Sequence record: NC_073078.1 | Length of the DNA: 45,207 bases | Strand: one strand, 5' to 3' | From: Escherichia phage welsh | Part shown: piece by piece, positions 1 through 45,207 of the stretch | How the letters are laid out: each line of letters starts with the position of its first letter | Numbering within the stretch: the first letter of the stretch is position 1 | Notes under the pieces: model-generated | What the model was told of the DNA's origin: nothing | Database searches by the model: none | Seen by the model: only the letters and a program-made list of their open reading frames with translations | Made by a program: the position numbers and the translations under genes

Positions 1-64
1 CTACCGTAAGGATCTGGTCGAGGCATTGTCTTGATTTGGTCGCTTAAATAGCGAGTGATAATAT

Positions 65-88
65 GGGGCCAGCACGGCCCCTTTTTTA
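65..88 (+). terminator. Rho-independent terminator candidate after the major tail gene
   Basis: GC hairpin GGGGCC-agcac-GGCCCC followed by TTTTTT; lies just before the chaperone RBS GGAGAA. Confidence 0.55.
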
Positions 89-103
89 TTGGAGAATACT
101 ACA

Positions 104-466
104 ATGGCTAAAGCACCACTCTTTACACTTGACCCTAAGCCGACCTTTAAGCTGCCGATTGAGATCCCGCGCCCTGGTGAGAACGAGCCGGGGAAGATGA
201 CTTTCACCGTCCGCCACCGCCCTATCGACGAATTTTCGCAGACCATGCAGGACACTGAGCGCAAATTGTCGGAATATGACGACAATGACCCGGACGGCTT
301 TAACGTTATGGTCGAGGCCATCATGCACGTCGCAGAAGGCTGGAATCTGCCGGACGAATTTAACGCGGAGAACGTCCGCCGCCTGGTGGTCAACTATCCA
401 CGCGCGTTCGGTGTGTTCCACACGTCGTACTATCTCGAACTGATGGGGTTGCGTGAAAAAAACTAA
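104..466 (+). CDS. Tail assembly chaperone (lambda gpG-like)
   Basis: ATG at 104 with GGAGAA RBS 7 nt upstream (track ORF 89..466 begins at an in-frame TTG). Acidic about 120 aa protein upstream of the tape measure gene; ends in a slippery site. Confidence 0.7.
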   Translation: MAKAPLFTLDPKPTFKLPIEIPRPGENEPGKMTFTVRHRPIDEFSQTMQDTERKLSEYDDNDPDGFNVMVEAIMHVAEGWNLPDEFNAENVRRLVVNYPRAFGVFHTSYYLELMGLREKN

Positions 467-780
467 TTGAGGCGGCGCGACGCTTTTATGGCCCGCCGCC
501 ACCCTCCGAAGATTTAGCCGCAAGTTTATGGGGCGCGGCCCCCGAAGATGTTTGTCCACCTGTTGCGCTGTGGCCCGACAACGCGAAGGTAGTCGCAGTC
601 TTCACAGATTGCTCCACGCAATGGCGCACCGGATTTGGTGGCGCATACGGCATCGACTACGGCGTGCTGGAGTGGTTATTTAAGATGCACGGTATCGAAA
701 ACGAACAGCGCGCGTTTAAAGATATCAAGCTAATGGAACGAATAGCGCTTGATGAGATGGCGCAGCAGAACCCCGCATAA
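104..780 (+). CDS. Tail assembly chaperone fusion made by -1 programmed frameshift (lambda gpGT-like)
   Basis: The -1 frame is open from about 457 to TAA at 778-780 and encodes about 105 aa of non-repetitive sequence (KKLIEAARRFYGPPPPSEDL...MAQQNPA). Heptamer A_AAA_AAC sits at the end of the G frame. Confidence 0.6.
455..465 (+). other. Slippery heptanucleotide A AAA AAC (about 457-463) for -1 ribosomal frameshift
   Basis: Run of 7 A then C directly before the G stop codon (464-466); matches the X XXY YYZ pattern; -1 frame stays open downstream. Confidence 0.6.
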
Positions 781-1100
781 TGAAGCGGGACGTCCCGCTT
801 TGTCCCGCCCTGTAAAACCGCATATCTAATCACTTTCATTGCATAAACTCAAAGCGGGACAGGCGGGACGTCCCGTTTTGTCCCACCCATGAAATGTGCA
901 TACCTATTCGAATTTCGTGCATAAAACAAGCGGGACAGAAAGCGGGACAGACAAGGGGCGGGACAAAGCGGGACAGCACCCCGTCCCCACCAGTGCTGCC
1001 GCGGTTTTTAGCCGATCGGGACAGCGGGACAGCACCCCAGTCTTTCAGACTAGACGGGGGTCAATGGCCCCCCTCGTCTGAGACTGAATAAGGTTTGTTT
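781..1100. repeat. Non-coding array of GCGGGAC(A) boxes, copy A, with a hairpin-rich 3' module
   Basis: At least 10 direct or inverted GCGGGAC boxes, including the perfect 18-bp palindrome AAGCGGGACGTCCCGCTT (about 783-800). The last 85 bp or so are near-identical to about 29393-29477. The unit TGCATAAA...AAGCGGGACAG recurs. Confidence 0.8.
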
Positions 1101-1154
1101 TGAAATCGCTGATACAATATCCATCGGCAACTGCATAAAAAAGGGGACTGCATA

Positions 1155-3797
1155 ATGGCAGATCAGGCAGCAGGCATCACGCTAAAGGCTGATGTTGCAC
1201 AAATCAGAACGGCAAATACTGTGCTGGACTCCTTCGCACAGAAATCCGAGAACACAGAAAACAAGGTTAAGAAATTAAACGACACCCTCGGCAAATCCAA
1301 AAAGGTGACGAGTGACGCCGCGGGCGGAATGGAAAAGCTGGCAAACGAATCGCAGCGCGCCGCCGATGGCATGACGAAACAGGAGCGACTCGCCAACAGG
1401 TTAGGGATGTCGACTAAAAACCTGGGCTTTGCCTCGCGTAACGCCGCATTCCAGCTACAGGATATTGCGGTAACGCTTGAGATGGGGATGCCGGTTCACC
1501 GCGTCATGCTTCAGCAGTTACCGCAGCTAACTGGGGCGTTCGGTGGACTGGGTAACACGCTGCGTTATGTTGCGGGCTTCCTCGGCCCAGTAGGGATCGG
1601 CCTCGCCGCCGTAACGGCAACGTTAGGCGTGGGCGTGGCAATTACGTCCCGCGCAGAGAACCAGGTCGCCGCGCTTAACAAGACGCTGGCGCTGTCAGGT
1701 AACATTTCCGGCCTCACTGCAAACCAGATCCTGGTGTTATCCGAGAACGCCGAGCGCATGGGCGGATCATTCCGCAAGACGCGTGACACAATCCAGGCGC
1801 TGGCGGCGGCGGGTGTGAAAGCGGGTGGTGACTTCGGCGCATTGGCTAAGGTAGTTAATGACTTTGCGAAGGTGTCCAGCCAGCCGATCGAGGATGTGGT
1901 AGCGGCGGTGGCGAAGCTGTCAACCGACCCCGTTGGCGGACTGCGTGCGCTGGCGGATAAGTATCACGTCGTAAACGAAGCGCAGATCCAGCAGGTGCAG
2001 TCACTAGTGACGGCTGGTCGCGAAACCGAAGCGGTGGCGCTGGCTAACAAAACAGCCGCAGCGTCGTTTACCACTATGACCAATGAGATCAAGTCCAACA
2101 TGGGTACGCTTGAGCGGTCGATGAACGTCGTTACATCGGCAGCTAAATCTATGTGGGATGCCATCCTGGATGTCGGGCGCGCGCAGTCCTCGAATGAGTC
2201 AGAGATGAAAGCGCGTGAATCATTGCAGCGACTGACCACGGCTTACTATGCCGAGATGAAAGCGGTAAACGCTGCCGGTGGGGTGATGACCGAAGCGCAG
2301 AAAGCGCGTATTAACATGCTTTACAGCGAACTGGTAGCCCAGGAAAAAGTAGTGGCGTCGCTCACCCTGCGCAACCGTGCAGAGCGAGACAACGCAAGTG
2401 CCGCTGACGAAGCAGCAAAGGCGAACGAAGAGGCAAACCGCACCGCCCGCGACCGCGCTGCGTTTGAGAAGGAGTACGCAACCAACGCGAAGAGGCGCGC
2501 CGACGAGATCGCCCGCCTCAATTTGCTTAATAAGCGCGGCGTGATTGACGAGAAAGAGCTTGCCGAGGCGGTGAAGCAGGTAAACGAGCGTTACAAAGAC
2601 CCCGCCCCGAAGAAGGCCGCCGCTGTTCGAGTCGATGCCGGGCTGAAAATGCTGGAGGTCGCACGGAGCGAACTGGCACAGCTTCGAGAATCAGGCAAGC
2701 AGATCGAAGCCAACGCATCGACGCAGACCCGCACGCAACGCGCTCAAGCGGCCCTAAACAAGCTGATCGCGGATAATGAGCAGTTAATCGCCGCAAGCAA
2801 AGAAAGAGCACTAACGGCAGCGGAAAAGCAGCAATTAGTCGAGTTCGGGCGCGTGAAGGAAGTCCGCGAGCAGATCGTCGAAGAAGCTAAATTGCTGGAC
2901 GCGAAAGAGAAGCAGGTCAAGGCGCACGCGCAGATCGACGCCTTCGTTAAGAACCAGAACGCCGAGCTAAAAGCAACCGCGGCGGGATATGCGCTTTCCA
3001 CTCGCGAAGCGGCTAACCTGCGCGAAGAATTGCAGCTAATTGACCGCCTGAAGCGGGTGGGCGCTAACGATACCGATATTGATCTGGCGGTGTCTAAGCT
3101 GCGCGAAGTGCAGGAAGCACAGACCGGTGCTAACGCCTCGCTATGGGATGGCTTCAGCCGCGGGCTTAAGGATAGCGTGGATGAAATGGGTAACGGCTAT
3201 ACGCAGATGACGTCACTCACAAAATTCACGTTCGGCGCTATGCAGGACACGATGAACAAGTTTTTCGAGACTGGCAAGCTGAACGCAAAGGATATGGTTA
3301 AATCCATCCTTAGCGAATTAATCAAGCTGGCTACATCGCAGGCGTTCAAGTCCATCGTTAGCGCTTTCGGTGGCGACGGCGGCAAAAACGGATTGTTCGG
3401 CGCTATCTTCTCGGGCCTCACTAAGAATGCGGACGGCGGAGCGTACGCAGGAGGCAATCTCGCGGCCTATTCGGGTAAAGTGGTAAGCCAGCCTACCTTT
3501 TTCAGTTATGGCGTCCAGGCGTTCGCTAAGGGCGCTGGGTTGATGGGTGAGGCTGGACCCGAGGCCATCATGCCACTGAAGCGCGGGCCGGACGGGAAAC
3601 TGGGCGTTGCCGCGTCTGGCGCAGGCGGTGGTATGGTCGTGACGACTAACGTTTACACGGGGACCGGTAAGACGGACACCAGTGTTAGCGGGCCAGACCC
3701 ACGTACCGCGCAGGCGTTCGGCAAGCAAATCACCGAGGCGGTGAAGTCCGAGATCGTGAAAGCGACTAAACCAGGTGGTGTACTTTACAAACGATGA
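1155..3797 (+). CDS. Tail tape measure protein
   Basis: 880 aa, Ala/Gln-rich coiled-coil character, hydrophobic Gly-rich C-terminal region, positioned after the chaperone gene; RBS AAGGGGA. Confidence 0.85.
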   Translation: MADQAAGITLKADVAQIRTANTVLDSFAQKSENTENKVKKLNDTLGKSKKVTSDAAGGMEKLANESQRAADGMTKQERLANRLGMSTKNLGFASRNAAFQLQDIAVTLEMGMPVHRVMLQQLPQLTGAFGGLGNTLRYVAGFLGPVGIGLAAVTATLGVGVAITSRAENQVAALNKTLALSGNISGLTANQILVLSENAERMGGSFRKTRDTIQALAAAGVKAGGDFGALAKVVNDFAKVSSQPIEDVVAAVAKLSTDPVGGLRALADKYHVVNEAQIQQVQSLVTAGRETEAVALANKTAAASFTTMTNEIKSNMGTLERSMNVVTSAAKSMWDAILDVGRAQSSNESEMKARESLQRLTTAYYAEMKAVNAAGGVMTEAQKARINMLYSELVAQEKVVASLTLRNRAERDNASAADEAAKANEEANRTARDRAAFEKEYATNAKRRADEIARLNLLNKRGVIDEKELAEAVKQVNERYKDPAPKKAAAVRVDAGLKMLEVARSELAQLRESGKQIEANASTQTRTQRAQAALNKLIADNEQLIAASKERALTAAEKQQLVEFGRVKEVREQIVEEAKLLDAKEKQVKAHAQIDAFVKNQNAELKATAAGYALSTREAANLREELQLIDRLKRVGANDTDIDLAVSKLREVQEAQTGANASLWDGFSRGLKDSVDEMGNGYTQMTSLTKFTFGAMQDTMNKFFETGKLNAKDMVKSILSELIKLATSQAFKSIVSAFGGDGGKNGLFGAIFSGLTKNADGGAYAGGNLAAYSGKVVSQPTFFSYGVQAFAKGAGLMGEAGPEAIMPLKRGPDGKLGVAASGAGGGMVVTTNVYTGTGKTDTSVSGPDPRTAQAFGKQITEAVKSEIVKATKPGGVLYKR

Positions 3798-3831
3798 TAA
3801 AATGGCCCTCACTACAACGTGGGGGCTTTTT

Positions 3832-4431
3832 ATGTCACAAGGTACAATCACACTAACGAAAGGAAGTAAGACCGTCACGGGCGCGGGAACGGCGTTCCTT
3901 AGCGAGATCGGGAAGGTACTCGTATTCGCCCGCATCGACGGCAACGACTACACCGGCAAAATTGCGGCATTCAACTCGAACACGGTCATTACGCTGAAAG
4001 ATAACTGGGCTGGGCCAACGAAATCCGGTGCGGCATATGAGCTAATCGAAGCACACGACCCGCGATCAAACGAATGGCCCTATTACTGGCACATGCAATT
4101 GCAGGGCGGTGGCGACGTGCAGTTAGCTTTCCGGTCCGAGGAATTGCAATTCGGTAATGGCTACGGGCAGAACATCGCGGACGGCCCGAACGCCGAAACT
4201 AAACAGTTCCCCGTGCAATTCATAGGGCTGACTACTGACAAGTGGTGCAACCCTAAACTGGTTTACAACTTCCTTCGCGGGCACTTCGTCAAGCCGTTTG
4301 TCGTCACCGCGCCGGATGGCGAAACAGGTTTATTCGTGGTCGAGCGTTCGAGCTTGTCGTACACGGACAACGGACACCTCACGGCAACCGTATCCGCCAC
4401 CCTTAAGACTGCTATTGGATTCGTAAGATGA
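3832..4431 (+). CDS. Minor tail protein (lambda gpM-like position)
   Basis: ATG 3832 with GGGGG 6 nt upstream; track ORF begins at GTG 3775, which overlaps the tape measure stop, so the start is uncertain. First gene after the tape measure. Confidence 0.5.
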   Translation: MSQGTITLTKGSKTVTGAGTAFLSEIGKVLVFARIDGNDYTGKIAAFNSNTVITLKDNWAGPTKSGAAYELIEAHDPRSNEWPYYWHMQLQGGGDVQLAFRSEELQFGNGYGQNIADGPNAETKQFPVQFIGLTTDKWCNPKLVYNFLRGHFVKPFVVTAPDGETGLFVVERSSLSYTDNGHLTATVSATLKTAIGFVR

Positions 4432-5216
4432 ATAAACTTTATCGCGAGGCGACGCGCTTTGACCCATCGGGTCGCGTTCGCCTGATTCACATTGACGCGC
4501 AGGACGTGGAACCAGGCGACGGTGCGATCGGCGCGGGCCATCACTATTTCCACTACTGCTTTATTCCGCACACTGCCGAGGATATTGCTGCCGCCGGTGG
4601 TGACGAGGATAAGCTAAAACCTAAATCCATCTTCTTCGGCGGGCAGGAGTTCGAATTTTGGCCCTTCGATTTGTCCGGCCTTAACTTCTCCACATCGACG
4701 GCGGCAGAACCGCAACTAACAATCGTCGATATTGGCGGCATAATAACCCGGCTGTCGCTGAACCACGACCAGCTACTTGGCGCGAAGGTTGAGATCATTG
4801 ATACGTTCGCGAAGTTCCTGGACAACGGGGCAGATCCAGACCCGACGCAGAAACGAGTTCAGGAGTATTACATCGACTCGCAGGTCGGGCGCAATCCGGG
4901 CAAGCAAATTACCTTCGCACTATCCTCGCCTGCGGATATGGAAGGGCAGGTCGTTCCCCGTCGCCAAATCATGAATATGTGCGAGTGGGCGCTCAACGGG
5001 AAGTACGCCAGCGGGGACGGGTGCACCTGGAACCTTGTGAAGCCTGGTATAAAGTATTATGACGAGCGGGGTAATGAAGTCATTGCGATGAATATGGACC
5101 GATGTGGCGGCTGTTTGTCCGACTGTTATCTTCGATTTGGGCAAGGGCTTGCGGACCCGAAAGCGGCGGTGCTGGACTTCGGCGGCTTTCCTGGGTCCAG
5201 ATTAATTAAGGGGTAG
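4428..5216 (+). CDS. Minor tail protein L-like
   Basis: C-terminal Cys cluster (CTWN...CGGCLSDC) as in lambda gpL; start overlaps the previous stop (ATGA). Confidence 0.75.
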   Translation: MNKLYREATRFDPSGRVRLIHIDAQDVEPGDGAIGAGHHYFHYCFIPHTAEDIAAAGGDEDKLKPKSIFFGGQEFEFWPFDLSGLNFSTSTAAEPQLTIVDIGGIITRLSLNHDQLLGAKVEIIDTFAKFLDNGADPDPTQKRVQEYYIDSQVGRNPGKQITFALSSPADMEGQVVPRRQIMNMCEWALNGKYASGDGCTWNLVKPGIKYYDERGNEVIAMNMDRCGGCLSDCYLRFGQGLADPKAAVLDFGGFPGSRLIKG

Positions 5217-5218
5217 CC

Positions 5219-5959
5219 ATGTTAACGAAAAAGGTTAAAAGCGATATCGCCGCGCACGTTGCGGCGTGTCTGCCAGAAGAAGCCTGCGGCCTGGTGGTCA
5301 TGGTGGGTCGTAAGCAAGTGTTCGTCCCATGTCTGAACGTATTTGAAGACCCGACCGGCGTGCGCTCACGCAAAGACGCGTTTACTATTAGTGATATGGC
5401 CTGGATGGATGCCGAGGATATGGGCGACGTCGTGCGCGTAGTCCACTCGCATCCGGGCCAGCGCGAGCTTACCCCATCACTGGGAGACGTTAACGGATGC
5501 AACGGCAGCGGCGTAGTCTGGACCATCACTAACGAATATGGCGACTTTATCGAGATCGACCCTGAAGACCCGCCGCTGGTAGGCCGCCGATTTGTTCTCG
5601 GAATTACAGATTGTTATGGCCTCGTCATGGACTGGCACAAAAAGCAGAGCGTAAACCTGCCAGACTTCCGCGTGCCGTATAACTGGTGGGAGACAGGCGA
5701 AAATCTGTATATGGATAACTGGTACGGCGCGGGCTTCAGGGAATGCGAGGAGAATACGCCGGGGGCGATGGTTATCATGCAGATTAGCGCGCCAGTGCCT
5801 AACCACGCTGGGATATTCCTTCCGGGCAACCAACTACTACACCATATCTACGGCAGTCTGTCGAGCGTAGTCCCCTTCCGGGCAGGATTTTTCCGCGACA
5901 ATGTGGTTAAATGGGTCCGTCATAAAGACCTACCGGGGAATATCACAGAATGGCAATGA
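5219..5959 (+). CDS. Tail assembly protein K-like (JAMM/MPN plus NlpC/P60-like)
   Basis: HSHPGQRELTPSLGDVNG fits a JAMM metalloprotease motif; C-terminal ITDCYG fits an NlpC/P60-type catalytic Cys; gene order L-K-I-J. Confidence 0.8.
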   Translation: MLTKKVKSDIAAHVAACLPEEACGLVVMVGRKQVFVPCLNVFEDPTGVRSRKDAFTISDMAWMDAEDMGDVVRVVHSHPGQRELTPSLGDVNGCNGSGVVWTITNEYGDFIEIDPEDPPLVGRRFVLGITDCYGLVMDWHKKQSVNLPDFRVPYNWWETGENLYMDNWYGAGFRECEENTPGAMVIMQISAPVPNHAGIFLPGNQLLHHIYGSLSSVVPFRAGFFRDNVVKWVRHKDLPGNITEWQ

Positions 5960-6567
5960 CAACGTTTAAATTGTACGGCGTCTTAGGGCGTCGATTCGGT
6001 AAAGTTCATAAGCTGGACTGCTTCACTCCGGGCGAGGGTATTACCGGCCTGTGCGTGAAGTTACCCGGCTTACAGGACTTTCTAATGTCAGCCCACCTGG
6101 ACAATATGATGTTCAAGGTGCGCAAAGGCGACCACACGATGACCGGCTATGATGAGCTGGGTGAGTTCCACGGCAACCGCGTCGTCACCATCGCGCCGGT
6201 TATGACTGGCGCAAAAAGAGGGTTGGGACAATTGCTGGCGGGTGTCGCGATCGTAGTGGCGTCGTTCTATACGGGCGGACTTGCTACTGCCGCTTTCGGG
6301 GCTTCGGCTGCAACCGCTGCCGCTATCGGGACGGCGACGTTTTCGTTCGGGATGTCGATGGCGCTGGGTGGCGTTATGCAATTGCTGTCGCCACAACCGA
6401 AGGGATTGCAGACAAGGCAGGACGTGGATAACAAGGCGTCGTATGCGTTCGGCGGCCCAGTAAACACTACCGCGCAAGGCACGGCTCTTGGTGTATTATG
6501 GGGCGAGCGTGAGATCGGCGGCGCTATTATTTCAGCCGGAATCGTAACCGAGGACTTGAACGAATGA
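5950..6567 (+). CDS. Tail assembly protein I-like
   Basis: About 200 aa between K and J; Gly/Ala-rich hydrophobic C-terminal half. Confidence 0.65.
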   Translation: MAMTTFKLYGVLGRRFGKVHKLDCFTPGEGITGLCVKLPGLQDFLMSAHLDNMMFKVRKGDHTMTGYDELGEFHGNRVVTIAPVMTGAKRGLGQLLAGVAIVVASFYTGGLATAAFGASAATAAAIGTATFSFGMSMALGGVMQLLSPQPKGLQTRQDVDNKASYAFGGPVNTTAQGTALGVLWGEREIGGAIISAGIVTEDLNE

Positions 6568-9500
6568 CGATTATCTACGACGTCACAGGGCATAAAGGCG
6601 GCGGCGGCAAACAGCACACCCCACAGGAGACGCCAGATAGCCTGCATTCGCTGGCTAAAATCCGCATCTTGCTTGCACTGGGCGAGGGTGAATTCGAAAG
6701 TATTACCAGCGCCAGCGAATTGCGGCAGCGTGTTTACCTGGACGGAACACCGATCCAGAACGCTGACCTGTCCGAAAACTTCCCTGGCGCGCGTGTGGAG
6801 TTCCGCCCCGGCACACAGCACCAGGATGTGATCCACGGATTTTCAGCGGTGGAAAGTGAGCAATCTGTCGGCGTAAAACTGGAAAACGGCACGCCGTGGG
6901 TGCGCCAGATTAACGATACCAGTCTGGACGCTGTTCGCATTCGCATCGGCATTCCAGCCCTGTACACTAACGAAGATAATGGCGACCTGGTGGGCGGGCG
7001 CATCGACTATAAGATAGTTGTGTATACGGATAACGCCGACCCGCGTGAGTTCAGATTCGCCGCCGTTGGTAAAACAATGTCGCTATATGAGCGCGACCAC
7101 CGCATCGAATTACCTCCGAACGTTAACACCGGCTGGCGCGTGGAGGTGCACCGCATAACGGCAGACTCCACATCGGCGAAAGTGGTTAATGATATCCGGG
7201 TGCAGTCCATCACTGAGATTATTGACGCCCGCCTGCGTTACCCGCTAACCGCGCTGTTGTTTGTGGAGTTCGACGCCAAAGCGTTCCAGAACATCCCGCG
7301 CGTGTCCATCAAGTGCAAAGGCCGTAAAGTTCTAATACCGAACAACTACGACCCGATTAATCATACCTATTCCGGGGACTGGGACGGCACGTTTAAACGC
7401 GCATGGACGGATAACCCTGCGTGGCACTGGTACGATATTTGTATTACTGAGCGCTTCGGCCTCGGTCGGCGTATCAAACCGCAAATGTTAAACCGGTACG
7501 CGCTCTACCAGATTGCGCAGCGCTGCGATCAGTTGGTCAGCGACGGCAACGGTGGTCGAGAAATCCGCTTTAAGAATGATATGTACATCCAGTCGCAGAC
7601 AGACGCCTGGACCGTGCTTAAGGATTTGGCGGCCATCTTCGCCGGAATGACCTGGTGGGGTAACCAGATGTTGAATATCGTCAGTGACCAACCGGTCGCG
7701 GCGGTGTCGCACACTATCACCAACGCCTCGGTAATTGATGGGCGATTCGACTACGCATCTGGTAGCCAGAAAACGCGCTATTCCACATTCGCGGTAGCAT
7801 ACGGCAATCCGAAAAACCACTATGAAGATGCTATCGCAACGGGGCAACGTGTCGAACTGGTACGCCGCCATAAGATTAACCGTCTTGATATTACGGCGAT
7901 CGGCTGTACGCGTGAATCTGAAGCGCAACGCCGGGGGCACTGGGCGCTAATCTCAAACCAGCTTGACCAGCAAGTTAGTTTTAAGGTGGGCATGGAGGGG
8001 TTATTCTTTATCCCCGGTAGCGTAGTTGCGATCGCAGATACTAATATTTCTGGCGGATTCGAGACTCGTGGCGGTCGCCTGTTGTCGGACCCTGGAACGC
8101 GTACCGTGCTGAACACGGACAGCGAAATCACATTCCGCCCTGGCGATAAGTTCCTGGTACGCACCGATAGCGGTAATGTGGAGACTCGCGAGATCGCCAG
8201 CGTCAACGGCAACAAGGTTACGCTAAAAACCGCACTTGATGCCGACCCGATTCCAGACCAGCCGTTTTGCGTTGATGGCGACGATATCCAGTTGCAAAAA
8301 TTCCGCATCACCGACCTGGAATATGACGACTCTACGAGCACTTTCTCGGTGCGCGGGATTGAATACAACGATAGCAAGTATGATGCCGTTGATAATGGCG
8401 CTCGCCTTGACCCTGGCATCTTTACGCAAGTGCCTGACGGTGTAATGAAGGGGCCGGAATCCGTGACCATCACCCCGTCGCAGATTTCATCGCAAGGCCA
8501 GCTAATCACCAACGTGGATATTGTATTCCCTCCGGTGAAGGATGCCGTGGTGTATGAAATCCAGTGGCGACGTACCAGCTTGCAGAATATGGAAATCCAG
8601 TGGGGTAACGACTGGGTGAATATCCCACGCACGGCGTCGAACGGCGCGCACATCCCCAACGTGTTCTCCGGTAACTATCAGGCACGCGTCCGCGCGATCG
8701 GTATGGGCGAGATTTCATCTCCGTGGGTGTCGTCCGCCATCACGCCGGTGGAAGGTCGTCTCGGTGGGCTTAACGCACCAATCATCACCAACGCTATTTC
8801 GGGCCTTCACCAGATCTTGTGGAAGTGGAACCACAACAACGCCGCTACTGATATCTCGTACACCGAGCTTGAAGTGCGCAAGACCGGTGAGACTGAATGG
8901 AAATTCCTTACCAACGTCCCATATCCGGGGGCGGAGTATGCGCAAACATCGCTGGAGTTCGGAATTTACCAGCAGTTGCGCGCCCGTGTAGCGGATAAAA
9001 TCGGCAACCTGTCGGACTGGTCGGCCCCGTTTGAAGGGCAGGTGAGTGACAAAGTTGACGAGTACATGAAGGGGCTTGATGACGAGTTCTTGACTTCCGA
9101 GGATGGTAAACGCTTCCAGGAAGCAATCAACACGATCCCGCAGGGTATTTACGAGGCGATGCTCACCGACGCGCAGCAATTGTTCAATGCCCGCGCCGAG
9201 TATAAAGGGATTTATGCGGAAATCACGGTGGCGTATAACGTGGCGGCGGACGCGCATAAAGCCGTAGCGCAACTGGAAACGTTGATCGGCACGCGCCTTG
9301 ATGACGCTGAAGCATCAATCCACACGTTGCAGACTGCGCAAAGCACACATGAACAAGCGTTCGCCCAGTACCAGCAAACTGTTGCCGCTAAGTTTTCGGA
9401 ACAGGAAGCAGCCATCCAGCAGGTACAAACGGCAACGGCGGACGTGGCGGGCGCGCTGGCAGAGTATAAGACCCAGGTCGCGGCGCAGTTCGGACAGCAG

Positions 9501-9983
9501 TCCGCAGCTATCGAGCAGAAGATGACGTCTTCGTTTAACCATGCTGGTGGCAGCGCCACGTACAGTCTTAAGGCTGGCGTGACGTATAACGGGACTTACT
9601 ATGACGCCGGTATGCAGCTTTCAGTTGTGACGTCTGGCAACGCGGTTAAATCCCGCATCGCATTCAAGGCGGACCAGTTCTACATCATGCATCCGTCCAA
9701 TGGGACGCTGTCGTCTGCGTTTATTGTGGACGGTGGCGAGGTGTATATCGACACGGCACGCATCAAGAACGCGTCCATCAACTTCGCGCAGATAACAGAC
9801 ACGCTGCAATCGAATAACTACGACGGCAGCACGCGCGGCTGGCGCTTAGGGAAAGATGGAACGTTTATCAACCTGGGCACCGGTAGCGGCGGCGGGATGA
9901 AACAGACGAACACAAGAATAAGCGTGAAGGACGGAAACGGCGTTCTCCGCGTGCAGATTGGTGAGCTTACTGGTAGCTGGTAG
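6564..9983 (+). CDS. Central tail fibre / host specificity protein J-like
   Basis: 1139 aa, directly after I with overlapping start, as for lambda gpJ. Confidence 0.85.
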   Translation: MTIIYDVTGHKGGGGKQHTPQETPDSLHSLAKIRILLALGEGEFESITSASELRQRVYLDGTPIQNADLSENFPGARVEFRPGTQHQDVIHGFSAVESEQSVGVKLENGTPWVRQINDTSLDAVRIRIGIPALYTNEDNGDLVGGRIDYKIVVYTDNADPREFRFAAVGKTMSLYERDHRIELPPNVNTGWRVEVHRITADSTSAKVVNDIRVQSITEIIDARLRYPLTALLFVEFDAKAFQNIPRVSIKCKGRKVLIPNNYDPINHTYSGDWDGTFKRAWTDNPAWHWYDICITERFGLGRRIKPQMLNRYALYQIAQRCDQLVSDGNGGREIRFKNDMYIQSQTDAWTVLKDLAAIFAGMTWWGNQMLNIVSDQPVAAVSHTITNASVIDGRFDYASGSQKTRYSTFAVAYGNPKNHYEDAIATGQRVELVRRHKINRLDITAIGCTRESEAQRRGHWALISNQLDQQVSFKVGMEGLFFIPGSVVAIADTNISGGFETRGGRLLSDPGTRTVLNTDSEITFRPGDKFLVRTDSGNVETREIASVNGNKVTLKTALDADPIPDQPFCVDGDDIQLQKFRITDLEYDDSTSTFSVRGIEYNDSKYDAVDNGARLDPGIFTQVPDGVMKGPESVTITPSQISSQGQLITNVDIVFPPVKDAVVYEIQWRRTSLQNMEIQWGNDWVNIPRTASNGAHIPNVFSGNYQARVRAIGMGEISSPWVSSAITPVEGRLGGLNAPIITNAISGLHQILWKWNHNNAATDISYTELEVRKTGETEWKFLTNVPYPGAEYAQTSLEFGIYQQLRARVADKIGNLSDWSAPFEGQVSDKVDEYMKGLDDEFLTSEDGKRFQEAINTIPQGIYEAMLTDAQQLFNARAEYKGIYAEITVAYNVAADAHKAVAQLETLIGTRLDDAEASIHTLQTAQSTHEQAFAQYQQTVAAKFSEQEAAIQQVQTATADVAGALAEYKTQVAAQFGQQSAAIEQKMTSSFNHAGGSATYSLKAGVTYNGTYYDAGMQLSVVTSGNAVKSRIAFKADQFYIMHPSNGTLSSAFIVDGGEVYIDTARIKNASINFAQITDTLQSNNYDGSTRGWRLGKDGTFINLGTGSGGGMKQTNTRISVKDGNGVLRVQIGELTGSW

Positions 9984-9987
9984 TATA

Positions 9988-10007
9988 GGGGCTTCGGCCC
10001 CTTTTTA
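9988..10007 (+). terminator. Rho-independent terminator candidate after the J-like gene
   Basis: GGGGC-ttcg-GCCCC followed by TTTTT. Confidence 0.6.
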
Positions 10008-10019
10008 ACGAGGTTATTT

Positions 10020-10322
10020 ATGGCATTCGGTATCGCAACGTGGGACGCGCAAGGACGCCCAAACAACTACGGCATTAAACCGGTAAGCGTGATCGGAAGG
10101 ATTCATCTTGCGGAAGGACAAAAATCAGGCGCATGGTCATTCCCTGTACCGGCGGGGATGAAGGTCGGATACGTGGTCGCACTGGATGAAGGCGCGGTCG
10201 GGCCAGGCCGCAGAATAACCGCCAGCGGGAACACTATCACGGTTTCCGCGGCAAGTGCGGTAGGTGGCGGGGTTTACTCCGCATCTGAATGTGACGTTAT
10301 TGTTTTTGTGGAGCGAGCATAA
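10020..10322 (+). CDS. Hypothetical protein (tail-associated by position)
   Basis: 100 aa ORF with RBS GAGG upstream; no recognisable motif. Confidence 0.4.
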   Translation: MAFGIATWDAQGRPNNYGIKPVSVIGRIHLAEGQKSGAWSFPVPAGMKVGYVVALDEGAVGPGRRITASGNTITVSAASAVGGGVYSASECDVIVFVERA

Positions 10323-10996
10323 TGGCTAATTACGGCGCGTTGATTGACTTACCAAACGGCAACCCGTTTATCACGCCAGAATCGACGCCGTTTTGTCTAT
10401 TCCGCCGTGTGGTTGTTGGGTCTTCGGCAAACGGCACTGCGCAGTCGGCGGCTGCCGATATTAATTTGGGTGGTGACTACCCGGCAATAGCGTTTGTGAA
10501 AACTACGCACACCGCCCAGCCGACCGTCGTAGGGTCTTCTCGCGTTGGTAATGTGGTGAAGGTGAGAGCCAGCAATCCATTCGGGCGAGGCTTCACGATG
10601 ACGGCTTACATCTTTGCCATATTCCCACAGACCCTTCCGCGGTGGGGCTTCGCTATTTGGGATAAGACGGGGAAGCTAGTACTTACTAATGAGAGTCGCG
10701 TACTAAGCGATTTAGTTACCGTCGGATCTCCTGGCGCTAACGGGGGGATTAACATTGACCAGACGCTAAATGGCAGCTACGCCGTCGCTCCGGGCATATT
10801 GGGGTCTACGCTGATCCGGTTTTTTGTGCAGGGCCAGCCGCAAGTAATATCGGTAACGGCGTACACGGGGGCCAGATTTGATGGGTCGCGAACGCGTATA
10901 TCAGCAGCGTCGTCGGGGAACGCCACGGGGGATGTGGTGGGGTATACTAACAACGGCAACGCGATTATGGCGATTAACACGGCCAATTATGATTGA
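10322..10996 (+). CDS. Hypothetical protein (tail-associated by position)
   Basis: 224 aa ORF, start overlaps the previous stop; Gly/Thr-rich, likely beta-rich. Confidence 0.4.
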   Translation: MANYGALIDLPNGNPFITPESTPFCLFRRVVVGSSANGTAQSAAADINLGGDYPAIAFVKTTHTAQPTVVGSSRVGNVVKVRASNPFGRGFTMTAYIFAIFPQTLPRWGFAIWDKTGKLVLTNESRVLSDLVTVGSPGANGGINIDQTLNGSYAVAPGILGSTLIRFFVQGQPQVISVTAYTGARFDGSRTRISAASSGNATGDVVGYTNNGNAIMAINTANYD

Positions 10997-11015
10997 AGAA
11001 AGCCCCGAAAGGGGC

Positions 11016-11234
11016 TTATTTGCAGGTGGTGCTTTTGAAGTGGTCGACCGACACATACTGGAAGTTGAACGGATACCCCGCCTTGAGCATTTTGTGCCCG
11101 CTAAAGTCGGCGACACCGAACACTGGTACAGAATACTCCATACCGCTATTCATATATGTCGCGTCGCAGATTTTAGACGGCATACCGGCACAACCGGACA
11201 GAAGAACCGCACAAATCATAATTAAAGTTTTCAT
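11016..11234 (-). CDS. Small lipoprotein, candidate receptor-blocking superinfection exclusion protein
   Basis: Internal ATG at 11234 with AGGAGA RBS; MKTLIMICAVLLSGC is a signal peptide with lipobox LSGC; 72 aa; opposite strand, between tail genes. Confidence 0.55.
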   Translation of the reverse strand: MKTLIMICAVLLSGCAGMPSKICDATYMNSGMEYSVPVFGVADFSGHKMLKAGYPFNFQYVSVDHFKSTTCK

Positions 11235-11313
11235 GTTATCATCTCCTATATTTGGTTGAGTTTTAGTATTACACCTCTCAACCAGGATTGCAACCAATTA
11301 CGAGGATTTAGCT

Positions 11314-13740
11314 ATGGCAGCGGGCACACTATCCGTAACGAATAACAGCAAGGCGGTTGTCGGGGTAGGCACGACGTTTACCGCGTTTAAAGCCGGAGAC
11401 TTCTTAACGCTGGTGGTGGGCCAAGTACCCTACACCGTAGCGATCGCGTCCGTTGAAAGTGCAACCGCGCTAACGCTGGTGCTGCCGTTCGACGGCCCAA
11501 CGGCAACCGGCCTCGCGTGGGATGGCGTTAAGCGCGATACCATGTCGCTGGCAACGATGGGCGTTACCGTACAGGCACAGAAAGCGTTGCGCTTGATGAT
11601 CGCAGATGAAAACAACTGGCGCGCTATCTTCGGCGAAGAAGAAGAAATCTCGGTCACGCTACCGAACGGTCAAGTGGTGCAGGGTATGTCGTGGGGCTAC
11701 CTGTCAAAACTGCTTAAAGACGTAGATCCTGTTGAATTGCAGGCTATCGCGGACCAGACCATCACGGCTAAAAACCAGGCGCAAGGATTCCGTAACGAGG
11801 CGGAAGGATTCAAGAACACCGCGAATACCGCGAAAGAGGCCGCAGTAGCTGCGAAGACCGCGGCTGAAACGGCGCAGGGTAAAGCCGAGACAGCTACTGC
11901 GGCAGCGGAGTCCGCGAAGACTGCCGCCGAAACAGCTAAATCGCAGGCCGTAACCGCTAAAGACCAGGCAAAAGGATTCCGTGACGAGGCAGAAGGCTTT
12001 GCGAACAGCGCGGACGCCTCGCAGAAAGTGCCGTATGCGGGCGTAACCGTAAACCCTCCTACTGGCGTGAGGGATATGCTAAAGCGGTTGCGCGATTCGG
12101 TCAAAGGCGGATTCTGGCGCGTTGATGATATTTCGCAGTTCCAAGCGGGGGATATGACCCCTTTCAGATACGGACCTGGCGTATGTGGCGGCGCAGGGGA
12201 CACATTCTTTGCAATCAACGTTGACTGGCGAACCTCGCGCGTTAAAGTTTTCTCGGGAAACAACAACGCGATCAACGGGTCGTCGGGCAGTGTGAGCGCC
12301 ATTGAGCTTGCGAAGCTGGGGGCGAACGGGGGCGTGGCGATCGCGGACGGCGGGACCGGTGCATCGGACGACCAGGGCGCGAGAAAAAACCTTCAGGCAA
12401 TGCACGAGCGACAGGCATCGTTGAATACTGAAGATCTTAACGTCCTTCAGGGTGATAAGGCTGGGTTTTATTATCAGTCCATGTCGGCTGACGCCACCCC
12501 AGAGCGTAACTATCCTATTAACATGGCGGGTTGTTTACTGGTGCAAAGATCCGGTGCTAACGATCCGAAGAGTTGCGTACAGACGTACACCGCATACGGC
12601 AACGGGCGGCGTTGGATTCGATGGCTAGGCAACGCGACGACTGGCCCATGGTCGCAGTGGTACGAATTATATAACGCAGGGTCGTCGCCGACTTTTTCAG
12701 GGGTGGTCGCTGGTTCTTCGGTGGAGGCTAGAGGGAACGAAAAGCGCGCAGTTCTTCGCACCTGGCCTAATGATGTATCTGTTTCCAACTCGGCATCTAA
12801 TAAATTCTTGCAATTAAGGGACAATGGTGAGCTTGCATACGACAACAAGCTGATTGCCTATGACGGCCTTGCGGCCAGTGGCACTTTTGCTATGACCGTC
12901 CCTAGCATTAAAGTTACAACAGCCAATGGCGGATTTCGTATCGACGGCACCACCGCCACAAACAACCAGCCACTTCACGTAACAGGCTACAACTCCGCAG
13001 GCACGCGTCTTTGGTTTTTAGGGAAGGACACCGGGACGAACGCGCTATTCCTGAACGATGTTACATCGTCTAAGGTTGAGCTGATCACAGACGGCGTTGT
13101 GCTTGGTACAAAGGATTTTGCGGGCAAGGCATACGTCCAGGCCGCAAGTTTAGAGATCGACCGACCGAGCGGCAAGTATTTCAAAATGCTGAACGACGGC
13201 AACTCGTCGCACCCGGCAACCTTCAAATTATGGGGTAACGGGTCTGATAGGGCGTCGGTTATTGAGTGTGGTTTTGATAACGGCCCTGGGTGGGTGTTTT
13301 ACGCCCAGTATAACGGCGACGGCACGCGCCAGATGAACGTTAACGGAACGGTAAACTGTACGACGGTAAACCAGTCGTCTGACCGCGAGTTGAAGGATAA
13401 CATCAAGCCGATCGAGAACGCTCGCGCTGGCCTTGCTAAGATGGGTGGCTATACCTACACCCTGAAGAAAGACGGTATGCCGTACGCTGGGGTGATTGCA
13501 CAGGAAGTAATGGACGTTGTGCCGGAAGCGGTGAGCACTTTTGAGGACTACGAATACCTGGCAGGGCCAACGAAAGACGGCGAGGAACTGGTAGGGCGTC
13601 AGCGCTTCTTCCAGGTGGATTATGGTGCTATTGCTGCATACGCGGTGCAAGTGTGTAAAGAACAGGAAGAGGAACTGGTGTCATTGCGTAGCGAACTGGA
13701 GGAATTGAAAGCTGCCGTAGCGGCATTGACTAAAGCATAA
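11314..13740 (+). CDS. Tail fibre protein with C-terminal intramolecular chaperone (peptidase S74-like) domain
   Basis: C-terminal about 130 aa (SDRELKDNIKPIENARAGLAKMGGYTYTLKKDGMPYAGVIAQEV...) resembles the self-cleaving chaperone domain of phage fibres and endosialidases. N-terminal Ala/Lys-rich region has an internal duplication (GFRNEAEGF / GFRDEAEGF). Confidence 0.8.
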   Translation: MAAGTLSVTNNSKAVVGVGTTFTAFKAGDFLTLVVGQVPYTVAIASVESATALTLVLPFDGPTATGLAWDGVKRDTMSLATMGVTVQAQKALRLMIADENNWRAIFGEEEEISVTLPNGQVVQGMSWGYLSKLLKDVDPVELQAIADQTITAKNQAQGFRNEAEGFKNTANTAKEAAVAAKTAAETAQGKAETATAAAESAKTAAETAKSQAVTAKDQAKGFRDEAEGFANSADASQKVPYAGVTVNPPTGVRDMLKRLRDSVKGGFWRVDDISQFQAGDMTPFRYGPGVCGGAGDTFFAINVDWRTSRVKVFSGNNNAINGSSGSVSAIELAKLGANGGVAIADGGTGASDDQGARKNLQAMHERQASLNTEDLNVLQGDKAGFYYQSMSADATPERNYPINMAGCLLVQRSGANDPKSCVQTYTAYGNGRRWIRWLGNATTGPWSQWYELYNAGSSPTFSGVVAGSSVEARGNEKRAVLRTWPNDVSVSNSASNKFLQLRDNGELAYDNKLIAYDGLAASGTFAMTVPSIKVTTANGGFRIDGTTATNNQPLHVTGYNSAGTRLWFLGKDTGTNALFLNDVTSSKVELITDGVVLGTKDFAGKAYVQAASLEIDRPSGKYFKMLNDGNSSHPATFKLWGNGSDRASVIECGFDNGPGWVFYAQYNGDGTRQMNVNGTVNCTTVNQSSDRELKDNIKPIENARAGLAKMGGYTYTLKKDGMPYAGVIAQEVMDVVPEAVSTFEDYEYLAGPTKDGEELVGRQRFFQVDYGAIAAYAVQVCKEQEEELVSLRSELEELKAAVAALTKA

Positions 13741-13746
13741 CGAGAA

Positions 13747-13769
13747 GGGGCCATCCGGCCCCTTTTTTA
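13747..13769. terminator. Bidirectional terminator between the tail fibre gene and the end of the leftward operon
   Basis: GGGGCC-atcc-GGCCCC followed by TTTTTT on the + strand; genes converge here. Confidence 0.6.
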
Positions 13770-14342
13770 GTTTGAGTTTTCCCAGTCCATTTTGCGCCGC
13801 ACCAGCGGGCTTTCGTAATATTCCTTGCCTTCCACTTCCACCAGAGGCCAGTCGTTCACAATCACGTATGGCTCTGCGATATCCTCGATCACGCCGTGCG
13901 CGCTTTGCGGCCCTAACGATACACCCACCAGGATAACACCGGCAACGCGACGTGACAGATACTCGCGAGCGCAACGCGCCTCTACCAGCCCGCGACGGAT
14001 GCCGCTGGTGGCTTTAACCTCGTAAGTCCAAACGGCATCGATCACATGCTCGCGGAAGTCGGGGCCGGATTTAACCTTGCGCTTACCGACCATAATAATA
14101 TCGCCGCGGTCAATGGTATTGGCGCTAAACAGGCCGGTACGCATGAGCAAGCCTTGCGGTATGCAACTACGCCCGCCCGCCTGCCCCTCAAGGTACATAC
14201 CGGCAAACATCTCGCCCAAAACACCGACAAGACGGCTTTGCTTGCACGCGTCAGACTTTAAGCGCCACTGGTCAAACTCGATGCTTGCTATCATCGCCGC
14301 AAGGTGGAATTGTTTACCGGATATTTCATATTCGCCGTACAT
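13767..14342 (-). CDS. Hypothetical protein, possible PD-(D/E)XK-type nuclease
   Basis: 191 aa; RBS GAGGA before ATG; segment HVIDAVWTYEVKAT fits a D...ExK nuclease signature. The product call is weak. Confidence 0.35.
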   Translation of the reverse strand: MYGEYEISGKQFHLAAMIASIEFDQWRLKSDACKQSRLVGVLGEMFAGMYLEGQAGGRSCIPQGLLMRTGLFSANTIDRGDIIMVGKRKVKSGPDFREHVIDAVWTYEVKATSGIRRGLVEARCAREYLSRRVAGVILVGVSLGPQSAHGVIEDIAEPYVIVNDWPLVEVEGKEYYESPLVRRKMDWENSN

Positions 14343-14384
14343 CGTGTGGTCCTCATTGATGCGGGCCGAAGCCCGCGATTAGAA

Positions 14385-14939
14385 TTATTTCAGTGCGCTA
14401 CGTACCAGTGTTTTTTCCATGTTGCGGAAGTCTTCCGGCGTCATGAGGGTTTTGGATCCGTCTTCGCCAGTTAGAACTACCATAGGCTGGACGTCCTGGG
14501 CTACAACTCCGAAATTGGCAGCTTTAACGGTCTTCCCTAACGAGGCCGCCATATCCTCGGTAACGCGCATTGCACTGTTATACGCATTAATCTCGCCATC
14601 AAGACGCACGGACAGACCTTTGAGGCTTTCAAACTGTTCTGCCGTTGTATCGATCTGAATCTCGTCATGCACGGTCATGTAAGACTCGCCCAGCAGGGCG
14701 GCATACGCTACCAGGTCCACGATGTTATCTTCCTGGTGTTTACGGTGCTGGCGTACCAGCTTTAGGCAGATCAAGAAGGTCCAGGCTTCTTGCTCGGTCA
14801 GGTCGCGACCGGTAAGCGCGTTAAACACGGCGGCAATTTGTTTCGCGCTGCGTTCCTCTTTCGCGTTGTCATAGCCGTTTTCTTTTCCGCGCTGTTCCAT
14901 AGTGGTGGCGGCGTTTTTGCAGTATTCGTATGCTTTCAT
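14385..14939 (-). CDS. Hypothetical protein
   Basis: 184 aa. N-terminal pattern EQRGKENGY...LTxxDxxxFLICLKLVRxxxK...DNIVDLVAYAALLGE resembles a domain I recall from phage nucleotide-metabolism proteins, but I cannot name the family with confidence. A GGGAGGC-n6-GCCTCCC hairpin sits in the 5' leader. Confidence 0.45.
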   Translation of the reverse strand: MKAYEYCKNAATTMEQRGKENGYDNAKEERSAKQIAAVFNALTGRDLTEQEAWTFLICLKLVRQHRKHQEDNIVDLVAYAALLGESYMTVHDEIQIDTTAEQFESLKGLSVRLDGEINAYNSAMRVTEDMAASLGKTVKAANFGVVAQDVQPMVVLTGEDGSKTLMTPEDFRNMEKTLVRSALK

Positions 14940-15002
14940 GATGTGGTCCTGTTTATGGGAGGCCGTATTGCCTCCCGACGCGTTAACTATAGTGCAACCA
15001 AC

Positions 15003-15473
15003 CTATTGGTTGCAAGTGAATTTTGCAACGTTTATTGCGTAAATTTTCGGGACCAAATCACCACACGCCCGACGAATTGCCGCGATGTTCTTCGGACAGT
15101 CTTCAATGATGACCAGTTCCGACACGTCCGCATAGCAGACCATTTTGAACACGGCGCACGCCTTAAACTCTGGCGGCGGGGTGTCGTCCAGCATGTGGCG
15201 CATAAACAACCTGCCGTTCGGGAATACTTCCAATTGCTCGGCGGTGGTGTCCCAACATTCGCGCTGCCGGTTTGTCAGATACGCGATCTCGAAGCCTTGC
15301 TCTTTGTACATGCGCAACAGCGGCAGCATATCCATGTTCAGGTCTTCGCGTATGTGCGCTTTGTGCCACTTTGCCCAAAATGTTGATTTCGTTTTTATAC
15401 CCGGAACCAGGTCGGCGCGTGCATCACTCGAACCATTAATAACGCCATCAAGATCACAAATCAGTAGTTTCAT
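15003..15473 (-). CDS. HAD-superfamily phosphatase (nucleotidase-like)
   Basis: N-terminal LLICDLDGVI is the HAD motif I (DxDG); 156 aa. Confidence 0.65.
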   Translation of the reverse strand: MKLLICDLDGVINGSSDARADLVPGIKTKSTFWAKWHKAHIREDLNMDMLPLLRMYKEQGFEIAYLTNRQRECWDTTAEQLEVFPNGRLFMRHMLDDTPPPEFKACAVFKMVCYADVSELVIIEDCPKNIAAIRRACGDLVPKIYAINVAKFTCNQ

Positions 15474-15703
15474 TTTAAGCTCTCAATAAGGGTGTATCGG
15501 GCGCTGCGCGCGGTGAAGGAGTTGCACACGAAATGGCAACGCTGAGTCATGACAAGCCAACCGGTGAGGTCAAGGCCCAGGATGTATTCGGGGCGAGACG
15601 CGCGCACCACACGATTGCGTCGCGGGTCGATGTTATAGTCTCTTTGCATTTGGTATACGACCGCGGGGTCGCGGTCAACGATTAAGATATTCATGTAACT
15701 CAC
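15470..15703 (-). CDS. Hypothetical protein
   Basis: 77 aa ORF whose ends overlap neighbouring genes within the operon. Confidence 0.35.
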   Translation of the reverse strand: MSYMNILIVDRDPAVVYQMQRDYNIDPRRNRVVRASRPEYILGLDLTGWLVMTQRCHFVCNSFTARSARYTLIESLK

Positions 15704-16160
15704 TCTCGCTCATTATTTCAATTTGTGCGCTGCCGATGGGCGGCGCTTCGTCAAATATTATCAATTGCTGGCATTTGTTATTGCTCGGCCCTACTTCACC
15801 GGTGACGGCGTGAATGAATCTAATCCGCCAGTCCAGAAGAATTATCAGGTTTGCAGTCTTCCGGGCCAGCCTCGCCCACTTCGTCGACGTGTCCTGATTC
15901 AGCAGCATGACAGTCCGGCGTCCGTGCGCTGCGCACTCTACCCACGGCAGCGGATCGGAATACGGCGGATTGCACCACTTCCACCCTTTCAACTCGGACC
16001 AGTCCACATCAAGCGCGCTGTGTTCCGCCGTGAAGTAACGCGGTAGCAGGTGGTTTGCATCGCTTGCCGCCATATCGTAACGGAATCGGTACTTCCGACG
16101 AAGCGGTTTAAATAAAGCTGGCGGCGTGCGCCAGCTATCTTTTTGCTCACTCTTCTGCAT
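15675..16160 (-). CDS. DNA N6-adenine methyltransferase (phage Dam-type)
   Basis: DSWRTPP near the N-terminus and WCNPPYS (NPPY catalytic motif); 161 aa, typical of the small phage Dam family. Confidence 0.8.
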   Translation of the reverse strand: MQKSEQKDSWRTPPALFKPLRRKYRFRYDMAASDANHLLPRYFTAEHSALDVDWSELKGWKWCNPPYSDPLPWVECAAHGRRTVMLLNQDTSTKWARLARKTANLIILLDWRIRFIHAVTGEVGPSNNKCQQLIIFDEAPPIGSAQIEIMSESELHEYLNR

Positions 16161-16169
16161 GATCTGGGT

Positions 16170-16604
16170 CTATCGCATACAGGGCAATTTTCTTGTCGCT
16201 GGACAGAACGCGCCGGACTCGGGCCATACCGCCGGACCCAGCGGTCGGCTATCGGAATAGTAGCTGCCGTTCGCACGCCACGCTATCAGCACCGGGTCTT
16301 TCCAGTCGATCTTAGACTGGCGGCCCTTCGGGCGCACGTATTCCTCGGCCCGTTTGCAATGCTCGCGCAGACCTTCGGCAGTGATGCGGTTTAGCGAAAC
16401 GCTGGTTGTGTATCCGGTGCGCTGCATAATCCCCATCAATTCGAAAAGCAGTTCGAAGCGCTCCTCTAGCTCCTGGCGCACTTTCTTCTCGCCTTCATAT
16501 AGCGCCTGTTTGGTGTCCGCCAACGCGTTCGCACGTTCGGCCTGTTCGCGGGCTTCGAGGCATTGCGCGGCCCAGTATGCTTTTTCTTCTTGTAAAATTT
16601 TCAT
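16170..16604 (-). CDS. Hypothetical protein
   Basis: 144 aa; N-terminal coiled-coil character; no recognisable motif. Confidence 0.4.
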   Translation of the reverse strand: MKILQEEKAYWAAQCLEAREQAERANALADTKQALYEGEKKVRQELEERFELLFELMGIMQRTGYTTSVSLNRITAEGLREHCKRAEEYVRPKGRQSKIDWKDPVLIAWRANGSYYSDSRPLGPAVWPESGAFCPATRKLPCMR

Positions 16605-16847
16605 TTATTTAATCTCCGTAGTGCGAATCTCTTTGCGTGGAATAAATTTGCCATCCATCTCCACCCAGCAGACTCCGTATCGCCATTGGGTATTACGTCC
16701 CGTTTGCTCGGCATATACGGTCTTGCATCCGTAGCGTTCCGTATAGTAAATAGCCGCGGTAGGTACGAAAATACAAACGGCAAACATGAGGGTGAGTATC
16801 ACCCAAAATCGAAGGTCGCCGTCGTAGTCGAAAAATAATGATCTCAT
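16605..16847 (-). CDS. Small membrane protein
   Basis: Internal ATG 16847 with GGAGA RBS; one transmembrane segment (FWVILTLMFAVCIFVPTAAIYY); 80 aa. Confidence 0.45.
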   Translation of the reverse strand: MRSLFFDYDGDLRFWVILTLMFAVCIFVPTAAIYYTERYGCKTVYAEQTGRNTQWRYGVCWVEMDGKFIPRKEIRTTEIK

Positions 16848-16928
16848 CGTGTTGTCTCCAGGTATTAAAAAGGGCGTCCAAACCGGACACCCTAAATATA
16901 ATGCAACCAATATGATTATGCAACCAAT

Positions 16929-17252
16929 TTACGAATAAAAATTTGGGTCGCGCGCAACGTCTACCAGGTAAAGGTTGCTGATTCGGTTGCCGTAGTGGCC
17001 TGGTGTTCGCTGGCGGCACACAACGGCGAAGCCGGGAGGAATTGTATTGCCGGTCGCGATAATCCACGCCACGCGTGCGCCCGATAGAGTTTTGCCGTTG
17101 CATTCGATGCGCGTGCCGCCATCGGCAGTGTTAAGGTTGCCGATTTTGCAGCCGGTGGACTTCAGACGAATGACGCCGGTTTTGCTGTCGTAGGAGAATA
17201 ACTGGTTAGTCATTGCGACCGAAAAATCAATGGCTTCGAATGTAGTATTCAT
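16929..17252 (-). CDS. HNH-like endonuclease (phage HNH_3-type, possibly degenerate)
   Basis: YDSKTGVIRLK...GGTRIECNGKTLSGARVAWIIATGN...GHYGNRISNLYLV resembles the phage HNH pattern, but the usual first His is replaced. Confidence 0.5.
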   Translation of the reverse strand: MNTTFEAIDFSVAMTNQLFSYDSKTGVIRLKSTGCKIGNLNTADGGTRIECNGKTLSGARVAWIIATGNTIPPGFAVVCRQRTPGHYGNRISNLYLVDVARDPNFYS

Positions 17253-17959
17253 TTTAAATTTTCCTCATTGACTGCTATCGCGAAGCCGCGCGGGGTGAGC
17301 GACCGGATTAATTTTGTGCGTGCTGATTTGCCTCCGAGGCGACTATACTGCTTCGAGTACCCTTTTTCAACGAAAACGGGTTTCTTCTCTGGCATACGGA
17401 AGCCGTTGCCGGTCCATAAGCAGGTCAGCTTCGGATATGAATCGCGGGCGTTGATGTATTCCGGGAACAACGGATGTACGTCATCTTCCGGCAGATAGCC
17501 GCCATACTCCCACGGGTCGAACGAGTGATCCGGCTTGCGCCACTGGGTGGAAAGCACACTGCGCGGATTCTCAATCATATATGGCACTTCGAAGAAGTCA
17601 CCCAGGTAAGCGGCGATCTTCGCGGTGCGCACCGCCTTAAGCTGGAAGGCAGGGTCGCGGGCGCGTTTGCGCGGGAAAGCTGGCGCACCGCTAACCGCCA
17701 GATCCGTACACGGCGGGAATGCATAAATGATATCCGGCGTACCGAAATCGCCATTCATCGCGCGGTCCACGAAGTCCAGATCGATAAACACATTGCGATA
17801 GCGTATTCCGCGACCATAAATCCGGTAGTCAAGGTAAGACCCGTGATCGGCTTCGGAGTAGTTGAAGCAATAACACTTATGCCCCATCTCGGCAGCACGC
17901 TCAATCATCAAGCCGCTGCCGTCAAACAACGACCAGATTGTCATTTTAGCAATAGTCAT
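17249..17959 (-). CDS. DNA cytosine-5 methyltransferase
   Basis: LFDGSG (motif I, AdoMet binding), AFPPCTDLAVSG (catalytic PC motif) and YMIENPRS (ENV-type motif). Confidence 0.8.
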   Translation of the reverse strand: MTIAKMTIWSLFDGSGLMIERAAEMGHKCYCFNYSEADHGSYLDYRIYGRGIRYRNVFIDLDFVDRAMNGDFGTPDIIYAFPPCTDLAVSGAPAFPRKRARDPAFQLKAVRTAKIAAYLGDFFEVPYMIENPRSVLSTQWRKPDHSFDPWEYGGYLPEDDVHPLFPEYINARDSYPKLTCLWTGNGFRMPEKKPVFVEKGYSKQYSRLGGKSARTKLIRSLTPRGFAIAVNEENLK

Positions 17960-19470
17960 TTGCGCGCCTTTTTAGCTTTCATGTATTCCATCAGGTCGTC
18001 CTGGATATCTCGCTTACTGTCGCGACGCTCGGCGACCAATTCGTCCAGTGTCCCGCGCGCCTGGATAATGTAGACGAATACCGGTCGAGGGTGTCCGGCC
18101 TGCATCTGGCGAACCGGCCCGATACGTTCAACGATCTGCGAAAAGTGCTCAAAGTTCCAGGTATCGGAGAATATTGCCAGGTGATGTCCGCCGTCCTGCA
18201 AGTTAAGGCCGTGGCCCGCCGATGCCGGGTGTGCAAACATGATGGGGATCTCGCCCCTGTTCCACGCTTCCATATCCTTATTGCCCTGCTTACCTTTACC
18301 CAACGCAACGCCGTGCGGAAATTTCTTCTTAAGACGTGCCAGGTCATGCTTATACTGATACGCAACGAGCAACGGCGCGCCGTTCAACTCCTCCACGATA
18401 CTTTCCAGCGCGTCCAGTTTGGCGTCGTGAATCTTCACCCACTCGTCGGTCCTTTCGCCGTCTTCGTCCACCTTATACACAGCGCCGGAAGCAAGCTGAA
18501 GGCACTTAATTGTCTTAGATGCCGCGTTCGCCGCTTCCACTGTTCCGCTTTCCAGTTCGGCGAATAGCTCCGCTTCGAACTGGTCATAAATCTTGCGGGC
18601 TTTCTTCGGCAGGTCCACAACAACAGGCGTATAGATTGGCTTGTCGCACCCGAAGTATTCAGCCGCGTCAACGGTGAGGGATACATCTGACAGACGTTGT
18701 TGTATCTCTTTCTCGGAGTTCTTCAGCGGAGCGTGCTGCATAGTGAAGCTGCCAGGCTTAACAGGCTTGCTAATGAACCAGCGGTCGGTAAATGCCTTAT
18801 AGCTACTGCCGAGGCGTTCGCCACCGTCGACAAACCACGTCTGACCCCATAAGTCTTTCAGCCCGTTGGGTGCGGGTGTGCCGGTAAGGTTAATCCAGCG
18901 CTTGACGTGTTTATGTGCAATCGCTGCCAGTGCGCGGGCGCGCTTGCTCCCCTGCTTGCTACGATAGCCTTTCAGCTTAGTTGATTCATCGGCAACAACG
19001 ACCGTAAAGGGCCACGCATCGCCGTAATATTCGACCAGCCACTCAACCACATCGTAGTTAACACAAACCACGTTAGCGTCGCTCTCAAGCGCGGCAATAC
19101 GGTCCTTCTCCGGTCCGGTGCCGTCTACGACCAGCAGGGATGAGAACCGCCATTTCTCCTGTTCCGGGGGCCATGTACCCGACGCAACACGCAGCGGGGC
19201 CAGCACCAGTACGCGGTCCTCATGATGGGACAGGACGCCAGTCTGGAACATTTTATTCAGCGCCCACATTGTCGCGCCGGTTTTACCGGATCCCATTGTC
19301 GCCCATATATTACATCGCTTATGCTTGAGGATGAACGCGGTTATCAACTTCTGATATTCGCGGCGTCGGAATCGTGCCATTTCTTTATTCCGCCTTTTTC
19401 CAGACTTCGGTTTCACTGTTCCAGTTCCTTTTTGTAGCGTCGTAGTTGGTGGCGTGTCCGATGTGCACAC
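17956..19470 (-). CDS. SNF2/DEAD-like superfamily 2 helicase
   Basis: 504 aa; GSGKTG Walker A-like motif near the N-terminus; VVADESTKLK DExx-box variant; GTP..N and helicase C-terminal features; GTG start. Confidence 0.75.
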   Translation of the reverse strand: MCTSDTPPTTTLQKGTGTVKPKSGKRRNKEMARFRRREYQKLITAFILKHKRCNIWATMGSGKTGATMWALNKMFQTGVLSHHEDRVLVLAPLRVASGTWPPEQEKWRFSSLLVVDGTGPEKDRIAALESDANVVCVNYDVVEWLVEYYGDAWPFTVVVADESTKLKGYRSKQGSKRARALAAIAHKHVKRWINLTGTPAPNGLKDLWGQTWFVDGGERLGSSYKAFTDRWFISKPVKPGSFTMQHAPLKNSEKEIQQRLSDVSLTVDAAEYFGCDKPIYTPVVVDLPKKARKIYDQFEAELFAELESGTVEAANAASKTIKCLQLASGAVYKVDEDGERTDEWVKIHDAKLDALESIVEELNGAPLLVAYQYKHDLARLKKKFPHGVALGKGKQGNKDMEAWNRGEIPIMFAHPASAGHGLNLQDGGHHLAIFSDTWNFEHFSQIVERIGPVRQMQAGHPRPVFVYIIQARGTLDELVAERRDSKRDIQDDLMEYMKAKKARK

Positions 19471-19603
19471 CGGTAGCCCGGAAGCTCTTAAATTTTTGCC
19501 AGCACACCGTCAACGGCAGCGGATCATTCATGCCCGCGATAAACCATACGCGATCGCCCGGTTTACATTCGCCCAGCTTGGTGAGTCGGTAATGTTCTTT
19601 CAT
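19385..19603 (-). CDS. Hypothetical protein
   Basis: ATG 19603 with GGGAGA RBS (track ORF extends to TTG 19618); 72 aa. Confidence 0.4.
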   Translation of the reverse strand: MKEHYRLTKLGECKPGDRVWFIAGMNDPLPLTVCWQKFKSFRATGVHIGHATNYDATKRNWNSETEVWKKAE

Positions 19604-19611
19604 CGTCATGT

Positions 19612-19639
19612 CTCCCAAAAATGGCGGGACAAGCCCGCC
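19612..19639 (-). terminator. Minus-strand hairpin with U-tract (attenuator candidate)
   Basis: On the minus strand GGCGGG-cttgt-CCCGCC followed by ATTTTTGGG, immediately upstream of the next RBS. Confidence 0.45.
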
Positions 19640-19646
19640 GTATTAA

Positions 19647-19820
19647 TTATTTTTGTTCTGCACGGTAGCGGCGCTGCCGTTCGCGCTCTTTCTTATTGCG
19701 GCACGATTTGCACTCTGCCCGATACCCGTCTGGACTGCGCGCAGTCTTACCGGTGTATTTGTGGAACTGGGATAGCGGCTTGACACAGCCACAATTACTA
19801 CAACGTTTTTCTTCAATCAT
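19647..19820 (-). CDS. Small zinc-ribbon protein
   Basis: Internal ATG 19820 with GAGGA RBS; 57 aa with CxxC...CxxC (CSNCGC...ECKSC) and a basic C-terminal tail. Confidence 0.4.
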   Translation of the reverse strand: MIEEKRCSNCGCVKPLSQFHKYTGKTARSPDGYRAECKSCRNKKERERQRRYRAEQK

Positions 19821-19860
19821 CTCTAGAATCCTCGATATGGCTAACCGGCACACTATACCG

Positions 19861-20139
19861 CTATGCGACCAATTCAGCAACCAATAAATCGCAGTCGGAT
19901 ATGTTGTCGATAACGCGAACGTCAGCACCGCGGCGGGCCATTCGCTCATGTTCACGTACCTGGTGCGGCTTCGGTTTTCCTCCGGGGCGCTTCACTTCGA
20001 CGAACACTATTTTGCCGTTGATGATAATAATCAGGTCGGGCGCACCTGCGCGCCCCTCCCATGCCAGTTTTCGGCAGAATCCGCCAACATCTTTCACCCG
20101 TCTCATCAGGTGGCTTTGAATCTTGCCTTCTGGTGTCAT
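19861..20139 (-). CDS. VRR-NUC domain nuclease
   Basis: GAPDLIIIINGKIVFVEVKRPGGKPKPHQVREHE matches the VRR-NUC PD-(D/E)XK core; ATG overlaps the polymerase stop. Confidence 0.7.
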   Translation of the reverse strand: MTPEGKIQSHLMRRVKDVGGFCRKLAWEGRAGAPDLIIIINGKIVFVEVKRPGGKPKPHQVREHERMARRGADVRVIDNISDCDLLVAELVA

Positions 20140-22430
20140 TACTTCCTGTACCTGTACATAATGTCGCCTTCGGCGGCAAGTGGGAAGCCTTTCGCCCAAA
20201 TAGGCAGGTCGCACATCAGCGCGCAAAGCTCCTCTGTCGTGTAGTCGTCGGTGTCTGGCACTTCTGTGATCAATTCGTCGTGGACTGACAGGACGATTTC
20301 ATACCCCGCAGCTTCAACGCCAGGCATGGACCATGCGAGAATATCACGGCACAACGCCTGTACTATGTTCTCCGTCAGTTTGCCGCCGTAGGTATACTGG
20401 AAGCCCCACTGGCGCGTCGTCTGATTCTCGCCCTGATATTTAATGCGTGTGCTGGTGCGCTTCTTGCCGGTGTCTTCGTCAATCTCGGTCGTGACGGACA
20501 GCGCGATGCCTGGGTAGCTCATGATGCGCCCCGACGGCAACTCAATTTTCAACCACCAACCGGCGGCGTTCGGGTCGTCGCGCTCCTCGTCGAAGGTTGG
20601 GTCGTGCTTCGCCTTCGTGCGCACAATCTTAAGCGCTTTCCTACCGTCCGGGCGAACGTTCGCGCCAGCCCAGTACGCTTTGCCCGGATTGCGGATCGCA
20701 CATAACACCGCGTCCTCAAGCTCGGCCCAAAAGGCTACCGTCTTCGGGTGAGCCTCGCGCCACATACGTTTGATTGCGTCACAAGTCAGCCATACGTTTT
20801 TCGGCAGTATGTATGTTGGGCGCTCGTCCTTCTTACCAGGCTTCGGCGGGCGCTTCGCTTCGTTAATGCGGGCGTACTCATAGCCGCGTTTCGCCGCTGC
20901 CCAAATGTGATCCGGGAACGTGCCTTTCATCACGTCCGCCATAGTGTAAAGGTCGAGGCCCAGGTTTTTAGCGAACTGCAAGAACGCCGCGACGCCGCCA
21001 CCATAGCCCAGTCCCAATTCGCACGCCTTACCGATCTGGCGTAAGTCCTTGCGGTTGGCTTTAATGTAGTCCGGGTCCAGGCCGAACATCTTACCGGCAG
21101 TCTCACAATAGATATCGCGACCGGCCTTAAACACCATGAGCGCGGTTTTCTCGCCCGCGATCCAGGCAAGCCCACGCCCTTCCACGTTGGAGTAGTCCGC
21201 TACGACAAACTTCTTGCCCTTAGCCGGGATAATGCACCCGCGAACGGTCGAGGCTGTTAGCTTAGATATGTCATACGCCCAGTGCGCGGTCCCGCGTAAC
21301 AGGGAATTGATGCCGTTGGTGAGCATGTGCGTCCGGACCCAAAAAGCAACGTCGCTCTCGCCTTCGCGGCGCTTAATCTTCCCTTCGTGATCGTCGCTAT
21401 ACTCGCCGCGTGCCAGGTTTTGAGGCTGGAAGCCTTTACCGGCCCAGCGTAGCGTGCGCTTTGCCCCACCATACTGAAGACAACCACGGCGGCGACCATC
21501 GGCGGACAGGCCATTGACAAGCGGATTGTACTTAGTCGATGCCGTTGATGACGCACCGAGGCGCATTTCGATAAGCGCTTTGCCTTCGTCGGGGAAGTCC
21601 GGGTCTTCAAGCAGGTCGTTAAGTGTGGATTTCTGCGCGTTGTGGATTGTGAACGCCGGGGCGATATCACGCAGGATTGGCAGGAAGTCATTGCCTGTCA
21701 GTTTACCGCCAAATCGCTCCCAGGCTTCCTCCTTCAATTCTTCCTTATGCGCCTGCACCGCTTTGATCGCGGCGTTCGCCAGGTCAACGTCCACATAGAA
21801 GCCGCGGTCGTTGATCAACTGGTCGATAAGCAGGATTTCATCTTCCTTCGGAGTATTACCCCAGTCCGGTATGCGCCAGTAGACCTCACGCATCGCGATA
21901 ATATCCAGCGCGGCATATCGCAGAAATTTGGCCCATTCTTCAGGGTGAGTCTCGCGAGTGTAGCGGCGGATTTTGTAAGTCTTAGGGGTCGGCTTACAGA
22001 ATCGTTTGATCAGCGCCTTGCCTGCCTTATCCTTCGCGTGCTCTGCGTCAACGCCCAGCACCTGACACTGCATATCGAGGCTACCCGGCAGCGCGTGGCG
22101 AAAGGCCATAATCATTGTGTCTTCGATCTGGCTTACTGGCAGGTCGATGCCCCACTTCTCACGGATAACCAGGCGGTCAAACAGGAGGCCGTTAGCCATC
22201 ACTATTTTTGCTTTCTTGCGGGATACATGGCGGAGCGCCTTGCGCAGTTCACGCGGCATTGTGGGGGATTCAGTGCAATCCCATGTCTGCACGCGGCCCT
22301 CGTCGATGGCGTATGTGCAAATCATAATCTCGGTGGTTGGGTGCTCTGCGTAGGCGTACGCCCCAACCTTCTTTAGGTCCACCCCGCTAAATGTCTCGGT
22401 ATCGAGAAACAGGCGTTCGAAGTCTTTCAT
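20139..22430 (-). CDS. Family A DNA polymerase with 3'-5' exonuclease domain
   Basis: 763 aa; N-terminal FLDTETFSG (exo I-like DxE), central and C-terminal Pol I-like motifs including RQ..K.....YG and VHDE. Confidence 0.9.
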   Translation of the reverse strand: MKDFERLFLDTETFSGVDLKKVGAYAYAEHPTTEIMICTYAIDEGRVQTWDCTESPTMPRELRKALRHVSRKKAKIVMANGLLFDRLVIREKWGIDLPVSQIEDTMIMAFRHALPGSLDMQCQVLGVDAEHAKDKAGKALIKRFCKPTPKTYKIRRYTRETHPEEWAKFLRYAALDIIAMREVYWRIPDWGNTPKEDEILLIDQLINDRGFYVDVDLANAAIKAVQAHKEELKEEAWERFGGKLTGNDFLPILRDIAPAFTIHNAQKSTLNDLLEDPDFPDEGKALIEMRLGASSTASTKYNPLVNGLSADGRRRGCLQYGGAKRTLRWAGKGFQPQNLARGEYSDDHEGKIKRREGESDVAFWVRTHMLTNGINSLLRGTAHWAYDISKLTASTVRGCIIPAKGKKFVVADYSNVEGRGLAWIAGEKTALMVFKAGRDIYCETAGKMFGLDPDYIKANRKDLRQIGKACELGLGYGGGVAAFLQFAKNLGLDLYTMADVMKGTFPDHIWAAAKRGYEYARINEAKRPPKPGKKDERPTYILPKNVWLTCDAIKRMWREAHPKTVAFWAELEDAVLCAIRNPGKAYWAGANVRPDGRKALKIVRTKAKHDPTFDEERDDPNAAGWWLKIELPSGRIMSYPGIALSVTTEIDEDTGKKRTSTRIKYQGENQTTRQWGFQYTYGGKLTENIVQALCRDILAWSMPGVEAAGYEIVLSVHDELITEVPDTDDYTTEELCALMCDLPIWAKGFPLAAEGDIMYRYRK

Positions 22431-22597
22431 TGCTTAATCCTCACTACGGCGTCAGCACTGCCGATCATGGAGAAGATGCCGTCTGACAGGGCGATCTCTT
22501 CGCCGTTGTTGCGAATCTCGGCAACTGTGAAATATTCCCCCAGTAGCTTGGACCATACTTGCATTCCGACTTTTACTTCGCTGGCTTTAATACGCAT
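22427..22597 (-). CDS. Hypothetical small protein
   Basis: Internal ATG 22597 with AGGA RBS directly after the terminator U-tract; the longer track ORF would overlap the SSB gene. Confidence 0.35.
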   Translation of the reverse strand: MRIKASEVKVGMQVWSKLLGEYFTVAEIRNNGEEIALSDGIFSMIGSADAVVRIKQ

Positions 22598-22612
22598 TTT
22601 TCGTTGTCCTAT

Positions 22613-22637
22613 TAAAAAGCCCGCATTAAGCGGGCTT
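22613..22637 (-). terminator. Minus-strand intrinsic terminator/attenuator after the SSB-like gene
   Basis: On the minus strand AGCCCGC-ttaat-GCGGGCT followed by TTTTT. Confidence 0.55.
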
Positions 22638-22655
22638 GAATAGTGGGCTTTGCCC

Positions 22656-23285
22656 TTAACGGCGGCGACGTTTACGAGGTGCTTCGTCTTCGTCGTCGTT
22701 GTCCAGGTCTTCATCGGAGCAAGAAGACCCGCCACCGCCGAAGGCTTCACCGTCATCACGGAAGCGTAAACCCAGCAAGCCAGCACCGAGTCCCTTGCCG
22801 TTGGTGTTGTTCCACGCCCAAATATCAAGGGACACGTTGCAATAACAACCGGAGTAGATCTCCTGGCCTTCAATCTCGTCGCCGTCTATGGTCATACCTT
22901 GTTCAGTCTGCTTCTCGCCGAGTGACGTTTGAATGATTGGTTGTTTGAACGATTTGGCGTTGATATACAACATGCCTTCGAATTCTTCGGTTACTTCATC
23001 GCGCTCGTCGCCGTCGCGCACTGCGCATTCCTTAGAATCCTGGGCGTAGTGGCGGTCCATCCACTTATCGGCATTCTTCTCGGATTTCAGCTTGTCGGTG
23101 AGCACTGCGCGCGCTGCCGCTTCCACTTTGTCCACCTGCGGATCTTCTTTATCCAGAAGAATCACGGCACGGTATGCCGGTTTTTGTCCATCCTGTTTAG
23201 GGGTATCACGTTCCCAAATTTTCAGGAAGCATACGCGCACATTTTTCAGGTTGACTTTAGCCATTTTCCAATTCCTCATTTTCAC
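22656..23285 (-). CDS. Single-stranded DNA-binding protein (DUF2815-like)
   Basis: N-terminal MAKVNLKNVRVCF pattern, acidic C-terminal tail, position next to polymerase and DUF2800-like nuclease. Confidence 0.6.
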   Translation of the reverse strand: MKMRNWKMAKVNLKNVRVCFLKIWERDTPKQDGQKPAYRAVILLDKEDPQVDKVEAAARAVLTDKLKSEKNADKWMDRHYAQDSKECAVRDGDERDEVTEEFEGMLYINAKSFKQPIIQTSLGEKQTEQGMTIDGDEIEGQEIYSGCYCNVSLDIWAWNNTNGKGLGAGLLGLRFRDDGEAFGGGGSSCSDEDLDNDDEDEAPRKRRRR

Positions 23286-23354
23286 ATGTATCGGGGTTAT
23301 TGGAAGCCACCCCGTTCGGCTTGGTTGCTAATCTACTTGGTTGCGCCTGAGCGG

Positions 23355-23597
23355 TCAAGCGTTTTTATTAAAAAGATTTCGTGTCACGTAGTTGGTGGCG
23401 TTCTCGACCCAGCTTAACGGCGGGCGGTCGATGTTCTTCTCCACCCAGTCGACGGCAGCGTCGCTATATCCGTCGTCCAGCCATTGGGTCGGATGGCGAA
23501 TCATCCAGGCCACCATTAACACGCCTTGCACGCAATGCAGGATAAAGCCCAGCGCGCCGAGCAAAAACATCAATAAGATTGCGAATACTTTATTCAT
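23355..23597 (-). CDS. Small membrane protein
   Basis: 80 aa with N-terminal transmembrane helices (VFAILLMFLLGALGFILHCVQGVLMVAWMI). Confidence 0.4.
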   Translation of the reverse strand: MNKVFAILLMFLLGALGFILHCVQGVLMVAWMIRHPTQWLDDGYSDAAVDWVEKNIDRPPLSWVENATNYVTRNLFNKNA

Positions 23598-25020
23598 TAC
23601 TTAAATCCTCGTCGGTAGCTTCGGACCACGCGGGGCGCGGGTCGTCTATAGGGGCTAATACCGGTTTAGCCGGTGCGCGCGTGATTTTATCACACAATTT
23701 CGCCCACACTTTCGGCTTCTCGTCCTTCAATACCTTCTCGGCGTCGGTAGGACTGAGCAATGTTTCTTTGTACATCACGTCGCGCTTGATCCGGGCCTTA
23801 GTGAAGATTGCAATCACTTCGCTCTCGTCCGCCCACTTACGGATCCCTTCCTTACCGGCAACCATCTTGAGGCCCAGCGATTCGCCATCGCCAGCCATGA
23901 CCGCCTTGAATACCGCGGACTCGATAGCCTTGATGTGCTGGCGCATTGCGTCCAGGCCTTCATAAGCCTTGCGCAGTTCCGCAGCGCTCATAGCACCGGG
24001 GGCTGCTTCTTTCTTACCACGCTTCGCTCGTCGTGCCGCCTTCCGCGCTTCGCGGGCCATATTGCGGGCATGGTTGGCGCATTCTTCCTCTGTCGCAATA
24101 CTCACGTCGTCGCCCAGGTCTTCGTCGGTTGCCGTCGGTGGGGTCATCGTGTCGATTGCGGCCTTAGCGCGGGCACTACACTGATCCGCAAATCGGCACC
24201 ACTGGCACGCATCGACGCTGGGCCGGAAGTCCGCGCGGGTGAGTCCCTTCTTGCCGCGGGAATACGCCTCCAGTGCGGCAATAGCGCGCTTGGATGCAAA
24301 CTTCGCGAATATCTCCAGCGCTTCTACCGAAATATCCCACTCCGACGCCCCGCCGCAATACGGCTGGAAGATAACCAGGCGAACGGTCGTAATGTCGTAC
24401 ATAGTTTGCAGCTTGCGTAGCAGGCCGAGCGCGTACAACATAAGCTGTTTGTTTTCTTTCGCCTCGACCTTATGCCGCCCGGTCTTCAGGTCGCCAACAA
24501 TCAGCATGTACGTTCCATCGGTCTTTTTCATGACCATGACCATATCGGCAGTACCGAACGTTTTAATCCTGTTGCCGTCGATCTCGTAGCCTGAGTGAAG
24601 GACGCGGGTCAGATCGGCGCGCATCTCAAGCTGGACAAACTCCGCCACTTCGAGGAGCGGTCGCCAGTGGTCGATGTACGCGTCGCACTGTTTCACCATG
24701 TCGTCGTTGACCAGTACGCCGCCTTTCGGTGCTTTAGGGTGTGCCTTTACTGGCCCCTTGCCTTCGTTCTCGACGTAGCACCCTTTGTACGTTTTCGCGG
24801 TTATCAGCTTCTCACCGGCGATAATGCGGTTAAGCACGACTTCCGATACTGTGTGCATACTCGTACCGTTAATAGCCGCTTGCCCGGATTCGTTCGGGAT
24901 ACCCTGTTCTACCACCAGGGCCGCGGGACACCCCATCCATTTTTTAGCACCGGATGGCCCGAGTAATGAATGTTCCGTATTACTACCGGATTGTGTTTTG
25001 CGCTTCGGTTTAATCGCCAT
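23590..25020 (-). CDS. PD-(D/E)XK nuclease, DUF2800/Cas4-like
   Basis: 476 aa; N-terminal GPSGAKKWMGCPA pattern; sits in the conserved phage trio of nuclease, SSB and PolA; C-terminal Cys cluster CQWCRF..C. Confidence 0.6.
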   Translation of the reverse strand: MAIKPKRKTQSGSNTEHSLLGPSGAKKWMGCPAALVVEQGIPNESGQAAINGTSMHTVSEVVLNRIIAGEKLITAKTYKGCYVENEGKGPVKAHPKAPKGGVLVNDDMVKQCDAYIDHWRPLLEVAEFVQLEMRADLTRVLHSGYEIDGNRIKTFGTADMVMVMKKTDGTYMLIVGDLKTGRHKVEAKENKQLMLYALGLLRKLQTMYDITTVRLVIFQPYCGGASEWDISVEALEIFAKFASKRAIAALEAYSRGKKGLTRADFRPSVDACQWCRFADQCSARAKAAIDTMTPPTATDEDLGDDVSIATEEECANHARNMAREARKAARRAKRGKKEAAPGAMSAAELRKAYEGLDAMRQHIKAIESAVFKAVMAGDGESLGLKMVAGKEGIRKWADESEVIAIFTKARIKRDVMYKETLLSPTDAEKVLKDEKPKVWAKLCDKITRAPAKPVLAPIDDPRPAWSEATDEDLSNE

Positions 25021-25208
25021 TATTCCACCCTTGAAAATTGAGCAATGTAATAATCGTGTTCAACATTGGCCCGCTTCGCGGCATTGTTCATGGTAGCCGC
25101 CAGTCCTCGAGCTTGCATCCAGCAGCAATTCCAGTTTTGATTCATAACAATTTCTGGTTGCTCGTCGCCGGTAATACGGCAACGAAATAAAACAAAGAAT
25201 ATAGCCAT
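25020..25208 (-). CDS. Hypothetical protein
   Basis: 62 aa ORF with start/stop overlaps to neighbours. Confidence 0.35.
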   Translation of the reverse strand: MAIFFVLFRCRITGDEQPEIVMNQNWNCCWMQARGLAATMNNAAKRANVEHDYYIAQFSRVE

Positions 25209-25460
25209 TTATTTTGTCTCCCAGCGGTCAATTGTTTTTGCTTCGGATGCAACTGCGAAGCGAACATATTCCAGATTGGAATCCGCCCAAATATAAAAGT
25301 CGGGGTTAGTAAAGGTGGTGCGCTTAATTTGCGCGGGGGTGTTACGGCGTTTATCTATTACGGCAACGCGTGACTGAAAGCTGCCGATGCGTTCGAATAG
25401 CCAATAATATGGGCGCTGGTCGCGGGAGTCCACCGCCTCGATTAGCGTGAAGCGTGCCAT
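25209..25460 (-). CDS. Hypothetical protein
   Basis: 83 aa; GAGGA RBS; terminator-like hairpin immediately upstream. Confidence 0.4.
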   Translation of the reverse strand: MARFTLIEAVDSRDQRPYYWLFERIGSFQSRVAVIDKRRNTPAQIKRTTFTNPDFYIWADSNLEYVRFAVASEAKTIDRWETK

Positions 25461-25471
25461 TGTCTCGTCCT

Positions 25472-25500
25472 CTAAAAATAGGCCCGCAGATTAGCGGGCC
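25472..25500 (-). terminator. Minus-strand intrinsic terminator/attenuator
   Basis: On the minus strand GGCCCGC-taatct-GCGGGCC followed by TATTTTT. Confidence 0.55.
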
Positions 25501-25508
25501 GGATAATT

Positions 25509-25634
25509 TTAATCTTCACCGCCGAGTTGTCTATAAACCTCGTCCGGGTCGTCGCCTCTTTCTTCGCAGAAGGCGGTGAATGCCGCCCAATTTTCTGCTA
25601 TGAAATCGAGCATGATTCTCATTTCATAGTCCAT
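25509..25634 (-). CDS. Hypothetical small protein (41 aa)
   Basis: ATG with GGAAG upstream; MDYEMRIMLDFIAENWAAF...; below the track size threshold. Confidence 0.3.
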   Translation of the reverse strand: MDYEMRIMLDFIAENWAAFTAFCEERGDDPDEVYRQLGGED

Positions 25635-25638
25635 GATA

Positions 25639-26148
25639 TTAATCTTCCAATTCGAAATAAGTTTCGACGATTTCTTTTAGCTCTTTGTGGAAGTCTTCGA
25701 CGTCGTCATCTTCCAGCTTAGCGATTGATTTGATCTCGAACGATTCCAGCAGGTCGTCGAATTCGTCGTTCGCATCGTCGTCATCGCCACCGGCGATAAT
25801 CGCGGCATACTGTTTGATTTCGTCGCGCATCTCTGCCAGCGGATCGGCATCTTTCTTACCTTTGCCTTTCGCCGGTGCTTTTTTAGATTTAGCCGGTTTT
25901 TCGTCTTCGTCGTCGTCATCTTCTACGACTTCTTTTTTGGCCTTACCCTTCGCCGGTGCTTTTTTAGCTTTAGCCGGTTTTTCGTCTTCGGCGTCATCGT
26001 CGTCATCTTCGACAACTTCTTTTTTGGCCTTAGACGGCTTCTTGTCTTCCTGTTTACCAACGGCAGCGCCAACGGTTTCATAATGCTTTGCAATGGTTTC
26101 CAGTGCTACTACGCCGCGAGTGATCAGGTTTACGATTTGCTCAAACAT
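25639..26148 (-). CDS. Acidic/lysine-rich repeat protein, first gene of the leftward early operon
   Basis: Start chosen at internal ATG 26148 with strong RBS GGAGATATACC. Tandem KPAKAKKAPAKGKAKKEVVEDDDD units and an acidic C-terminal third; the DNA has a tandem duplication of about 85 bp. Confidence 0.6.
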   Translation of the reverse strand: MFEQIVNLITRGVVALETIAKHYETVGAAVGKQEDKKPSKAKKEVVEDDDDDAEDEKPAKAKKAPAKGKAKKEVVEDDDDEDEKPAKSKKAPAKGKGKKDADPLAEMRDEIKQYAAIIAGGDDDDANDEFDDLLESFEIKSIAKLEDDDVEDFHKELKEIVETYFELED

Positions 26149-26344
26149 GGTATATCTCCGATTGGTTAAGTTTAGGTGTCGGCAGTTAACTTCGTCGGTG
26201 GCCTTAACATATTGCCAGGTTACGCGTTCTCCCGTTCGGGTAGTGGACCTGGTTATATAATCACGGTTGGGAATCCTGACACTTCGATCCGGCCCCTGCG
26301 TTGCCCCTCTCCAGTTTGCGTCCTGCATCCTGTCGACGGGGTGA

Positions 26345-26374
26345 ATAATAGATTGGTTGCAGGATGGGTGTCAA
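26345..26374 (-). promoter_or_regulatory. Candidate leftward early promoter
   Basis: On the minus strand TTGACA, 18 nt, TATTAT; an ATTGGTTGCA motif lies in the spacer; about 190 nt upstream of the first leftward gene. Confidence 0.3.
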
Positions 26375-26384
26375 CAACTAATTT

Positions 26385-26419
26385 CAAAAAAAAGCGCCGA
26401 GGCAAAATGCGACGGCGCT
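26385..26419 (-). terminator. Minus-strand hairpin with U8 tract inside the divergent control region
   Basis: On the minus strand AGCGCCG-13 nt loop-CGGCGCT followed by TTTTTTTT. Confidence 0.45.
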
Positions 26420-26488
26420 AACCAATAAGAGACAATGAGACGAGAATTATTATTACACGCGTGCGCGCCCGTTTCAATATCCAAAGGA

Positions 26489-26517
26489 TTTGACACCGTG
26501 CAGTTTTGGGTGTAGTT
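26489..26517 (+). promoter_or_regulatory. Candidate rightward promoter
   Basis: TTGACA, 17 nt, then TAGTTT (weak -10), about 35 nt before the HTH gene. Confidence 0.3.
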
Positions 26518-26549
26518 TCGTTGGTCATTAACCAACTGAGGGCAGAGCA

Positions 26550-26879
26550 ATGAATGTAAACGACGCAATCGAAATGTTAACGAAGACTGTTTGCAGTGAG
26601 ACAAGCCGGTCATGGGCATACACCGATGCCGTGGGGGCTGTGTTATTTGAAATCGAACGACTGCGGCTTACCGAAAAAGAATTGCGCGCCAGGCTGGAAC
26701 TACTCAACGGTACAGCAGCAAGCAAGCTGCAAAAACACAATGAAGAAATGGAAGAATACAAAAAGCAGGTTATCCGTTTGCGCGCCGAGGGCAAATCTTG
26801 GGCGATGATTGCCGAGTTGACCGGAATTAATCAGAGCACAGTGCGCTCCTGGGTACGCAATAATAAAACTTCTAAGTAA
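26550..26879 (+). CDS. HTH DNA-binding protein (possible early regulator)
   Basis: C-terminal GKSWAMIAELTGINQSTVRSWV is helix-turn-helix-like; first gene of the rightward transcript. Confidence 0.45.
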   Translation: MNVNDAIEMLTKTVCSETSRSWAYTDAVGAVLFEIERLRLTEKELRARLELLNGTAASKLQKHNEEMEEYKKQVIRLRAEGKSWAMIAELTGINQSTVRSWVRNNKTSK

Positions 26880-26889
26880 GGCCACGGCA

Positions 26890-29154
26890 ATGAGCTTGAT
26901 TAAATTCGCTGTAACAAAACCCGCTAAAAAAGGCGAAAAAGCCAGGGCGGAAAACTTCCAGATGACGACCGATGAGTTTTTCGAATTTATCAAAGATGCG
27001 AAAGAAATCTCCTCGGTGCATATCAACAAGACGGAAGATAAAGCCGAGTACGCCCGCCGTAAGCGTAAGGCTGATGGCATTGTGGCTTATACCAGTGATG
27101 GGCTGCGCCGCAAGACCAGTGCCGTGGACCGCTCGATCCTGTTCTTCGATATTGACCGCACCGACACCCGCACCCTGCGCCGCTGCCGTAAGGCGTTCAT
27201 CGACGCGGGTCTGGAACACGTATTTCACACCACCACCGGCGACCGCCACCCGCTGAAGGGCGGCACGCGTTGCGCCCGTTTCCTGGTGCTCACTGACAAG
27301 CCTGTACCGGCTGAAGACCTGGGCCGAGTACAGTATGCACTATTACACCAACTGGGTCTGTCAGATGTGGACTTCGATGATTGCACGAAAGACACAAACC
27401 GCCTTATGTACCTGCCTCACCAGCAATCGGTTGTTAAGTGTCACTACGGCAAACGTGCCCGCGTCCGTCGTCTGCTTCGCCTGGCTGATAAGCTGGGAGT
27501 GGAAAAAGAGGAAGTACGCCGCGAACTAACCCAGGGCGATGACGGCGTGGCGGATGGTATTCTGGATTGGTGCTTCCAGGCAGGATTCGAACCGCTGTCA
27601 TCCGGTCGTGGTTATGAAGTGCCGTGCCCGAACGAACACCTGCACAGTGGTGAAGGGTCCACCGCTATCATGGTTAAGGATGGCGAGATCCGTTTCAAGT
27701 GTATGCACACCGGCAACGAGTGTTGCTCGGAACTGAACAGACACCAGCACCTGGCGCTACGTCTCATCGGGATACCGGACCACCTGAACGTCGAACCGCA
27801 CAACATGTCACGTAAGCAAATCGCCGCCATCCTCCCAGGGCTGGACGACGAGGAAGTCGAATCCTTATATGAACATATTGTTGATGCGGTTGGCGACGGC
27901 GAAGAATACGGCGTGTGCACCGATGCGGATCTGGATAACGAGCCGGTTGCGCTGTTCAGTAAGCACGACCCGATTATCGAGGGGTTGGTTAACTTTAAAT
28001 CGACCTGGTATATGGCTGGCGAGTCGAATATTGGTAAATCGTTCTACGTGCTAGGGCAGATGGGTGCGGTTGCCGCGGGTATTCCGTTTGGTGGCGCGAA
28101 GGTCGTCCAGTCCCATTGCTTCTATTTCGACGCGGAAGGTGGCGAAGCCTCTAACCAGCGCAAAGAAGCATTGCAGATTAAATATGAGCACGACCTGGAC
28201 AAGCTGCACATTATCGATCTGCAATCACGCGGCTGGGATATCACCAGCAAATCCGGCTTGCGTGAAGTTATCAGCTTCATCAACCGCACCGCTAACGGCG
28301 AGCCGGTTGGCCTGGTGGCGTTCGACTCACTCAACCAGACTGTTGCGCTGCGGTCCGCAGATGCAAAACCGTTCGACGAGAATAACGCCAGCGATATGGG
28401 TGAAGTGGTCAAAGCGCTGAAGGCCATTGCGGAAAATACAGGCGGCAGTGCGGGCGTCATCCACCACCCGGCGAAGGGTGCAAACGGCAGCAGATCTCCC
28501 CGTGGGTCCGGTGCGCTGCATGGCGCTGTCGATTCTGCGTTCTTCCTGGAGCAACCGGACGACAATCAGCCGGGCCAATTGAACCTGTATCACGAAAAGG
28601 CACGTAACGGCATCAAGCAAGCGCCGCGCGGCTTCGTCCTGCTCAAGTGCAAGGTTAAGGTGGATCTCCGCAAGTCCGAAGCGTTCGAATCACACCAGTC
28701 CACCAGCACCGGGCCAGACTTCGGCGATGTGGTTGCCGGTTGGGACGTCAAGCCAATCGCATCCACGCCACGCGACGAGACTCTTTACCTCGTACCGGTC
28801 GCCCTGGCACCGTTCGCTATTGAACAGGCGAAGGCTGCGGGCAAAGCAGCAGTTAAGGAAGAGAACGCCGCAGGGCCGCGCAACGAAAAAGAGAAAGTGC
28901 TTTATGCAGCACTGGAAAAACTGATGGAAGATAACCCGGACCATACCGGATTCAGCAAATCGGCAATTGTCCGCCAGGCTGGGCTTGCGAAAGGTGGCAC
29001 ATCTACGAAGGCAATCGACGATATGGTCGAGCGCGGCGTACTCGGTTTTTATACCGATCCGCACACTGGGGCCATCTATGGGTCGTCGAATATCGTCATC
29101 AAAACGAATATACCCATCACGCTTTCGGCGACCGATGACGACCTGAAAGATTAA
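26890..29154 (+). CDS. DNA primase/helicase (primase-polymerase-like N-terminus, zinc-binding region, RecA-like ATPase)
   Basis: 754 aa; Cys/His cluster CPNEHLHSGEGS...CMHTGNECC; Walker A GESNIGKS and Walker B-like VAFDSLNQ. Confidence 0.75.
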   Translation: MSLIKFAVTKPAKKGEKARAENFQMTTDEFFEFIKDAKEISSVHINKTEDKAEYARRKRKADGIVAYTSDGLRRKTSAVDRSILFFDIDRTDTRTLRRCRKAFIDAGLEHVFHTTTGDRHPLKGGTRCARFLVLTDKPVPAEDLGRVQYALLHQLGLSDVDFDDCTKDTNRLMYLPHQQSVVKCHYGKRARVRRLLRLADKLGVEKEEVRRELTQGDDGVADGILDWCFQAGFEPLSSGRGYEVPCPNEHLHSGEGSTAIMVKDGEIRFKCMHTGNECCSELNRHQHLALRLIGIPDHLNVEPHNMSRKQIAAILPGLDDEEVESLYEHIVDAVGDGEEYGVCTDADLDNEPVALFSKHDPIIEGLVNFKSTWYMAGESNIGKSFYVLGQMGAVAAGIPFGGAKVVQSHCFYFDAEGGEASNQRKEALQIKYEHDLDKLHIIDLQSRGWDITSKSGLREVISFINRTANGEPVGLVAFDSLNQTVALRSADAKPFDENNASDMGEVVKALKAIAENTGGSAGVIHHPAKGANGSRSPRGSGALHGAVDSAFFLEQPDDNQPGQLNLYHEKARNGIKQAPRGFVLLKCKVKVDLRKSEAFESHQSTSTGPDFGDVVAGWDVKPIASTPRDETLYLVPVALAPFAIEQAKAAGKAAVKEENAAGPRNEKEKVLYAALEKLMEDNPDHTGFSKSAIVRQAGLAKGGTSTKAIDDMVERGVLGFYTDPHTGAIYGSSNIVIKTNIPITLSATDDDLKD

Positions 29155-29229
29155 ATTTTGCGCGCATTGGTTGCCGATATGGGAATTCCCATATCGCTAA
29201 AAGATTAAATTTTGCGCGCGTTGGTTGCC
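29146..29229. repeat. 30-bp direct repeats flanking a perfect 20-bp palindrome
   Basis: AAAGATTAAATTTTGCGCGC(A/G)TTGGTTGCC at about 29146-29175 and 29200-29229 (1 mismatch); GATATGGGAATTCCCATATC at about 29176-29195; the left repeat overlaps the primase stop codon. Confidence 0.8.
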
Positions 29230-29269
29230 ATTTTGGGTGTTTCTATCTGGTCGTATTGGTTGCCGTGTA

Positions 29270-29480
29270 GTGTAAATATAATGAATAGTTATGCAGTTTT
29301 ATTGCATAAAGTAAGCGGGACAAAAAGCGGGACAAACAAGGGGCGGGACAAAGCGGGACAGCACCCCCGTCCCGCCCCGGATGGCGCGGCTTCCAGAGGA
29401 GCGGGACAGCGGGACAGCACCCCAGTCTTTCAGACTAGACGGGGGTCAACGGCCCCCCTCGTCTGAGACTGAATAAAATC
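29270..29480. repeat. GCGGGACA box array, copy B, with the conserved 3' hairpin module
   Basis: Seven or more GCGGGAC boxes. About 29393-29477 is near-identical to copy A (about 1016-1090); the 39-bp stretch between box clusters differs in sequence but is the same length as in copy A. Confidence 0.8.
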
Positions 29481-29626
29481 CGGGGATTGCAAAATACACG
29501 GCAGCATGATGCGAAGCGCGGTCACGGATGAACTAGGCAACCAATGCGAGTTGCAGAATGGTGGGTGAAAAATGCAGTTTGCAGTCACAGCAGATAGCGA
29601 TCAACTTTTTCATGCGCGTGATTAAT

Positions 29627-29662
29627 ATTGGTTGCATTCGGCCTGGCACCTTGCTATATTGG
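29627..29662 (+). promoter_or_regulatory. Candidate promoter overlapping two ATTGGTTGCA motifs
   Basis: TTGCAT, 17 nt, TATATT, about 30 nt before ATG 29689. Confidence 0.35.
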
Positions 29663-29688
29663 TTGCACACCAACATGAGGACTGAACA

Positions 29689-30015
29689 ATGAAAGCGATT
29701 ATCTGGAATTACGCAATGGCTATGGCGAAGGCACAAGAAGCGGCGGAGTTCGCCGGTGAAGGAGCGGAAGCGGTCGAAAGACTATCGGCAGCGTGGTCCG
29801 TTGTTCGCGTCACGCAGCAGGCCATCGCCTGTATGCTGGAGCGCCGCTTCGACACGATGGCAGAGATCCAGCCACTAGCGAACGCAATCCAGGACTACGC
29901 GCTTGCATTTGCCCGTGAGCGCCTGGCGTATCGCTTCGGGATCGGTGAGACGGCAGTGACAAACGTCGCCCGGATTAAAGCCCAGCGCGAGCTATTCGCC
30001 CAGCTTGCGAAATAA
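29689..30015 (+). CDS. Hypothetical protein
   Basis: 108 aa, predicted all-alpha; no recognisable motif. Confidence 0.45.
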   Translation: MKAIIWNYAMAMAKAQEAAEFAGEGAEAVERLSAAWSVVRVTQQAIACMLERRFDTMAEIQPLANAIQDYALAFARERLAYRFGIGETAVTNVARIKAQRELFAQLAK

Positions 30016-30024
30016 GGTGCCAAA

Positions 30025-30297
30025 ATGGACCGCAGACGCGCGAAACAGCTTTCGTGGCATATCCCACTGCATTGCATACGAATATGGGCTAAGAATGCGA
30101 ATGAGGGCGATTCTGTGTTCTGGAGCTATCGCGACGATGTGAAGCCCCTAACGCAGACCCGCTATCTGCACCAGTTCGCCAGGGAGCATGGATTCGCTAT
30201 AAAAACGTCCTTGCAACCAATTGGCATCCGTATTACATTACGCCGGAAGCCCGCCGTTGAGCGGGTAGGCAAACACTGGAGACTGAGCAAATGTTGA
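30025..30297 (+). CDS. Hypothetical protein
   Basis: 90 aa basic protein. Confidence 0.4.
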   Translation: MDRRRAKQLSWHIPLHCIRIWAKNANEGDSVFWSYRDDVKPLTQTRYLHQFAREHGFAIKTSLQPIGIRITLRRKPAVERVGKHWRLSKC

Positions 30298-30425
30298 TAG
30301 GCGGATTCGCGCAGGAGTTTATCTACCTGCATATGTGCGAACTTGACTACAAACAAAACGGCATCGCTACGGTATGCGATGGCGACACGAAGACTATCGA
30401 AGAGATCGAGGAGACAGAGCAATGA
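30291..30425 (+). CDS. Hypothetical small protein (44 aa)
   Basis: GGAGA RBS; start and stop overlap neighbours; below the track size threshold. Confidence 0.25.
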   Translation: MLIGGFAQEFIYLHMCELDYKQNGIATVCDGDTKTIEEIEETEQ

Positions 30426-30979
30426 AATTACTATTCCGCCGTAAGCACGATGGTCGCATCCTGAAGCCGATCCAGACCCTGGATTCCTACGTCCGCTTAC
30501 AAAACGCGGCAGGCAATCGGGTGTGGCGGGCACCGAAACACACGCTGCCGCAGTTCTTCGACGTACTCACTCACGATATCGAGCGCGGCGATGTGCTGCG
30601 GGATATTCGCGACGGGCAATTGTGGGTCGTTGAGCACACCAGCCAGCACGGCTTGCGTATGCAGACCCGCAAGGGCGGCGTAGCGGGTAACGTTCAGAGG
30701 GGTATGACCTACTTCGGGCTGGTCAACTACGTGCGCGTAGGCCGGAACTACACACCTAAGCGCCCTGGTGTAGTGGCGAAAGAGATCACCCGTACGGAAC
30801 ACCCATATACCAAATACGACGAGAGCAAGGTGCGCCAGCGTATCGACAATGCCAGGGCGCTAGCTGCCGCCATGATTCAGGCTGGCAACGATGCCAAACG
30901 ATTTGGGATTGGTGTTATTCTGGTCTACCCCGACGGCAGCATGAAGTCTACCGATCCGCGCGGGGTCATTCAGAAATGA
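30422..30979 (+). CDS. Hypothetical protein
   Basis: ATG 30422 with GAGGAGA RBS (track ORF starts at 30374); 185 aa. Confidence 0.5.
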   Translation: MKLLFRRKHDGRILKPIQTLDSYVRLQNAAGNRVWRAPKHTLPQFFDVLTHDIERGDVLRDIRDGQLWVVEHTSQHGLRMQTRKGGVAGNVQRGMTYFGLVNYVRVGRNYTPKRPGVVAKEITRTEHPYTKYDESKVRQRIDNARALAAAMIQAGNDAKRFGIGVILVYPDGSMKSTDPRGVIQK

Positions 30980-31122
30980 GTGCGACGATCCGGGATATGC
31001 TTCAGCATAACCGCTTTGAGATAGGCGGTCGGGTATTTCGCAATTACTTCGTGGCGCGTGCATGGGCGCGCCATATTGGCAAACCGGAAGGGGCAATTCG
31101 ATGCTATACGTCTTCGCGGTAG
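30976..31122 (+). CDS. Hypothetical small protein (48 aa)
   Basis: ATGA overlap with the upstream gene. Confidence 0.3.
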   Translation: MSATIRDMLQHNRFEIGGRVFRNYFVARAWARHIGKPEGAIRCYTSSR

Positions 31123-31202
31123 TATGTGGCGGTAGTCTGGCGGCCCTGGTGCTGTTGGCGTCGGTTATTAATCTGGTTAAATACCTATGGGGCAGATTAT
31201 GA
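31101..31202 (+). CDS. Small hydrophobic peptide (33 aa)
   Basis: MLYVFAVVCGGSLAALVLLASVINLVKYLWGRL; GGAAGGGG RBS; single predicted transmembrane helix. Confidence 0.3.
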   Translation: MLYVFAVVCGGSLAALVLLASVINLVKYLWGRL

Positions 31203-31486
31203 TTCATGATGTGATTTATTGGTTTGGTATGGCAAGCATATTATGCCTGGTTACGGGAGCGCTGGGCGCGATATGGGTATTCCTGGTATGGCCCGCCGTG
31301 GAAGCCGCCAGCATTACCCGCATGACGTTCGAGGTATACAAGCGCCGTGGAATCACGGAGCACCCGACCAGGTTGCGCATGTGGTGGCTGTGGTATCGGG
31401 ATATGATTGGGGGCCGGATGTTCGAGGCCGTCAGATCGGAAGGATGGGAGTGGAAAGGCGTCGGCAAGTGGTCCGTTTTCGATTAA
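31187..31486 (+). CDS. Membrane protein
   Basis: Transmembrane segment near the N-terminus (WFGMASILCLVTGALGAIWVFLVW); Trp-rich C-terminus; alternative start at 31199. Confidence 0.4.
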   Translation: MGQIMIHDVIYWFGMASILCLVTGALGAIWVFLVWPAVEAASITRMTFEVYKRRGITEHPTRLRMWWLWYRDMIGGRMFEAVRSEGWEWKGVGKWSVFD

Positions 31487-31538
31487 TTATGCAAGCGTGA
31501 TATAGTCACAGTGAGATAAAACTTACTGGGACTTTTTT

Positions 31539-31829
31539 ATGGATAAGCTAAACGAGTGGTTATTCGCCCTTGCGTGTCTTGCTGGTGGCTTCGTAGGCGC
31601 ACGCATTCATGGCGAGGCAACGAAAGGGCCGCTAAATTTTGTGTTGTTTATCGTGGTCGGCTTCTTGTGCGCCGTGTTTGGGGCACCAGCTATTGCCGAG
31701 TGGTTTAATCTAACCGGACCGAGAACTGTCGCTGGTCTTGGCTTCGTAACGGCAATCTTCTGGATGCCGGTCGCCGCCAGAATCCGTGAAGCAATCTCCT
31801 CGTTCCGTCTGCCGGGGAATGCAAAATGA
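31539..31829 (+). CDS. Holin candidate (three transmembrane segments)
   Basis: 96 aa with three hydrophobic segments and a charged C-terminus, directly upstream of the lysozyme. Confidence 0.55.
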   Translation: MDKLNEWLFALACLAGGFVGARIHGEATKGPLNFVLFIVVGFLCAVFGAPAIAEWFNLTGPRTVAGLGFVTAIFWMPVAARIREAISSFRLPGNAK

Positions 31830-32065
31830 TTATCGCCATCCTGTTATTAGTGATCGGGGCTTCGTCGCTGTATAACGTATACGCGCCATCCGTCCAGGAT
31901 GGCATTTGCGGACGGGTGCTCTACCTGCTTACAGCAATGACCTGTATTATTGGCCTGATGCAAACGGGGGACGTATCGAATACAGTCTGGTCCGTGCTAA
32001 TCTGGCTATTCGCATTACGCACACTGCGTAATGCTGTTTTAAATGGGGTAAAACATGCGATTTAG
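31826..32065 (+). CDS. Second small membrane protein of the lysis cassette (holin or antiholin candidate)
   Basis: 79 aa with two or three hydrophobic segments; overlaps both neighbours. Confidence 0.45.
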   Translation: MIIAILLLVIGASSLYNVYAPSVQDGICGRVLYLLTAMTCIIGLMQTGDVSNTVWSVLIWLFALRTLRNAVLNGVKHAI

Positions 32066-32546
32066 TGACAACGGTCTAAGATTTACGGCAGCGTGGGAGT
32101 CGTTCAGCCCAGTGCCGTATTTCGCGACTAAGAAGGAGCAGGCCCGCGGCTTGTACACCTGGGGCTATGGTCACACCGGCACTAATCCGCCACGAAGCAT
32201 TACCCGTGCGGAAGCGCTGGAACTGCTCAAGCGAGATGTGGCGTATGCCGAGGACTGGGTGAACAAATACGCACATCCGAGCATTAACCAGGCGCAATTC
32301 GACGCGCTGGTGGATCTGGTAATCAACGCCGGTCCGGGTCCGATCGTACCGGATGACGTCTCGAACGACTTTGATGATGCGGTGCGACGGGGAGACTGGG
32401 AGAAGGTCCGTGCTATTCTGCCGCAGTTCCGCAAGCAAGGCGGGTCGGTGCTCTTAGGTCTGGTCCGTCGCGCAATTGGCAGACAGGCGCTATTCGATGG
32501 TAAGCAGTGGGACGTTGCCGAGCGAATCGGGCGTAACGCAGCATAA
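32055..32546 (+). CDS. Endolysin, GH24 lysozyme (T4/P22 type)
   Basis: FSDNGLRFTAAWESF...GLYTWGYGHTG and INQAQFDALVDLVINAG match the lysozyme-like catalytic region and conserved helix. Confidence 0.85.
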   Translation: MRFSDNGLRFTAAWESFSPVPYFATKKEQARGLYTWGYGHTGTNPPRSITRAEALELLKRDVAYAEDWVNKYAHPSINQAQFDALVDLVINAGPGPIVPDDVSNDFDDAVRRGDWEKVRAILPQFRKQGGSVLLGLVRRAIGRQALFDGKQWDVAERIGRNAA

Positions 32547-32562
32547 TACGAGGTAACACAGT

Positions 32563-32730
32563 ATGTTAAAAAGCATTCTTGATCATAACGCTGACGCGCT
32601 CGCCGCGCTGGCTAAAACCGAAGACCCTGGCGCACGCGCTATCATCGCGGACACTATCAGCCATGCAGGCGTCTTTGACGCGAAGTTGCCGAGTCCGCCA
32701 CCGCCGGAAGAACCAGGCCCCGCAGCGTAA
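32563..32730 (+). CDS. Hypothetical small protein (55 aa)
   Basis: GAGG RBS; Pro-rich C-terminus; followed by a strong terminator. Confidence 0.4.
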   Translation: MLKSILDHNADALAALAKTEDPGARAIIADTISHAGVFDAKLPSPPPPEEPGPAA

Positions 32731-32736
32731 ACAATC

Positions 32737-32764
32737 AAGCCCGGATAATACCGGGCTTTTTATT
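32737..32764 (+). terminator. Rho-independent terminator after the lysis cassette
   Basis: AGCCCGG-ataata-CCGGGCT followed by TTTTTATT. Confidence 0.7.
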
Positions 32765-32825
32765 GCTTGACTCGCAACCAACACAGGGGCCATACTGCAA
32801 CCAATCAACGAGAGGAGTAATCAAG

Positions 32826-32906
32826 ATGGCACGTAAAGATATTTGGGTATTAGCAATCTGGACCACCGCGGCTTTTATCGGCATGGTTATTTGCGAATTG
32901 ATATAG
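32826..32906 (+). CDS. Small hydrophobic peptide (26 aa)
   Basis: MARKDIWVLAIWTTAAFIGMVICELI; GAGAGGAG RBS; preceded by a promoter-like TTGACT-17-CATACT. Confidence 0.3.
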   Translation: MARKDIWVLAIWTTAAFIGMVICELI

Positions 32907-32967
32907 CCCGCCGCCATACGGACCGTGGTATATTGTCCACGGTCCCATAATCAGGAAGTGGATTAAT

Positions 32968-34110
32968 ATGCACCCGCAAACTAAAATCACCGACGAGCAA
33001 TTGATCGCCGAGTTGCAATCCGGCACTACCGCGAAAGAGATTGCGAAGAAGTACGGCCTTTCCCTACGAAACGTCTACATGCGCAAAGCCCGCCTGTCGA
33101 AGAAAGGTATTGGTCACGGTAACGATGCCGTAATCCGTAAGCGCGTTGCCGATGGATTCGGTGTTAAGCGCGTATCCGCCCTGGTGCGCGGCAATGGCGA
33201 AGAGGTCATGTCGTGGGTCATCACTGAGCAGGACAAGGAGCGCCAACTCGAAGCTATGCGCGCTGTCGTCGAGGGTATGAACAGCGAAATCACACCGGCA
33301 GCACCAGTAAACGCCCCGCCAGTCCCGATCCAGGCGCTCGACTTGCTCAACCTGTACACCGTGTCGGACTTCCACCTGGGGATGTTGGCATGGGGCGAAG
33401 AGACTGGCGAAGATTGGGATATGGCGATCGCCGAAGACCTGTTCTACCGCTGGTTTGTCGAAGCCTTCGCCCGCGCACCGGACGCAGGCACTGCCGTAAT
33501 TAATATCCTCGGTGATATGGCGCACTTTGATAGCCTTGATGCCGTCACCCCCGCCAGCGGACACATACTGGACGCGGATACCCGCTACCAGAAACTGGTC
33601 CGCTACATGATTCGCATGGTGCGCAACGTGGTGGAACTGGCGCTGCAAAAACACCACAAAGTCAAACTGCTAATCGTCCAGGGTAATCATGACGAGTCTG
33701 GCATGATTTGGCTGGCTGAAATGTTCAATACCCTGTACGAGAACGAGCCGCGCGTCGATGTGGACACGTCGCCGGATGTCTACAAAATGGTGCAGCACGG
33801 TAAAACAACGCTGTTCTTCCACCACGGGCACAAAGCGCGCTTCGATGCTATCGAAACCGTCATGATTTCTAAATTCAGACAGGCTTTCGGATCCAGCGAG
33901 TACAGCTACGCGCATGTAGGCCACTTGCACCACCAGAAGATTGTTGAATCCCGCAACATGATTGTTGAACAGCACCGGACGCTCGCAGCGAAAGACGCCT
34001 ACGCCAGCCGTGGCGGATGGATGTCAGGTCGTAGTGCCAACGTCATTACCTACAGCGCCAACTACGGCGAAGTAGCGCGCTTAACCATTAGCCCGGAAAT
34101 GTTGAAGTAA
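32968..34110 (+). CDS. HTH domain fused to a calcineurin-like metallophosphoesterase
   Basis: N-terminal AKEIAKKYGLSLRNVYMRKARL is HTH-like; phosphoesterase motifs DFHLG, GDMAHFD, QGNHDE, HHGH and GHLHH. Confidence 0.65.
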   Translation: MHPQTKITDEQLIAELQSGTTAKEIAKKYGLSLRNVYMRKARLSKKGIGHGNDAVIRKRVADGFGVKRVSALVRGNGEEVMSWVITEQDKERQLEAMRAVVEGMNSEITPAAPVNAPPVPIQALDLLNLYTVSDFHLGMLAWGEETGEDWDMAIAEDLFYRWFVEAFARAPDAGTAVINILGDMAHFDSLDAVTPASGHILDADTRYQKLVRYMIRMVRNVVELALQKHHKVKLLIVQGNHDESGMIWLAEMFNTLYENEPRVDVDTSPDVYKMVQHGKTTLFFHHGHKARFDAIETVMISKFRQAFGSSEYSYAHVGHLHHQKIVESRNMIVEQHRTLAAKDAYASRGGWMSGRSANVITYSANYGEVARLTISPEMLK

Positions 34111-34128
34111 CGGCAACCCATAAGCCTC

Positions 34129-34157
34129 CCAGCCCGCCGATTTGGTGGGCTTTTTTG
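34129..34157 (+). terminator. Rho-independent terminator upstream of the terminase genes
   Basis: AGCCCGCC-gattt-GGTGGGCT followed by TTTTTTG, then an extended -10 like TGTTATAAT. Confidence 0.55.
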
Positions 34158-34219
34158 TGCCTGTTATAATCCCCCTTAGATGGCAGGGCCGTCTCCTATG
34201 TTGCCGAGGGTCGGCGCAT

Positions 34220-34792
34220 ATGAACAAAAGGGCTTATATCATGGCAGAAATCAAAGTTAAGGGCCGACGCGCCAAACTGGACGGACGAGTAGCAGTAACC
34301 CCTCGCCGTAAACCAGGCGAGCAAACCGAGCATACCAATCTCGGACCTGAAATCGAGTACGGCAAGCGCCGTAAAGGCGGCAAATGTGGACGCCCTACTG
34401 ACTACCGATCCGTTTACTGCGACCAGCTTCGCCGCTATTTTGCCGATGCCGACGCCTGGCAGGTCAATTACTCCGATAAAGGCGCTGCGCAAGTAATCCC
34501 CCGCAACAAAATGCCAACCTTCGGTCGATTTGCCGCTGAAATCGGCGTAGGCGTAGCTTGCCTGTACCGCTGGGCGCGAGCACATGAGGAGTTTGCCGAA
34601 GCGATGGCGGACGCAATGGAACTGCAGAAAACTTTCCTGATGGAAGCCGGTGGCGTGACCATCGCGGCAGGCTTCGCTACGTTCCTGCTTAAAGCAAACC
34701 ACGGCGTCCGCGACGATGTACCGCTGGATGACGACGAAGATGATAACGGCGACGTAGTTGTCGAACCTTCCGGCAAAGGTCAGGGTGAATAA
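34220..34792 (+). CDS. Terminase small subunit
   Basis: ATG 34220 with GAGGG RBS; basic N-terminus; directly upstream of and overlapping the large subunit. Confidence 0.55.
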   Translation: MNKRAYIMAEIKVKGRRAKLDGRVAVTPRRKPGEQTEHTNLGPEIEYGKRRKGGKCGRPTDYRSVYCDQLRRYFADADAWQVNYSDKGAAQVIPRNKMPTFGRFAAEIGVGVACLYRWARAHEEFAEAMADAMELQKTFLMEAGGVTIAAGFATFLLKANHGVRDDVPLDDDEDDNGDVVVEPSGKGQGE

Positions 34793-36177
34793 TGCGTAAC
34801 TATGCGGCAGAACACCGCGCACTGGAACGCGCGATCGCAAAGCGTAACCGACCGCCACGCCCGACACGCGTTGCGCAGGCCGTCCGCCTTTACCAGCCAG
34901 ATTGCCTTCCGCACCAGGTCGAACTGCTGCGTGACACGAAGACTAAAATCCTCGGCCTGTGTTCCGGCTTCGGTGGTGGGAAGTCGTGGGTCGCGGCGAG
35001 AAAGGTCATCCAGCTTTTAACACTAAACCCCGGTCATGATGGCATCGTAACAGAACCGACGATTCCCCTCCTGGTTAAAATCATGTATCCGGAATTGGAA
35101 AAGGCATTCGACGAGGCGGGCTTCCGGTGGAAGTTCAATAAGCAGGACAAGATCTATAACGTGCTTGTGAAAGGCAAATGGACCCGCGTTATCTGTGAGT
35201 CAATGGAGAACTATACCCGCCTGATCGGGGTTAATGCCGCGTGGATTGTTGCCGACGAGTTCGATACCACGAAGCAAGACGTCGCGCTGGCGGCGTATCA
35301 CAAATTGCTCGGTCGTCTGCGTGCGGGCTTCGTCCGCCAGTTCGTCATCGTGTCAACGCCTGAAGGCTACCGGGCGATGTATCAAATTTTCGAGGTGGAG
35401 AAGGATAGCCAGAAACGCTTGATCCGGGCGAAGACCACGGACAACCACCATTTACCGGCAGACTTTATCGACACGCTGCGTAGTCAATACCCAGCTAACC
35501 TGATCGACGCGTACCTGAACGGCCTGTTTGTTAACCTTACGTCGGGCGCGGTGTACAAGATGTTCAACCGCGAGGAGAACGCCAGCACCGAAGAAGTGCA
35601 GCCGGAGGACACGCTGATTATCGGTATGGACTTTAACGTCACGAAAATGGCGGCGGTCGTGTACGTCAGACGGCAGCGAGTCACCGAGAACAAGGAGTTC
35701 CGCGACGAGATTCACGCGGTGGATGAATTTGTGGACCTGTTTGATACCCCGGCTATGATTGAGGCGATCGAGGAGCGCTACCCCGATCATTGTGCTGCCG
35801 GTCGTGTTGTCGTTTACCCGGATAGCAGCGGCAAATCCCGCAAGACGGTCAACGCGTCGTCGTCCGATATCGCACAACTGGAAGACGCGGGCTTCGAGGT
35901 GGAGTATGACAGCGTTAACCCACCTGTGAAAGACCGATTGATCGCGATGAATACGATGATGTGCAACTCGAAGGGCGTGCGCCAGTATTTTGTCAACCTG
36001 GATAAATGCCCTACACTAGCGAAATGTCTGGAACAGCAGGTTTACGACCTGAAGAAAGGCGAGCCGGATAAAACCGCCGGGGTGGACCACATGAACGATG
36101 CCGCGGGCTACCCTATTGCGCACTTGTTCCCTGTGATTCGTCCGATCGCCGTTGTTCCAACTGTAGACTTCTACTAA
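34792..36177 (+). CDS. Terminase large subunit
   Basis: Walker A-like GLCSGFGGGKS, Walker B VADEFD, C-terminal nuclease-like acidic residues; 461 aa. Confidence 0.85.
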   Translation: MRNYAAEHRALERAIAKRNRPPRPTRVAQAVRLYQPDCLPHQVELLRDTKTKILGLCSGFGGGKSWVAARKVIQLLTLNPGHDGIVTEPTIPLLVKIMYPELEKAFDEAGFRWKFNKQDKIYNVLVKGKWTRVICESMENYTRLIGVNAAWIVADEFDTTKQDVALAAYHKLLGRLRAGFVRQFVIVSTPEGYRAMYQIFEVEKDSQKRLIRAKTTDNHHLPADFIDTLRSQYPANLIDAYLNGLFVNLTSGAVYKMFNREENASTEEVQPEDTLIIGMDFNVTKMAAVVYVRRQRVTENKEFRDEIHAVDEFVDLFDTPAMIEAIEERYPDHCAAGRVVVYPDSSGKSRKTVNASSSDIAQLEDAGFEVEYDSVNPPVKDRLIAMNTMMCNSKGVRQYFVNLDKCPTLAKCLEQQVYDLKKGEPDKTAGVDHMNDAAGYPIAHLFPVIRPIAVVPTVDFY

Positions 36178-36188
36178 GGAAACCGACC

Positions 36189-37709
36189 ATGACCGTTAAC
36201 GTTGACAACCAGCACCCGCTCTATGCGCGCATCGCGCCAGAGTGGAAAATGATCCGTGACTGCGTAGCAGGGGAGCGCGCCGTGAAGGCGTGCGGGCCAT
36301 TGTACCTGCCACACCCAGCCAGCGGCGACACTACCGACCCGAAATCAAGGGCACGCTATAAGGCCTATAAGCAACGTGCAGTCTTCCTGAACGCCACCGC
36401 CCGCACACTGAATGCACTGTTAGGCGTCGCCTTCGCCAAACCGGTGAGTATGAACCTTTCCGGGGCAATTGCTGACCTGATCGAAGACGTAGACGGCAGC
36501 GGGATGCCCCTGGCGCAACTCCTGCGCGGCGCTATGTCGGAAGTGCTGCAATCAGGCCGTGCCGGGTTTATGGTCGACTACGACCGCCAGGCGAATTTTG
36601 ACGAACTGGGTAACGTAGTACCGCAGACCGCCGCTGAAATGGCAGCACACCGCCCGCTTATCCGCCTGTACACGGCAGAACAGATCATCAACTGGCGGCA
36701 GACCCACGGCGTCGATACGCTAATTGTGCTGAAGGAAACGGACGAAATCAGCACCGAAGACCCGGACGATTTCGCAAACCACGAAGTAACAATCTGGACC
36801 GAGCTTCGCATGATTAACGGTGCGGCACACGCCCGCCGCTGGTACTACAACGCCGACACGTCCGAGGTGCAAATGGACTTGCCGCGTGGATTCACCCGCA
36901 CCGACCTGGTGCCGCTGGTGGATGCCGCCGGTAATGCACTGACTCAACTTCCGTTTTGCTGGTGTGGCGCGGTGGACAACAACGCAACGCCAGACGCCGC
37001 TCCGCTGGCGGATATCGCATCCATCAACATTAAGCACTACAACGCCGAAGCGGACGTCGCCGAGATTGCGCACATCGTGGGCCAGCCTACCCTGGTTGCG
37101 ACGGGCTTGACTCAATCATGGGCTGACAAGAACCTGAAAGGCGGCATCGCGCTCGGAGCTACTAAGGGCGTTATTCTGGGCCAGAACATGGACGCCAAAC
37201 TGATTCAGGCTGAGGAGCGCAACTTGTCTGTTGCACTGTGTGAGCGACGCGAATTGCAAATGGCTAAACTGGGCGCGGCCCTGGTCGAGAAGGGGACCGC
37301 ACCTAAGACGGCAACCGAGGCGGCCTACGATGCGCAGACTGATAACAGTATTCTGTCGCTTATTGCCGGTAACGTTGAGAAGGCTTTCAACCGTGCGCTG
37401 CAAATCGTCCAGCTATTCACGGGCGACACCGCCGACCAGCGCGTAACGCTGAACAAGTTCTACACCGAAATCACGGTTGATGCGCAGCTTATGACCGCGA
37501 TGATGTCGGGGGTGCAGACCGGCACGGTCCGCTTGGCGGATTTCATCAAGTGGATGATGGCGCAGGGCGTCATCGACGACTCGCAAACCGTCGAGCAGGT
37601 GGAAGACGAATTGCGAAATCAGAATCCATTGCCTCAAATGTCCCCCGATGCGGTAGAATCTACCGAAGAAGACCCGGACAAGGTAGCGGACAATGGCGAA
37701 GACAATTAA
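36189..37709 (+). CDS. Portal protein
   Basis: 506 aa directly after the terminase large subunit; acidic C-terminus. Confidence 0.7.
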   Translation: MTVNVDNQHPLYARIAPEWKMIRDCVAGERAVKACGPLYLPHPASGDTTDPKSRARYKAYKQRAVFLNATARTLNALLGVAFAKPVSMNLSGAIADLIEDVDGSGMPLAQLLRGAMSEVLQSGRAGFMVDYDRQANFDELGNVVPQTAAEMAAHRPLIRLYTAEQIINWRQTHGVDTLIVLKETDEISTEDPDDFANHEVTIWTELRMINGAAHARRWYYNADTSEVQMDLPRGFTRTDLVPLVDAAGNALTQLPFCWCGAVDNNATPDAAPLADIASINIKHYNAEADVAEIAHIVGQPTLVATGLTQSWADKNLKGGIALGATKGVILGQNMDAKLIQAEERNLSVALCERRELQMAKLGAALVEKGTAPKTATEAAYDAQTDNSILSLIAGNVEKAFNRALQIVQLFTGDTADQRVTLNKFYTEITVDAQLMTAMMSGVQTGTVRLADFIKWMMAQGVIDDSQTVEQVEDELRNQNPLPQMSPDAVESTEEDPDKVADNGEDN

Positions 37710-38796
37710 TCAATATATGGCGGATCGCATGATCCGCCGTCACATCTTCACCCAGCGCCTGAGCAATGACCAGGCGCGGAGGGTGCTGGCTATGTGGGAG
37801 AAGTTCCGGCCCGCTTTACTGGGTAAGTTGACCGAGTTACTTGATGGTAAAAAGTCCATGAGCAACAAGGCACTTACCACACGTTTAACGCAACTCGACA
37901 AGACCGTCAAAACGGAACTGCGCACCGAGTTTAAGGCGCTGGCTGAAAGCCTTCAGGAGTTCGCCGACACCGAGGCTGATTATCTCGCCGACACATTAAC
38001 GGCAGCGATCCAGCCAGCAGTCGCCGTGCCCGCTGTCGAGGTGGTGGGTGTTGTGACCGGCGCGCAGATCGCAGCGACTGCAATGAAAAACCCGTTCCAG
38101 GGTAATACGATGATGCAATGGCCTGACTCACTCTCTGAGTGGACCAGGACGCAGATCGGCAATCAGGTGCGCGCGGGATTCATCCAGGGCAAGCCGACGA
38201 TGGAAATTATTGCGGACGTGAGGCGCGCGCTAGGCGGTCGTAGTGCGCAAGCAATCTCAAGCGTTGTTAAGTCCGCAGTCAACCACTATGCGGCGACCGC
38301 CCGCGAATTAATGGTGAAAGCTAATGACGATATTCTCGAAGGTCGCCAATGGTTGGCTACATTGGACACTCATACTTCCCCAATGTGCCAGCTACGCGAT
38401 CGCCTGTTTTATCCTGTTGACGTCACTCCCAACACCAAAGGAAAGCGCGGCGGGAAAGTGGTGGCGGGGTCACAATATGGCGCTGGTCCGGGCAAGTTGC
38501 ATTATTGTTGCCGGTCTACGGAGACGTGGAAAGTTAAGGGCATGGAAGATTGGCCCAGTGGTAAGCGTCCGGCACTGAAGGCTGACGCGGGTCGGTTGCT
38601 GAGTGAGCAGGTCGACGCGCAGACTGATTTCTTCTCCTGGGTGCAGCGCCAGCCGCGCCACATCCTGGAGGAATTATATGGGGTGCAGCGCGCGGACCAG
38701 ATTATGCGCGGCGTGAAAGTGCCGAAGATGTTCACTGATACCGGCGAACTAATGACTATTGCACAGCTTAAAAACCGGGGGTTATGGCGTGATTAA
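37693..38796 (+). CDS. Head morphogenesis / minor head protein
   Basis: 367 aa following the portal, overlapping its end; by position resembles the minor head protein that follows portal genes in many phages. Confidence 0.55.
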   Translation: MAKTINQYMADRMIRRHIFTQRLSNDQARRVLAMWEKFRPALLGKLTELLDGKKSMSNKALTTRLTQLDKTVKTELRTEFKALAESLQEFADTEADYLADTLTAAIQPAVAVPAVEVVGVVTGAQIAATAMKNPFQGNTMMQWPDSLSEWTRTQIGNQVRAGFIQGKPTMEIIADVRRALGGRSAQAISSVVKSAVNHYAATARELMVKANDDILEGRQWLATLDTHTSPMCQLRDRLFYPVDVTPNTKGKRGGKVVAGSQYGAGPGKLHYCCRSTETWKVKGMEDWPSGKRPALKADAGRLLSEQVDAQTDFFSWVQRQPRHILEELYGVQRADQIMRGVKVPKMFTDTGELMTIAQLKNRGLWRD

Positions 38797-39097
38797 GTAT
38801 GCAGCGATTGGGCTGGTAATTGGCCTGGCGGTTGGATTCTGGCTGGGTGATTCCTACCGCGCTGGCGTTGTGGCGAGAGCGGCGCAAGAAGCGCAAGCGA
38901 AAGCCCAACGGCAGCAAACTAAGGTTGTCGAGGGGGCAGTGCAGGCCGAACAGGCCCGCGATGTGGAATACCGGACTATCACGAAAGAGGTTGTGAAATA
39001 TGTTACGCGTCCTAACCGTCCTGATTGCAGTTTTGATGCTGAGCGCGTGCGGATCAAGCAAAGCGCCATTGATGCCGCTAACCGAGTCGGTCTATAG
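38789..39097 (+). CDS. i-spanin (Rz-like)
   Basis: GTG 38789 with GGGGG RBS (track ORF starts at TTG 38759); N-terminal transmembrane helix AAIGLVIGLAVGFWL, then a coiled-coil Ala/Gln-rich periplasmic domain. Confidence 0.6.
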   Translation: MIKYAAIGLVIGLAVGFWLGDSYRAGVVARAAQEAQAKAQRQQTKVVEGAVQAEQARDVEYRTITKEVVKYVTRPNRPDCSFDAERVRIKQSAIDAANRVGL

Positions 39098-39230
39098 ACC
39101 TCCTTGCACCTTTGAGAATGCCTCGGCAGATCCAGACGAAGACTTGCTGGTTGATGTTAAGAATATGGAGTGTGGAGCGAAGCTGCGGGCGCAAGTGCTG
39201 GAGTTGCAGAAAATAATTCGGGGGCCGTGA
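39000..39230 (+). CDS. o-spanin (Rz1-like lipoprotein), overlapped architecture
   Basis: Signal peptide with lipobox LSAC, Pro-rich; starts in another frame inside the i-spanin gene and extends beyond it. Confidence 0.65.
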   Translation: MLRVLTVLIAVLMLSACGSSKAPLMPLTESVYRPPCTFENASADPDEDLLVDVKNMECGAKLRAQVLELQKIIRGP

Positions 39231-39245
39231 TGGCCCCCTTTTCGT
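39218..39245. terminator. Bidirectional terminator between the spanins and the minus-strand island
   Basis: GGGGGCC-gtgat-GGCCCCC followed by TTTTCG on the + strand; U-rich also on the minus strand. Confidence 0.6.
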
Positions 39246-40009
39246 TAGCGCGGAATACCGCAAATCTCGTTTAACGTCTTCACGTCCAGCGCCACCGCCG
39301 TGGACTTCGGCTTGTCCGGGTAAGGAATGAACTGCTCCACTTCAGGCCACGCCTTGATCAGCTTCTTATCGGTATTGTGCATATCCAGCACGCCGGTAAC
39401 AGTTAGTTTGAACGCATCATACTTAGCACGCAAATCGCGGCGGGCCTTGTCGTTACGGTCCAGGCGCTTACAGAAATCATGGTCCGCCGGGTAGTCTACG
39501 CGACCGCGAGGAAGATATATCGGCAACGCTTTCCCGTCCTCGTCCACTTCGCACACGGACGCGAGCATTACTTCTTCGTACCCAGGTACGATATCGCCGA
39601 GATCGGGAGATAGCTTATTCATGTATTTATACTCCCAGTATCCGCGATGTACTCGGAATCGGTGTCCGTCCCCGCTCAATGACACGGTACGGACGTTTCC
39701 GCCTGCGTTGATTTCGAAAGTAGCGTCGTAAACGCTGCCTATACCATATGGGCTGTCGGCGTCATGTCTATACGTCGCATTATTGGTGTACACACAGACG
39801 CCGTACATCTGCGACGGGTCATCGCCGATTGCTTCAATGCGCTCACGTAGCTCGGCGAAAGTGCGAATGCCTTCCGGCATACAGTGCAACGTAATGTCAT
39901 ACGCCAGGTCGCGTGAGTCCTTCATGATGGATTTGGCTTCGGTCGCGATTTCATGGTCGCGCAGGATGTTAGCCAGAATCTGGTTTTTAATGTCTTTCGT
40001 CAGTCTCAT
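39245..40009 (-). CDS. Hypothetical protein (254 aa), minus-strand insert in the head module
   Basis: Long ORF with GAGGGC upstream; no motif I can assign. Confidence 0.55.
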   Translation of the reverse strand: MRLTKDIKNQILANILRDHEIATEAKSIMKDSRDLAYDITLHCMPEGIRTFAELRERIEAIGDDPSQMYGVCVYTNNATYRHDADSPYGIGSVYDATFEINAGGNVRTVSLSGDGHRFRVHRGYWEYKYMNKLSPDLGDIVPGYEEVMLASVCEVDEDGKALPIYLPRGRVDYPADHDFCKRLDRNDKARRDLRAKYDAFKLTVTGVLDMHNTDKKLIKAWPEVEQFIPYPDKPKSTAVALDVKTLNEICGIPR

Positions 40010-40048
40010 TTTTGTGCCCTCGTTGTTGGGGCTTTCGCCCCGTTTGGA

Positions 40049-40363
40049 TTAGTTAAACTTGATGTTGCCACCGGTGGAAGTTAAGCGAGCGCATACAGCT
40101 TCAACGGCATCGACGCACATGAAATCGTTAAAGGCTTCGACCAGGGCGTTGATGAATGATGCCGGAACCAGACCGCAAGCCGGATTATCGAAGGTCGCGG
40201 AATTTATTGCAGCCTTCGCTGCTTCATTAGCGTTCATGCTCTGGCACAGATTCAGCGCTTCAGCGTTACGCATTGCGTGAAAGGTAAAGGTATTGGCTAC
40301 GGTAGCTTTATTGAAACGGGTCATTGCTACGTCTACTGGAGTTACTACGGTCATGTTAGTCAT
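40049..40363 (-). CDS. Hypothetical protein (104 aa)
   Basis: ORF upstream of the 254 aa gene on the same strand; its promoter region carries tandem TGCAACCAAT motifs. Confidence 0.5.
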   Translation of the reverse strand: MTNMTVVTPVDVAMTRFNKATVANTFTFHAMRNAEALNLCQSMNANEAAKAAINSATFDNPACGLVPASFINALVEAFNDFMCVDAVEAVCARLTSTGGNIKFN

Positions 40364-40518
40364 TTTGTTTTTCCTTCATATCTCTGTTGGTGTGCAACCA
40401 ATATATGCAACCAATACACGGATTGCAAGCTAATTTTGCGATTATTTTTATCACTGATAATATTAGAGGCGTGAAGTCGAGCGGGTGGCCCGCTCTGCCA
40501 CAATCCCAGGGGGATAGC

Positions 40519-41220
40519 ATGAAACTTACTAAAGCAGAATATGACGCGTTGCCGGAAGGTATGAAGGCGCTTTTTGTTGCCGATGGCGACGGGTATAAAT
40601 CAACTTTCATGACCGCAGAAGAAGTACAGGCGGAAATCAAGGGTCTGAAAGACAACAACGCTAAGCTGGTGAGCGAGAAGAAAGCAGAAGCCGAACGCCG
40701 CGCCGAAGCTGAGCGCCTTGCGAAAGAGAAAGAGGAAGCCGCCGCGCGCAAAAATGGCGACCTTGAAGCGATCGATAAGTCCTGGAAAGATAAGTTTGCG
40801 AAACACGAAGCAGACACATCGGGAAAAATCGAAGCCTACCGCAAGCAGATCCACGATCTAACCATCGGCAGCGCTGCCAAAGACCTGGCATCGAAGCTGT
40901 TCGGTAAGAATGCTGGCATCATGCAACGTCACGTTATGGACCGCCTGACGCTGGAAGACGGCGAAGACGGCAGCTTGAAAGTGCGTGTCTTGCAGGATGG
41001 CAAACCGTCCGCGCTGACTATGGAAGAGCTTGAAAAAGAGTTCCGTAATAACGCCGATTTTGCATCCGTCCTGGCTGGCACGCCAGCCGGTGGCGCGCCT
41101 AGCAAACCGACGCAGGTTGTCGAAGATGTGAAGTCTAAAATTACGATGGGCCATAGCTTCGGTATCACCGATCTCACCAAACAGGCCGGGGATATCATCG
41201 CTAAAATGGGCGACGAGTAA
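40519..41220 (+). CDS. Head scaffolding protein candidate
   Basis: ATG 40519 with GGGGGA RBS; about 233 aa, charged coiled-coil (KEKEEAAARK...), directly upstream of the major capsid gene. Confidence 0.5.
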   Translation: MKLTKAEYDALPEGMKALFVADGDGYKSTFMTAEEVQAEIKGLKDNNAKLVSEKKAEAERRAEAERLAKEKEEAAARKNGDLEAIDKSWKDKFAKHEADTSGKIEAYRKQIHDLTIGSAAKDLASKLFGKNAGIMQRHVMDRLTLEDGEDGSLKVRVLQDGKPSALTMEELEKEFRNNADFASVLAGTPAGGAPSKPTQVVEDVKSKITMGHSFGITDLTKQAGDIIAKMGDE

Positions 41221-41317
41221 GCAGATTGCCCGCGAAAGCGGGCAATTTTGCGAGCGCGTAAAACTAAGGTAACATTAACGTCACTGGGCGAATGCTCACA
41301 ACTCAAAGGATTTAGAT

Positions 41318-42418
41318 ATGTCTTTAACAGTGTTCCAGCGTAAACTCGTTACCGCGGTTACGCAAATGATCCCCGACAACCTGAACGTTTTCAACGCTGC
41401 CGCCAATGGCGCTGTTGTTCTCGGTACTGGAGAAGTGCTGAAGGATGTTGTAGAAAAAATGTCCGTAGGCTTGATCGCCAACCTTGTTACCGACCGTAAC
41501 GCCTATGCCCCTGTAGGTACTCCGGCGACCGCAAAAGTGCTGGCGCGTATGCTGACCAACTCCGTTAACCTTTCCGCGAAAGTGGGTCCGGTGGCAATCA
41601 CTAAGGCCATGATGGCTAAGATCGAAACCAATGTTAACAGCGTTGCGGCTGAGATTGCGGCGCAGGCTACTCAAGCGATTATGCTGCATTACCTGAAAGC
41701 GGGTATCGGTGCGGGTAAAGCGGCGATCGAGAGCAACAACAACGCGGTATACACCCAACCGGCGCGCGTTGATGGCGTTGGCGGTCGTACCTTCCCGACC
41801 CTGGCTGACTTCCCTCTGGCGGCTTCTAAGTTCGGCGATCAGGCGTCTTTGATTAAATCCTGGTTTATGGACGGCGTTACCTGGGCAAACTTCATTGCAT
41901 ACCAGGCGCTCCCGTCTGCCGAGCAGGTATTCGCAATCGGCGATCTTCAGGTAATGGGTGATGGCCTGGGCCGTCGTTTCATTATCTCCGATGCCGCTGC
42001 CGATGCTATGGGTGCTGGTAAAATGCTGGGTCTGGTCCCTGGCGCGGTTGCAGTTACGACCAACGGCCTCGATATGCTGGCGCAGGAAAAAGGCGGCAAC
42101 GAGAACATTGAGCGCTGGTGGCAGGGTGAGTTCGACTTCAACGTGGCGGTTAAAGGCTACCGTCTGAAGGCGTCCGCTCGTACCCCGATCGAAGGCATTC
42201 GCTCGTTCAAGCTGTCAGATATCACCACTAAGGACAACTGGGAGCTTGACCAGGGTCAGGTAGACAACGCACCGGCAACCGTGCAAGACGTTGGCGCTGT
42301 TGGTGATGGCGATACTAAAGGCCGTCGTAAGACCCAGGCAGCACAGGCAGTGCCGACCCGTCACATCAAGGAAACCGCTGGCGTACTGGTTACGCTGACG
42401 GCGACTACCGCGTCTTAA
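41318..42418 (+). CDS. Major capsid protein
   Basis: 366 aa after the scaffold candidate, followed by a strong terminator. Confidence 0.7.
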   Translation: MSLTVFQRKLVTAVTQMIPDNLNVFNAAANGAVVLGTGEVLKDVVEKMSVGLIANLVTDRNAYAPVGTPATAKVLARMLTNSVNLSAKVGPVAITKAMMAKIETNVNSVAAEIAAQATQAIMLHYLKAGIGAGKAAIESNNNAVYTQPARVDGVGGRTFPTLADFPLAASKFGDQASLIKSWFMDGVTWANFIAYQALPSAEQVFAIGDLQVMGDGLGRRFIISDAAADAMGAGKMLGLVPGAVAVTTNGLDMLAQEKGGNENIERWWQGEFDFNVAVKGYRLKASARTPIEGIRSFKLSDITTKDNWELDQGQVDNAPATVQDVGAVGDGDTKGRRKTQAAQAVPTRHIKETAGVLVTLTATTAS

Positions 42419-42436
42419 CGGGCGCACATCCCAAAT

Positions 42437-42462
42437 GGGCGGGCTTATGCCCGCCTTTTTTA
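42437..42462 (+). terminator. Rho-independent terminator after the major capsid gene
   Basis: GGGCGGGC-ttat-GCCCGCC followed by TTTTTT. Confidence 0.7.
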
Positions 42463-42476
42463 TAGGAGCAAATAAG

Positions 42477-42977
42477 ATGTATGGCGACCCGCAAACCTTT
42501 GTCGATTATGCCGCTGCGCGAGGCGTTGAAATTACGCTGGGCGATGCAACTCGACACCTTACCGTCGTTAATGACTTCCTTAACGGCATCAACTGGATCG
42601 GCGAACAAGCGGACCAGACCGGAATCGACGCATGGCCCCGCATCAATTACCCATCGGACGGTAAGCCGGTGCGCGACACGATAACCGAAGTCGTGGCGGT
42701 AGTGCCTGTCGGGCAAATCGTAGACTTTGCATCAATCCCCGTTGCAGTTGAGCAAGCTGTTTACCGGCTGGCGCTGTTGGTGGCGGACGATGTTGATATT
42801 TCTCCGATCGGCGATGGCAAGGAGACTATCCGCGAAACTGTAGGCCCGATCACGATGGAGTATGACCCTGCGTCGATTGGTAGCGGGGTATCGTTCCCGT
42901 GGTGGGATGGCTTGTTAGGGCACTGGGTTGATTCTGGCGGCAACGCCGCAGGCAATTTCGACGTATTCAGGGGGTAA
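42477..42977 (+). CDS. Head-tail connector / head completion protein candidate
   Basis: ATG 42477 with AGGAG RBS; 166 aa; position between capsid and tail genes. Confidence 0.4.
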   Translation: MYGDPQTFVDYAAARGVEITLGDATRHLTVVNDFLNGINWIGEQADQTGIDAWPRINYPSDGKPVRDTITEVVAVVPVGQIVDFASIPVAVEQAVYRLALLVADDVDISPIGDGKETIRETVGPITMEYDPASIGSGVSFPWWDGLLGHWVDSGGNAAGNFDVFRG

Positions 42978-42978
42978 T

Positions 42979-43098
42979 ATGAATCCTGCATTACTCGCGG
43001 CGATAATCGCCGCCAACGCTAAACGGCAACCAGAACAAGAACCGGAGCCAGAACCAGTACCACCGGCACAGGAGAGTGAAGAAGATGGCGGGCTTTAA
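42979..43098 (+). CDS. Hypothetical small protein (39 aa)
   Basis: GGGGG RBS; Ala-rich then PEPEPE acidic tail; below the track size threshold. Confidence 0.25.
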   Translation: MNPALLAAIIAANAKRQPEQEPEPEPVPPAQESEEDGGL

Positions 43099-43438
43099 TT
43101 ACGCAGGATTAAAGCGGAAAGTGAATCCGCTGATTAAAAAATTCGGCATGACCGTTACGGTTACGCGTCCGGGATCGGTTGACCGCGTAGACGGCGACGA
43201 AGTGGTAATCCCGCCAACGTCGTTTGACGTCATCGGTCTTCGCGAGGAGTACAAGCCCAGCGAGATCGACGGAACGCGTATCGTTGCCGGTGATGTGAAG
43301 TTTTTATGTCGGGCGGTTGAGCAATTGCGGGTGGGCGACCTGGTTAACCTGAACGGCACTGACTACCGGGTCGTCAACCCCAACCCCCTGCAACCGGCGG
43401 GCACTACCATGCTGTTTCAACTACAGCTAAGGGGCTAA
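43085..43438 (+). CDS. Head-tail joining protein candidate
   Basis: ATG 43085 with GGAGAG RBS (track ORF begins at GTG 43076); 117 aa. Confidence 0.4.
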   Translation: MAGFNYAGLKRKVNPLIKKFGMTVTVTRPGSVDRVDGDEVVIPPTSFDVIGLREEYKPSEIDGTRIVAGDVKFLCRAVEQLRVGDLVNLNGTDYRVVNPNPLQPAGTTMLFQLQLRG

Positions 43439-43439
43439 C

Positions 43440-44033
43440 GTGGCTGAAGTCTACTCATTCGCCGCCACTATTGCTACGTGGGTGGATAAGACGAAGGAGA
43501 ACAACGACAAGGCGGTGCGGGCGTACGGGATGCAAATACTCGGACGACTGATCGAGATCTCCCCGGTTGGCGACCCTCGCCGGTGGAAAATTAACAGGGC
43601 TTACGCGCTCGCCCGCCAGCACGCGAACAAGGTGAACGCCGCGCAGCGCCGCAAGAATGGCGGCAAACTGAAGCGCGGGCAGAAGAAGCACGCCAGTGTG
43701 CTCATCTCATTCAAGACTAAAAACGGCAATGTAACATTTCGCCAGCGTGGCTGGGCCGCGAAGAATTACACCGGCGGGCGCTTCCGGGGGAACTGGCAGG
43801 TGACATTTGATCGCCCGGCTGTCGGTGCTATTGACCGCGTTGACAAGGCCGGAACGGCAACATTAGCCGCGGGGCGTGAAGTGCTGGCGCATTACGATTC
43901 GAGTGAATACGGGTCGATCTGGTTTACTAACAACGTGCCATACGCGCAGCGACTTGAGTATGGCTGGAGTAAACAAGCTCCCGCGGGGATTGTTCGCGTC
44001 GTAGCGGCAGAAATTAATTCGAAGGTGAAATAA
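43440..44033 (+). CDS. Tail component, HK97 gp10-like
   Basis: GTG start; C-terminal NNVPYAQRLEYGW resembles the conserved gp10-family motif. Confidence 0.45.
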   Translation: MAEVYSFAATIATWVDKTKENNDKAVRAYGMQILGRLIEISPVGDPRRWKINRAYALARQHANKVNAAQRRKNGGKLKRGQKKHASVLISFKTKNGNVTFRQRGWAAKNYTGGRFRGNWQVTFDRPAVGAIDRVDKAGTATLAAGREVLAHYDSSEYGSIWFTNNVPYAQRLEYGWSKQAPAGIVRVVAAEINSKVK

Positions 44034-44455
44034 TGAGCAATACCGCAATCCGCAAAGCGCTTAACAGCGTGGTAGAAGAGTTATCGGTAAGCCTGAGCAC
44101 TAGCCAGCGCCCGATCCAGGTTAACTGGGAGAACGTGAGCGGCGACCACGCAAACGGCAGCGGTGTCTACCTGGAGCCGTACCTGCTACCGGCCCCGACC
44201 CAGTTTGTGGGCTTCCAGCAGAAGGGCCGGATCTATGCTGGCGTATATCAGGTTGCCGTAGTGTTTCCCGCGGGCACTGGTACACAGTATGCGAGCGAAC
44301 TGGCGGACGCCATCGCGACGTCGGATAAATGGCAGGCCGTAAGGATTTCCGGAGCGGCCTTCCAGCTTCAGGACTCGCCATACACCAGTTCGGTGATTGA
44401 GGATGTTGATCGCGCCCGCATCGTGGTTACAGTACCCTACACCTGTTGCGCCTGA
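44033..44455 (+). CDS. Tail completion / terminator protein candidate
   Basis: 140 aa immediately before the major tail gene. Confidence 0.4.
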   Translation: MSNTAIRKALNSVVEELSVSLSTSQRPIQVNWENVSGDHANGSGVYLEPYLLPAPTQFVGFQQKGRIYAGVYQVAVVFPAGTGTQYASELADAIATSDKWQAVRISGAAFQLQDSPYTSSVIEDVDRARIVVTVPYTCCA

Positions 44456-44516
44456 TTTGGCGCAATTCTGCGCGTGCTGTATCATTAAACCGTATATCTA
44501 AACAGGAGCTTTATTA

Positions 44517-45207
44517 TGGGTTATCAACTTCCCAACGGGTCCAGCGTCCAGATCGGGTCCGTATTAGGCAGCGGCATCGCGGTTACGGCAGCTACCAACG
44601 CCGCCGCGTCGATCTCCGACCTTACGCAAGGTTGCGTAATTACCTGCGCGGCTTCGCATGGTCTGGTTGTTGGCGACGTTGTTATGTTCACTAAAACCCC
44701 GTGGGTCCGAGCGCTTAACCGCGCATTCATCGTGGGTAAAGTGGACACCAACGACGTTACGCTGGCGCGCTTCGACACCGAAGACGTCACAAAATACCCG
44801 ACCGGCGCTTTCAGCGTAGGCACTCCGGGCGAAGTGGTTAAGGTGTCGGGCTTTATCGACTTCCCTTTCATTACTAACGTTGCCGTGTCTGGTGGCGACC
44901 AGCAGACGACTACCTTCCAGCCGTTGCAGGTGAACACCGCAATCAGTCTGAACACCACGAAAAACCCGTTGGTACAGACTTACACCTTCACCCACGACGA
45001 AGAAGACCCGATCCGCCCAATCCTGGAAGACCTGGACGACACACAGAAAACCACTGTGATTAAGTTCACTAACCCAGCGGCAGCAAGCGGCAAAGGTGAG
45101 ATTCGTATTTACCCAGCTAAGGTATCTTTCCAGAAGATTCCGTCCGCTGAAGTAAACAACGTGGAAACGGTACAATCCACTCTGACCATGCAGTCTGATA
45201 TGGTTAT
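44517..45207 (+). CDS. Major tail (tube) protein, 3' end outside the window
   Basis: Frame open from ATG 44517 to the window end (about 230 codons, translated by hand); AGGAG RBS; not in the ORF track because no stop lies in the window. Confidence 0.6.

Follow-up and report, generated by a model that had tools for sequence, protein, structure and literature searches.

The 45,207-nt sequence of Escherichia phage welsh (NC_073078.1), referred to in full as the window, belongs to Dhillonvirus (HK578-like lytic E. coli siphophages) and holds two copies of a box-and-hairpin module, one in the tail operon (locus 1) and the other directly 3′ of the primase-helicase gene (locus 2). On comparative evidence, with a probability of roughly 65%, the GCGGGACA boxes are iterons of the phage primase-helicase, 29282-29476 being the replication origin and the tail-operon copy a second binding locus. 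A two-site origin bound by a primase-helicase had been suggested in a preliminary description of the sequence, and it is the reading which the comparisons favour most. An iteron-type origin is a known kind of element.

Locus 1 occupies a non-coding gap at 781-1154, as the DUF1799 frameshift ORF stops at 780 and the tape measure gene starts at 1155 (Table 1). An A7 slippery run was read directly in the window sequence at 455-461. The gap of about 375 bp, with at least 10 GCGGGAC boxes in both orientations, was borne out, since 10 exact boxes were counted, or 12 in both orientations with one mismatch permitted (7 boxes in locus 2). Over the whole window GCGGGAC occurs 23 times versus 9.75 expected, a number reached in 0 of 100 shuffles, and 17 of the 23 copies are found within ca. 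1% of the sequence (10 in 781-1100, 7 in 29315-29415); in coding DNA the motif appears only as six singletons. CGGGACA is likewise enriched (17 versus 5.9 expected), and the two loci account for 14 of its copies. The TGCATAA repeat motif pointed out at the tape measure ribosome-binding site proved to be real and enriched, with 12 copies in the window versus 5.5 expected, half of them in the two loci.

Table 1. Features of the two loci and of the adjoining genes, with window coordinates.
Feature	Position	Strand	Basis
Tail assembly chaperone gene (G-like), upstream flank of locus 1	104..466	+	Pfam Phage_TAC_4, E 1.7e-23
-1 frameshift extension of chaperone (T-like, DUF1799)	466..780	+	Pfam DUF1799, E 2.6e-21
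Unit A, palindromic box cluster (boxes 785+, 791-, 801-; perfect 18-bp palindrome AAGCGGGACGTCCCGCTT at 783-800)	783..808	.	Sequence
AT-rich spacer ending in TTGCATAAA; 71% A+T versus genome 45%	813..853	+	Conserved in alignment
Unit B (boxes 854+, 863+, 879-; perfect palindrome GGGACGTCCC at 865-874)	854..886	.	Repeat and box scans
AT-rich element TGCATA-N17-TGCATAAAA, start of shared 195-nt module	897..929	+	Repeat search, alignment
Core array of putative iterons: four direct GCGGGACA boxes, start-to-start 12, 16, 10 bp	930..975	+	Box scan
Variable spacer between box groups	976..1015	+	Differs between locus 1 and locus 2; ±1 indels, length-compensated
Two more direct boxes, TCGGGACA and GCGGGACA, 8-9 bp apart	1016..1031	+	Alignment, box scan
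Conserved GC-rich nested hairpin, CAGTCT..CAGAC..GACGGGGG-loop-CCCCCCTCGTCTG.AGACTG	1038..1086	+	Fold, alignment
Two TGCATAA motifs around tape measure GGGGA ribosome-binding site and ATG	1131..1157	+	Sequence, alignment, motif count
Tape measure gene, downstream flank of locus 1	1155..3797	+	ORF; same annotation in homologues
Small HTH_23/Sigma70_r4-like protein, upstream of primase-helicase	26550..26879	+	Pfam; lineage comparison
Primase-helicase, proposed box-binding initiator	26890..29154	+	Pfam AAA_25; PHROG replicative helicase-primase; AF2; Foldseek
Locus 2 AT-rich element TGAATAGTTATGCAG-TTTTAT-TGCATAAAG	29282..29314	+	72% A+T (measured over 29262-29314)
Locus 2 box array: direct 29315, 29327, 29343, 29353, 29401, 29409; inverted 29368	29315..29416	+	Box scan
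Locus 2 copy of conserved hairpin	29423..29471	+	z -3.5; alignment

The module common to both loci spans 195 nt (897-1091 versus 29282-29476) and aligns ungapped at 85% identity. It had been described as a nearly identical repeat of about 85 bp; the near-identity of its final ~85 nt stands, but the shared part extends over the whole 195 nt. Its elements come in the order AT-rich stretch, four direct boxes, spacer, box pair, GC-rich hairpin, and locus 1 adds to this module two palindromic four-box units. The perfect 18-bp palindrome and the second palindromic pair, both reported earlier, were confirmed in units A and B, respectively. Unit B is a tandem copy of unit A plus spacer (785-847 versus 863-925, 75% identity). 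Most other Dhillonviruses have one extra direct box in unit A, and the alignment places an 11-nt deletion of the window, relative to most homologues, in this region.

The AT-rich element of locus 1 matches TGAATAGTTATGCAG...TGCATAAAG of locus 2 and of other lineages, and A+T content beside the boxes is 65-72% versus 45% for the genome; the element is conserved across lineages, and 897-929 is a candidate unwinding element or host-factor site. In both loci the four direct boxes at 12/16/10-bp spacing, followed by two more, form the pattern by which iterons are recognised, i.e. at least three repeats, confined to one stretch and roughly helical in phase. The core boxes are near-invariant in the alignment (first base G or A) and the spacers vary; the spacer at 976-1015 gave no significant fold (z 0.18). 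Each module ends in one hairpin. Folded as DNA, the locus 1 hairpin has an energy of -13.4 kcal/mol (z -4.1), its stems are invariant and its loop variable in the Dhillonvirus alignment, compensatory changes were seen in 7 of 14 pairs, and all related lineages have a structural counterpart after the boxes (z -2.1 to -4.7 in the other lineages).

Conserved stems around a variable loop, with some compensatory pair changes, would also suit a structured non-coding RNA, acting either through its GGA-containing repeats as a protein sponge or, like HK022 put, as an element that modifies RNA polymerase. Two copies are present, as with putL/putR, and the homology of locus 2 to locus 1 starts directly after a TATAAT hexamer (29275-29280). 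Against an RNA product, no Rfam match at the gathering threshold was obtained anywhere in the window, the RNAalifold covariation term was close to 0, the hairpin folds equally well on either strand, and the boxes occur in both orientations with a DNA-like helical spacing. Box changes between lineages moreover go with a DNA-binding domain, and elsewhere the arrays are inside protein-coding initiator genes, which makes an RNA element quite improbable.

In a search of phage genomes, 157 records proved to contain both loci, and each complete Dhillonvirus genome searched has two copies. For all its ±1 indels, the module measures 198 nt in each of the 13 homologues, and boxes and hairpin stems are conserved. 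Among the entries of the GenBank record of Sodalis phage SO-1, both regions are already annotated as repeats. In many other records 'hypothetical proteins' of 61-84 aa are placed across the repeat, and ORFs that could represent such small protein-coding genes do exist in the window (894-1091, 896-1081, 29212-29466), several records annotating them as hypothetical proteins. Yet each frame has stop codons or has lost its start in 4-6 of 13 homologues, internal ±1 indels throw it out of register, and the 'SGT/AGQ' peptides are translations of the boxes. The 61-65 aa ORFs noted at first are thus not conserved as protein, and on account of the stop codons and frame shifts in homologues the small ORFs were rejected as genes; that they are real genes is hardly credible.

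The modules could also be DNA packaging (pac or terminase-binding) or recombination sites. Small-terminase binding sites typically consist of arrayed short repeats, and some assemblies start or end inside the module (Maverick, CHD5UKE2). A record end at a 195-nt repeat is, however, the expected outcome of a short-read assembler, in all lineages the primase-helicase gene, and not that for terminase, is syntenic with the arrays, and there are two copies per genome; a packaging or recombination role is accordingly very doubtful.

Synteny with the primase-helicase gene extends beyond Dhillonvirus. In every primase-helicase relative examined, a non-coding gap lies directly 3′ of the gene and runs from an AT-rich element through short boxes to a GC hairpin; relatives whose C-terminal domain is 24-80% identical have a gap of 340-900 nt with a like layout and other boxes. 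The box is CGGGACA in Dhillonvirus and lineage L250, GTGTGCCAA in L255, GTGTGGCAA in L256 and L257, GGTGCCA in L258 and L259, GGGGAGA in Cornellvirus, GGGATAA in L253, CGGACAA in L254, ACTCGCAA in L252 and CGCCCCG in eiAU. Both loci are kept in Eiauvirus eiAU-183, with boxes of its own and with the hairpin, and in Cornellvirus the array is solely after the primase-helicase gene. When the L256 and L253 modules were compared with phage records by BLAST, Dhillonviruses were matched by the hairpin alone, and the L253-type module was found in one place per phage record. When a second L256 locus was sought by scanning for GTGTGGCA pairs, at least 120 unrelated matches came up, with no relatives among the matches listed. 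The Guernseyvirinae relatives SETP3, ST20 and Bas72 have no gap after the gene.

The primase-helicase comprises an N-terminal primase-like part, a Cys/His cluster, a helicase domain like that of RSF1010 RepA and a predicted C-terminal winged helix (residues ~660-740). Foldseek matched the helicase domain to RSF1010 RepA (1nlf/1g8y, E 2e-11, target-normalised TM 0.67-0.71), the best matches being RepA and RecA-fold proteins, whereas a PDB sequence search with the whole protein returned only a marginal RepA match. Residues 1-350 gave no Pfam match even at E 5, and neither Toprim nor Zn_Ribbon_Prim was found in them; the N-terminal part did match a PHROG 'DNA primase' (E 4e-6). The winged-helix topology of the C-terminus is predicted by AF2 models, and its Foldseek matches to MarR, H1 and ORC2 winged helices have probabilities of 0.85-0.99 but are weak (E 0.03-0.4), with the P4 alpha domain absent from the top 50. 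A homologue search using the C-terminal 140 aa alone retrieved a single fragment.

Conservation of the protein is lowest in this C-terminal domain, at 53-63% versus 76-84% for the helicase domain in an example of close relatives. Box co-variation was compared for the primase-helicase C-terminus and for the upstream HTH protein. Box sequence and predicted winged helix appear to diverge in parallel, in a coarse co-variation without assignment to residues; P0010 and the window share helix 2 yet carry different boxes. The small HTH_23 protein was rejected as the box-specific binder because its HTH is identical in lineages with differing boxes. It is instead a candidate partner of the ATTGGTTGC promoter boxes.

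Arrays of GCGGGACA also occur in unrelated viral contigs. Among the matches listed, 34 array loci are no more than 450 nt away from a primase/helicase gene's 3′ end and 30 are inside a lambda-O-like gene, just past the winged helix, and 60 of 97 loci stand in either initiator context. With a permuted 8-mer as control, 0 of 119 loci among the matches listed were in an initiator context, 110 of them being coding repeats. The raw number of arrays was discarded as a special sign, since the permuted 8-mer likewise gives at least 120 matches and only the genomic context differs. Clusters of GATC or similar GC hairpins stand next to some of the unrelated arrays, and after genes of Zn-ribbon/Toprim alpha-like proteins the arrays follow directly. 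The O-like family of these contigs had no Pfam match. A DNA-binding domain common to the Dhillonvirus C-terminus, the Prim-Pol/AAA_25 C-termini and the O-like N-termini was sought with hhalign and rejected at a probability below 1%, one input set of the comparison including some unrelated proteins. One 8-mer thus accompanies initiators with DNA-binding domains of undetectable similarity, an observation that counts against the iteron reading.

The boxes could also be a transcriptional control array that binds a regulator, possibly the primase-helicase itself as roadblock or activator, with the hairpin as terminator, attenuator or antitermination signal; locus 2 would then set the early-to-late boundary, and locus 1 would tune tape measure and tail expression. 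The positions of the loci fit a regulatory role equally well, as locus 2 has the early rightward operon on one side and the lysis/structural genes on the other, locus 1 is inside the late operon, and both modules are oriented with transcription. The conserved TG(C/A)ATA-N17-CATAAA resembles a weak promoter, a terminator is annotated in the gap of PTXU06, and TGCATAA recurs at the tape measure ribosome-binding site. Scans of both loci, however, gave no sigma-70 promoter and no intrinsic terminator at the modules, the hairpin is without a T-run, the invariant small HTH does not follow the box changes, and Cornellvirus lacks an array other than that after the primase-helicase gene. In unrelated phages the boxes are in lambda-O-like coding regions and at primase-helicase 3′ ends, and such placement in or at initiator genes indicates an origin signature and not late control; transcriptional control is considered unlikely. 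GC skew along the window tracks gene orientation, and neither locus stands out.

The putative origin shares features with several known systems. P4 ori and crr are two separate cis loci with common boxes in both orientations, and Dhillonvirus also has two cis loci with common boxes. The likeness to P4 ori/crr put forward in the preliminary description holds to this extent, but not for the protein family. P4 alpha has a Toprim/Zn-ribbon primase and an SF3 helicase, whereas neither was matched in Dhillonvirus, where the helicase is RepA/RecA-type (AAA_25); given the missing Toprim match and the RepA-type helicase, the Dhillonvirus primase-helicase does not belong to the P4 alpha family. The boxes differ (GCGGGACA versus TGTTCACC in P4), the loci are 17 or 28 kb apart versus ~4.5 kb in P4, and a conserved hairpin like that of Dhillonvirus is not known from P4. 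In a passage of PMC4234260 citing Ziegelin and Lanka 1995 and Yeo et al. 2002, P4 alpha is described as a multifunctional primase-helicase whose C-terminal winged helix binds short repeats.

The closest analogue is oriL/oriR of the Bacillus phage SPP1, closer than P4 ori/crr. SPP1 is a lytic siphophage of ~44 kb with two like-organised loci that comprise direct repeats along with an AT-rich element, one at the initiator gene and the other interrupting the conserved order of late structural genes; its origin-binding protein gp38 binds both, and the late-region copy is proposed to be a bound barrier which triggers the theta-to-sigma switch (PMC6316719, PMC3485210). Dhillonvirus and Eiauvirus also have one locus at the initiator gene and the other in late genes. 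There is no sequence similarity between SPP1 and Dhillonvirus, and the layouts differ in that oriL is inside gene 38 whereas the Dhillonvirus array is after the gene, and in that the late-region copy of SPP1 lies between the portal and scaffold genes, that of Dhillonvirus between chaperone and tape measure. SPP1 uses a separate organiser, loader and DnaB-type helicase, in contrast to the fused primase, helicase and predicted winged helix of Dhillonvirus, and SPP1 is backed by binding and in vitro replication data. In the literature searched there were no replication initiation, binding or transcription experiments for any Dhillonvirus and no description of Dhillonvirus origins or repeats, and the box sequence matched primers only.

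Similar origin layouts are known from plasmids and other phages. The oriV of RSF1010 (IncQ) combines iterons, an AT-rich stretch and a stem-loop as primase start signal (PMC4234260), and its RepA is structurally the closest to the Dhillonvirus helicase domain. RSF1010 employs three proteins (RepC, RepA, RepB') instead of one fusion, its iterons are 20 bp in length versus 7-8 bp for the Dhillonvirus boxes, and it has two ssi hairpins on opposite strands (ssiA/ssiB) versus one per module. In pRN1 of Sulfolobus and in BIP-1-type phage origins, a required stem-loop stands directly 3′ of a gene for a primase/helicase/winged-helix fusion (PMC4234260), which is also the position of the putative origin element of Dhillonvirus; pRN1 has no iterons, an SF3 helicase and a stem-loop of ~100 nt, whereas Dhillonvirus has iteron-like boxes, a RepA-type helicase and a stem-loop of ~50 nt. 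The lambda layout, with ori inside gene O, is matched by the 30 O-gene arrays among the listed matches from unrelated contigs and not by the window, and the O-like proteins of these contigs carry a domain without detectable similarity to the Dhillonvirus C-terminus.

If the boxes are iterons of the primase-helicase, initiation may proceed in four steps. The C-terminal winged helix would dock on the phased boxes, and the RepA-like helicase domain would assemble there and melt the neighbouring AT-rich DNA. The exposed hairpin could then serve as start or loading signal of the primase domain, as do the ssi hairpins of RSF1010 and the stem-loop of pRN1, before handover to the phage DNA polymerase. 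The locus 1 copy might itself be an origin, act in cis as an enhancer in the manner of P4 crr, or form a protein-bound barrier like SPP1 oriR, at which fork stalling would lead to concatemer synthesis. More specifically, and only as a tentative suggestion that we regard as possible rather than probable, the tail-operon copy would be a non-initiating, high-occupancy landing pad of the primase-helicase, conserved in at least two genera. Were this so, forks would be stalled or looped there and circle-to-circle replication would switch to concatemer synthesis, as proposed for SPP1 oriR; the bound copy could control whether the tape measure and distal tail genes are transcribed, coupling tail production to replication; and the fast turnover of box and winged-helix pairs in close relatives would set up a barrier of replication specificity among phages infecting the same cell.

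Dhillonviruses are common E. coli phages, and they are represented in the BASEL collection, in studies of defence systems and among therapy candidates. The origin reading would explain the odd non-coding gap in their otherwise tightly packed tail operon, and many GenBank entries in which a 'hypothetical protein' is placed over the repeat would be corrected. With an origin module defined together with the domain that binds it, phage engineering and amplification assays of origin plasmids would gain a testable replicon, and closely related initiators with different box specificities would constitute a natural series for the co-evolution of DNA recognition. If the tail-operon copy acts like SPP1 oriR, the replication-mode switch would extend from a Bacillus phage to enterobacterial siphophages.

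The tail-operon box array of Escherichia phage welsh lies in a genome that is essentially wholly covered by the window, and 157 phage records, nearly all of Dhillonvirus (lytic E. coli siphophages of the HK578 type), matched the region and its second copy at 80–97% identity. The chaperone was assigned to Phage_TAC_4, and from the end of the −1 shift ORF and the start of the tape measure gene the intervening gap, put at about 375 bp in the preliminary description, is real and measures 374 bp. Downstream of the primase-helicase gene, the plus-strand block continues with small genes and with those for lysis, terminase and head, and returns to the tail genes. Two records named Campylobacter phage A144 (MG065648.1) and Acinetobacter phage NJ01 (OQ221563.1) carry the Dhillonvirus module at 92–94% identity, and their host labels look doubtful.

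Features of the phage welsh genome discussed in the text
Feature	Position	Strand	Remarks
Tail genes	1-13740	+	
Strong terminator-like hairpin	65-81		GGGGCC...GGCCCC then T6; between major tail protein and chaperone genes
−1 shift ORF	466-780		DUF1799
GCGGGAC boxes, locus 1	781-1100		10 exact
Tandem pair inside locus 1	785-847, 863-925		
Module, locus 1	897-1091		
Tape measure gene	start 1155		
Early and replication genes	13767-26328	-	
229-aa ORF	25639-26328	-	81-nt tandem repeats coding Asp/Glu-rich and Lys/Ala-rich stretches; sole Pfam match a weak low-complexity one
Small HTH gene	26550-26879	+	first gene of plus-strand block
Primase-helicase gene	26890-29154	+	second gene of plus-strand block; 754 aa
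54-bp tandem duplication	29143-29246		over last codons and stop of primase-helicase gene; contains ATTGGTTGCC box and GATATGGGAATTCCCATATC palindrome; in some Dhillonviruses, missing from others
Module, locus 2	29282-29476		starts ~130 nt past primase-helicase stop codon
GCGGGAC boxes, locus 2	29315-29415		7 exact
ATTGGTTGC(A) near locus 2	29167, 29221, 29256, 29537(-), 29628, 29659		
ATTGGTTGC(A) elsewhere	11290, 14994/15006, 16903/16920, 19877, 23321/23337, 26353, 30213, 32774/32797, 40394/40407		

A genome-wide count, proposed earlier as a check, found GCGGGAC 23 times against 9.75 expected, with only six scattered singletons outside the two loci. The claim of at least 10 boxes in both orientations at locus 1 held, the number rising to 12 at ≤1 mismatch (seven at locus 2), and both palindromes there proved perfect. 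The repeat common to the two loci was likewise recovered, not at the ~85 bp originally given but over 195 nt, with 85% identity and no gaps, and among phage records two copies were present in every complete Dhillonvirus genome.

The AT-rich element of the module is TGCATA-N17-TGCATAAAA in locus 1 and TGAATAGTTATGCAG-N6-TGCATAAAG in locus 2; it is followed by four direct boxes (spacing 12, 16 and 10 bp), ~40 nt of spacer unlike between the loci, two further boxes, and a nested GC-rich hairpin whose stability on each strand exceeds that of shuffled sequence (z about −4). Locus 1 alone has two extra upstream units, each with a GGGACGTCCC core at the centre of mutually facing boxes. When 13 distinct homologues were compared for each locus, CGGGACA cores and hairpin stems were essentially invariant, and variation was found in inter-box spacers and the hairpin loop. 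The locus 1 module segment and its homologues were exactly 198 nt long in 13/13 cases, single-base insertions and deletions always being compensated, which suggests a constraint on length, spacing or phasing rather than on reading frame. A protein-coding reading is contradicted, as the 65-aa and 61-aa ORFs over the module, whose translation and conservation as protein would have refuted the earlier proposal, carry stops or lost starts in 4–6 of 13 homologues and are put out of frame by internal ±1 indels. Many Dhillonvirus records annotate 'hypothetical protein' genes over the modules (e.g. NC_073071.1 gp36/gp37, MZ501088.1 bas17_0053), which are probably false gene calls. An RNA element is also unlikely, because the boxes occur in both orientations with DNA-like spacing, the hairpin folds as well on one strand as on the other, and Rfam returned no match for the module.

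Relatives of the primase-helicase were gathered at decreasing identity, and the DNA downstream of each gene was read. Every relative examined had a non-coding gap of 340–900 nt with the same layout, i.e. AT-rich TGAATAGTTATGCAG-type elements, direct and inverted short boxes, then a GC hairpin. The box itself varied by lineage: CGGGACA in Dhillonvirus and L250 (L-numbers denote comparison contigs or phage records), GTGTGCCAA in L255, GTGTGGCAA in L256 and L257, GGTGCCA in L258 and L259, GGGGAGA in Cornellvirus FSL SP-031, GGGATAA in L253, CGGACAA in L254, ACTCGCAA in L252, and CGCCCCG in Edwardsiella phage eiAU-183, several of these being only a few substitutions apart. The hairpin folded in all of the lineages (z between −2.1 and −4.7), with compensatory changes in the inner stem (GGGGG:CCCCC, GGGTG:CACCC, GGGAG:CTCCC); RNAalifold gave double changes in 7 of 14 pairs with a covariation term of about zero.

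The primase-helicase matched the PHROG 'replicative helicase-primase' and contains an AAA_25 domain, its helicase domain being structurally closest to RSF1010 RepA (E 2e-11). The N-terminal region gave a weak primase PHROG match and has conserved acidic and Cys/His residues, and the last ~100 residues are predicted to form a winged helix (three helices, then a beta wing) with weak matches to MarR, histone H1 and ORC2 winged helices. Conservation within the protein is lowest in this C-terminal domain, with 53–63% identity in close relatives (helicase domain 76–84%) and 24–31% in distant ones (helicase domain 60–69%). The small HTH protein encoded upstream, by comparison, retains an identical helix-turn-helix (GKSWAMIAE.TGIN.STVRSWVRN) across lineages with unlike boxes, and is therefore ruled out as the box-specific binder. 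A second motif, ATTGGTTGC(A), present in 22 mostly intergenic and often paired copies in the window, overlaps sigma-70-like promoters (TTGCAT-N17-TATATT, e.g. 29632-29660); it is unchanged in relatives with other origin boxes, and the eiAU version, GCAACCAA, has 31 copies. Since this HTH_23 protein and the motif are equally constant, the two go together as a candidate regulator/operator or early-promoter pair.

Scanning IMG/VR for three GCGGGACA boxes at short spacing gave at least 120 loci, and 97 of the matches listed lacked nucleotide similarity to the window. Among these, 34 arrays lay ≤450 nt from a primase/helicase gene's 3′ end (Prim-Pol+AAA_25, Zn-ribbon/Toprim P4-alpha-like, some DnaB-like), and 30 lay within a lambda-O-like gene of 250–330 aa, right after the N-terminal winged helix, an arrangement like that of lambda ori; these initiator-gene contexts account for 60 of the 97 loci. 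The O-like family (L011, L013, L027, L029, L037, L066, L078 and others), with its conserved winged helix, had no Pfam match, and its arrays at nt 250–420 code for SGT/AGQ/RDSSGT linkers. Of the rest of the 97, at least nine were coding repeats, and others were non-coding and had GATC clusters, a GC hairpin of like form, or flanks rich in AT; in L117 (78-200) and L120 (6738-6800), TGTCCCGCGAC arrays adjoin GATC clusters (GGATCACT repeats), reminiscent of Dam-regulated origins. A permuted 8-mer scanned as a control, GGACGCAG x3, likewise gave at least 120 matches, so the number of matches alone is uninformative. Of the 119 control arrays listed, however, 110 were coding repeats with a 12-nt period and none lay in an O-like gene or next to a primase-helicase gene, and the association with initiator genes is thus specific to GCGGGACA-type arrays. 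The positions of the arrays at initiator genes contradict a packaging site.

The best-supported reading of the locus 2-type module is an iteron-type origin with the adjacent primase-helicase as its initiator, in line with the earlier proposal, which likened the two loci to origins bound by such an enzyme. Judging from module anatomy and known systems, the winged helix would bind the phased boxes, the RepA-like helicase would assemble and open the AT-rich element, and the hairpin would be a start or loading signal for the primase domain. In P4 alpha, a winged helix binds origin repeats; RSF1010 combines iterons and RepA helicase with ssi hairpins recognised by its primase; and in pRN1 a stem-loop located downstream of a primase-helicase-winged-helix gene forms the origin (PMC4234260). 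The boxes may also have a transcriptional role, which the positions of both loci fit and which could coexist with origin function, but which leaves the arrays inside O-like genes and the single-locus lineages unexplained. Simple promoter and terminator scans at both modules found none.

Iteron origins that adjoin an initiator gene are a known kind of element, as are dual origins, and the GenBank record of Sodalis phage SO-1 already labels a 'region A' and a 'region B' as repeats related to each other, with a 'possible' function; no paper analysing them was found in the literature searched. New here are a link between the module and the C-terminus of the primase-helicase, a series of boxes that differ by lineage, a hairpin that is conserved, and the two-locus arrangement common to Dhillonvirus and Eiauvirus. 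In Cornellvirus, boxes occur only after the primase-helicase gene (7/9 GGGGAGA). Eiauvirus eiAU-183 has, as in Dhillonvirus, a large chaperone-to-tape-measure gap, which shares a 40-nt core (90% identity) with the post-primase-helicase gap and carries a GACGGGGG...CCCCTCGTC hairpin immediately upstream of the tape measure gene; a minus-strand ORF (42367-42720 of L127) lies inside this gap, which thus spans ~1.1 kb. As eiAU-183 has two loci with its own boxes, the arrangement, on these sequence comparisons, predates the present box sequence and is maintained. The closest precedent for the tail-operon copy is SPP1, in which oriL lies within the initiator gene and oriR interrupts late structural genes, each carries direct repeats along with an AT-rich element and binds gp38, and oriR is a proposed site of fork stalling that would set off the changeover to concatemer synthesis (PMC6316719, PMC3485210). 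The tail-operon copy (region A) may serve in replication initiation, enhancement or fork block.

Follow-up and report, generated by a model that had tools for sequence, protein, structure and literature searches.

A Cor-family superinfection-exclusion lipoprotein gene beside the receptor-binding module of a Dhillonvirus, with FhuA as its predicted target

INTRODUCTION

The small lipoprotein Llp of bacteriophage T5 binds the periplasmic face and the plug of FhuA and closes the loops EL7 and EL8 of this receptor. The llp gene is expressed before, or independently of, the T5 late genes. The termini of Llp are tied together by a Cys11-Cys58 disulfide (PMC9586334). In the case of Rtp45, the structure places the lipoprotein on the periplasmic side of LptDE (9RPS; PMC12685063).

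Exclusion of FhuA-dependent phages and loss of FhuA transport have been reported for the Cor proteins of phages phi80, N15 and mEp167 (PMC13164509; bioRxiv 10.64898/2026.03.26.714494). According to PMC13164509, the three-gene cor cassette is found, among the BASEL phages, only in FhuA-using Drexlerviridae and Dhillonvirus; the same source credits Wietzorrek et al. 2006 with its presence in T1, HK022, N15, ES18 and phi80, all of them FhuA-dependent. It also gives an AlphaFold3 model in which FhuA is bound from its periplasmic side by a T1-like Cor, and notes Cor-like proteins in BtuB-using phages (PMC13164509). Cor and Llp have been placed in one structural family (PMC13164509; bioRxiv 10.64898/2026.03.26.714494), and the Cor-FhuA mechanism has been described as experimentally unsolved even for T1 or phi80 Cor (bioRxiv 10.64898/2026.03.26.714494).

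Dhillonviruses are virulent E. coli siphoviruses with genomes of 43-46 kb (PMC8594841), and two of them, Envy and JLBYU37, have been reported to depend on FhuA (PMC10373560). Here we analyze a small reverse-strand gene of Escherichia phage welsh (NC_073078.1). The whole stretch of DNA studied, hereafter the window, comprises 45,207 bp and is probably a complete, circularly permuted genome. Its best DNA matches in the phage collection searched, ~94% identical over the first 25 kb, were Dhillonvirus phages such as jat and LF50P3, and by these matches the genome is that of a Dhillonvirus, a virulent E. coli siphovirus. Searches of the entire window disclosed neither tRNA genes nor any Rfam family that passed the gathering threshold.

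RESULTS

Anatomy of the cor gene and of its product

The features of the locus are collected in Table 1. The cor reading frame encodes a protein of 72 aa, MKTLIMICAVLLSGCAGMPSKICDATYMNSGMEYSVPVFGVADFSGHKMLKAGYPFNFQYVSVDHFKSTTCK, and is the sole reverse-strand gene within the plus-strand tail module. It lies between the gene of the J-like tail tip protein and that of the lateral tail fibre, being convergent with orf224 (19-bp gap) and divergent from the fibre gene (79-bp gap).

Table 1 Positions of the cor gene, its signals and other genes in the 45,207-bp window
Feature	Position	Strand	Description
J-like tail tip protein	6564-9983	+	1139 aa; last ~40 residues co-vary with cassette type
orf100	10020-10322	+	First cassette gene; PHROG 557 "outer membrane protein", E 1.1e-32
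orf224	10322-10996	+	Second cassette gene; PHROG 425 "membrane associated protein", E 3.9e-70; stop codon 10994-10996
Bidirectional intrinsic-terminator hairpin	10995-11016	.	AGCCCC-TTTC-GGGGCT, between the convergent orf224 and cor
cor	11016-11234	-	72-aa prolipoprotein; from sequence, PHROG and NCBIfam matches, and conservation
cor start and stop	ATG 11234-11232, TAA 11018-11016	-	Reading of the ORF
Shine-Dalgarno sequence	11242-11247	-	AGGAGA, 7 nt before the cor ATG
Candidate sigma-70 promoter of cor	11265-11293	-	-35 TTGCAA (11293-11288), 17-nt spacer, extended -10 TGT-AATACT (11273-11265)
Lateral tail fibre	11314-13740	+	808 aa; tail fibre PHROGs; C-terminal Peptidase_S74 intramolecular chaperone domain (PF13884, E 2.2e-13, residues 689-740)
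Two reverse-strand genes	13767-14939	-	191 aa and 184 aa
Holin	31539-31829		
Endolysin	32055-32546		
Spanin-like lipoprotein	39000-39230	+	76 aa, lipobox LSAC

Residues 1-14 follow the pattern of a signal peptide, with the n-region MK and a ten-residue hydrophobic core (TLIMICAVLL), and lead into the lipobox LSGC, with Cys15 as the acylation site predicted by this pattern. This is a textbook type II signal peptide, from which export and lipidation are predicted. In E. coli, a residue other than Asp at position +2 directs lipoproteins to the outer membrane by Lol-dependent sorting (the +2 rule). The +2 residue of Cor is Ala, hence the protein is predicted to be sorted to the outer membrane. The mature domain has 58 aa and includes Cys23 and Cys71 (mature positions +9 and +57). 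Alignment with the Cor proteins of T1, HK542 and Stx2-86 showed that Cys15, Cys23 and Cys71 are common to all of them, with Cys15 and Cys71 being invariant in the six aligned sequences (6/6). All the structural features that the initial annotation had assigned to this locus were recovered: a 72-aa protein encoded on the minus strand between the tail-tip and tail-fibre genes and divergent from the latter, a signal peptide with lipobox (recognized here by its pattern) and a strong RBS, AGGAGA.

When all 45 kb of the window were scanned in six frames for signal peptides followed by a lipobox, two ORFs only were returned, cor and the spanin-like one. The latter, the only other predicted lipoprotein in the window, is found ~6.5 kb from the holin and endolysin genes and adjoins head genes.

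The reality of the gene was assessed from its conservation. Across seven dhillonvirus cor alleles, pN/pS was 0.05-0.16 at a pS of 0.3-0.6; with synonymous divergence this high, such ratios indicate purifying selection on the Cor protein. Matches to Cor were obtained by tblastn in 241 phage records. Together with the full-length matches to Cor-family HMMs (see below), these results ruled out a chance ORF and confirmed cor as a real, well-conserved gene.

Expression signals

At the ribosome-binding site of this gene position, 17 of the 18 dhillonvirus loci compared below carried AGGAGA or AGGGGA. Further upstream, within the divergent gap, a candidate promoter agrees with the sigma-70 consensus in 8/12 positions. 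The alignment of the 18 loci revealed that TG-n-AATACT was kept in 17/18, n alone varying (T/C), and that the first hexamer had a constant TTGC followed by two variable bases (TTGCAA/TTGCAT/TTGCGT). Since cor stands alone on the reverse strand inside a plus-strand tail module, an own promoter of host type is the simplest reading, and we presume the candidate promoter to be functional. By analogy with T5 llp, it would let cor be expressed before, or independently of, the late genes.

The TAA codon of cor runs into a hairpin that also lies directly 3' of the orf224 stop codon on the plus strand. It is followed by a T-run, TTTCTTC, on the minus strand and by TTATTT on the plus strand, and its minimum free energy, calculated with ViennaRNA in a 41-nt context, was -12.4 kcal/mol for the minus and -13.8 kcal/mol for the plus strand. 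In the T1 record, a rho-independent terminator is annotated at the equivalent place, the 3' end of cor. Both the cor promoter and the hairpin were identified by direct reading, conservation and ViennaRNA folding. The promoter/terminator scanner, run with a threshold of 9/12, listed neither of them: the promoter was missed because a match of 8/12 falls under the threshold and the hairpin, in our reading, because an extra A-T pair shifts the window in which the T-run is sought.

Membership of the Cor family

The family PHROG 1119 ("Cor superinfection exclusion protein") matched residues 1-72 of the protein (E 5.3e-28), and NF047972 ("phage exclusion lipoprotein Cor"), an equivalog model of NCBIfam with a curated cutoff of 31, matched residues 2-71 of 72 with 62.8 bits. 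The Pfam search gave no match for Cor, orf100 or orf224, from which it follows that Pfam holds no Cor model that fits. The protein jat_41 (QHR76421) of Escherichia phage jat, annotated as "super-infection exclusion protein," was 100% identical to Cor. In tblastn, T1 Cor was 49% identical and the Cor proteins of lambdoid phages of the HK type were 40-45% identical. A Cor allele with at least 74% identity was present in 75 phage records, and in many of these it is already labelled Cor or exclusion protein. By pattern, the gene product is a small prolipoprotein of the expected kind (~70-80 aa, type II signal peptide, lipobox Cys, non-Asp residue at +2), and cor comes after J together with genes of PHROG 557 and PHROG 425, that is, in the known cassette. 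By these matches, Cor is a full-length member of the known Cor superinfection-exclusion family.

The initial annotation had taken the gene for a candidate receptor-blocking protein like Cor or Llp and had proposed a homology search against these families. The search brought the full-length Cor matches just described, and the fold match to Llp given below, though weak, is in line with the exclusion reading. As to its status, the assignment to exclusion lipoproteins was right, while "candidate" understates what was already available, since the protein has been annotated and the system published in the same genus.

Predicted structure of Cor

The homologue search for structure prediction returned only six close relatives, hence the AlphaFold2 model was calculated from a shallow alignment of the window Cor and these six sequences. 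Its mean pLDDT was 75.6, with values of ~87-89 for residues 21-70, and it contained five beta-strands. We compared the model with 350,542 PDB chains by using Foldseek, and the top match was 8a60_B, T5 Llp bound to FhuA. The match was weak (E 0.035, probability 1.00, TM 0.49/0.56, rmsd 2.9 A, 51 columns, 25% identity) and ranked barely above many Tudor/chromo beta-barrels. It is consistent with the folds predicted in the literature for other Cor proteins (PMC13164509; bioRxiv 10.64898/2026.03.26.714494). A profile made of the same seven sequences also matched 8a60_B, with an E of 0.009 that was partly due to the signal peptide. Following the example of the Llp disulfide, Cys23 and Cys71 of Cor are putative disulfide partners.

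The predicted exclusion gene across dhillonviruses

For a comparison within the genus, 16 dhillonvirus loci were retrieved from IMG/VR, the query being the first 600 aa of J, which are conserved, and those of jat and of the BtuB-dependent PTXU06 were added. The region from J to the fibre gene was typed in these 18 loci. A small reverse-strand lipoprotein gene was present beside the fibre gene in all of them (18/18), and its mature domain was of five types, which changed in step with the intervening genes and the final ~40 residues of J. In type A, comprising the window and seven loci, the slot holds orf100, orf224 and Cor. In type B, represented by PTXU06, three genes lie on the reverse strand, among them a PHROG 425 homologue (a 204-aa relative of orf224) and a distant Cor relative (PHROG 1119, E 3e-7). 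Types C and D, eight loci, combine a reverse-strand gene for a protein of 314-324 aa with a PHROG 4281 lipoprotein, and type E (two loci) combines a J extended to 1262-1272 aa with a PHROG 12984 lipoprotein.

Cor occurred in every locus with the orf100/orf224 module (8/8) and was absent from the nine LptD-type and long-J loci, from which orf224 was absent too; PTXU06, the tenth locus outside type A, has only the distant Cor relative. The C-terminal 200 aa of J aligned in full only in loci with a Cor or Cor-like cassette, whereas in LptD-type and long-J loci the alignment stopped at residue 160. In type C, the 324-aa protein proved to be the LptD receptor-binding protein whose structure has been solved for Oekolampad (9RPT/9RQI, E 1.7e-210), and the type D lipoprotein matched Rtp45 (9RPS_D, E 1.4e-39). 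Thus, in LptD-type relatives the Cor slot holds an exclusion lipoprotein proven by structure.

From these comparisons, the partner with which the slot lipoprotein co-varies is the J C-terminus/orf100/orf224 module and not the divergent lateral fibre. Only the first ~145 aa of the fibre were conserved in all cassette types, and in jat an identical Cor is accompanied by a fibre of 476 aa. DNA similarity to the closest relatives ended ~400-500 bp into the fibre gene; with the shorter fibre of jat, this indicates that exchange of the distal fibre is not tied to the receptor module and presumably serves glycan specificity. The initial annotation had placed the gene between tail-tip and tail-fibre genes and had likened it to lipoproteins encoded beside receptor-binding genes; the receptor module cognate to Cor is the J/orf100/orf224 side and not the fibre.

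The strand switch comes immediately behind the fibre gene, where the two reverse-strand genes of Table 1 are the first on the minus strand. Their products are full-length members of PHROGs of unknown function (PHROG 10558, E 4.5e-118, for the 191-aa protein; PHROG 9871, E 7.6e-121, for the 184-aa protein), and the 184-aa protein had, in addition, a weak partial match to families labelled "phosphofructokinase."

Two sub-types could be distinguished within the FhuA cassette. The orf224 product of the window was 98-99% identical to those of loci L003, L004 and L007 and 52-53% identical to those of L006, L010 and L015. The window Cor was closer to the L006/L010/L015 group (92-97%) than to the L003/L004/L007 group (87.5-90%). 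Put in terms of named types, Cor was 94-97% identical to the L010/YD-2008.s type and orf224 was Envy-type (99%). The discordant affinities of the two genes are suggestive of recombination between them, at or near the terminator that they share.

The two type E loci (L016 and L017; J at 8001-11789 and 8001-11819) have no separate receptor-binding gene. Their slot lipoprotein, of ~80 aa, carries the sequence SPSNCV(A/I)DY. These loci may represent a LamB-type module with an uncharacterised exclusion lipoprotein.

Upstream of the mature domains, the DNA, the RBS and often the whole signal peptide, MKTLIMICAVLLSGC, were nearly identical in nucleotides across the 18 loci (11190-11313 in the window; L002-L018 in the others). 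The mature domains that stand behind this common signal peptide are unrelated, being Cor, the distant Cor of the BtuB phage or Rtp45-like. For types A, B and C, the break directly follows the codon of the lipobox Cys; for types D and E, it comes after about five codons. We tentatively propose, at slightly less than even odds, that the slot acts as a recombination "socket," which would keep the promoter, the RBS and often the signal peptide while unrelated exclusion domains, directed at FhuA, BtuB or LptD, are joined at the lipobox Cys, receptor-binding and receptor-blocking specificities being swapped as one cassette. The pairing of a receptor-binding locus with an exclusion gene has already been published, and the published accounts, as far as they are covered here, do not mention a joint at the signal-peptide boundary. 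An exchange joint at the lipobox cysteine is an only mildly new detail.

Role of orf100 and orf224

The two genes between J and cor hold the same position in T1 and HK542. The order J, orf100, orf224, terminator and reverse-strand cor is the same in T1, while HK542 has the three genes co-directional. Inspection of the orf100 and orf224 sequences disclosed no visible signal peptide or transmembrane segment, and orf224 had no sequence relative in the PDB. The constant company of the three genes, in 8/8 loci and also in T1 and HK542, raises the possibility that Cor, orf100 and orf224 form a three-part membrane exclusion system, rather than a stand-alone blocker paired with a virion receptor-binding protein, and a relation of this sort to the exclusion mechanism is speculated upon in PMC13164509. 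We regard it as improbable. Proteins that lack a visible signal peptide or transmembrane segment are poor candidates for such a system, and orf100 and orf224 are encoded after J on the late structural strand, whereas cor is on the opposite strand with its own promoter-like element. Moreover, the equivalent gene of LptD-type phages encodes a proven receptor-binding protein, the BASEL paper (PMC8594841) and a 2026 preprint treat such loci as a receptor-binding protein plus accessory or exclusion genes, and Llp and Rtp45 are described as acting alone (PMC9586334, PMC12685063). It is more likely that orf100 and orf224 are receptor-binding components of the virion, with orf224 as the probable FhuA-specific one.

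FhuA as the probable receptor

The J C-terminus, orf100 and orf224 were 98-99% identical to those of locus L004, which we have taken as Envy, and the DNA of the cor locus was 94.6% identical to that of JLBYU37. This near-identity to FhuA-dependent relatives strongly argues for FhuA as the probable receptor of this phage.

A Cor-family lipoprotein could nevertheless be directed at another TonB-dependent transporter or outer-membrane protein. The distant Cor in the same slot of the BtuB-dependent PTXU06, like the Cor-like proteins noted in BtuB-using phages (PMC13164509), supports that the family is not restricted to FhuA. The identity to the PTXU06 protein, however, is only ~40%, much of it in the signal peptide, whereas the Envy/JLBYU37/jat alleles share 85-100% identity with Cor, which is accompanied by the nearly Envy-identical J tip, orf100 and orf224. 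A target other than FhuA is, therefore, very improbable for this allele.

A role in lysis, with Cor as the outer-membrane spanin subunit (Rz1-like), was considered because o-spanins, too, are in general small lipoproteins of the outer-membrane type, and the conserved cysteines would suit one. It was rejected, since Cor matched no spanin PHROG and the Cor families over its full length, cor is ~20 kb from the holin and endolysin genes and neither embedded in nor adjoining an i-spanin gene, the match to the "Rz-like spanin" family PHROG 5672 (E 1.2e-25) fell on the other lipoprotein ORF of the window, and a lysis protein would have no reason to switch type with the receptor module.

DISCUSSION

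We consider it highly probable (about 0.87) that the product of the gene is Cor, a small lipoprotein of the outer membrane with which the phage inactivates FhuA, the terminal receptor that it uses itself. Host RNA polymerase would transcribe cor from the sigma-70-like promoter in the 79-bp divergent gap and would terminate at the hairpin shared with orf224. The prolipoprotein would then be exported by Sec, acylated at Cys15 and cleaved by signal peptidase II. Its 58-aa all-beta mature domain, probably clamped by the Cys23-Cys71 pair, would bind the periplasmic face of FhuA from the inner leaflet of the outer membrane. By analogy with T5 Llp, binding could close the extracellular loops of FhuA allosterically, in such a way that the J tip/orf100/orf224 module cannot dock. 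For a virulent phage, the infected cell would be spared superinfection and the progeny would be spared loss on FhuA-bearing debris.

As an annotation, the gene predicts the use of FhuA by this phage. A further prediction, of relevance when phage cocktails are designed, is that infected cells resist T1, T5, phi80 and other phages that depend on FhuA. Any well-expressed Cor allele, including this one, could serve for an experimental structure of Cor with FhuA. As a discovery the gene carries little weight, since the family, its cassette and the FhuA link in the genus Dhillonvirus are known from published work, and an identical protein, that of jat, is already annotated.

Comparison with known systems

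The closest described systems are the exclusion proteins of other dhillonviruses (jat_41, Envy, JLBYU37, CEC_Kaz_2018 and others). These proteins are identical to Cor, in jat, or 74-97% identical, they occupy the same slot, and there is no difference of substance.

With T1 Cor (ST30, YP_003915) and the Cor proteins of phi80, N15, HK022 and mEp phages, Cor shares full-length homology, size and lipobox, as well as the three-gene cassette after J. Both mature-domain cysteines and the motif (R/K)AGYPF are common to T1 and HK542 Cor, and in T1, as here, cor runs on the minus strand towards a terminator that it shares with the convergent gene. The association with phages that depend, or are predicted to depend, on FhuA is likewise common to both. 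The host phage, however, is a Dhillonvirus and not a Tunavirus or a lambdoid phage, and the sequence has diverged by ~50%. The lambdoid phages have cor in the same direction as their tail genes and express it from the prophage, whereas the phage studied here is virulent.

T5 Llp (8A60 chain B) and Cor, whose place in the outer membrane and link to FhuA are predicted, are both small outer-membrane lipoproteins of virulent FhuA siphoviruses, encoded beside a receptor-binding gene, and the terminal cysteine pair, joined by a disulfide in Llp and putatively so in Cor, is at similar positions. In contrast, identity is limited to ~25% over 51 columns, Cor matches no Llp-specific family, and pb5, with which T5 binds its receptor, has no relation to the J/orf100/orf224 module. 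For Llp the mechanism has been solved; for Cor it has only been modelled.

The Rtp45-type lipoprotein (9RPS chain D) has a mature domain unrelated to that of Cor (PHROG 4281 vs PHROG 1119), and its target is LptDE and not a TonB-dependent transporter. In LptD-type dhillonviruses, it nonetheless occupies the same genomic slot behind the same upstream DNA, with some alleles having the identical signal peptide MKTLIMICAVLLSGC. Both would work on one principle, in which a lipoprotein on the periplasmic side puts the receptor of its own phage out of action (PMC12685063).

Follow-up and report, generated by a model that had tools for sequence, protein, structure and literature searches.

A 10-mer recurring in promoter-like elements of a Dhillonvirus, and a small zinc-ribbon protein as its candidate reader

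What reads the short sequence that recurs between the genes of Escherichia phage welsh (NC_073078.1), and to what effect? The window analysed here, the whole stretch of 45,207 nucleotides, is that of a Dhillonvirus, an HK578-like virulent coliphage. Dhillonviruses are among the most often isolated coliphages and include BASEL members and the SECphi phages of defence-system studies. To our knowledge, their transcription programme is undescribed. Literature searches on the motif itself, on promoters of Dhillonviruses, on repeats in HK578 and SO-1 and on the SECphi18 transcriptome returned nothing relevant. The region shown above contains one instance of the sequence as a perfect inverted repeat, which a first-pass annotation had taken to suggest a dimeric DNA-binding protein, the dispersed copies being read as a regulon signal or a phage-specific promoter element.

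Form and placement of the 10-mer

The motif is an asymmetric 10-mer, (T/g)GCAACCAA(T/c), with unconserved flanks and no dyad. The exact word TGCAACCAAT occurs 11 times on the two strands against 0.15 expected from shuffled sequences (0 of 100 shuffles reached 11), and 17 times with up to one mismatch, against 3.5 expected. A prior-free word ranking of the genome placed GCAACCAA first among enriched 8-mers (22 occurrences, 1.7 expected) and TGCAACCAAT first among 10-mers. Using a gene map transferred from phage Oekolampad, 17 of the 22 core sites were called intergenic, intergenic DNA making up 6.7% of the genome (binomial p = 2e-16). A crude mask that took every ORF of at least 90 aa as coding called too much of the sequence coding, and no conclusion was drawn from it. 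The genome-wide recurrence between genes that had been noticed at first sight is thus borne out, and an equal density in coding sequence is clearly excluded. Of the five coding sites, 15005, 19876 and 30212 are either at the 3' end of a gene or within an internal block that is promoter-like and conserved; the remaining two, 2478 and 5826, look like chance.

Sites occur singly and in direct, inverted and everted pairs with spacings of 12, 13, 16, 17, 23 and 31 bp, and their orientation relative to local gene direction is mixed (about 8 forward, about 10 reverse). Five positions in the first-pass site list need correction (26351 is 26352, 29168 is 29166, 29222 is 29220, 29537 is 29536, 32779 is 32773); the exact site at 30212 and a degenerate pair at 23320/23336 had been omitted. 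An Rfam scan of the whole window gave no match at the gathering threshold.

Registers of the sites in promoter-like elements

The following elements bear motif copies.

11265..11298, minus strand: promoter-like element, -35 TTGCAA (11293-11288), 17-bp spacer, -10 AATACT (11270-11265), with an exact copy at 11289-11298.
14993..15014, both orientations: palindrome TGCAACCAA-CCTA-TTGGTTGCA, made of TGCAACCAAC (14993-15002, plus) and TGCAACCAAT (15005-15014, minus), two copies within one leftward sigma70-like promoter with -35 TTGCAA (15015-15010), 18-bp spacer and -10 TATAGT (14991-14986).
16895..16928, minus strand: promoter-like element, -35 TTGCAT (16923-16918) and -10 TATATT (16900-16895), with two exact copies (16902-16911 and 16919-16928) that make up its -35 and fill its 17-bp spacer.
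19852..19885, minus strand: promoter-like element of the zinc-ribbon gene, -35 TTGCTG (19880-19875), 17-bp spacer, -10 TATAGT (19857-19852, minus), with AGCAACCAAT (19876-19885) giving the -35 and TGCGACCAAT (19864-19873) in the spacer.
23320..23358, minus strand: promoter-like TTGACC-17-TAGATT (23358-23330) 5' of the SSB gene, with CGCAACCAAG (23336-23345) directly against the -10 inside the spacer, and AGCAACCAAG (23320-23329) just past the -10.
26345..26374, minus strand: leftward early promoter TTGACA-18-TATTAT (11/12, the genome's best sigma70 match), with an exact copy (26352-26361) in the spacer abutting the -10.
26517..26533, both orientations: GTTGGT-CATTA-ACCAAC, holding only the ACCAAC part of the motif, inverted; an uncertain member.
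29166..29264, minus strand: three copies in the non-coding DNA that follows the helicase-primase gene, named 'region B' in the record of phage SO-1: GGCAACCAAT (29166-29175), GGCAACCAAC (29220-29229) and GGCAACCAAT (29255-29264).
29536..29667, both orientations: GGCAACCAAT (29536-29545, plus) and exact copies on the minus strand at 29627-29636 and 29658-29667, which together form a rightward promoter-like element 5' of gene 29689..30015, -35 TTGCAT (29632-29637), 17-bp spacer, -10 TATATT (29655-29660).
30211..30239, plus strand: exact copy (30212-30221) inside gene 30025..30297, forming TTGCAA-17-TACATT.
32767..32805, plus strand: promoter-like TTGACT-18-CATACT (32767-32796) after a terminator (32737-32758), with CGCAACCAAC (32773-32782) adjoining the -35 and, at the edge of the -10 and the start site, an exact copy (32796-32805).
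40393..40428, minus strand: exact copies at 40393-40402 and 40406-40415 within a leftward promoter-like TTGCAA-17-TATATT (40428-40400).

As consensus matches, the promoter-like ones among these consist of -35-like and -10-like hexamers 16-18 bp apart, 5' of genes, as in sigma70 promoters, and from their sequence we infer that they are real promoters. A scan for promoter-like elements returned five matches that overlap motif sites, the genome's best match among them. The sites occupy three fixed slots in either orientation: the -35, the spacer abutting the -10, and the -10 edge together with the start. Measured from the -10 hexamer, reverse sites fall mainly at offsets of -27/-28, -10/-9 and +4/+5, and forward sites at -21/-22, -17, -10/-9 and +6/+7. 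At -27/-28 (reverse) and -21/-22 (forward), the motif's own TTGCA acts as the -35-like hexamer, as the first-pass annotation had supposed. The full offset set is repeated in phage LM40P1, and individual sites of eiAU, Smarc3, L192 and L168 share its registers. Of the 17 intergenic sites, 14 fall into register with one of the promoter-like elements, compared with 28% of all intergenic positions (p = 5e-6), promoters having been called by consensus matching and the -35-slot calls being partly circular, as the motif itself contains TTGCA. Intergenic enrichment and fixed registers together support a genome-wide, promoter-associated cis element. On the other hand, the several registers and both orientations do not agree with a phage-specific promoter element; an operator fits them better than a polymerase recognition element.

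The inverted repeat is present as described, one base to the left of its first coordinates (14993-15014, not 14994-15015). It is invariant in four distinct Dhillonvirus sequences, with a variable leader downstream, and its promoter stands 5' of genes 14385..14939 and 13767..14342. Since the two copies are a -35-slot site and a spacer-slot site of a single promoter (15015-14986), in opposite orientations, we do not read the palindrome as a dimer operator. A dimer with half-sites is also disfavoured by the asymmetry of the motif, its unconserved flanks, and the single sites and varied pair geometries elsewhere.

The copy at 11289-11298 had been placed in a tail fibre leader. It does lie 15 nt 5' of the tail-fibre start codon, near degenerate copies at about 11252-11260 and 11279-11287, but its apparent role is to supply the -35 of the leftward element, which faces the divergent lipoprotein gene 11016..11234. 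Further context was noted at other elements. A hairpin with a T-run (16893-16871) follows the element at 16895..16928; the copies at 29166 and 29220 lie within a longer direct repeat, AAGATTAAATTTTGCGCGC-RTTGGTTGCC; and the -10 at 29655-29660 overlaps the copy at 29658-29667. The element at 30211..30239 is a conserved block amid an otherwise variable coding region and is likely an internal promoter for downstream genes. That at 32767..32805 stands 5' of a 26-aa ORF, the phosphoesterase gene and packaging genes. The leftward element at 40428-40400 would serve genes 40049..40363 and 39245..40009, and the same pair of copies lies about 60 and 73 bp 5' of the expected rightward start of TTGCGA-16-TAATAT (40437-40464) at the scaffold gene.

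A candidate reader and its distribution across phages

The gene whose distribution follows that of the motif is the following.

19647..19820, minus strand: g19647, candidate binder, 57 aa, zinc ribbon CxxC...CxxC with a basic C-terminal helix ERERQRRYRAEQK.

The AlphaFold model of g19647 (pLDDT 83) consists of a zinc ribbon and a long basic helix (residues 38-56). The protein matched PHROG 5558 (E = 6.5e-17) and no Pfam model at E < 0.01. Its multi-module relatives match Stc1 (PF12898), and one weakly matches Lar_restr_allev (PF14354); in L235 and L240, a true Lar_restr_allev protein is encoded separately, beside the g19647 homologue. Elsewhere the module occurs in 2-9 tandem copies or fused to HNH nucleases, as in DNA-targeting modules. 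Fold and sequence searches of the PDB with g19647 gave no significant match, and with no solved structural analogue for the zinc-ribbon module, DNA binding by g19647 stays a prediction. A word-indexed protein search found three close relatives only, and the wider set of homologues came from an exhaustive search. In the phage collection, homologues were limited to Dhillonviruses, the Edwardsiella eiAU group and Serratia phages.

Across Dhillonviruses the motif columns are invariant and the flanks vary. Each complete genome has 21-22 copies, including that of LM40P1, which is 79% identical, so that conservation in related genomes is strong. Beyond the genus, a g19647 homologue and the GCAACCA core occur together in at least nine lineages, unrelated phages included, and both are absent from 10 related lineages (tblastn, pattern search and profile HMM), the lineages compared being not fully independent. 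The profile HMM gave E <= 1e-26 in carriers and nothing in other lineages. Presence of the homologue predicted the motif in eiAU-183 (23 sites, 17 of them in intergenic DNA, with several at corresponding gene junctions) and in the Serratia phage Smarc3 (13 sites, 1.8 expected). The eiAU genome paper detected no phage transcription factor (PMC3025963). Homologue and motif are also both present in L166, the L188-L194 group, L239 and L237.

In unrelated phages (PolA 25% identical) that share the homologue horizontally, variant motifs lie in intergenic DNA and flank the homologue gene. L168 has GCAACCATA (4 copies, 0.2 expected), L233 and L234 have GCAACCAGA (7 of 9 sites intergenic in L233), and L235 has GCAACCA(T/G)T (6 of 7 intergenic). 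The 3' dinucleotide of the motif co-varies with the tail sequence of the zinc-ribbon protein. L238 has a homologue, no genome-wide motif enrichment, and one ACCAAC palindrome 5' of the homologue gene. The same word is densely clustered in L057 and L137, contigs in whose examined DNA no homologue was detected; apart from one weak match between terminases, they have no protein in common with the window or eiAU. In a tandem-pair pattern scan of viral contigs, most of the matches listed were Ala-Thr-Asn coding repeats, and among those listed only L057 and L137 had non-coding clusters. Some apparently co-varying motifs at distant homologue loci were rejected: CCAACACC and CCGACACC are Pro-Thr coding repeats, GCCGAGTA also repeats within coding sequence, and copies of CTGCACAG are dispersed over coding DNA.

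Other proteins were considered as binders. The first-pass annotation had named two, a helix-turn-helix (HTH) protein encoded at 26550..26879 and an HTH-phosphoesterase. The latter, of 380 aa, is missing in eiAU and Smarc3 and has a 79% identical counterpart in a motif-less kagunavirus, a distribution on which it was rejected. The C-terminal region of the helicase-primase, where only an AAA_25 domain is assigned, was rejected; motif-less relatives align over the full length and eiAU diverges at the C-terminus, the opposite of what is expected of a binder.

For the HTH protein, a Cro-like early regulator would be envisaged. Its C-terminal HTH (HTH_23, HTH_28, sigma70 region 4-like) and the position of its gene at the divergent early control region, adjoining a motif-bearing promoter, would suit such a role. 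The protein is, however, confined to Dhillonviruses. There is no homologue in the motif-bearing eiAU-183, Smarc3, L168 and L192, nor in the examined parts of L233, L235 and L239, and motif-bearing lineages, eiAU-183 and Smarc3 among them, have XRE-type proteins or nothing detectable at that position. Two different HTH folds reading one 10-mer are unlikely, and the inverted ACCAAC pair at 26517-26533 could be a separate operator of the HTH protein's own. We regard this protein as an improbable reader.

The operator reading, its alternatives and known systems

We consider it reasonably probable that a phage regulator, probably a repressor, uses the motif as its operator, and that this regulator is most likely g19647, acting as a monomer. 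From site asymmetry and variable pair geometry we infer monomeric binding; physical binding by g19647 and the sign of regulation are likewise deduced from sequence. Nearly all sigma70-type promoters that can be recognised in this virulent siphophage would have the operator within their core, usually as two copies, in either orientation, in two of the three slots. Protein on any slot would compete with RNA polymerase, so that repression by occlusion would be the most likely action. Repression would include autoregulation of g19647 and might serve to damp early and middle transcription or to shut it down at a given time. The conserved zinc ribbon would read the invariant GCAACCA, and the basic C-terminal helix the variable 3' bases. 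Among the points against this reading, the biological logic of repressing every promoter, including that at 32767 heading late genes, is hard to see, and an activator would be better served by the two sites near -60 and -73 of the scaffold-gene promoter.

The strongest alternative keeps the element and g19647 but makes the protein an activator, or a dual switch of the phi29 p4 kind, that activates promoters with a weak -35, where the motif replaces this hexamer, or the rightward scaffold-gene promoter, and represses strong early ones. Promoters using the motif's TTGCA do have poor -35 and good -10 hexamers, the 40393/40406 pair lies at class-I-like distances from TTGCGA-16-TAATAT (40437-40464), and a motif in nearly all promoters is odd for a pure repressor. 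But almost all -35-slot promoters have another copy over the start or within the spacer, positions unused by known activators at 17-18-bp spacers, and the strongest consensus promoters bear only spacer or start-site copies. We consider activation or a dual switch rather unlikely.

A host reader, be it an enterobacterial transcription factor, a nucleoid protein or RNA polymerase itself with no phage partner, has only a small probability. All identified hosts are Enterobacterales, the unrelated L057 and L137 clusters lack a zinc-ribbon gene in the DNA examined, and the motif embeds the -35-like TTGCA; but a kagunavirus of the same host and nine other relatives lack the motif, its 3' bases differ by phage lineage and track the tail of a phage protein, and the spacer and start-site registers are not polymerase recognition positions. 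Judged by inspection against consensus sequences, the motif does not fit PdhR, CytR, NtrC or sigma54. The PdhR box (GntR type), for example, is ATTGGT-N3-ACCAAT, whereas inverted pairs here are GTTGGT-N5-ACCAAY or, everted, ACCAA-N4-TTGGT, and most sites are single or direct.

Little probability is also left to the sites being replication-origin iterons or loading sites for the helicase-primase or another replication protein, with promoter overlap secondary. The densest clusters do lie directly after the helicase-primase gene (6 sites in about 500 bp in Dhillonviruses, about 10 in about 800 bp in eiAU, 4 in Smarc3), that of L137 follows a DUF3987 helicase gene, and the SO-1 record marks the region as repeat-rich. 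Iterons are clustered, regularly spaced and mostly direct repeats beside the initiator gene; the cluster after the helicase-primase gene has irregular spacing and mixed orientation, and most copies are dispersed singly or in pairs at promoters over 30 kb. Motif-less relatives have an equally similar helicase-primase (42-44% identity), and L168 and L233 use another primase-helicase (DUF5906), yet have both motif and zinc-ribbon gene. Least probable is a target of a phage modifying or cutting enzyme (adenine methylase, HNH endonuclease or nicking enzyme) rather than a transcription signal: the adenine methylase gene has a presence and absence profile similar to that of g19647 among close relatives and the zinc-ribbon module is commonly joined to HNH nucleases, but such sites would not be restricted to intergenic DNA or fixed in promoter registers, the examined part of the motif-bearing L168 has no methylase homologue, and g19647 has no nuclease domain.

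Among known systems, the operator reading resembles that of mycobacteriophage L5 and cluster A, in which an asymmetric 13-mer, read by a monomer, is present in more than 20 copies at promoters and in short intergenic gaps (PMC9283540). The orientation of these operator and 'stoperator' sites follows transcription, their reversal abolishes repression, and the repressor is a 183-aa protein with an HTH and a 'Stoperator' domain that provides temperate-phage immunity. Here, too, one small asymmetric site, a 10-mer, has 22 cores genome-wide, 17 of them intergenic. The differences are that orientation is mixed (about 8 forward and 10 reverse), that sites are fixed in core-promoter registers and not placed as elongation blocks, and that the phage is virulent and the candidate a 57-aa zinc ribbon. 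No HTH plus Stoperator-domain repressor was found among the window proteins scanned, and the records of Oekolampad, SO-1 and bob have neither an integrase nor an immunity repressor among their annotations.

Protein p4 of the virulent Bacillus phage phi29, the agent of its early-late switch, is a small protein that binds repeated sites in promoter regions, represses early promoters and activates a divergent late promoter from the same sites; it is not a zinc protein, and it binds as a dimer to inverted repeats in one control region. The 40393-40415 pair between divergent promoters is comparable, whereas the sites here are genome-wide and the candidate is a zinc protein. P2 Ogr and P4 Delta are zinc-binding activators of about 70 aa that use a dyad, TGT-N12-ACA, near -55 of late promoters. 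They share with g19647 the very small size of a phage zinc protein and a promoter set with a common sequence, but the present site is asymmetric and inside the core promoter, and no sequence similarity of g19647 to Ogr or Delta was detected. The T4 MotA box of middle promoters, a phage-specific word that replaces the -35 of sigma70 promoters, has one position and orientation and needs MotA and AsiA. Some sites here are likewise centred near -30 to -35, in contrast to its single arrangement occurring in three registers and both orientations.

By profile and predicted-fold similarity, g19647 resembles a free-standing copy of the zinc modules (Stc1-like/Lar-like) of HNH/endonuclease VII-type homing endonucleases, differing in being a stand-alone 55-80-aa protein without a nuclease domain and in its co-occurrence with a promoter motif. 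A broader generalization, possible but less likely than not, is that such free-standing zinc ribbons are minimal (55-80 aa) transcription factors of virulent phages, acting as monomers and so far overlooked as a family, each running essentially the whole promoter set through a 9-10-bp word that doubles as the -35, with the ribbon reading GCAACCA and the basic helix setting the 3' bases. If this were true, a tail swap could re-program specificity, and the arrays of up to nine modules would be a modular DNA-reading system. If the operator reading is true, it would provide a genus-wide promoter map and a candidate master regulator, a testable protein-DNA pair, of 57 aa and 10 bp, for which variants of differing specificity occur in nature, and a first proposed function for a widespread uncharacterised zinc-ribbon module that homing endonucleases and proteins of giant viruses contain as well. 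It could also give a very small orthogonal repressor-operator pair for synthetic biology.

The HTH gene 26550..26879 has a rightward promoter, TTGACA(26491)-17-TAGTTT, just 3' of which lies the uncertain element GTTGGT-CATTA-ACCAAC at 26517..26533; this element is comparable to the palindrome found 5' of the homologue gene in L238.

Genome layout and distribution of the motif

The phage is a Dhillonvirus, an HK578-like virulent E. coli siphophage, and its genome is complete or nearly so. It matched 159 phage records; in a test region of 4 kb, identity with phage Gluttony_ev152 was 95%. The curated annotation of the BASEL phage Oekolampad was carried over by tblastn, which gave the following gene map.

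Gene blocks transferred from Oekolampad
Roughly 26550-45207, then 1-13740, rightward: structural and lysis block
26528 down to 13767, leftward: replication and nucleotide-metabolism block
About 26330-26550, divergent: early control region

The 10-mer TGCAACCAAT occurs 11 times (0.15 expected) and, with up to one mismatch, 17 times (3.5 expected). An unbiased k-mer scan also returned it as the top 10-mer, and its core GCAACCAA as the top 8-mer (22 versus 1.7). The first-pass annotation had placed the motif in intergenic or leader regions, and this held. Intergenic DNA, 6.7% of the genome, contains 17 of the 22 core sites (p = 2e-16), and three of the five 'coding' sites lie at gene 3' ends or in a conserved intragenic promoter-like block (30212). 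The site coordinates were correct within a few bases, but 30212 and the pair at 23320/23336 had been missed. A count matrix of the intergenic sites describes an asymmetric 10-bp motif, (T/g)GCAACCAA(T/c), with flanks that carry no information. Every close relative has 3-7 copies per 10 kb, and LM40P1, the most divergent Dhillonvirus available, has 22 core copies. In orthologous intergenic alignments the motif columns are invariant and the adjacent bases variable.

Registers of the motif in predicted promoters

Five of the promoter-like hits of a consensus scan coincide with motif sites, among them the genome's best sigma70 match (26374-26345, TTGACA-18-TATTAT). Registers were determined with a slightly looser promoter scan, as the offset of the 8-mer core start from the -10 hexamer. 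Where the motif reads ATTGGTTGCA along transcription, offsets cluster sharply at -27/-28, -10/-9 and +4/+5; where it reads TGCAACCAAT, they are -21/-22, -17, -10/-9 and +6/+7. Three slots are used: over the -35, with the TTGCA of the motif as the -35 hexamer; within the spacer, directly upstream of the -10; and across the -10 edge and start site. Most predicted promoters have two copies, each in a different slot. Of the 17 intergenic sites, 14 have a promoter-like element in register, compared with 28% of all intergenic positions (p = 5e-6). The full register set is repeated in LM40P1, and single sites of the Edwardsiella phage eiAU-183, the Serratia phage Smarc3 and the loci L192 and L168 have the same registers. 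The motif-bearing promoters are predicted elements; that the cis element and its integration into promoters are both real is well supported.

The palindrome at 14993-15014 had been taken to indicate a dimeric binding protein. It consists of a -35-slot and a spacer-slot copy, in opposite orientations, of one leftward predicted promoter (15015-14986). As motif pairs elsewhere are direct, inverted or everted, at spacings of 12-31 bp, we consider the palindrome no sign of a dimer.

Two further features adjoin motif-bearing elements. Directly downstream of the two-site promoter-like element 16895-16928 is a strong hairpin with a T-run (16871-16893, minus strand; AGGGTGTCCGGTTTGGACGCCCT TTTTAAT), and this promoter-then-terminator order is the layout of antitermination or attenuation systems. 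The predicted promoter 32767-32796 is directly followed by an unannotated hydrophobic 26-aa ORF (32826-32906; MARKDIWVLAIWTTAAFIGMVICELI) with a good ribosome-binding site.

A zinc-ribbon protein as candidate binder

Two proteins had been suggested as the binder. The motif reaches beyond Dhillonvirus to eiAU-183, in which helicase-primase identity is only about 45%; 17 of its 23 core sites are intergenic, and several occupy gene junctions that also bear sites in the window. The C-terminal HTH of the 109-aa protein 26550..26879 was confirmed, but eiAU has no homologue, an XRE-type protein occupying that position, and we rejected it as binder. The 380-aa phosphoesterase was also rejected, being absent from the motif carriers eiAU and Smarc3 and 79% identical in a motif-less kagunavirus.

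When presence and absence were profiled across relatives, g19647 (19647..19820, minus strand) stood out; it encodes a 57-aa protein with CxxC...CxxC and a basic tail, ERERQRRYRAEQK. Within the phage collection, homologues were present only in Dhillonvirus, four Edwardsiella phages and three Serratia phages. Their presence in the latter predicted the motif there, and Smarc3 indeed has 13 copies (1.8 expected), one just downstream of the -10 of the homologue gene's predicted promoter (TTGACA-17-TATAGT). Both homologue and motif are missing in ten relatives (the kagunavirus, L019-L026 and L028), whose polymerase, helicase and helicase-primase are about as window-like as those of eiAU and Smarc3. 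Core frequency was 0.2-1.0 times expectation in non-carriers (kagunavirus 1.7) versus 1.8-3.9 in carriers.

Additional lineages were obtained by homologue search of viral contigs and public assemblies.

3' extension after GCAACCA, and sites, in loci with a homologue
L166: A(T/C); 10 core sites in 10 kb
L188-L194 group: A(T/C); 4-8 core sites per locus (12.7-20 kb)
L239: A(T/C); GCAACCAA 5 versus 0.3 expected
L237: mixed; 3 sites within 60 nt upstream of its operon
L168: TA; GCAACCATA 4 versus 0.2 expected, 4/4 intergenic
L233, L234: GA; intergenic 7/9 in L233, pairs flanking the homologue gene
L235: (T/G)T; intergenic 6/7, in 7% of the locus

An inverted pair of sites lies directly upstream of the L168 homologue gene. 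Apart from the homologue, the phages L168, L233 and L234 are unrelated (PolA 25% identical, primase-helicase different); they share a homologue with 65-70% identity, probably through horizontal transfer. The zinc-ribbon core is kept throughout these lineages, and the tail varies between specificity classes. L238, a partial exception, has a homologue without motif enrichment, only an ACCAAC palindrome lying directly upstream of its gene. The comparative evidence supports the zinc-ribbon protein as the candidate motif binder.

In the AlphaFold model of g19647 (pLDDT 83), a helix (residues 38-56) comes after a zinc ribbon; fold and sequence searches of the PDB found no similar solved structure. 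In predicted viral structures and PHROGs, the module is an accessory domain of HNH and endonuclease VII-type nucleases. An exhaustive search gave 914 relatives at E <= 0.001, many with 2-9 modules in tandem that match the Stc1 family, and some with a terminal HNH domain. Modular DNA-targeting units are built in this way, and the module is a putative DNA-binding element.

Dense non-coding ATTGGTTGCA clusters also occur in two unrelated metagenomic viral contigs, L057 (2750-3180, 12 copies) and L137 (9039-9270, 8 copies, between a DUF3987 helicase gene and an XRE-HTH gene); no zinc-ribbon homologue was found in their examined sequence. The product of 39245-40009 is similar to Nmad5 (nucleotide modification associated domain 5; E = 7e-58), a hint that phages of this group modify DNA or nucleotides; Nmad5 genes also occur together with the zinc-ribbon gene in L233, L234 and L238.

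Proposed mode of action and other sequence features

A regulator bound at the spacer, start-site or -35 copy would in each case exclude RNA polymerase. The -35 hexamer is part of the motif, so that sigma region 4 would have to compete with the regulator for these bases. For these two reasons we infer a negative sign of regulation and favour repression through occlusion. The predicted promoter of g19647 itself has two motif copies (19852-19885), implying autoregulation. In a virulent phage, such a regulator may dampen early and middle transcription or switch it off. At 40393-40415 it may have a dual role: the pair there overlaps a leftward predicted promoter and is also upstream, by about 60 and 73 bp, of the expected start of a rightward predicted promoter of the scaffold gene. 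The dense motif clusters after the helicase-primase gene may also have an origin-related role.

Among known systems, the logic closest to the proposed repression is that of the L5-type repressor of mycobacteriophages with its operators and stoperators, in which a monomer reads an asymmetric site at >20 places (PMC9283540). The asymmetric site and many genomic copies are shared, but site orientation is not tied to transcription here and no HTH/Stoperator immunity repressor was found among the proteins scanned, and we therefore regard the system as an analogue, not a member, of the L5 type. Phi29 p4, P2 Ogr and T4 MotA are each similar in single aspects only. The literature searched gave no description of the motif or of what the g19647 protein does; the SO-1 GenBank record notes only repeat-rich 'regions A and B'.

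A second repeat family, unrelated to the motif, lies at 780-1090 and 29300-29480, where (A)GCGGGACA(G) and its complement recur many times ahead of a conserved hairpin, cagtctttcagactagacgggggtcaaYggcccccctcgtctgagactgaataa. Oekolampad has small CDS annotated over both regions, SO-1 labels them repeat regions A and B, and Rfam gave no match. As TATAAT (29276-29281), adjoining a motif site, precedes the 29300 repeat, this may be a transcribed non-coding RNA or origin element.

The genome has 24 copies of the octamer ACGGCAGC (3.2 expected; plus strand 18, minus strand 6), at positions including 2814, 5502, 9823, 15944, 19513, 28484 and 44585, in all reading frames and independently of gene orientation. 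It is also enriched in motif-less relatives and is therefore a separate signal common to the wider group; it may be Chi-like, or tied to priming or packaging orientation. In L195, an unrelated phage contig, CTGCACAG is scattered in coding DNA (21 in 20 kb, 0.6 expected) and may be a restriction/modification-related or Chi-like word.

In 22427-23291, the alignment of the SSB/single-strand annealing gene with its Oekolampad counterpart (269 aa) covers residues 1-210 only, and an ORF that overlaps it (22427..22873) runs on in a different frame; a frameshift, an error in the sequencing or a genuine truncation could each explain this. ORF 10993..11259 (+) is probably spurious. In 10993-11297 the real gene encodes a leftward lipoprotein (11016..11234; signal peptide ...LLSGC) and is divergent from the tail-fibre gene; the annotation of phage bob names its product a superinfection exclusion protein.

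Follow-up and report, generated by a model that had tools for sequence, protein, structure and literature searches.

Three promoters, a predicted short RNA and an optional structured leader RNA in the divergent early control region of a Dhillonvirus

Several short phage RNAs are known to act close to early promoters. Lambda oop, a short RNA read leftward from a sigma-70 promoter of its own to an intrinsic terminator, adjoins the replication genes and is cis-antisense to the 3' end of cII. The c4 RNA of phages P1 and P7 and the CI RNA of P4 belong to temperate immunity circuits and are processed from a longer leader transcript. These RNAs arise upstream of the target operon, on the same strand, and are complementary to sequences at or near the ribosome-binding site (RBS) of the downstream gene. 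In the 6S unit of lambda, PR'-tR', a promoter is closely followed by a strong terminator, which yields a short constitutive RNA upstream of an operon. Riboswitches and protein-binding leaders are located in the 5' UTR and combine a closing helix, multi-way junctions and invariant unpaired bases with strong covariation. The put RNAs of phage HK022 (putL and putR) are about 70 nt long, form two stem-loops, lie just downstream of an early promoter and are indifferent to the genes that follow (PMC9378689). Their sequence is conserved because their partner is the host RNA polymerase, whose beta' subunit they bind at its zinc-binding domain.

Virulent enterobacterial siphoviruses, among them Dhillonviruses and T1-like phages, find wide use in phage therapy and defence-system screens. 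Published mapping of early gene control in such virulent siphoviruses was not found. A full-text literature search, judged by titles and abstracts, found neither transcript mapping for the Dhillonvirus region considered here nor an account of the short RNA or the leader RNA described below. The window, i.e. the whole analysed stretch of 45,207 nucleotides of Escherichia phage welsh (NC_073078.1), comes from a Dhillonvirus, an E. coli siphovirus of the HK578/EP23 type. A gap of about 400 bp (26149-26549) separates two divergent early operons in this genome. The following features were located in and around it:

25639..26148, minus strand: first leftward gene, acidic 169-aa protein, PHROG 3127 (list of open reading frames, PHROGs, public annotation)
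26146..26172, minus strand: ribosome-binding region of the first leftward gene, CUUAACCAAUCGGAGAUAUACCAUG (inverted repeat I1)
26174..26337, minus strand: structured leader RNA of 164 nt, beginning at about +1 of P_L (covariance model R1)
26345..26374, minus strand: P_L, predicted main leftward early promoter, TTGACA-18-TATTAT (scan, 11/12)
26386..26419, minus strand: predicted intrinsic terminator, hairpin 26419-26393 and U8 26393-26386 (fold, inverted repeat I2)
26386..26442, minus strand: predicted short RNA, about 55 nt, consisting of a 5' part (GUCUCAUUGUCUCUUAUUGGUUA) and the terminator hairpin with its U-tract
26449..26477, minus strand: P_s, predicted short-RNA promoter, TTGAAA (26477-72), 17-nt spacer, AATAAT (26454-49) (scan, 10/12)
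26490..26518, plus strand: P_R, predicted rightward promoter, TTGACA (26490-95), 17-nt spacer, TAGTTT (26513-18) (read from the sequence)
26520..26536, plus strand: palindrome GTTGGT-CATTA-ACCAAC, where the P_R transcript would begin (sequence)
26550..26879, plus strand: first rightward gene, 109-aa helix-turn-helix (HTH) protein, PHROG 9366 (Pfam, PHROGs)

A preliminary description of this DNA had interpreted the gap as a divergent early control region with candidate promoters in both directions, and this interpretation was borne out. Every feature it listed was found in the sequence where it had been placed, the gene starts at 26148 (minus) and 26550 (plus) match the public annotation of relatives, and promoters facing both ways are conserved among Dhillonviruses. 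The promoter scan found four promoters in the region against 1.9 expected, which is not significant alone; the real evidence for a control region is conservation rather than promoter count. The record of HK578 carries three annotated promoters at the same positions as P_R, P_s and P_L. P_L, for which the preliminary description gave about 26345-26374, matches 11 of the 12 consensus positions and is conserved across the Dhillonvirus alignments. The -35 hexamer of P_R is invariant and its -10 region is conserved in seven Dhillonviruses, with P_R itself falling under the scan threshold because its -10 hexamer matches only three of six positions. The gap can be pictured as a compact control region that would consist of three promoters and two RNA elements, and about 165 of its 400 bp are occupied by the conserved structured leader RNA. 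Taken whole (the three promoters, the terminated short RNA, the leader RNA and the roles proposed for both RNAs), this explanation is held with about even confidence.

P_R would drive rightward transcription of the HTH gene and of a helicase-primase gene, with a start predicted near 26525. The HTH protein matches HTH_23 (2.3e-7), HTH_28 and Sigma70_r4_2 in Pfam. The palindrome at the beginning of the transcript is kept in the Dhillonviruses that have the same rightward gene and could serve as an operator, a 5' hairpin, or both. A 36-aa open reading frame (26418-26528) overlapping this area was rejected as a gene; it lacks a Shine-Dalgarno sequence and has indels in relatives.

Upstream of P_L, the preliminary description had proposed a weaker leftward element, TTGAAA-n16-TAATAA. 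The site is present with a one-base shift (TTGAAA-17-AATAAT, 26477..26449); calling it weaker is doubtful, as P_s has an extended -10 (TG at 26457-56) and is conserved equally with P_L. Both hexamers and the spacer hardly vary among 14 unique Dhillonvirus sequences, and the HK578 record annotates it as a promoter. P_s, the 23-nt 5' part of the RNA, the hairpin and the U-tract were found nearly invariant in 19 Dhillonvirus loci (the same 14 unique sequences). The 23-nt part itself is invariant and the 6 nt immediately upstream of it are variable. A short leftward RNA made from the TTGAAA promoter, as had been suggested, is the simplest reading of this conservation pattern. Since P_s and the hairpin are nearly invariant and the hairpin shows compensatory changes, a terminated leftward RNA of about 55 nt is plausible, its predicted start being derived from the -10 position. 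Such an RNA would be transcribed from a promoter placed back-to-back with P_R (about 12 bp between the -35 hexamers) and would stop at the GC-rich hairpin with its U8 tract. Rfam gave only weak sub-threshold matches to it (11-19 bits), which were driven by the terminator.

The minus-strand hairpin with U8, given earlier as about 26385-26419, lies at 26419-26386, upstream of P_L as described. On the minus strand it reads A-GCGCCG-UC-GCA-UUU-UGC-CU-CGGCGC-U, so that six G-C pairs closed by one A-U pair surround an inner 3-bp stem. Its folding energy is -16.7 kcal/mol (z = -2.67; two of 200 shuffles folded equally well). The hairpin is kept in the 19 Dhillonvirus loci, with compensatory stem changes in one lineage. 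In this Ioannina/L056 lineage UCCCCG...CGGGGA replaces GCGCCG...CGGCGC, which corresponds to two compensatory pair changes in the outer stem (G-C to U-A and G-C to C-G), and an A-U pair of the inner stem becomes G-U. The U-tract measures 8-12 in the relatives listed, with one locus aligning with about 6. A GC-rich hairpin followed by at least six U and a structure maintained in evolution were thus both found, and 26386..26419 is probably a good intrinsic terminator, which would keep transcription from P_s out of the next unit. A simple terminator scan of the region did not list this hairpin. The CS16 record annotates a terminator at the hairpin, but on the opposite strand.

The geometry of a short leftward RNA that has its own promoter and terminator and adjoins replication genes is like that of lambda oop, and the preliminary description had proposed an RNA antisense to the rightward leader on this model. 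That part of the proposal was not supported. The -35 hexamer of P_R (26490-26495) lies to the right of P_s, and since the P_R start (about 26525) is also to the right, the short RNA (about 26442-26386) overlaps no rightward transcript; the two share no base pairs. No further plus-strand promoter passed the scan in 25500-27200. A cis-antisense role overlapping the rightward leader is therefore barely credible. Unlike oop, the short RNA overlaps no transcript of the opposite strand, and any pairing would occur in trans with RBSs 250 nt and 100 nt away.

The tandem arrangement of a promoter, a short leader and a strong terminator, all upstream of an operon, also recalls lambda PR'-tR'. The P_s-terminator unit could then be a regulated attenuator at which a phage factor permits later read-through into the leftward operon, and within such a read-through transcript the stretch UCCUGCAACC (26364-55) could pair with the leader's GGAUGCAGGA (inverted repeat I4). 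However, of five neighbouring early products compared with Pfam and PHROGs none was Q- or N-like, and because P_L just downstream is near-consensus, read-through from P_s is unnecessary. Regulated attenuation is highly improbable. The lambda unit also differs: here no Q-like factor was identified, behind the terminator comes another complete promoter, and the genes concerned are early rather than late.

The 5' part of the short RNA is complementary to the RBS of the first gene on each side. At the left RBS this is visible as inverted repeat I1 (26155-68 with 26419-32), 14 nt long and 86% complementary; on the right, the complementary stretch comprises the 3' arm of the palindrome and the Shine-Dalgarno sequence. 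The duplex energies in the window are -17.2 to -18.0 kcal/mol at the left RBS and -17 to -19.9 kcal/mol in the region of the right RBS and palindrome. In other lineages they are mostly -17 to -20 kcal/mol at both first-gene RBSs, with weaker duplexes at the left site of Ioannina (-13.2) and the right site of HK578 (-12.4). In Ioannina both the short RNA and its left target are changed without clear compensation. In CHD5UKE2, where the rightward gene is replaced, complementarity is retained (-17.9). Shuffled seeds scored equally in 0.4% (left RBS) and 0.8% of cases, and among all 45-nt windows of the genome the left RBS ranked in the top 2.1% and the other RBS in the top 0.6% by duplex energy. 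When the whole genome was scanned for targets of the short RNA, many G-U-rich sites scored equally well, and the RBSs were not the top matches. The best guess is that the short RNA would regulate by base pairing, much as P1 c4 and P4 CI do. By masking UUAACCAA-N-GGAGA at the RBSs of the two first genes, left and right, it would lower early expression. Like c4 and CI, it would arise upstream of a target operon on the same strand and be complementary at the RBS of the downstream gene. It would differ from them in having its own promoter and terminator instead of being processed, in belonging to a virulent phage and in having a second target on the divergent operon.

The same stretch can be considered at the DNA level. 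The sequence TGCAACCAA occurs in 12 exact copies in the genome, or 27 against 11.4 expected if one mismatch is allowed, and AACCAAT occurs 20 times against 5.4 expected. The copies are found on both strands, within promoter spacers and in iteron-like repeats. The ATTGGTTGCA motif noticed in the preliminary description belongs to this genome-wide family and is present at 26352-26361, within the spacer of P_L, which thus carries TGCAACCAAT (26361-26352). The neighbouring 109-aa HTH protein may be a binder of the TGCAACCAAT motif. Because the complementarity core AACCAAT is a genome-wide DNA motif, pairing with the RBSs may be incidental, and the conservation and inverted arrangement could reflect protein operators.

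The short transcript might accordingly be functionless, with P_s and the terminator acting as a divergent partner promoter and an insulator, and with the 23 nt conserved as a protein operator (CTAACCAAT). The hairpin would block stray leftward transcription and provide P_L with a UP-like T-tract; the T-tract and its AT-rich flank are in fact located at about -40 to -55 of P_L, the UP-element position, and judged from the known consensus they may act as such an element. The distribution of the motif over both strands, spacers and iterons agrees with this explanation, as does the HTH protein encoded next door, and in phages Arya and Alux-21 a terminator (the one that ends the primase gene) is likewise directly upstream of the leader's promoter. 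The explanation does not account for the fact that all 23 nt are invariant, beyond the 9-nt motif, while the preceding 6 nt vary freely, nor for a P_s with an extended -10 conserved as tightly as P_L. In addition, on either side the complementarity goes beyond the motif and enters the Shine-Dalgarno sequence. An insulator with an operator is possible, although doubtful. Returning to the base-pairing regulator, this conserved small RNA comes with a defined seed and two specified targets; it is one of two directly testable RNA candidates yielded by the region.

The other candidate is a strongly covarying structured RNA outside the catalogued families. Transcripts from P_L appear to start at the first base of the 164-nt leader, judging from the promoter position, and would therefore carry a six-helix leader first and the leftward early operon after it. 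Covariance model R1 finds one copy in the window, at 161.9 bits. Its helices are arranged as follows:

26337-30 with 26185-78, minus strand: P1
about 26332-26312, minus strand: P2, hairpin with an AGGAC loop
26305-03 with 26202-00, minus strand: long-range 3-bp helix
26296-87 with 26280-69, minus strand: P3
P4, minus strand: placement uncertain in the window subtype
26251-47 with 26220-16, minus strand: P5
26240-38 with 26233-31, minus strand: P6

Fifteen of the 30 pairs change on both sides. The covariation score is 0.371, against 0.134 in shuffles (none of 500 reaches 0.371) and at most 0.111 in slid registers. P5 provides a good example: it has ten different 5' strands, nine of which have a perfect cognate partner, and the remaining one (KMI8) pairs at four of five positions. 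For P1, cognate and non-cognate strands were not separated (-13.6 vs -12.1 kcal/mol), as strands from different subtypes are similar; compensatory differences seen by eye suggest this helix. Under a common register P2 and P4 are paired in only about 66% of cells, and in every subtype there are 2-5 nt for which P1 and P2 compete. A single-sequence fold of the window leader was no better than shuffles (z = +1.2), and a search of Rfam 15 gave no match to the leader at E up to 10.

Besides Dhillonvirus, at least six other taxonomic groups include phages with the leader. Matches across genera show 77-94% identity and fall in DNA that is unannotated in the matching records listed; R1 scores them at 151-184 bits, with one copy per genome. 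The leader is always co-oriented with the flanking genes, and a -10-like hexamer is located about 10-12 nt upstream of it in all 26 genuine sequences of the set compared. In several further groups among the enterobacterial siphoviruses, it occupies the 5' end of same-strand gene clusters of the early or replication region. The first gene downstream is unrelated between phages. The leader is precisely absent from Envy, Ioannina and CHD5UKE2, and partial matches suggest its absence from four other Dhillonviruses too. It is therefore a self-contained, optional cassette, and it is dispensable, since the leaderless phages keep the same promoter, RBS and operon. The existence of natural variants with and without the leader in near-identical phages (the window against the Envy type) makes a functional test simple. 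In metagenomes a strict two-block pattern of the leader had no match; a scan of bacterial genomes (one per species) gave one, a GC-rich chance match in an alphaproteobacterial assembly, and a second pattern added only one chance match in IMG/VR. As a blastn search of 5,426 complete E. coli genomes with the leader gave no match, no host or prophage copy was found.

The best guess for its role is that the leader acts as an RNA on a conserved host component, such as RNA polymerase or Rho, the 30S subunit or an RNA-binding protein, e.g. CsrA. Through this action it would condition the expression or stability of whichever early operon lies behind it. It has little resemblance to a sensor dedicated to a single gene.

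RNA polymerase would be the target if the leader were a processive antiterminator like HK022 put. The leader resembles put in being a phage RNA just downstream of an early promoter and indifferent to the following genes; it has a highly conserved sequence, it is confined to phages of enterobacteria sharing a polymerase, and the operon in the window has a strong internal terminator (25500-25481). However, this internal terminator is also present in leaderless Envy. In swan01, Arya and Lumpael, the 1.4-2.4 kb downstream of the leader yielded no co-oriented intrinsic terminator, which made the put-like idea less likely, and comparative support for a terminator-linked role is weak. With its 164 nt and six helices, among them a closing P1, the leader contrasts with put, which has about 70 nt and two stem-loops (PMC9378689). 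Antitermination of this kind is distinctly unlikely.

A riboswitch-like sensor of a metabolite, an ion or a signalling nucleotide would explain other properties. The closing P1, multi-helix junctions with invariant unpaired nucleotides and the 5' UTR location, together with strong covariation, are shared with riboswitches and protein-binding leaders; an aptamer-like conserved fold supported by covariation was thus found in a 5' UTR, and the competition between P1 and P2 could be a switch. The leader differs from these classes in having been found in phages alone and in being an optional cassette, dispensable in close relatives, with no host or prophage copies found and no Rfam match. Its downstream genes are mutually unrelated and form no coherent family, and there is neither a terminator nor a clear platform for sequestering the Shine-Dalgarno sequence after it. 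A sensor is given as small a chance as put-like antitermination.

The leader could also be a trans-acting decoy, cut off or in place, which would act as a sponge (for CsrA or some other RNA-binding protein of the host) or divert a defence system. An optional, horizontally shared cassette is what accessory genes tend to be, and the leader lies at the extreme 5' end of early transcripts. The P2 loop always includes AGGA in a short hairpin (CAGGAUG or CAGGACG), which is the CsrB-type motif, and further GGA motifs occur in the GGAGAGGAG junction. Sponges of the CsrB/RsmZ type expose many GGA motifs in hairpin loops. The leader has this one invariant AGGA loop and two or three GGA motifs in single-stranded or partly paired contexts. 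Only one GGA is thus in a hairpin loop, no Csr/Rsm family match was found in Rfam, a processing site is not evident, and CsrA binding leaves most of the conserved structure unexplained. A decoy is unlikely, if somewhat less so than a sensor or an antiterminator.

At its broadest, the leader might represent an undescribed class of phage RNA device that is exchanged horizontally at +1 of early operons and, needing no dedicated phage protein, acts on a machine conserved in enterobacteria; with the RNA of about 55 nt acting on both early RBSs, it would form an RNA-based early control circuit. This proposal is made tentatively, and the balance is at present against it. The outcome could be a more robust transcription or translation of the downstream operon, or a neutralised host factor or defence. 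Should its target prove to be RNA polymerase, the ribosome or a defence factor, the leader would provide a compact and portable module for expression or anti-defence purposes. Protein coding across the leader, by a long open reading frame (25639-26328) or an 81-aa plus-strand one, was considered and rejected: indels between genera break the frame, and the segment is deleted in some Dhillonviruses.

The gap between the first leftward gene (start 26148, minus strand) and the first rightward gene (start 26550, plus strand) is matched at 90-99% identity in more than 170 phage records by blastn, nearly all of them Dhillonviruses, i.e., the HK578-, EP23- and SO-1-like virulent siphoviruses of E. coli. 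In public annotation of the relatives, the gap is bordered by the gene of an acidic protein on the leftward side and, on the rightward side, by a small HTH gene and then a helicase-primase gene. The 109-aa rightward product is assigned to HTH_23/HTH_28 in Pfam. Most valuable in the interval are an uncatalogued leader RNA and a conserved small-RNA candidate; functional roles across the region are those that we infer. The following features were located:

26419-26393, then 26393-26386, minus strand: hairpin (-16.7 kcal/mol, z = -2.67 on folding), then U8
26374..26345, minus strand: main leftward promoter P_L, TTGACA-18-TATTAT, near-consensus (sequence and promoter scan)
26352-26361, within the P_L spacer: motif ATTGGTTGCA
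26477..26449, minus strand: upstream leftward promoter P_s, TTGAAA-17-AATAAT with TG (promoter scan)
26490-26495 and 26513-26518, plus strand: rightward promoter P_R, TTGACA, 17-nt spacer, TAGTTT; the -10 is weak, the site conserved

The hairpin with its U8 tract, both leftward promoters and ATTGGTTGCA, as listed in the preliminary description, are all found in the sequence, and its divergent control region with a terminator is supported. Three promoters are annotated at the same places in the HK578 record; the CS16 record has a terminator annotated at the hairpin, but on the opposite strand. The hairpin is proposed to end a short transcript and to shield P_L. Its T-run and the AT-rich GAAATTAG after it lie about -55 to -40 relative to P_L, which by the known consensus would be the UP-element position. 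The leftward operon has a strong terminator of its own after the second gene (25500-25481, minus strand), consisting of GGCCCGCUAAUCUGCGGGCC and then UAUUUUU. A promoter-like site (25533..25506, 10/12 matches) lies directly upstream of this terminator, an order that echoes the short-RNA layout; the terminator is kept in Envy.

The short-RNA region was compared in 19 Dhillonvirus loci (14 unique sequences) and in further IMG/VR contigs. The P_s hexamers and spacer, the 23 nt after the predicted start (GUCUCAUUGUCUCUUAUUGGUUA) and the hairpin are near-invariant, and the six bases from the P_s -10 to the 23-nt block vary freely. In the Ioannina/L056 lineage, UCCCCG...CGGGGA replaces GCGCCG...CGGCGC, i.e., two compensatory double changes, so the stem is under selection as a structure; an A-U pair of the inner stem has also become G-U there. 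This conservation pattern supports the proposed short leftward RNA from an upstream promoter as a predicted RNA, the simplest reading being a transcript of about 55 nt (about 26442-26386). In Rfam it gave only weak sub-threshold matches, driven by the terminator.

An antisense action similar to that of lambda oop had also been suggested for this RNA. P_R, however, lies to the right of P_s, and their -35 hexamers are about 12 bp apart, so that the transcripts diverge without overlap and the analogy fails; the likeness to oop is one of size and setting only. What the preliminary description observed is real; of its interpretation, a control region, a terminator and a short RNA are supported and an antisense mechanism is not. 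P1 c4 and P4 CI would offer a closer mode, if the short RNA pairs at all, although it differs from them in not being processed from a leader.

The first gene on each side has a ribosome-binding region complementary to the 5' part of the predicted short RNA. For the leftward gene (left site), 26155-68 forms an inverted repeat with 26419-32, and hand alignment gave 16 pairable positions out of 17, covering GGAGA. Predicted duplex energies are -17.2 to -18.0 kcal/mol at the left site and -19.1 to -19.9 kcal/mol at that of the rightward gene (right site). These values are kept in most lineages, including CHD5UKE2 (-17.9) despite its different rightward gene; the right site of HK578 (-12.4) and the left site of Ioannina (-13.2) are weaker. 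Only 0.4% and 0.8% of shuffled seeds did as well at the left and right sites, respectively. A 9-nt perfect match of CAUUGUCUC with GAGACAAUG also spans the start of the 83-aa gene at 25460. The pairing reading is weakened by the fact that the two sites rank no higher than the top 2.1% and 0.6% of windows genome-wide, and that the pairing core AACCAAT is part of a DNA motif, TGCAACCAA(T). Genome-wide, AACCAAT occurs 20 times against 5.4 expected, and the motif has 12 exact copies and 27 with at most one mismatch against 11.4 expected. Its copies were located as follows:

TGCAACCAA(T): 11289, 14993/15006, 16902/16919, 19864/19876, 23321/23337, 26353, 29167-29264, 29628/29659, 30212, 32773/32796, 40393/40406

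The copies occur on both strands, often in intergenic pairs usually 12-30 bp apart in either strand, several of them inside promoter spacers (that of P_L included) and others in iteron-like repeats past the helicase-primase gene; one copy forms a perfect palindrome at 14993-15014. Such a pattern is consistent with an operator to which a protein binds. A phage regulator probably uses the motif in this way, and the neighbouring HTH protein encoded at 26550 is the obvious candidate for that role. The RNA-pairing and operator readings are compatible with each other. The iteron-like repeats (29143-29430, just downstream of the helicase-primase gene) comprise two 50-nt repeats 54 bp apart, each with a TTGGTTGCC motif, and about six AGCGGGACA repeats, and are a candidate origin of replication.

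With a covariance model trained on 24 leader sequences, each genome gives a single hit of 151-184 bits; that of the window lies at 26337-26174 on the minus strand. The leader begins 7-8 nt after the -10 of P_L, so the predicted transcript start is its first base. The window copy alone folds no better than shuffles, and the case for the leader therefore rests on covariation. In a model-based alignment of 31 distinct sequences, 87.6% of cells pair and 15 of the 30 pairs vary in both partners. The alignment has a covariation score of 0.371; shuffled alignments give 0.134 (0/500 reach 0.371), and sliding the register by one to three columns gives no more than 0.111. Four helices have 96.5-100% of cells paired. 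Helix P5 has ten different 5' strands, nine of them with a perfect cognate partner (KMI8 has 4/5 paired), and among otherwise near-identical Dhillonviruses two single-pair swaps convert CAGGU/ACCUG into CUGGU/ACCAG or CCGGU/ACCGG. A long-range 3-bp helix switches between G-C and A-U in step in all sequences. In the Dhillonvirus subtype, helices P2 and P4 are less secure. For P1, which brings together the two ends of the leader, the only support comes from inspection by eye (GACGGGC/GCCCGUC, GACGGGUG/CACCUGUC, AGACGG/CCGUCU), cognate strands showing no separation from non-cognate controls. The invariant unpaired blocks are GGAGAGG, AACGCA, AACCGUGA, CACU, AGAACGC and CGACGAAG. P1 (window 26337-26330/26185-26178) and P2 (26332-26312) compete through their 5' strands for 2-5 nucleotides in all subtypes, which may represent a conformational switch; CAG in the window can pair with either CUG, and in Lumpael, IME279 and PT1 GGGCGGCG can pair over 8 bp with CGCCGCCC only when P2 is open.

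No catalogued family matches the leader; Rfam gave no match at E up to 10, and blastn found no copy in complete E. coli genomes. In blastn of the gap, about 26190-26326 also aligned at 77-94% identity with phages outside the genus, at places where the listed records carry no annotation. Leader carriers include the T1-like Drexlerviridae (Warwickvirus, Hanrivervirus, Changchunvirus), Murrayvirus, Jilinvirus, Sortsnevirus and unclassified phages of Klebsiella, Serratia and Enterobacter. The gap holding it is about 200-270 nt (about 700 nt in Alux-21), and in every case both flanking genes are co-strand with the leader, a -10-like hexamer lies about 10-12 nt upstream and a start codon follows after 25-45 nt. 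The first genes downstream are unrelated to one another. A riboswitch, which the leader resembles in architecture, is disfavoured for this reason and for want of an expression platform; the leader falls short of defining features of a riboswitch. In T1-like swan01, Motto and KMI8 and in Lumpael, an (A/G)AGCAC-N4-TTG(C/T)TA block is conserved upstream of the leader. Its distance from the -10-like hexamer, 21-22 nt, exceeds that of a canonical sigma-70 -35, and the promoter scan called none of these four regions.

A coding function of the leader was rejected, as inter-genus indels disrupt every reading frame. The longest ORF of the first leftward gene (25639-26328, minus strand, 229 aa) extends into the leader, and the extended start is annotated in some public records (SO-1 gp46; the Ioannina CDS); the conserved start is ATG 26148 and the N-terminal extension is non-coding RNA. 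The product from 25639-26148 is a very acidic 169-aa protein with K-rich repeats alternating with D/E-rich ones (PHROG 3127, function not assigned), whose composition recalls DNA-mimic proteins. Three records bear non-enterobacterial host names, namely Pseudomonas phage Motto (ON843697; Drexlerviridae by classification, leader 87% identical), Acinetobacter phage NJ01 (OQ221563; 94-98% identical to E. coli Dhillonviruses over the compared regions) and Campylobacter phage A144 (MG065648; leader of Dhillonvirus type). Wrongly assigned hosts or contaminated samples may account for these names.

In Envy, Ioannina and CHD5UKE2 the leader is precisely absent (aligned to window 26182-26317), so it behaves as a discrete, exchangeable cassette; partial blastn matches suggest the same for JLBYU37, YD-2008.s, Haito and SP1. 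The first three retain both leftward promoters and the hairpin, and the ribosome-binding site is unchanged in Envy and CHD5UKE2 and altered in Ioannina. At least in Envy and CHD5UKE2, a short 5' hairpin (e.g., GGGCAUACCGCCC) takes the place of the leader. This fits a simple 5' stabiliser, which however leaves 164 nt of conserved junctions unexplained. The distribution of the leader, like that of an accessory gene, would suit a decoy or sponge, and so would the AGGA in the hairpin loop of P2, an invariant motif of CsrB type, but AGGA accounts for little of the fold. A put-like antiterminator is possible, given the position of the leader, shared with HK022 put, and the strong internal terminator at 25500-25481. 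It is not favoured, since leaderless Envy has the same terminator, three other genera show no co-oriented intrinsic terminator within 1.4-2.4 kb downstream and put, a 70-nt RNA of two hairpins (PMC9378689), is unlike the leader, which falls short of defining features of put. The leader might rather act on a conserved host component than by gene-specific sensing. This is suggested by its placement at +1 of early/replication-region operons independently of the gene, by very high sequence conservation across phages whose hosts have the same core machinery and by its dispensability in close relatives. Such action would rank first, followed by the decoy and then by the put-like and riboswitch readings about equally. 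Leaderless Envy, Ioannina and CHD5UKE2 are natural deletion controls for functional tests.

Follow-up and report, generated by a model that had tools for sequence, protein, structure and literature searches.

A probable iteron-type replication origin downstream of the helicase-primase gene of Dhillonvirus phages

The non-coding gap that follows the helicase-primase gene of Escherichia phage welsh (NC_073078.1) contains an AT-rich stretch, clustered GCGGGACA boxes and a hairpin (module B, 29268-29471) which, judging from comparative sequence analysis, probably constitute a replication origin of the iteron type that is bound by a self-loading primase-helicase. This degree of confidence pertains to an initiator-bound origin module as a whole, and the individual steps of the mechanism proposed below are put forward with less assurance. 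A second copy of the module resides among the late genes. The window, i.e., the whole 45,207-nt stretch of DNA analysed here, is the near-complete genome of an HK578-like E. coli siphophage of the genus Dhillonvirus. Our literature searches found no description of a replication origin for the Dhillonvirus/Cornellvirus-like group, and a full-text search with the box string returned only unrelated eukaryotic primer matches. Most likely, the module represents a familiar kind of origin, the iteron origin of a self-loading initiator-helicase, in a group for which none has been described. Its unusual features are the SF4 RepA-like fused primase-helicase, the rigid spacing, the invariant hairpin and the retained copy in the late operon.

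Genomic context and anatomy of the module

The rightward genes of the window run from 26550 around to 13740 and encode, in this order, a small HTH protein, the helicase-primase, and the lysis, packaging, head and tail functions, with the leftward replication genes occupying positions 13767-26328. Copy B of the module is located at the border between the early HTH and helicase-primase genes and the long rightward late transcription unit. The gap that holds it (29155-29688) is non-coding, as the earlier note on this DNA had stated, and measures 534 nt rather than the 535 bp given there. Copy A interrupts an otherwise tight junction between the tail assembly chaperone frame, which ends at 780, and the tape measure gene (1155-3797), both of which were named from related records and PHROGs. 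The 1-kb flanks of the two copies are 80-99% identical to the corresponding regions of 157 phage records, nearly all of them E. coli Dhillonvirus. GC skew was rejected as an origin marker: it turns at approximately 13.7 and 26.3 kb, where it tracks changes of gene orientation only, and does not turn at either module. A tRNA/tmRNA scan of the window returned none.

The module spans 174-195 nt, and a repeat search of the window recovers its two copies (A, 897-1091; B, 29282-29476; 16.8 kb apart) as an ungapped direct repeat of 195 nt with 85% identity. The GCGGGACA box occurs 16 times in the window compared to 2.1 occurrences expected, a count of at least 16 being reached in none of 100 shuffles, and 12 of the 16 occurrences belong to the two modules. 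The common layout of the copies begins with an AT-rich stretch that has TGCATAAA at its end and continues with four direct boxes, a 40-nt spacer containing an inverted 7/8 box, two abutting boxes, the sequence GCACCCC and a 49-nt hairpin, with the box offsets (0, 12, 28, 38, 86 and 94) being the same in both (Table 1).

In copy B, the boxes begin 161 nt past the stop codon of the helicase-primase gene, in agreement with the claim that the module lies right after this gene, a placement that recurs across sister lineages and unrelated contigs (see below). The AT-rich minimum directly adjoins box 1, the boxes are found on its right side only and almost all of them are direct; the centre of the inverted repeat inside the AT-rich stretch is found in either orientation, depending on the genome. 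All boxes of copy B are intergenic, rather than inside the initiator gene as in a lambda O-type layout; a promoter-like TTGGTTGC..TATAAT sequence precedes them, and the transcribed strand carries them all. At 10-12 nt in this phage and 11 nt in others, the box spacing fits the helical repeat of DNA. The boxes of the copy A core are likewise all on the transcribed strand, and two additional units precede this core, each consisting of a head-to-head box palindrome GCGGGACGTCCCG followed by TTTGTCCC(G/A)CCC and TGCATAAA. When these units are included, the copy A region harbours approximately 12 boxes, distributed over both strands and each with no more than one mismatched base.

From TGCATAAA to the module end, 154 of the 174 positions are identical between the copies. 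Several particulars of the earlier note hold on inspection: copy B indeed has seven boxes (six exact ones on the plus strand and an inverted one with 7/8 matches), and the hairpins (A, 1038-1086; B, 29423-29471) differ solely by a T/C change in the loop (T1065 versus C29450). Others need adjustment. The spacers are of equal length in the two copies, but by the 8-mer boundaries they span 40 nt from box 4 to box 5 and not 39, and the statement that they share little sequence was too strong because 26 of the 40 positions are identical, with the 14 differences falling in a 31-nt core. The two G/A changes (938/29323 and 950/29335) are real but sit one base past boxes 1 and 2 instead of inside them; nor are they the only differences between the box clusters, given that box 5 is TCGGGACA in copy A and GCGGGACA in copy B.

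Table 1. Positions of the two module copies, their elements and the adjacent genes in the window
Feature	Position	Strand	Remarks
Two extra units upstream of copy A	785-925		63-nt repeat family, 75% identity
Copy A module	918-1091	+	TGCATAAA 918-925; boxes 930-975; spacer 976-1015; boxes 1016-1031; hairpin 1038-1086
Small HTH protein gene	26550-26879		in rightward unit; sigma-70-region-4-like HTH
Helicase-primase gene, candidate initiator	26890-29154	+	754 aa; Pfam AAA_25, PHROG 3228
Winged-helix coding segment, predicted box reader	28867-29109	+	approximately aa 660-740
Tandem duplication across helicase-primase stop codon	29143-29246	+	54-nt unit, 82% identity
TTGGTTGC promoter-type motif	29167, 29221	+	one per 54-nt unit
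AT-rich segment, candidate DNA-unwinding element	29268-29314		GC 0.30-0.33; composition minimum
GAATAGTTATGCA	29283-29295		inside AT-rich segment
Inverted repeat TTATGCA-N7-TGCATAA	29289-29309		inside AT-rich segment
Box cluster 1, four direct GCGGGACA	29315, 29327, 29343, 29353 (29315-29360)	+	
Copy-specific spacer	29361-29400		40 nt, fixed length
Inverted 7/8 box within spacer	29368-29375		pairs with box 3
Box cluster 2, two abutting GCGGGACA	29401, 29409 (29401-29416)	+	
Imperfect hairpin CAGTC..GACTG	29423-29471		49 nt, G5/C5 apex
Sigma-70-like promoter TTGCAT-17 nt-TATATT on TTGGTTGCA motif	29632-29660	+	read from sequence
Gene 3' of gap	29689-30015	+	promoter 29632-29660 assigned to this gene

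Conservation of the module and of its spacing

The module is present in all 157 sequenced related records, nearly always in two copies, and 14 of the 16 IMG/VR contigs that bear the hairpin also have two. We aligned 26 module copies from at least 13 genomes. The boxes are near-invariant across these copies, with single-base variants in boxes 1, 2, 4 and 5. In 23 of the 26, the hairpin lies 120 nt from GCATAAA. Furthermore, two lineages have independently lost one nucleotide ahead of box 3 and gained one in the spacer, which keeps this distance; in HK578, the loss occurs without the compensating gain and the distance is 119 nt. The A-type spacers are alike across genomes, and so are the B-type spacers, but the two types differ. 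The fixed distance and compensating indels, along with the copy-specific spacer sequence, argue for selection on geometry, and the spacing of the module is thus, by the evidence of the alignment, under selection. Accordingly, the earlier interpretation of the equal spacers as a constraint on spacing, rather than a trace of recent duplication or coding pressure, is upheld, and the equal spacing is kept in related genomes, a comparison that the same note had named as a test.

Because the A and B spacers are each conserved by type, the duplication appears to predate the diversification of the genus, both copies having been retained since. The box 5-6 segment exists as two alleles, AGCGGGACAGCACCCC and AGGCGGGACAAAGCCC, each found in A as well as B copies. 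Given that these alleles and those of the hairpin loop occur in copy A of some genomes and in copy B of others, occasional exchange between the copies is likely.

The lower stems of the hairpin are invariant in all 26 copies, with variation at the apex only: 14 of its 20 pairs never vary, and the apical changes are one-sided and keep the pairing (U.G to U-A, G-C to G.U). Its DNA fold has an energy of -11.4 kcal/mol (z = -2.9). Computing covariation in the hairpin had been suggested at the outset; compensatory covariation is absent in the genus alignment of 26 copies (one pair of the structure string used was mis-registered onto a gap column), and the measure is uninformative because the stems do not vary in sequence. 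Total invariance of the stems hints at an additional, sequence-specific partner of the hairpin.

The hairpin is followed by AATAAAAT or AATAAGGT. Since this sequence contains no T-run, and a terminator scan made no call at 29423-29471 or 1038-1086, a standard rho-independent terminator was rejected for the main hairpin. The small palindromes of the copy A region (785-805 and 863-883), which are followed by TTTGT/TTTTGT, could qualify weakly as terminators; a minus-strand call of the scan (875-855) overlaps the second of these, and the equivalent of the first is annotated as a terminator in the HK578 record. The annotators of PTXU06 likewise called terminators in region A. Two further candidates were discarded: a G-quadruplex formed by the G-runs, for which the loops of 7-9 nt make a weak case, and a sigma-54 reading of CGGCAGCATGATGC, given that CGGCARCW is over-represented genome-wide and the spacing is not retained in relatives.

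The helicase-primase as candidate initiator

The protein encoded immediately upstream of copy B contains an AAA_25 domain (residues 357-531, E 6e-19) and belongs to PHROG 3228, which is labelled 'replicative helicase-primase'. A Foldseek search with the AF2 model retrieved RSF1010 RepA (1g8y; TM 0.65, normalised to the target), and on the basis of this model, the core is a RecA-fold SF4 helicase similar to RSF1010 RepA and not an SF3/AAA+ enzyme. In the N-terminal region, D87 and D89 (DxD) and the Cys/His residues at 246-279 (Zn-Cys/His) are invariant, and H120 is nearly so. The primase assignment derives from the PHROG labels together with these conserved DxD, His and Zn-Cys residues; a PDB sequence search with the N-terminal 340 aa yielded nothing. 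The protein is predicted to end in a winged helix, so that a helicase and a C-terminal winged helix of predicted fold are combined in one polypeptide, as in initiators of the SaPI Rep/P4 alpha type. The C-terminal domain is the most divergent part of the protein, with 24-37% identity among homologues compared to 44-49% for the whole protein.

Box modules in sister lineages

To compare the downstream regions across lineages, homologues of the helicase-primase were retrieved by protein similarity alone and the DNA 3' of each gene was then read. In 10 of the 11 lineage types, the gene is followed by a gap of 370-650 bp that contains five to seven copies of a lineage-specific box and, usually, a GC-rich hairpin. 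Boxes of their own together with a hairpin are present there in Cornellvirus and in eight further sister lineages. The boxes by lineage type are GCGGGACA, GCGGACAA, TTCCGACA, TTCCGCACA, AGGGACAA, AGGGATAA, GGGGATCA, GGGGATGA, GGGGGAGA and ACTCGCAA, with AGGGATGA also listed among the sister-lineage boxes. Apart from the Dhillonviruses, GCGGGACA is the box of a sister lineage with 69% identity that has one exact copy. The hairpin folds of the sister lineages have z scores from -2.5 to -5, with one exception at -0.06. No clear repeats were found after the gene in lineage type RRPALKAL, and no such module follows the genes of the Kagunavirus and Jerseyvirus relatives. Cornellvirus VSiA, with a protein 44% identical to that of the window, shows the same layout in the same place after the gene: the AT-rich GAATAGTTATGCA, present twice, is followed by GGGGGAGA boxes, an inverted box, a further box and a different hairpin. 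The reverse complement of GAATAGTTATGCA is found at the same place in L134. Taken together, these sequence comparisons support the view that the placement of a box module after the helicase-primase gene is ancestral and general.

One of the sister lineages, that with the ACTCGCAA box, also has two full modules, with a box and a late-region site that differ from those of the Dhillonviruses. One module follows the helicase-primase gene and the other is located 9.8 kb away, between a MuF-like head gene and the scaffold and capsid genes that follow. We take the slot after the MuF-like head gene to be the position of oriR in SPP1.

The box type tracks the start of helix 3 of the winged helix, a link that is confounded by shared descent: STKAID or NTTAIN is found with GCGGGACA, RYKILK with GGGGGAGA, YKKVLE or YGKTLA with ACTCGCAA, and RRR(A/S)xVKE with GCGGACAA. 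The small HTH proteins vary by lineage, too. In the sister lineages, a Cro-like HTH_3 protein is encoded just upstream of the helicase-primase gene; Dhillonvirus has no homologue of this protein (E >= 0.5) and encodes an unrelated sigma-70-region-4-like HTH protein instead, and yet its box remains of the GGGACAA type. With the box family kept and the small HTH protein swapped, the predicted winged helix is the sole DNA-binding domain that adjoins the module in every lineage examined.

The box in unrelated viral contigs

A blind scan for pairs of GCGGGACA boxes no more than 8 nt apart, run on 2.9 million viral contigs, detected 120 loci, only about 25 of which belong to Dhillonvirus. In 15 non-Dhillonvirus loci (14 distinct sequences), the cluster starts between -62 and +120 nt from the stop codon of an AAA_25 helicase-primase gene and comprises 6-17 GGGACA cores on both strands; the N-termini of the respective helicase-primases are of the Prim-Pol or Toprim type, and a C-terminal motif, 'FY...KKKAFxRA..L', is common to these proteins. 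In about 14 further contigs, three to five boxes with a spacing of 11 nt are contained inside a gene for a wHTH + DnaT-like replication organiser, a layout similar to the in-gene iterons of lambda O and distinct from that of the window. Thus, across these contigs, the box is repeatedly linked to genes of predicted replication initiators, as a DNA element that occurs on both strands. Comparison of the profile of the window winged helix with the DNA-binding regions of other GCGGGACA-using proteins was not significant (E 0.027 to 0.25), and an HMM of the GCGGGACA-linked wHTH replication-organiser proteins had no match in the window. Accordingly, we treat the sharing of the box as a functional parallel only and not as evidence of a common reader.

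Alternative functions of the module

The strongest competitor of the origin, though in our estimate a rather unlikely one, is a transcription-control module in which the boxes would be operators for the small HTH protein (26550-26879) or for a winged-helix repressor, and terminators or insulators would be formed by the hairpins and palindromes. Copy B would then be an early-to-late switch, and copy A would lower expression of the tape measure and tail-tip genes relative to the tail tube and chaperone genes. The positions of the copies are in keeping with such roles because copy B marks the early/late border and copy A separates genes needed in high amounts from those needed in low amounts; promoter-type TTGGTTGC motifs flank module B, terminators are annotated in region A of HK578 and PTXU06, and small HTH proteins differ among lineages, as do the boxes. 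However, the main hairpin lacks the T-run and is not called as a terminator, and GCGGGACA is absent at the other promoter regions of the window, which are marked by TTGGTTGC instead. A small HTH protein as reader is difficult to reconcile with the persistence of the box family in Dhillonvirus, where this protein is unrelated, and a regulatory role with the 15 unrelated contigs in which the box adjoins helicase-primase genes whatever the neighbours are. Finally, no second copy of the module was found in the genome of Cornellvirus VSiA, and the presence of copy B only implies that the module did not originally serve to control the tape measure gene.

Less probable still is a structured non-coding or cis-acting RNA in two copies, comparable to putL/putR of HK022 or to a protein-sponge small RNA, that would be transcribed from the TGCATAAA region, with the boxes serving as protein-binding motifs on the RNA and the hairpin as a stability or processing element. 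This alternative accounts for the strict conservation of the hairpin stems and for the location of all boxes of copy B and of the copy A core on the transcribed strand, and a 181-nt RNA fold of the module has an energy of -69.6 kcal/mol (z = -2.25). Possible promoters are also present upstream of both copies, but the promoter scan found no sigma-70 sites in region B, and the sole site in region A (752-781) is approximately 140 nt upstream of the module. The scan did not call the promoter at 29632-29660 as TTGCAT agrees with just 3 of the 6 bases of TTGACA. There is no Rfam match at the gathering threshold in the whole window and none at E <= 1 in region B, and the permissive search of region A gave only chance hits to miRNA precursor hairpins, far below the threshold. 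Moreover, the hairpin shows no compensatory covariation, neither in region A nor in the unrelated helicase-linked clusters are the boxes restricted to one strand, their spacing matches the helical repeat of DNA, and constant length combined with variable spacer sequence better suits DNA geometry.

A small protein gene (about 62 aa), or else a functionless recent duplication or selfish repeat, is very improbable: one frame is open over the module in most copies with the same TGA end, and 'hypothetical protein' features overlap the module in many GenBank records, but the variable columns in the 26 aligned copies are distributed 25/28/17 by codon position, with the third position the least variable, 1-nt frameshifting indels are tolerated within the module, no start codon or ribosome-binding site (Shine-Dalgarno) is shared across the copies, several frames are open together owing to the high GC content, gene callers predict nothing in the corresponding gaps of relatives, and a neutral repeat would be at odds with the maintained spacing and with A- and B-type spacers that are each conserved across genomes. 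The codon-position pattern and the indels likewise speak against translation of the region as a small protein, the outcome that the earlier note had named as fatal to its proposal.

Proposed mechanism

Under the preferred interpretation of module B as a replication origin, the GCGGGACA boxes would be iterons that are read, on double-stranded DNA, by the C-terminal winged helix of the helicase-primase encoded upstream. This protein would be a self-loading initiator that unites a primase, a hexameric RepA-like helicase and an origin-binding domain in one chain. Its binding to the six direct boxes and the inverted one, in the fixed 120-bp geometry, may distort the neighbouring AT-rich stretch (29268-29314), on which the helicase would then load itself. 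The hairpin could be extruded as single-stranded DNA and provide a defined entry or start site for the primase/helicase, similar to the ssi sites of RSF1010. Copy A (785-1091) would be an old duplicate, retained in the late tail operon and bound by the same protein, and might be a second origin or else, with the initiator bound, a site of fork stalling, organisation or pairing, comparable to SPP1 oriR or P4 crr.

In a bolder and doubtful generalisation, the module would be a portable cassette, composed of an unwinding element, iterons and a hairpin entry site in fixed register, that serves a family of fused primase/RepA-helicase/winged-helix initiators, and the second, late cassette would be a programmed fork barrier or pairing partner that times the switch from circle-to-circle replication to concatemer synthesis. 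If this is true, the logic of SPP1 oriL/oriR evolved independently at least twice in Gram-negative siphophages, namely in Dhillonvirus and in the ACTCGCAA lineage.

Implications

As common coliphages and Salmonella phages, Dhillonviruses and their Cornellvirus-like relatives are used in phage collections and therapy panels. If the origin and its reader were defined, two long conserved gaps, currently unannotated or filled with spurious 'hypothetical proteins', would be explained, as would the assembly breaks at this repeat, and a minimal replicon would be available for the engineering of Dhillonvirus-type phages. Furthermore, the concept of the self-loading helicase, based on SF3 enzymes (SaPI Rep, P4 alpha), would be broadened to include RepA-like SF4 primase-helicases. 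Naturally occurring box variants, together with the winged-helix variants paired with them, would be material for the study of the evolution of initiator specificity, and the recurrent second copy in the late region would offer a Gram-negative system for the SPP1 model of fork stalling.

Comparison with known replication systems

The closest parallel in organisation is with the staphylococcal pathogenicity islands (SaPI). The Rep/PriRep proteins of these Staphylococcus aureus elements combine a helicase, and in some cases also a primase, with a winged-helix domain at the C-terminus, which reads six to twelve element-specific iterons located immediately 3' of rep, beside an AT-rich region (PMC9371898). 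The Dhillonvirus system resembles that of SaPI in the combination of a helicase with a (here predicted) C-terminal winged helix, in the repeats directly 3' of the gene and in the element-specific box; the likeness is one of organisation. It differs in that the helicase is of the SF4 RSF1010-RepA-like RecA-fold (AAA_25) type as opposed to SF3/AAA+, and in that the SaPI iterons flank the AT-rich region in opposing orientation, whereas here mostly direct 8-mers are found on one side. The invariant 49-nt hairpin at a fixed distance and the second copy 16.8 kb away are features of the Dhillonvirus system.

For the second copy, the relevant comparison is with SPP1. The origins oriL and oriR of this phage are described as direct repeats with an AT-rich unwinding element, bound by the initiator gp38 (PMC6316719, PMC3485210); oriR belongs to a stretch of DNA that breaks up the order of the late morphogenesis genes, with transcription signals on either side (PMC6316719), and has been proposed to arrest forks and to set off the theta-to-sigma switch or concatemer synthesis (PMC6316719, PMC3485210). 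The two systems have in common two similar modules, one at the initiator gene and one among the late genes (the two-copy arrangement being seen in 14 of the 16 IMG/VR contigs). SPP1 employs a separate DnaD-like organiser, its own loader and a DnaB-type helicase, and oriL is inside the organiser gene, whereas the presumed initiator here is a fused primase-helicase-winged-helix protein with the origin 3' of its gene, and the second copy in Dhillonvirus is between the tail chaperone and tape measure genes. No gp38/DnaD-like organiser, separate loader or DnaB helicase was found in the window.

The alpha protein of P4 contains a primase, a helicase and a C-terminal winged-helix origin-binding domain, in that order, and binds the iteron TGTTCACC in two separate clusters, ori and crr (cis replication region). 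Both the domain order and the use of the same short iteron in two separated clusters are matched by the Dhillonvirus system as predicted here; P4 differs in having another primase and an SF3 helicase, in the positions of the clusters relative to the gene and in having no known equivalent of the invariant hairpin.

Finally, oriV of RSF1010 comprises iterons, GC-rich and AT-rich segments, and hairpin ssi sites that are used by a dedicated primase. In this plasmid, RepA, RepB' and RepC are separate proteins, RepC reads 20-bp iterons, and the two ssi hairpins are on opposite strands. The Dhillonvirus module shares with it the RepA-type hexameric helicase, predicted from the structural model, and an origin with iterons, GC-rich and AT-rich segments and a hairpin, but there is one hairpin per module, with a putative ssi role, and the activities that are distributed over separate proteins in RSF1010 appear to be fused in a single one.

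Motifs and repeats around the modules

The TTGGTTGC motif occurs at 22 sites in the window, against 2 expected, and these are mainly paired, intergenic and oriented with the genes. The 3' half of the motif supplies TTGCAt -35 hexamers, with TATAtT-like -10 hexamers located 16-17 nt downstream, and TTGGTTGC has the look of a promoter family specific to this phage. The 109-aa protein encoded next to the helicase-primase, whose helix-turn-helix resembles sigma-70 region 4 and HTH_23, is a candidate for reading the -35-like motif. In the sister lineages, which were found by helicase-primase homology, GTTGGC(A/T)GC replaces TTGGTTGC, and the same gene slot is occupied by an unrelated Cro-like HTH_3 protein.

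A second motif, CGGCARCW, is over-represented genome-wide in the window (35 sites vs 8.9 expected), on both strands and in some cases within genes. In each of the two modules one copy lies 3' of the hairpin, and every relative examined has one there in the corresponding gap.

Beside copy B, an inverted repeat, TTATGCA-N7-TGCATAA, is present in the window, with a corresponding site in other Dhillonvirus copies. Its 7-nt centre reads GTTTTAT in some of these genomes, whereas others have ATAAAAC, precisely its reverse complement; the loop of a small hairpin has thus been flipped, which suggests that the hairpin forms in DNA in vivo. The same neighbourhood holds a 54-nt tandem duplication in which the final codons of the helicase-primase gene, its stop codon and one TTGGTTGC site are repeated.

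Features of the window and second module copies in the ACTCGCAA lineage
Feature	Position	Strand	Remark
DUF1799/tail-chaperone reading frame	457-780	+	ends just before copy A
CGGCARCW, copy A	1125-1132		just past module hairpin
CGGCARCW, copy B	29499-29506		just past module hairpin
81-nt tandem repeats	25845-26032	-	in ORF 25639-26328 (229 aa)
109-aa HTH protein	26550-26879	+	directly upstream of helicase-primase
54-nt tandem duplication	29143-29246
Inverted repeat	29289-29309
TTGGTTGC (example sites)	14994/15006, 16903/16920, 23321/23337, 26353, 29167, 29221, 29256, 29628/29659, 32774/32797, 40394/40407
Second module copy, contig L129	22098-22301
Second module copy, contig L196	~10867

Reading frames and record ends

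Downstream of the preceding stop, the DUF1799/tail-chaperone frame lacks its own start codon, which would fit a programmed frameshift, like that of lambda G/GT, by which ribosomes enter it from the chaperone gene upstream. Elsewhere in the window, the 81-nt repeats encode lysine/alanine-rich stretches alternating with acidic ones, and related short repeats are also found at 22671 and 21177.

Among the related phages deposited in GenBank and IMG, several genomes (PNS1, Maverick, CHD5UKE2, Kente and HH3) start or stop inside module A or B; most likely the assembly broke at the 195-nt repeat, and these ends are not true termini. Spurious 'hypothetical proteins' are also annotated over the modules in many related records.

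Comparison with known origins

In the ACTCGCAA lineage, a sister lineage with two modules, the second module is preceded by a MuF-like head morphogenesis gene and followed by scaffold and capsid genes, a slot that we take to be that of oriR in Bacillus phage SPP1. The module box, GCGGGACA, also recurs in phages unrelated to the window (contigs L008, L012, L026, L031, L035, L059, L061, L063, L068, L103, L104, L116, L121 and L124), where 3-5 boxes with 11-nt spacing lie within the coding sequence of a wHTH + DnaT-like protein, directly preceded by its helix-turn-helix, and are translated into SGT/AGQ/RD repeats. This layout resembles that of lambda O and SPP1 gp38, in which the origin lies within the initiator gene.

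Follow-up and report, generated by a model that had tools for sequence, protein, structure and literature searches.

A helix-turn-helix metallophosphoesterase gene ahead of the terminase genes of Escherichia phage welsh: a candidate nuclease of a widespread phage family

The locus and its features

The window analyzed here is the whole 45,207-nucleotide stretch of record NC_073078.1 from Escherichia phage welsh; at 45.2 kb it is an essentially complete Dhillonvirus genome. Megablast with the segment from 32700 to 34300 matched 166 phage records, nearly all of them Escherichia Dhillonvirus at 92-94% identity (e.g. SECphi4, bob and BF9). Its main occupant is a gene for a helix-turn-helix (HTH) metallophosphoesterase (MPE), referred to below as HTH-MPE, which lies between the lysis genes and the terminase genes. 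The features of the locus are as follows.

31539: holin, upstream of the HTH-MPE gene
31826: second holin, upstream of the HTH-MPE gene
32055-32546: endolysin, upstream of the HTH-MPE gene
32563-32730: ORF of 55 amino acids, upstream of the HTH-MPE gene
32737-32766, + strand: intrinsic terminator at the end of the lysis operon, a stem at 32737-32758 with a T-run after it
32767-32805, + strand: promoter-like site P1, TTGACT-18-CATACT, with two copies of the motif (T/C)GCAACCAA(T/C), at 32773 and 32796
32826-32906, + strand: unannotated hydrophobic mini-ORF of 26 amino acids (MARKDIWVLAIWTTAAFIGMVICELI) with a strong ribosome-binding site, GAGAGGAG
32920-32945, + strand: perfect 9-bp inverted repeat with an 8-nt spacer
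32926-32934, + strand: P2, predicted extended -10 promoter element TGGTATATT, at the centre of an invariant upstream block
32953-32958, + strand: Shine-Dalgarno sequence AGGAAG of the HTH-MPE gene
32968-34110, + strand: HTH-MPE gene, ATG start, 380 amino acids, PHROG 704
32989-33111, + strand: N-terminal HTH resembling LuxR/GerE and sigma-70 region 4, residues 8-48 (Pfam, AlphaFold and family profiles)
33157-33285, + strand: linker module, a long beta-hairpin (residues 64-88) followed by a helix (residues 90-106) (AlphaFold)
33343-34107, + strand: binuclear metallophosphoesterase domain, residues 126-380, with invariant D134, H136, D183, N240, H241, H286 and H321
34131-34158, + strand: intrinsic terminator closing the HTH-MPE transcription unit (hairpin 34131-34151 plus T-run)
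34162-34170, + strand: perfect extended -10 TGTTATAAT ahead of terS, outside the HTH-MPE gene
34241-34792, + strand: terminase small subunit (TerS), followed by TerL and portal

The first-pass annotation had described a 380-residue protein with an N-terminal HTH and a full set of metallophosphoesterase motifs, and this is borne out: the ORF at 32968-34110 is real and its active site is intact. The position just upstream of the terminase genes is likewise correct, since TerS, TerL and portal follow, but the intrinsic terminator with its hairpin and T-run intervenes. The element TGTTATAAT lies directly after this terminator, about 70 nt before terS, and is conserved in the related phage KarlBarth; host RNA polymerase may thus be able to initiate transcription of the packaging operon at this point. 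The AGGAAG Shine-Dalgarno sequence is kept in most Dhillonvirus relatives, and that of the Jerseyvirus relatives is similar. A terminator-like hairpin was also seen in the second holin gene, immediately ahead of where the endolysin begins. The gene has already served as a genus core marker under the label 'hypothetical protein', and a Dhillonvirus-specific qPCR forward primer matches the window exactly at 33957-33980, inside the HTH-MPE gene (PMC12845203).

The protein, its family and their genomic context

All five metallophosphoesterase motifs are present: SDFHLG (D134, H136), LGDMAHFD (D183, H186), QGNHDE (N240, H241), FFHHGHK (H285, H286, H288) and VGHLHH (H319, H321). An alignment of 83 relatives with 32-81% identity shows no variation at D134, H136, G182, D183, T194, N240, H241, H286, G318 and H321; the active site is thus intact and under selection. 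Motif I of the form SDFHLG together with GNHD in motif III is the style of Mre11 and SbcD. The GDxVDRG and GNHE motifs of the PPP protein phosphatases, to which lambda PPase belongs, are absent from the protein, which has SDFHLG and GNHD in their place. The Pfam matches fell below the gathering thresholds (22.4 versus 27 bits for Metallophos_2, 20.1 versus 21.5 for Metallophos), and the sole MPE match in NCBIfam was the endonuclease PdeM. Judged by sequence profiles, the protein is a member of a divergent MPE subfamily.

For the HTH, searches with the single protein gave weak, sub-threshold Pfam matches at residues 8-48 (HTH_28, E=0.01; GerE, E=0.024), and a profile search of PDB sequences returned GerE/LuxR-type regulators for the N-terminus, also sub-threshold (GerE, E=0.014). 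The N-termini of the family match Sigma70_r4_2 (1.5e-9), GerE (2.4e-8), HTH_1, HTH_8 and others, and AlphaFold places helices in this region at residues 9-17, 22-29 and 33-45. On the strength of the profile matches, the HTH is considered genuine across the family.

Modelled by AlphaFold from the 83-sequence alignment with high confidence (pLDDT 94, pTM 0.82), the protein is predicted to have a beta-sandwich MPE fold. A Foldseek search of the PDB with this model placed Mre11 first, then PolD DP1, MjMre11 and Rv0805, all at 10-14% identity; protein phosphatases rank far below the nucleases PolD-DP1, Mre11 and SbcD as structural neighbors. For the catalytic part, the best MPE matches of the PDB profile search were Mre11 and a Pseudomonas putida MPE nuclease, with weak E-values of 0.46-0.86. 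No close solved structure was found (best identities 10-18%), a search of BFVD found viral relatives only, all of them uncharacterized, and a PDB sequence search with the single protein was set aside, as its only matches were spurious repeat proteins. Pfam and NCBIfam hold no Mre11- or SbcD-specific domain match, and the PDB profile match of E=0.46 covers about 65 residues. No Rad50/SbcC partner flanks the gene in the window, and the annotations of T1 and of the complete KarlBarth genome list none. Three independent rankings of sequence and predicted structure favor a nucleic-acid phosphodiesterase, by modest margins. The structure prediction and active-site comparison proposed at first pass thus found an intact site with Mre11, SbcD and DP1 nearest and the lambda PPase motifs absent. 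Among the three activities then offered, nuclease is the one favored by the structure and sequence rankings, whereas protein phosphatases place far lower and cyclic-nucleotide phosphodiesterases are outranked.

Over its full length the protein matches PHROG 704 (E=2.7e-161), a family annotated as 'DNA repair exonuclease'; residues 5-380 align with profile positions 2-390 of 390. An exhaustive HMMER search collected 4,674 cluster representatives at 50% identity, mostly of 370-420 amino acids and aligned almost end to end, and relatives turned up by tblastn in 2,061 phage records, with coverage of the protein of at least 80% in 1,668 of them. Identities in the tblastn search were 95-99% in Dhillonvirus, 72-76% in Kagunavirus/Jerseyvirus and 43-47% in Drexlerviridae; the distant relatives were found in Rhodobacter Casjensviridae (38%), N4-like Vibrio phages (34%) and Campylobacter phages. 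Although the fusion of an HTH to a phosphoesterase had been regarded as atypical, it is typical for PHROG 704, as shown by the end-to-end match to this profile, the 1,668 records at the coverage just given and the alignment of T1 gp16 from residue 3 onwards. Because full-length matches extend across so wide a range of phages, the alignments identify the fusion as the ancestral architecture of the family, one that is already routinely annotated.

The genomic setting of the gene varies. In the Jerseyvirus Shelanagig it is part of a small island on the opposite strand, bounded by terminators and set among the tail genes, where its neighbors are an antirepressor and a superinfection-immunity gene resembling T4 Imm. 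In both Hanrivervirus damhaus and T1 its place is after a helicase / VRR-NUC / Dam block and before the holin; RcLkye has it behind the lysis genes, and an N4-like Vibrio phage carries it in the early region. A pangenome study found an exonuclease-holin-endolysin-spanin module in 508 of 522 Drexlerviridae, often with a dNMP kinase or polynucleotide kinase directly downstream of the gene (PMC13164509). What recurs beside the gene is a lysis cassette or moron island rather than the terminase. Adjacency to the packaging genes, which had been offered as a functional clue, is therefore not a useful one, as this synteny is confined to Dhillonvirus and phage KarlBarth grows without the gene. The small genes 3' to the MPE gene in Dhillonvirus and in Jerseyvirus were considered as a conserved partner and rejected, being unrelated.

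Within Dhillonvirus, the terminase was found in 155 records and the HTH-MPE gene in about 153. No HTH-MPE gene was detected by tblastn in the Dhillonvirus KarlBarth of the BASEL collection, in which it is naturally replaced by a 56-aa ORF (NC_073057, 42608-42987). The gene is near-universal in Dhillonvirus yet dispensable for growth on E. coli K-12, and the viability of KarlBarth without it argues against an essential role in packaging or replication. The BASEL text mentions no phenotype specific to KarlBarth. Retention in 153 of 155 fits a general function and does not identify one. Next after the 56-aa ORF, KarlBarth has a 70-aa ORF (PHROG 20931), which in about 70 other Dhillonvirus records overlaps the MPE stop codon and is absent from the window.

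The upstream region

The inverted repeat GGACCGTGG-n8-CCACGGTCC is exact and unique in the window; it lies at 32920-32945, one base from the 32919-32944 first reported. As had been noted, no U-tract follows, the tail being CATAATCAGG. The repeat has a predicted RNA hairpin of -18.4 kcal/mol and was considered as an intrinsic terminator, a role rejected given this tail and the absence of the repeat from the list of the terminator scan. Rfam returned only sub-threshold terminator look-alikes. Perfect 9-bp repeats with loops of 3-12 number 6 in the window versus 2.4 +/- 1.8 in shuffled sequences, and a single one is not beyond chance on its own. Other perfect inverted repeats of at least 9 bp were seen at 29175-29196, 41225-41246 and 32012-32034; one of them is CGATATGGG-AATT-CCCATATCG, in the motif-rich intergenic region at 29.1-29.7 kb, and another is the terminator-like hairpin of the second holin gene.

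When the upstream regions of 20 Dhillonvirus loci were compared, the sole invariant block was CC(G/A)TG(G/A)TATATTG, which corresponds to the inner half of the left arm and the spacer. The right arm varies without compensation. Pairs in register range from 4 to 9 and hairpin energies from -19.5 to -1.9 kcal/mol, while the protein remains identical at 366-379 of 380 residues (96-100%). In ZCEC10, 379 of 380 residues and the entire N-terminal 60 amino acids are identical and only 5 pairs are left. The palindrome had been proposed as an operator for the HTH; since the arms decay to 4-6 pairs beside a near-identical protein, the repeat is not a conserved operator of this domain. In this comparison of sequences the palindrome is lineage-specific.

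The conserved part of the region is instead the extended -10, TG(G/A)TATATT, which lies 34 nt before the ATG and is invariant in all Dhillonvirus variants examined. In the Envy-type phages a terminator ends 25-28 nt upstream, and from there to the ribosome-binding site nothing but TG(G/A)TATATT is conserved. We predict from this conservation that it is a sigma-70 extended -10 promoter.

Loci in which the mini-ORF or another ORF reads into the repeat have a strong hairpin (-14.5 to -19.5); with nothing but a P1-like promoter in between it is intermediate (-10 to -13), and next to an abutting terminator there is essentially none (-1.9 to -4.9). Because hairpin strength follows the upstream architecture in this way, a role at the RNA level on read-through transcripts is suggested, such as 3'-end protection of the mini-gene or insulation, though the correlation spans only about three lineages and so carries little weight. 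In L018 (IMG/VR UViG_645948515, about 2904-3000), the mini-ORF has been fused by a deletion; its frame continues across the repeat and stops directly ahead of the MPE start codon. Codon differences between the mini-ORF at 32826-32906 and its relatives are mostly synonymous, with 9 synonymous to 4 non-synonymous against KarlBarth. T1, damhaus and L086 each have a comparable tiny hydrophobic ORF, of 23, 29 and 26 aa respectively, immediately in front of the homologue; in Jerseyviruses its place is taken by an Imm-like membrane protein.

A second candidate target for the HTH had been the motif TGCAACCAAT, which is over-represented in the window, with 17 sites at no more than one mismatch versus 3.5 expected. 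The sites (11289, 14993/15005, 16902/16919, 19864/19876, 26352, 29166-29658, 30212, 32773/32796 and 40393/40406) are mostly intergenic; many lie near promoters, in pairs 13-31 bp apart that abut -10-like hexamers. By its distribution, TGCAACCAAT looks like a phage-wide operator or promoter element. KarlBarth, which lacks HTH-MPE, has 9 exact and 15 near copies, so the HTH-MPE protein is not needed for the role of the motif, and TGCAACCAAT does not hold up as its target. A similar sequence, TGCAACTC(G/A)AA, was seen upstream of the homologue in Kagunavirus/Jerseyvirus loci.

Possible functions and relation to known systems

The interpretation we prefer, with a probability of about one half, is that the protein is an independently transcribed, DNA-tethered, Mn-dependent nuclease that acts in DNA metabolism or host takeover. 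A LuxR/sigma-4-type HTH would tether a binuclear-metal phosphodiesterase like Mre11, SbcD and DP1 to DNA, and the catalytic domain would most likely be a Mn2+-dependent nuclease. The gene would form its own transcription unit, on which host RNA polymerase may start at the extended -10 TGGTATATT. Given this promoter and the intrinsic terminators on either side, the gene is probably expressed independently of the late operon and, as far as timing can be read from sequence alone, may be expressed early. In the leading form of this proposal the host chromosome would be broken down for nucleotide salvage, in keeping with the dNMP-kinase neighbors and the precedents of mycobacteriophage gp48 and T5 A1 described below; DNA-end processing comes second. 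The protein would not be a packaging factor, and the palindrome would more likely act as an RNA hairpin on read-through from the upstream mini-gene, straddling the -10 by happenstance. Against the nuclease model count the absence of a Rad50/SbcC partner and of a recognized capping domain, and the need for the phage DNA to be spared by some means.

A possible but clearly weaker candidate is Mre11-like processing of DNA ends for recombination-dependent replication or concatemer formation rather than destruction of host DNA. The closest folds are those of Mre11, SbcD and DP1; in T1-like phages the gene comes after the helicase / VRR-NUC / Dam block, and the phage also encodes a PD-(D/E)XK nuclease, an SSB and helicases. 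However, there is no Rad50/SbcC partner, the gene is apart from the replication module in Dhillonvirus, Jerseyvirus and RcLkye, and KarlBarth replicates without it.

More doubtful, and drawn by analogy, is the idea that the HTH-nuclease and the membrane peptide encoded ahead of it make up one compact, widespread module for host takeover or superinfection exclusion comparable to A2, T5.005 and A1 of phage T5. An early, DNA-tethered, Mre11-like nuclease independent of Rad50 would then destroy host or competitor DNA. Degradation of host DNA is classically reported for T1-like phages, and such a module, if real, would account for it.

It is unlikely that the protein is primarily a transcription regulator, acting through its HTH on the palindrome (autoregulation) or on the TGCAACCAAT sites with the enzyme domain secondary. 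HTHs of the LuxR/sigma-4 type, which this one resembles, bind inverted repeats as dimers, and the arms of the repeat flank the -10 element. Nevertheless, phages whose protein is 96-100% identical may have as few as 4-6 pairs left (-1.9 to -4.9 kcal/mol), ZCEC10 with its 5 pairs among them, KarlBarth keeps the TGCAACCAAT sites without the protein, and the catalytic residues are invariant.

We give still less credence to an anti-defence phosphodiesterase that destroys cyclic (oligo)nucleotide immune signals. The HTH fusion would be unexplained in an enzyme for small molecules, nucleases stand above phosphodiesterases in every ranking, PADLOC found no match, and conservation this broad is unusual for a narrow counter-defence. 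To our knowledge, the known anti-CBASS and anti-Pycsar enzymes use other folds, which also counts against this explanation.

Very improbable is an end-healing enzyme (a 3'-phosphatase or 2',3'-cyclic phosphodiesterase) or a protein phosphatase like that of lambda. In its favor, a polynucleotide kinase gene directly follows the MPE gene in some Drexlerviridae (PMC13164509), and end healing by the metallophosphoesterase domains of CthPnkp and lambda phosphatase is described in PMC2190708. The least probable proposal, an accessory nuclease that helps the terminase to cut pac or concatemer DNA in the manner of the HNH proteins beside terminases, has the DNA-binding domain and the place directly upstream of terS/terL in Dhillonvirus on its side, but a terminator separates the gene from terS, Jerseyvirus, T1-like phages, RcLkye and N4-like phages do not share the adjacency, and KarlBarth has a similar terminase and no such gene.

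The locus is an ordinary copy of a very common, annotated but uncharacterized phage family, with nothing unusual in the window. Of the features first flagged as atypical, the fusion is typical, the terminase adjacency is genus-specific and the palindrome is not conserved. The interest lies in the function of the family rather than in this locus: it is near-core in several large groups of virulent siphoviruses (Drexlerviridae, Dhillonvirus, Jerseyvirus/Kagunavirus and T1), and its carriers include common therapy and model phages. A decision between host DNA degradation, end processing and counter-defence would fill a real gap in annotation, and KarlBarth is a ready natural knockout.

Reports on related phages touch on the gene only in part. 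In the transcriptome of Kagunavirus K1B4, the likely homologue is gene 044 (1,131 nt, syntenic), for which no timing is reported; the early 'HTH' gene 008 was rejected as a homologue, being only 60 aa. An anti-Tmn paper on Dhillonvirus concerns another gene, ORF35, and a preprint on m6-dAMP does not mention the HTH-MPE gene.

Among known systems, the Mre11 and SbcD nucleases are 13-18% identical to the protein, which differs in its N-terminal HTH and in lacking a Rad50/SbcC partner and a family-specific Pfam domain. The archaeal PolD DP1 proofreading exonuclease is 13% identical; here there is no DP2 partner, and T1-like phages with the gene have no polymerase of their own. The mycobacteriophage proteins A10ZJ24 gp48 and Bxb1 gp47 are, like the present protein, phage metallophosphoesterases with five motifs, and gp48 has phosphodiesterase activity, damages host DNA and is expressed early (PMC12287305). 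Bxb1 gp47 was rejected as a homologue (PHROG 221, 255 aa, no HTH; hhalign probability 2%), as was T5 A1, which matches PHROG 1745 only (hhalign probability 20% over 19 columns). With neither detectably in the family, no function can be transferred from them by homology.

The likeness to T5 A1 and A2, which serve pre-early host DNA degradation and second-step transfer, is thus an analogy in function only. The database record of A1 states that it degrades host DNA. In T5 the MPE-type A1 is encoded together with the DNA-binding A2 and the small membrane protein T5.005, whereas here the HTH is fused to the enzyme and a tiny membrane ORF lies upstream. The nearest well-known counterpart is gp16 (ST16) of coliphage T1, also PHROG 704, which is 45% identical from residue 3 to the end, HTH included. 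T1 'gene 2.5', implicated in host DNA degradation, is perhaps gp16, an assumption of ours to which the physical map lends no obvious support. The two genes are alike in forming their own unit that ends in a terminator and in having a tiny hydrophobic ORF just upstream, but the gene order differs: in T1-like phages the gene precedes the holin, and here it follows the endolysin and precedes terS.
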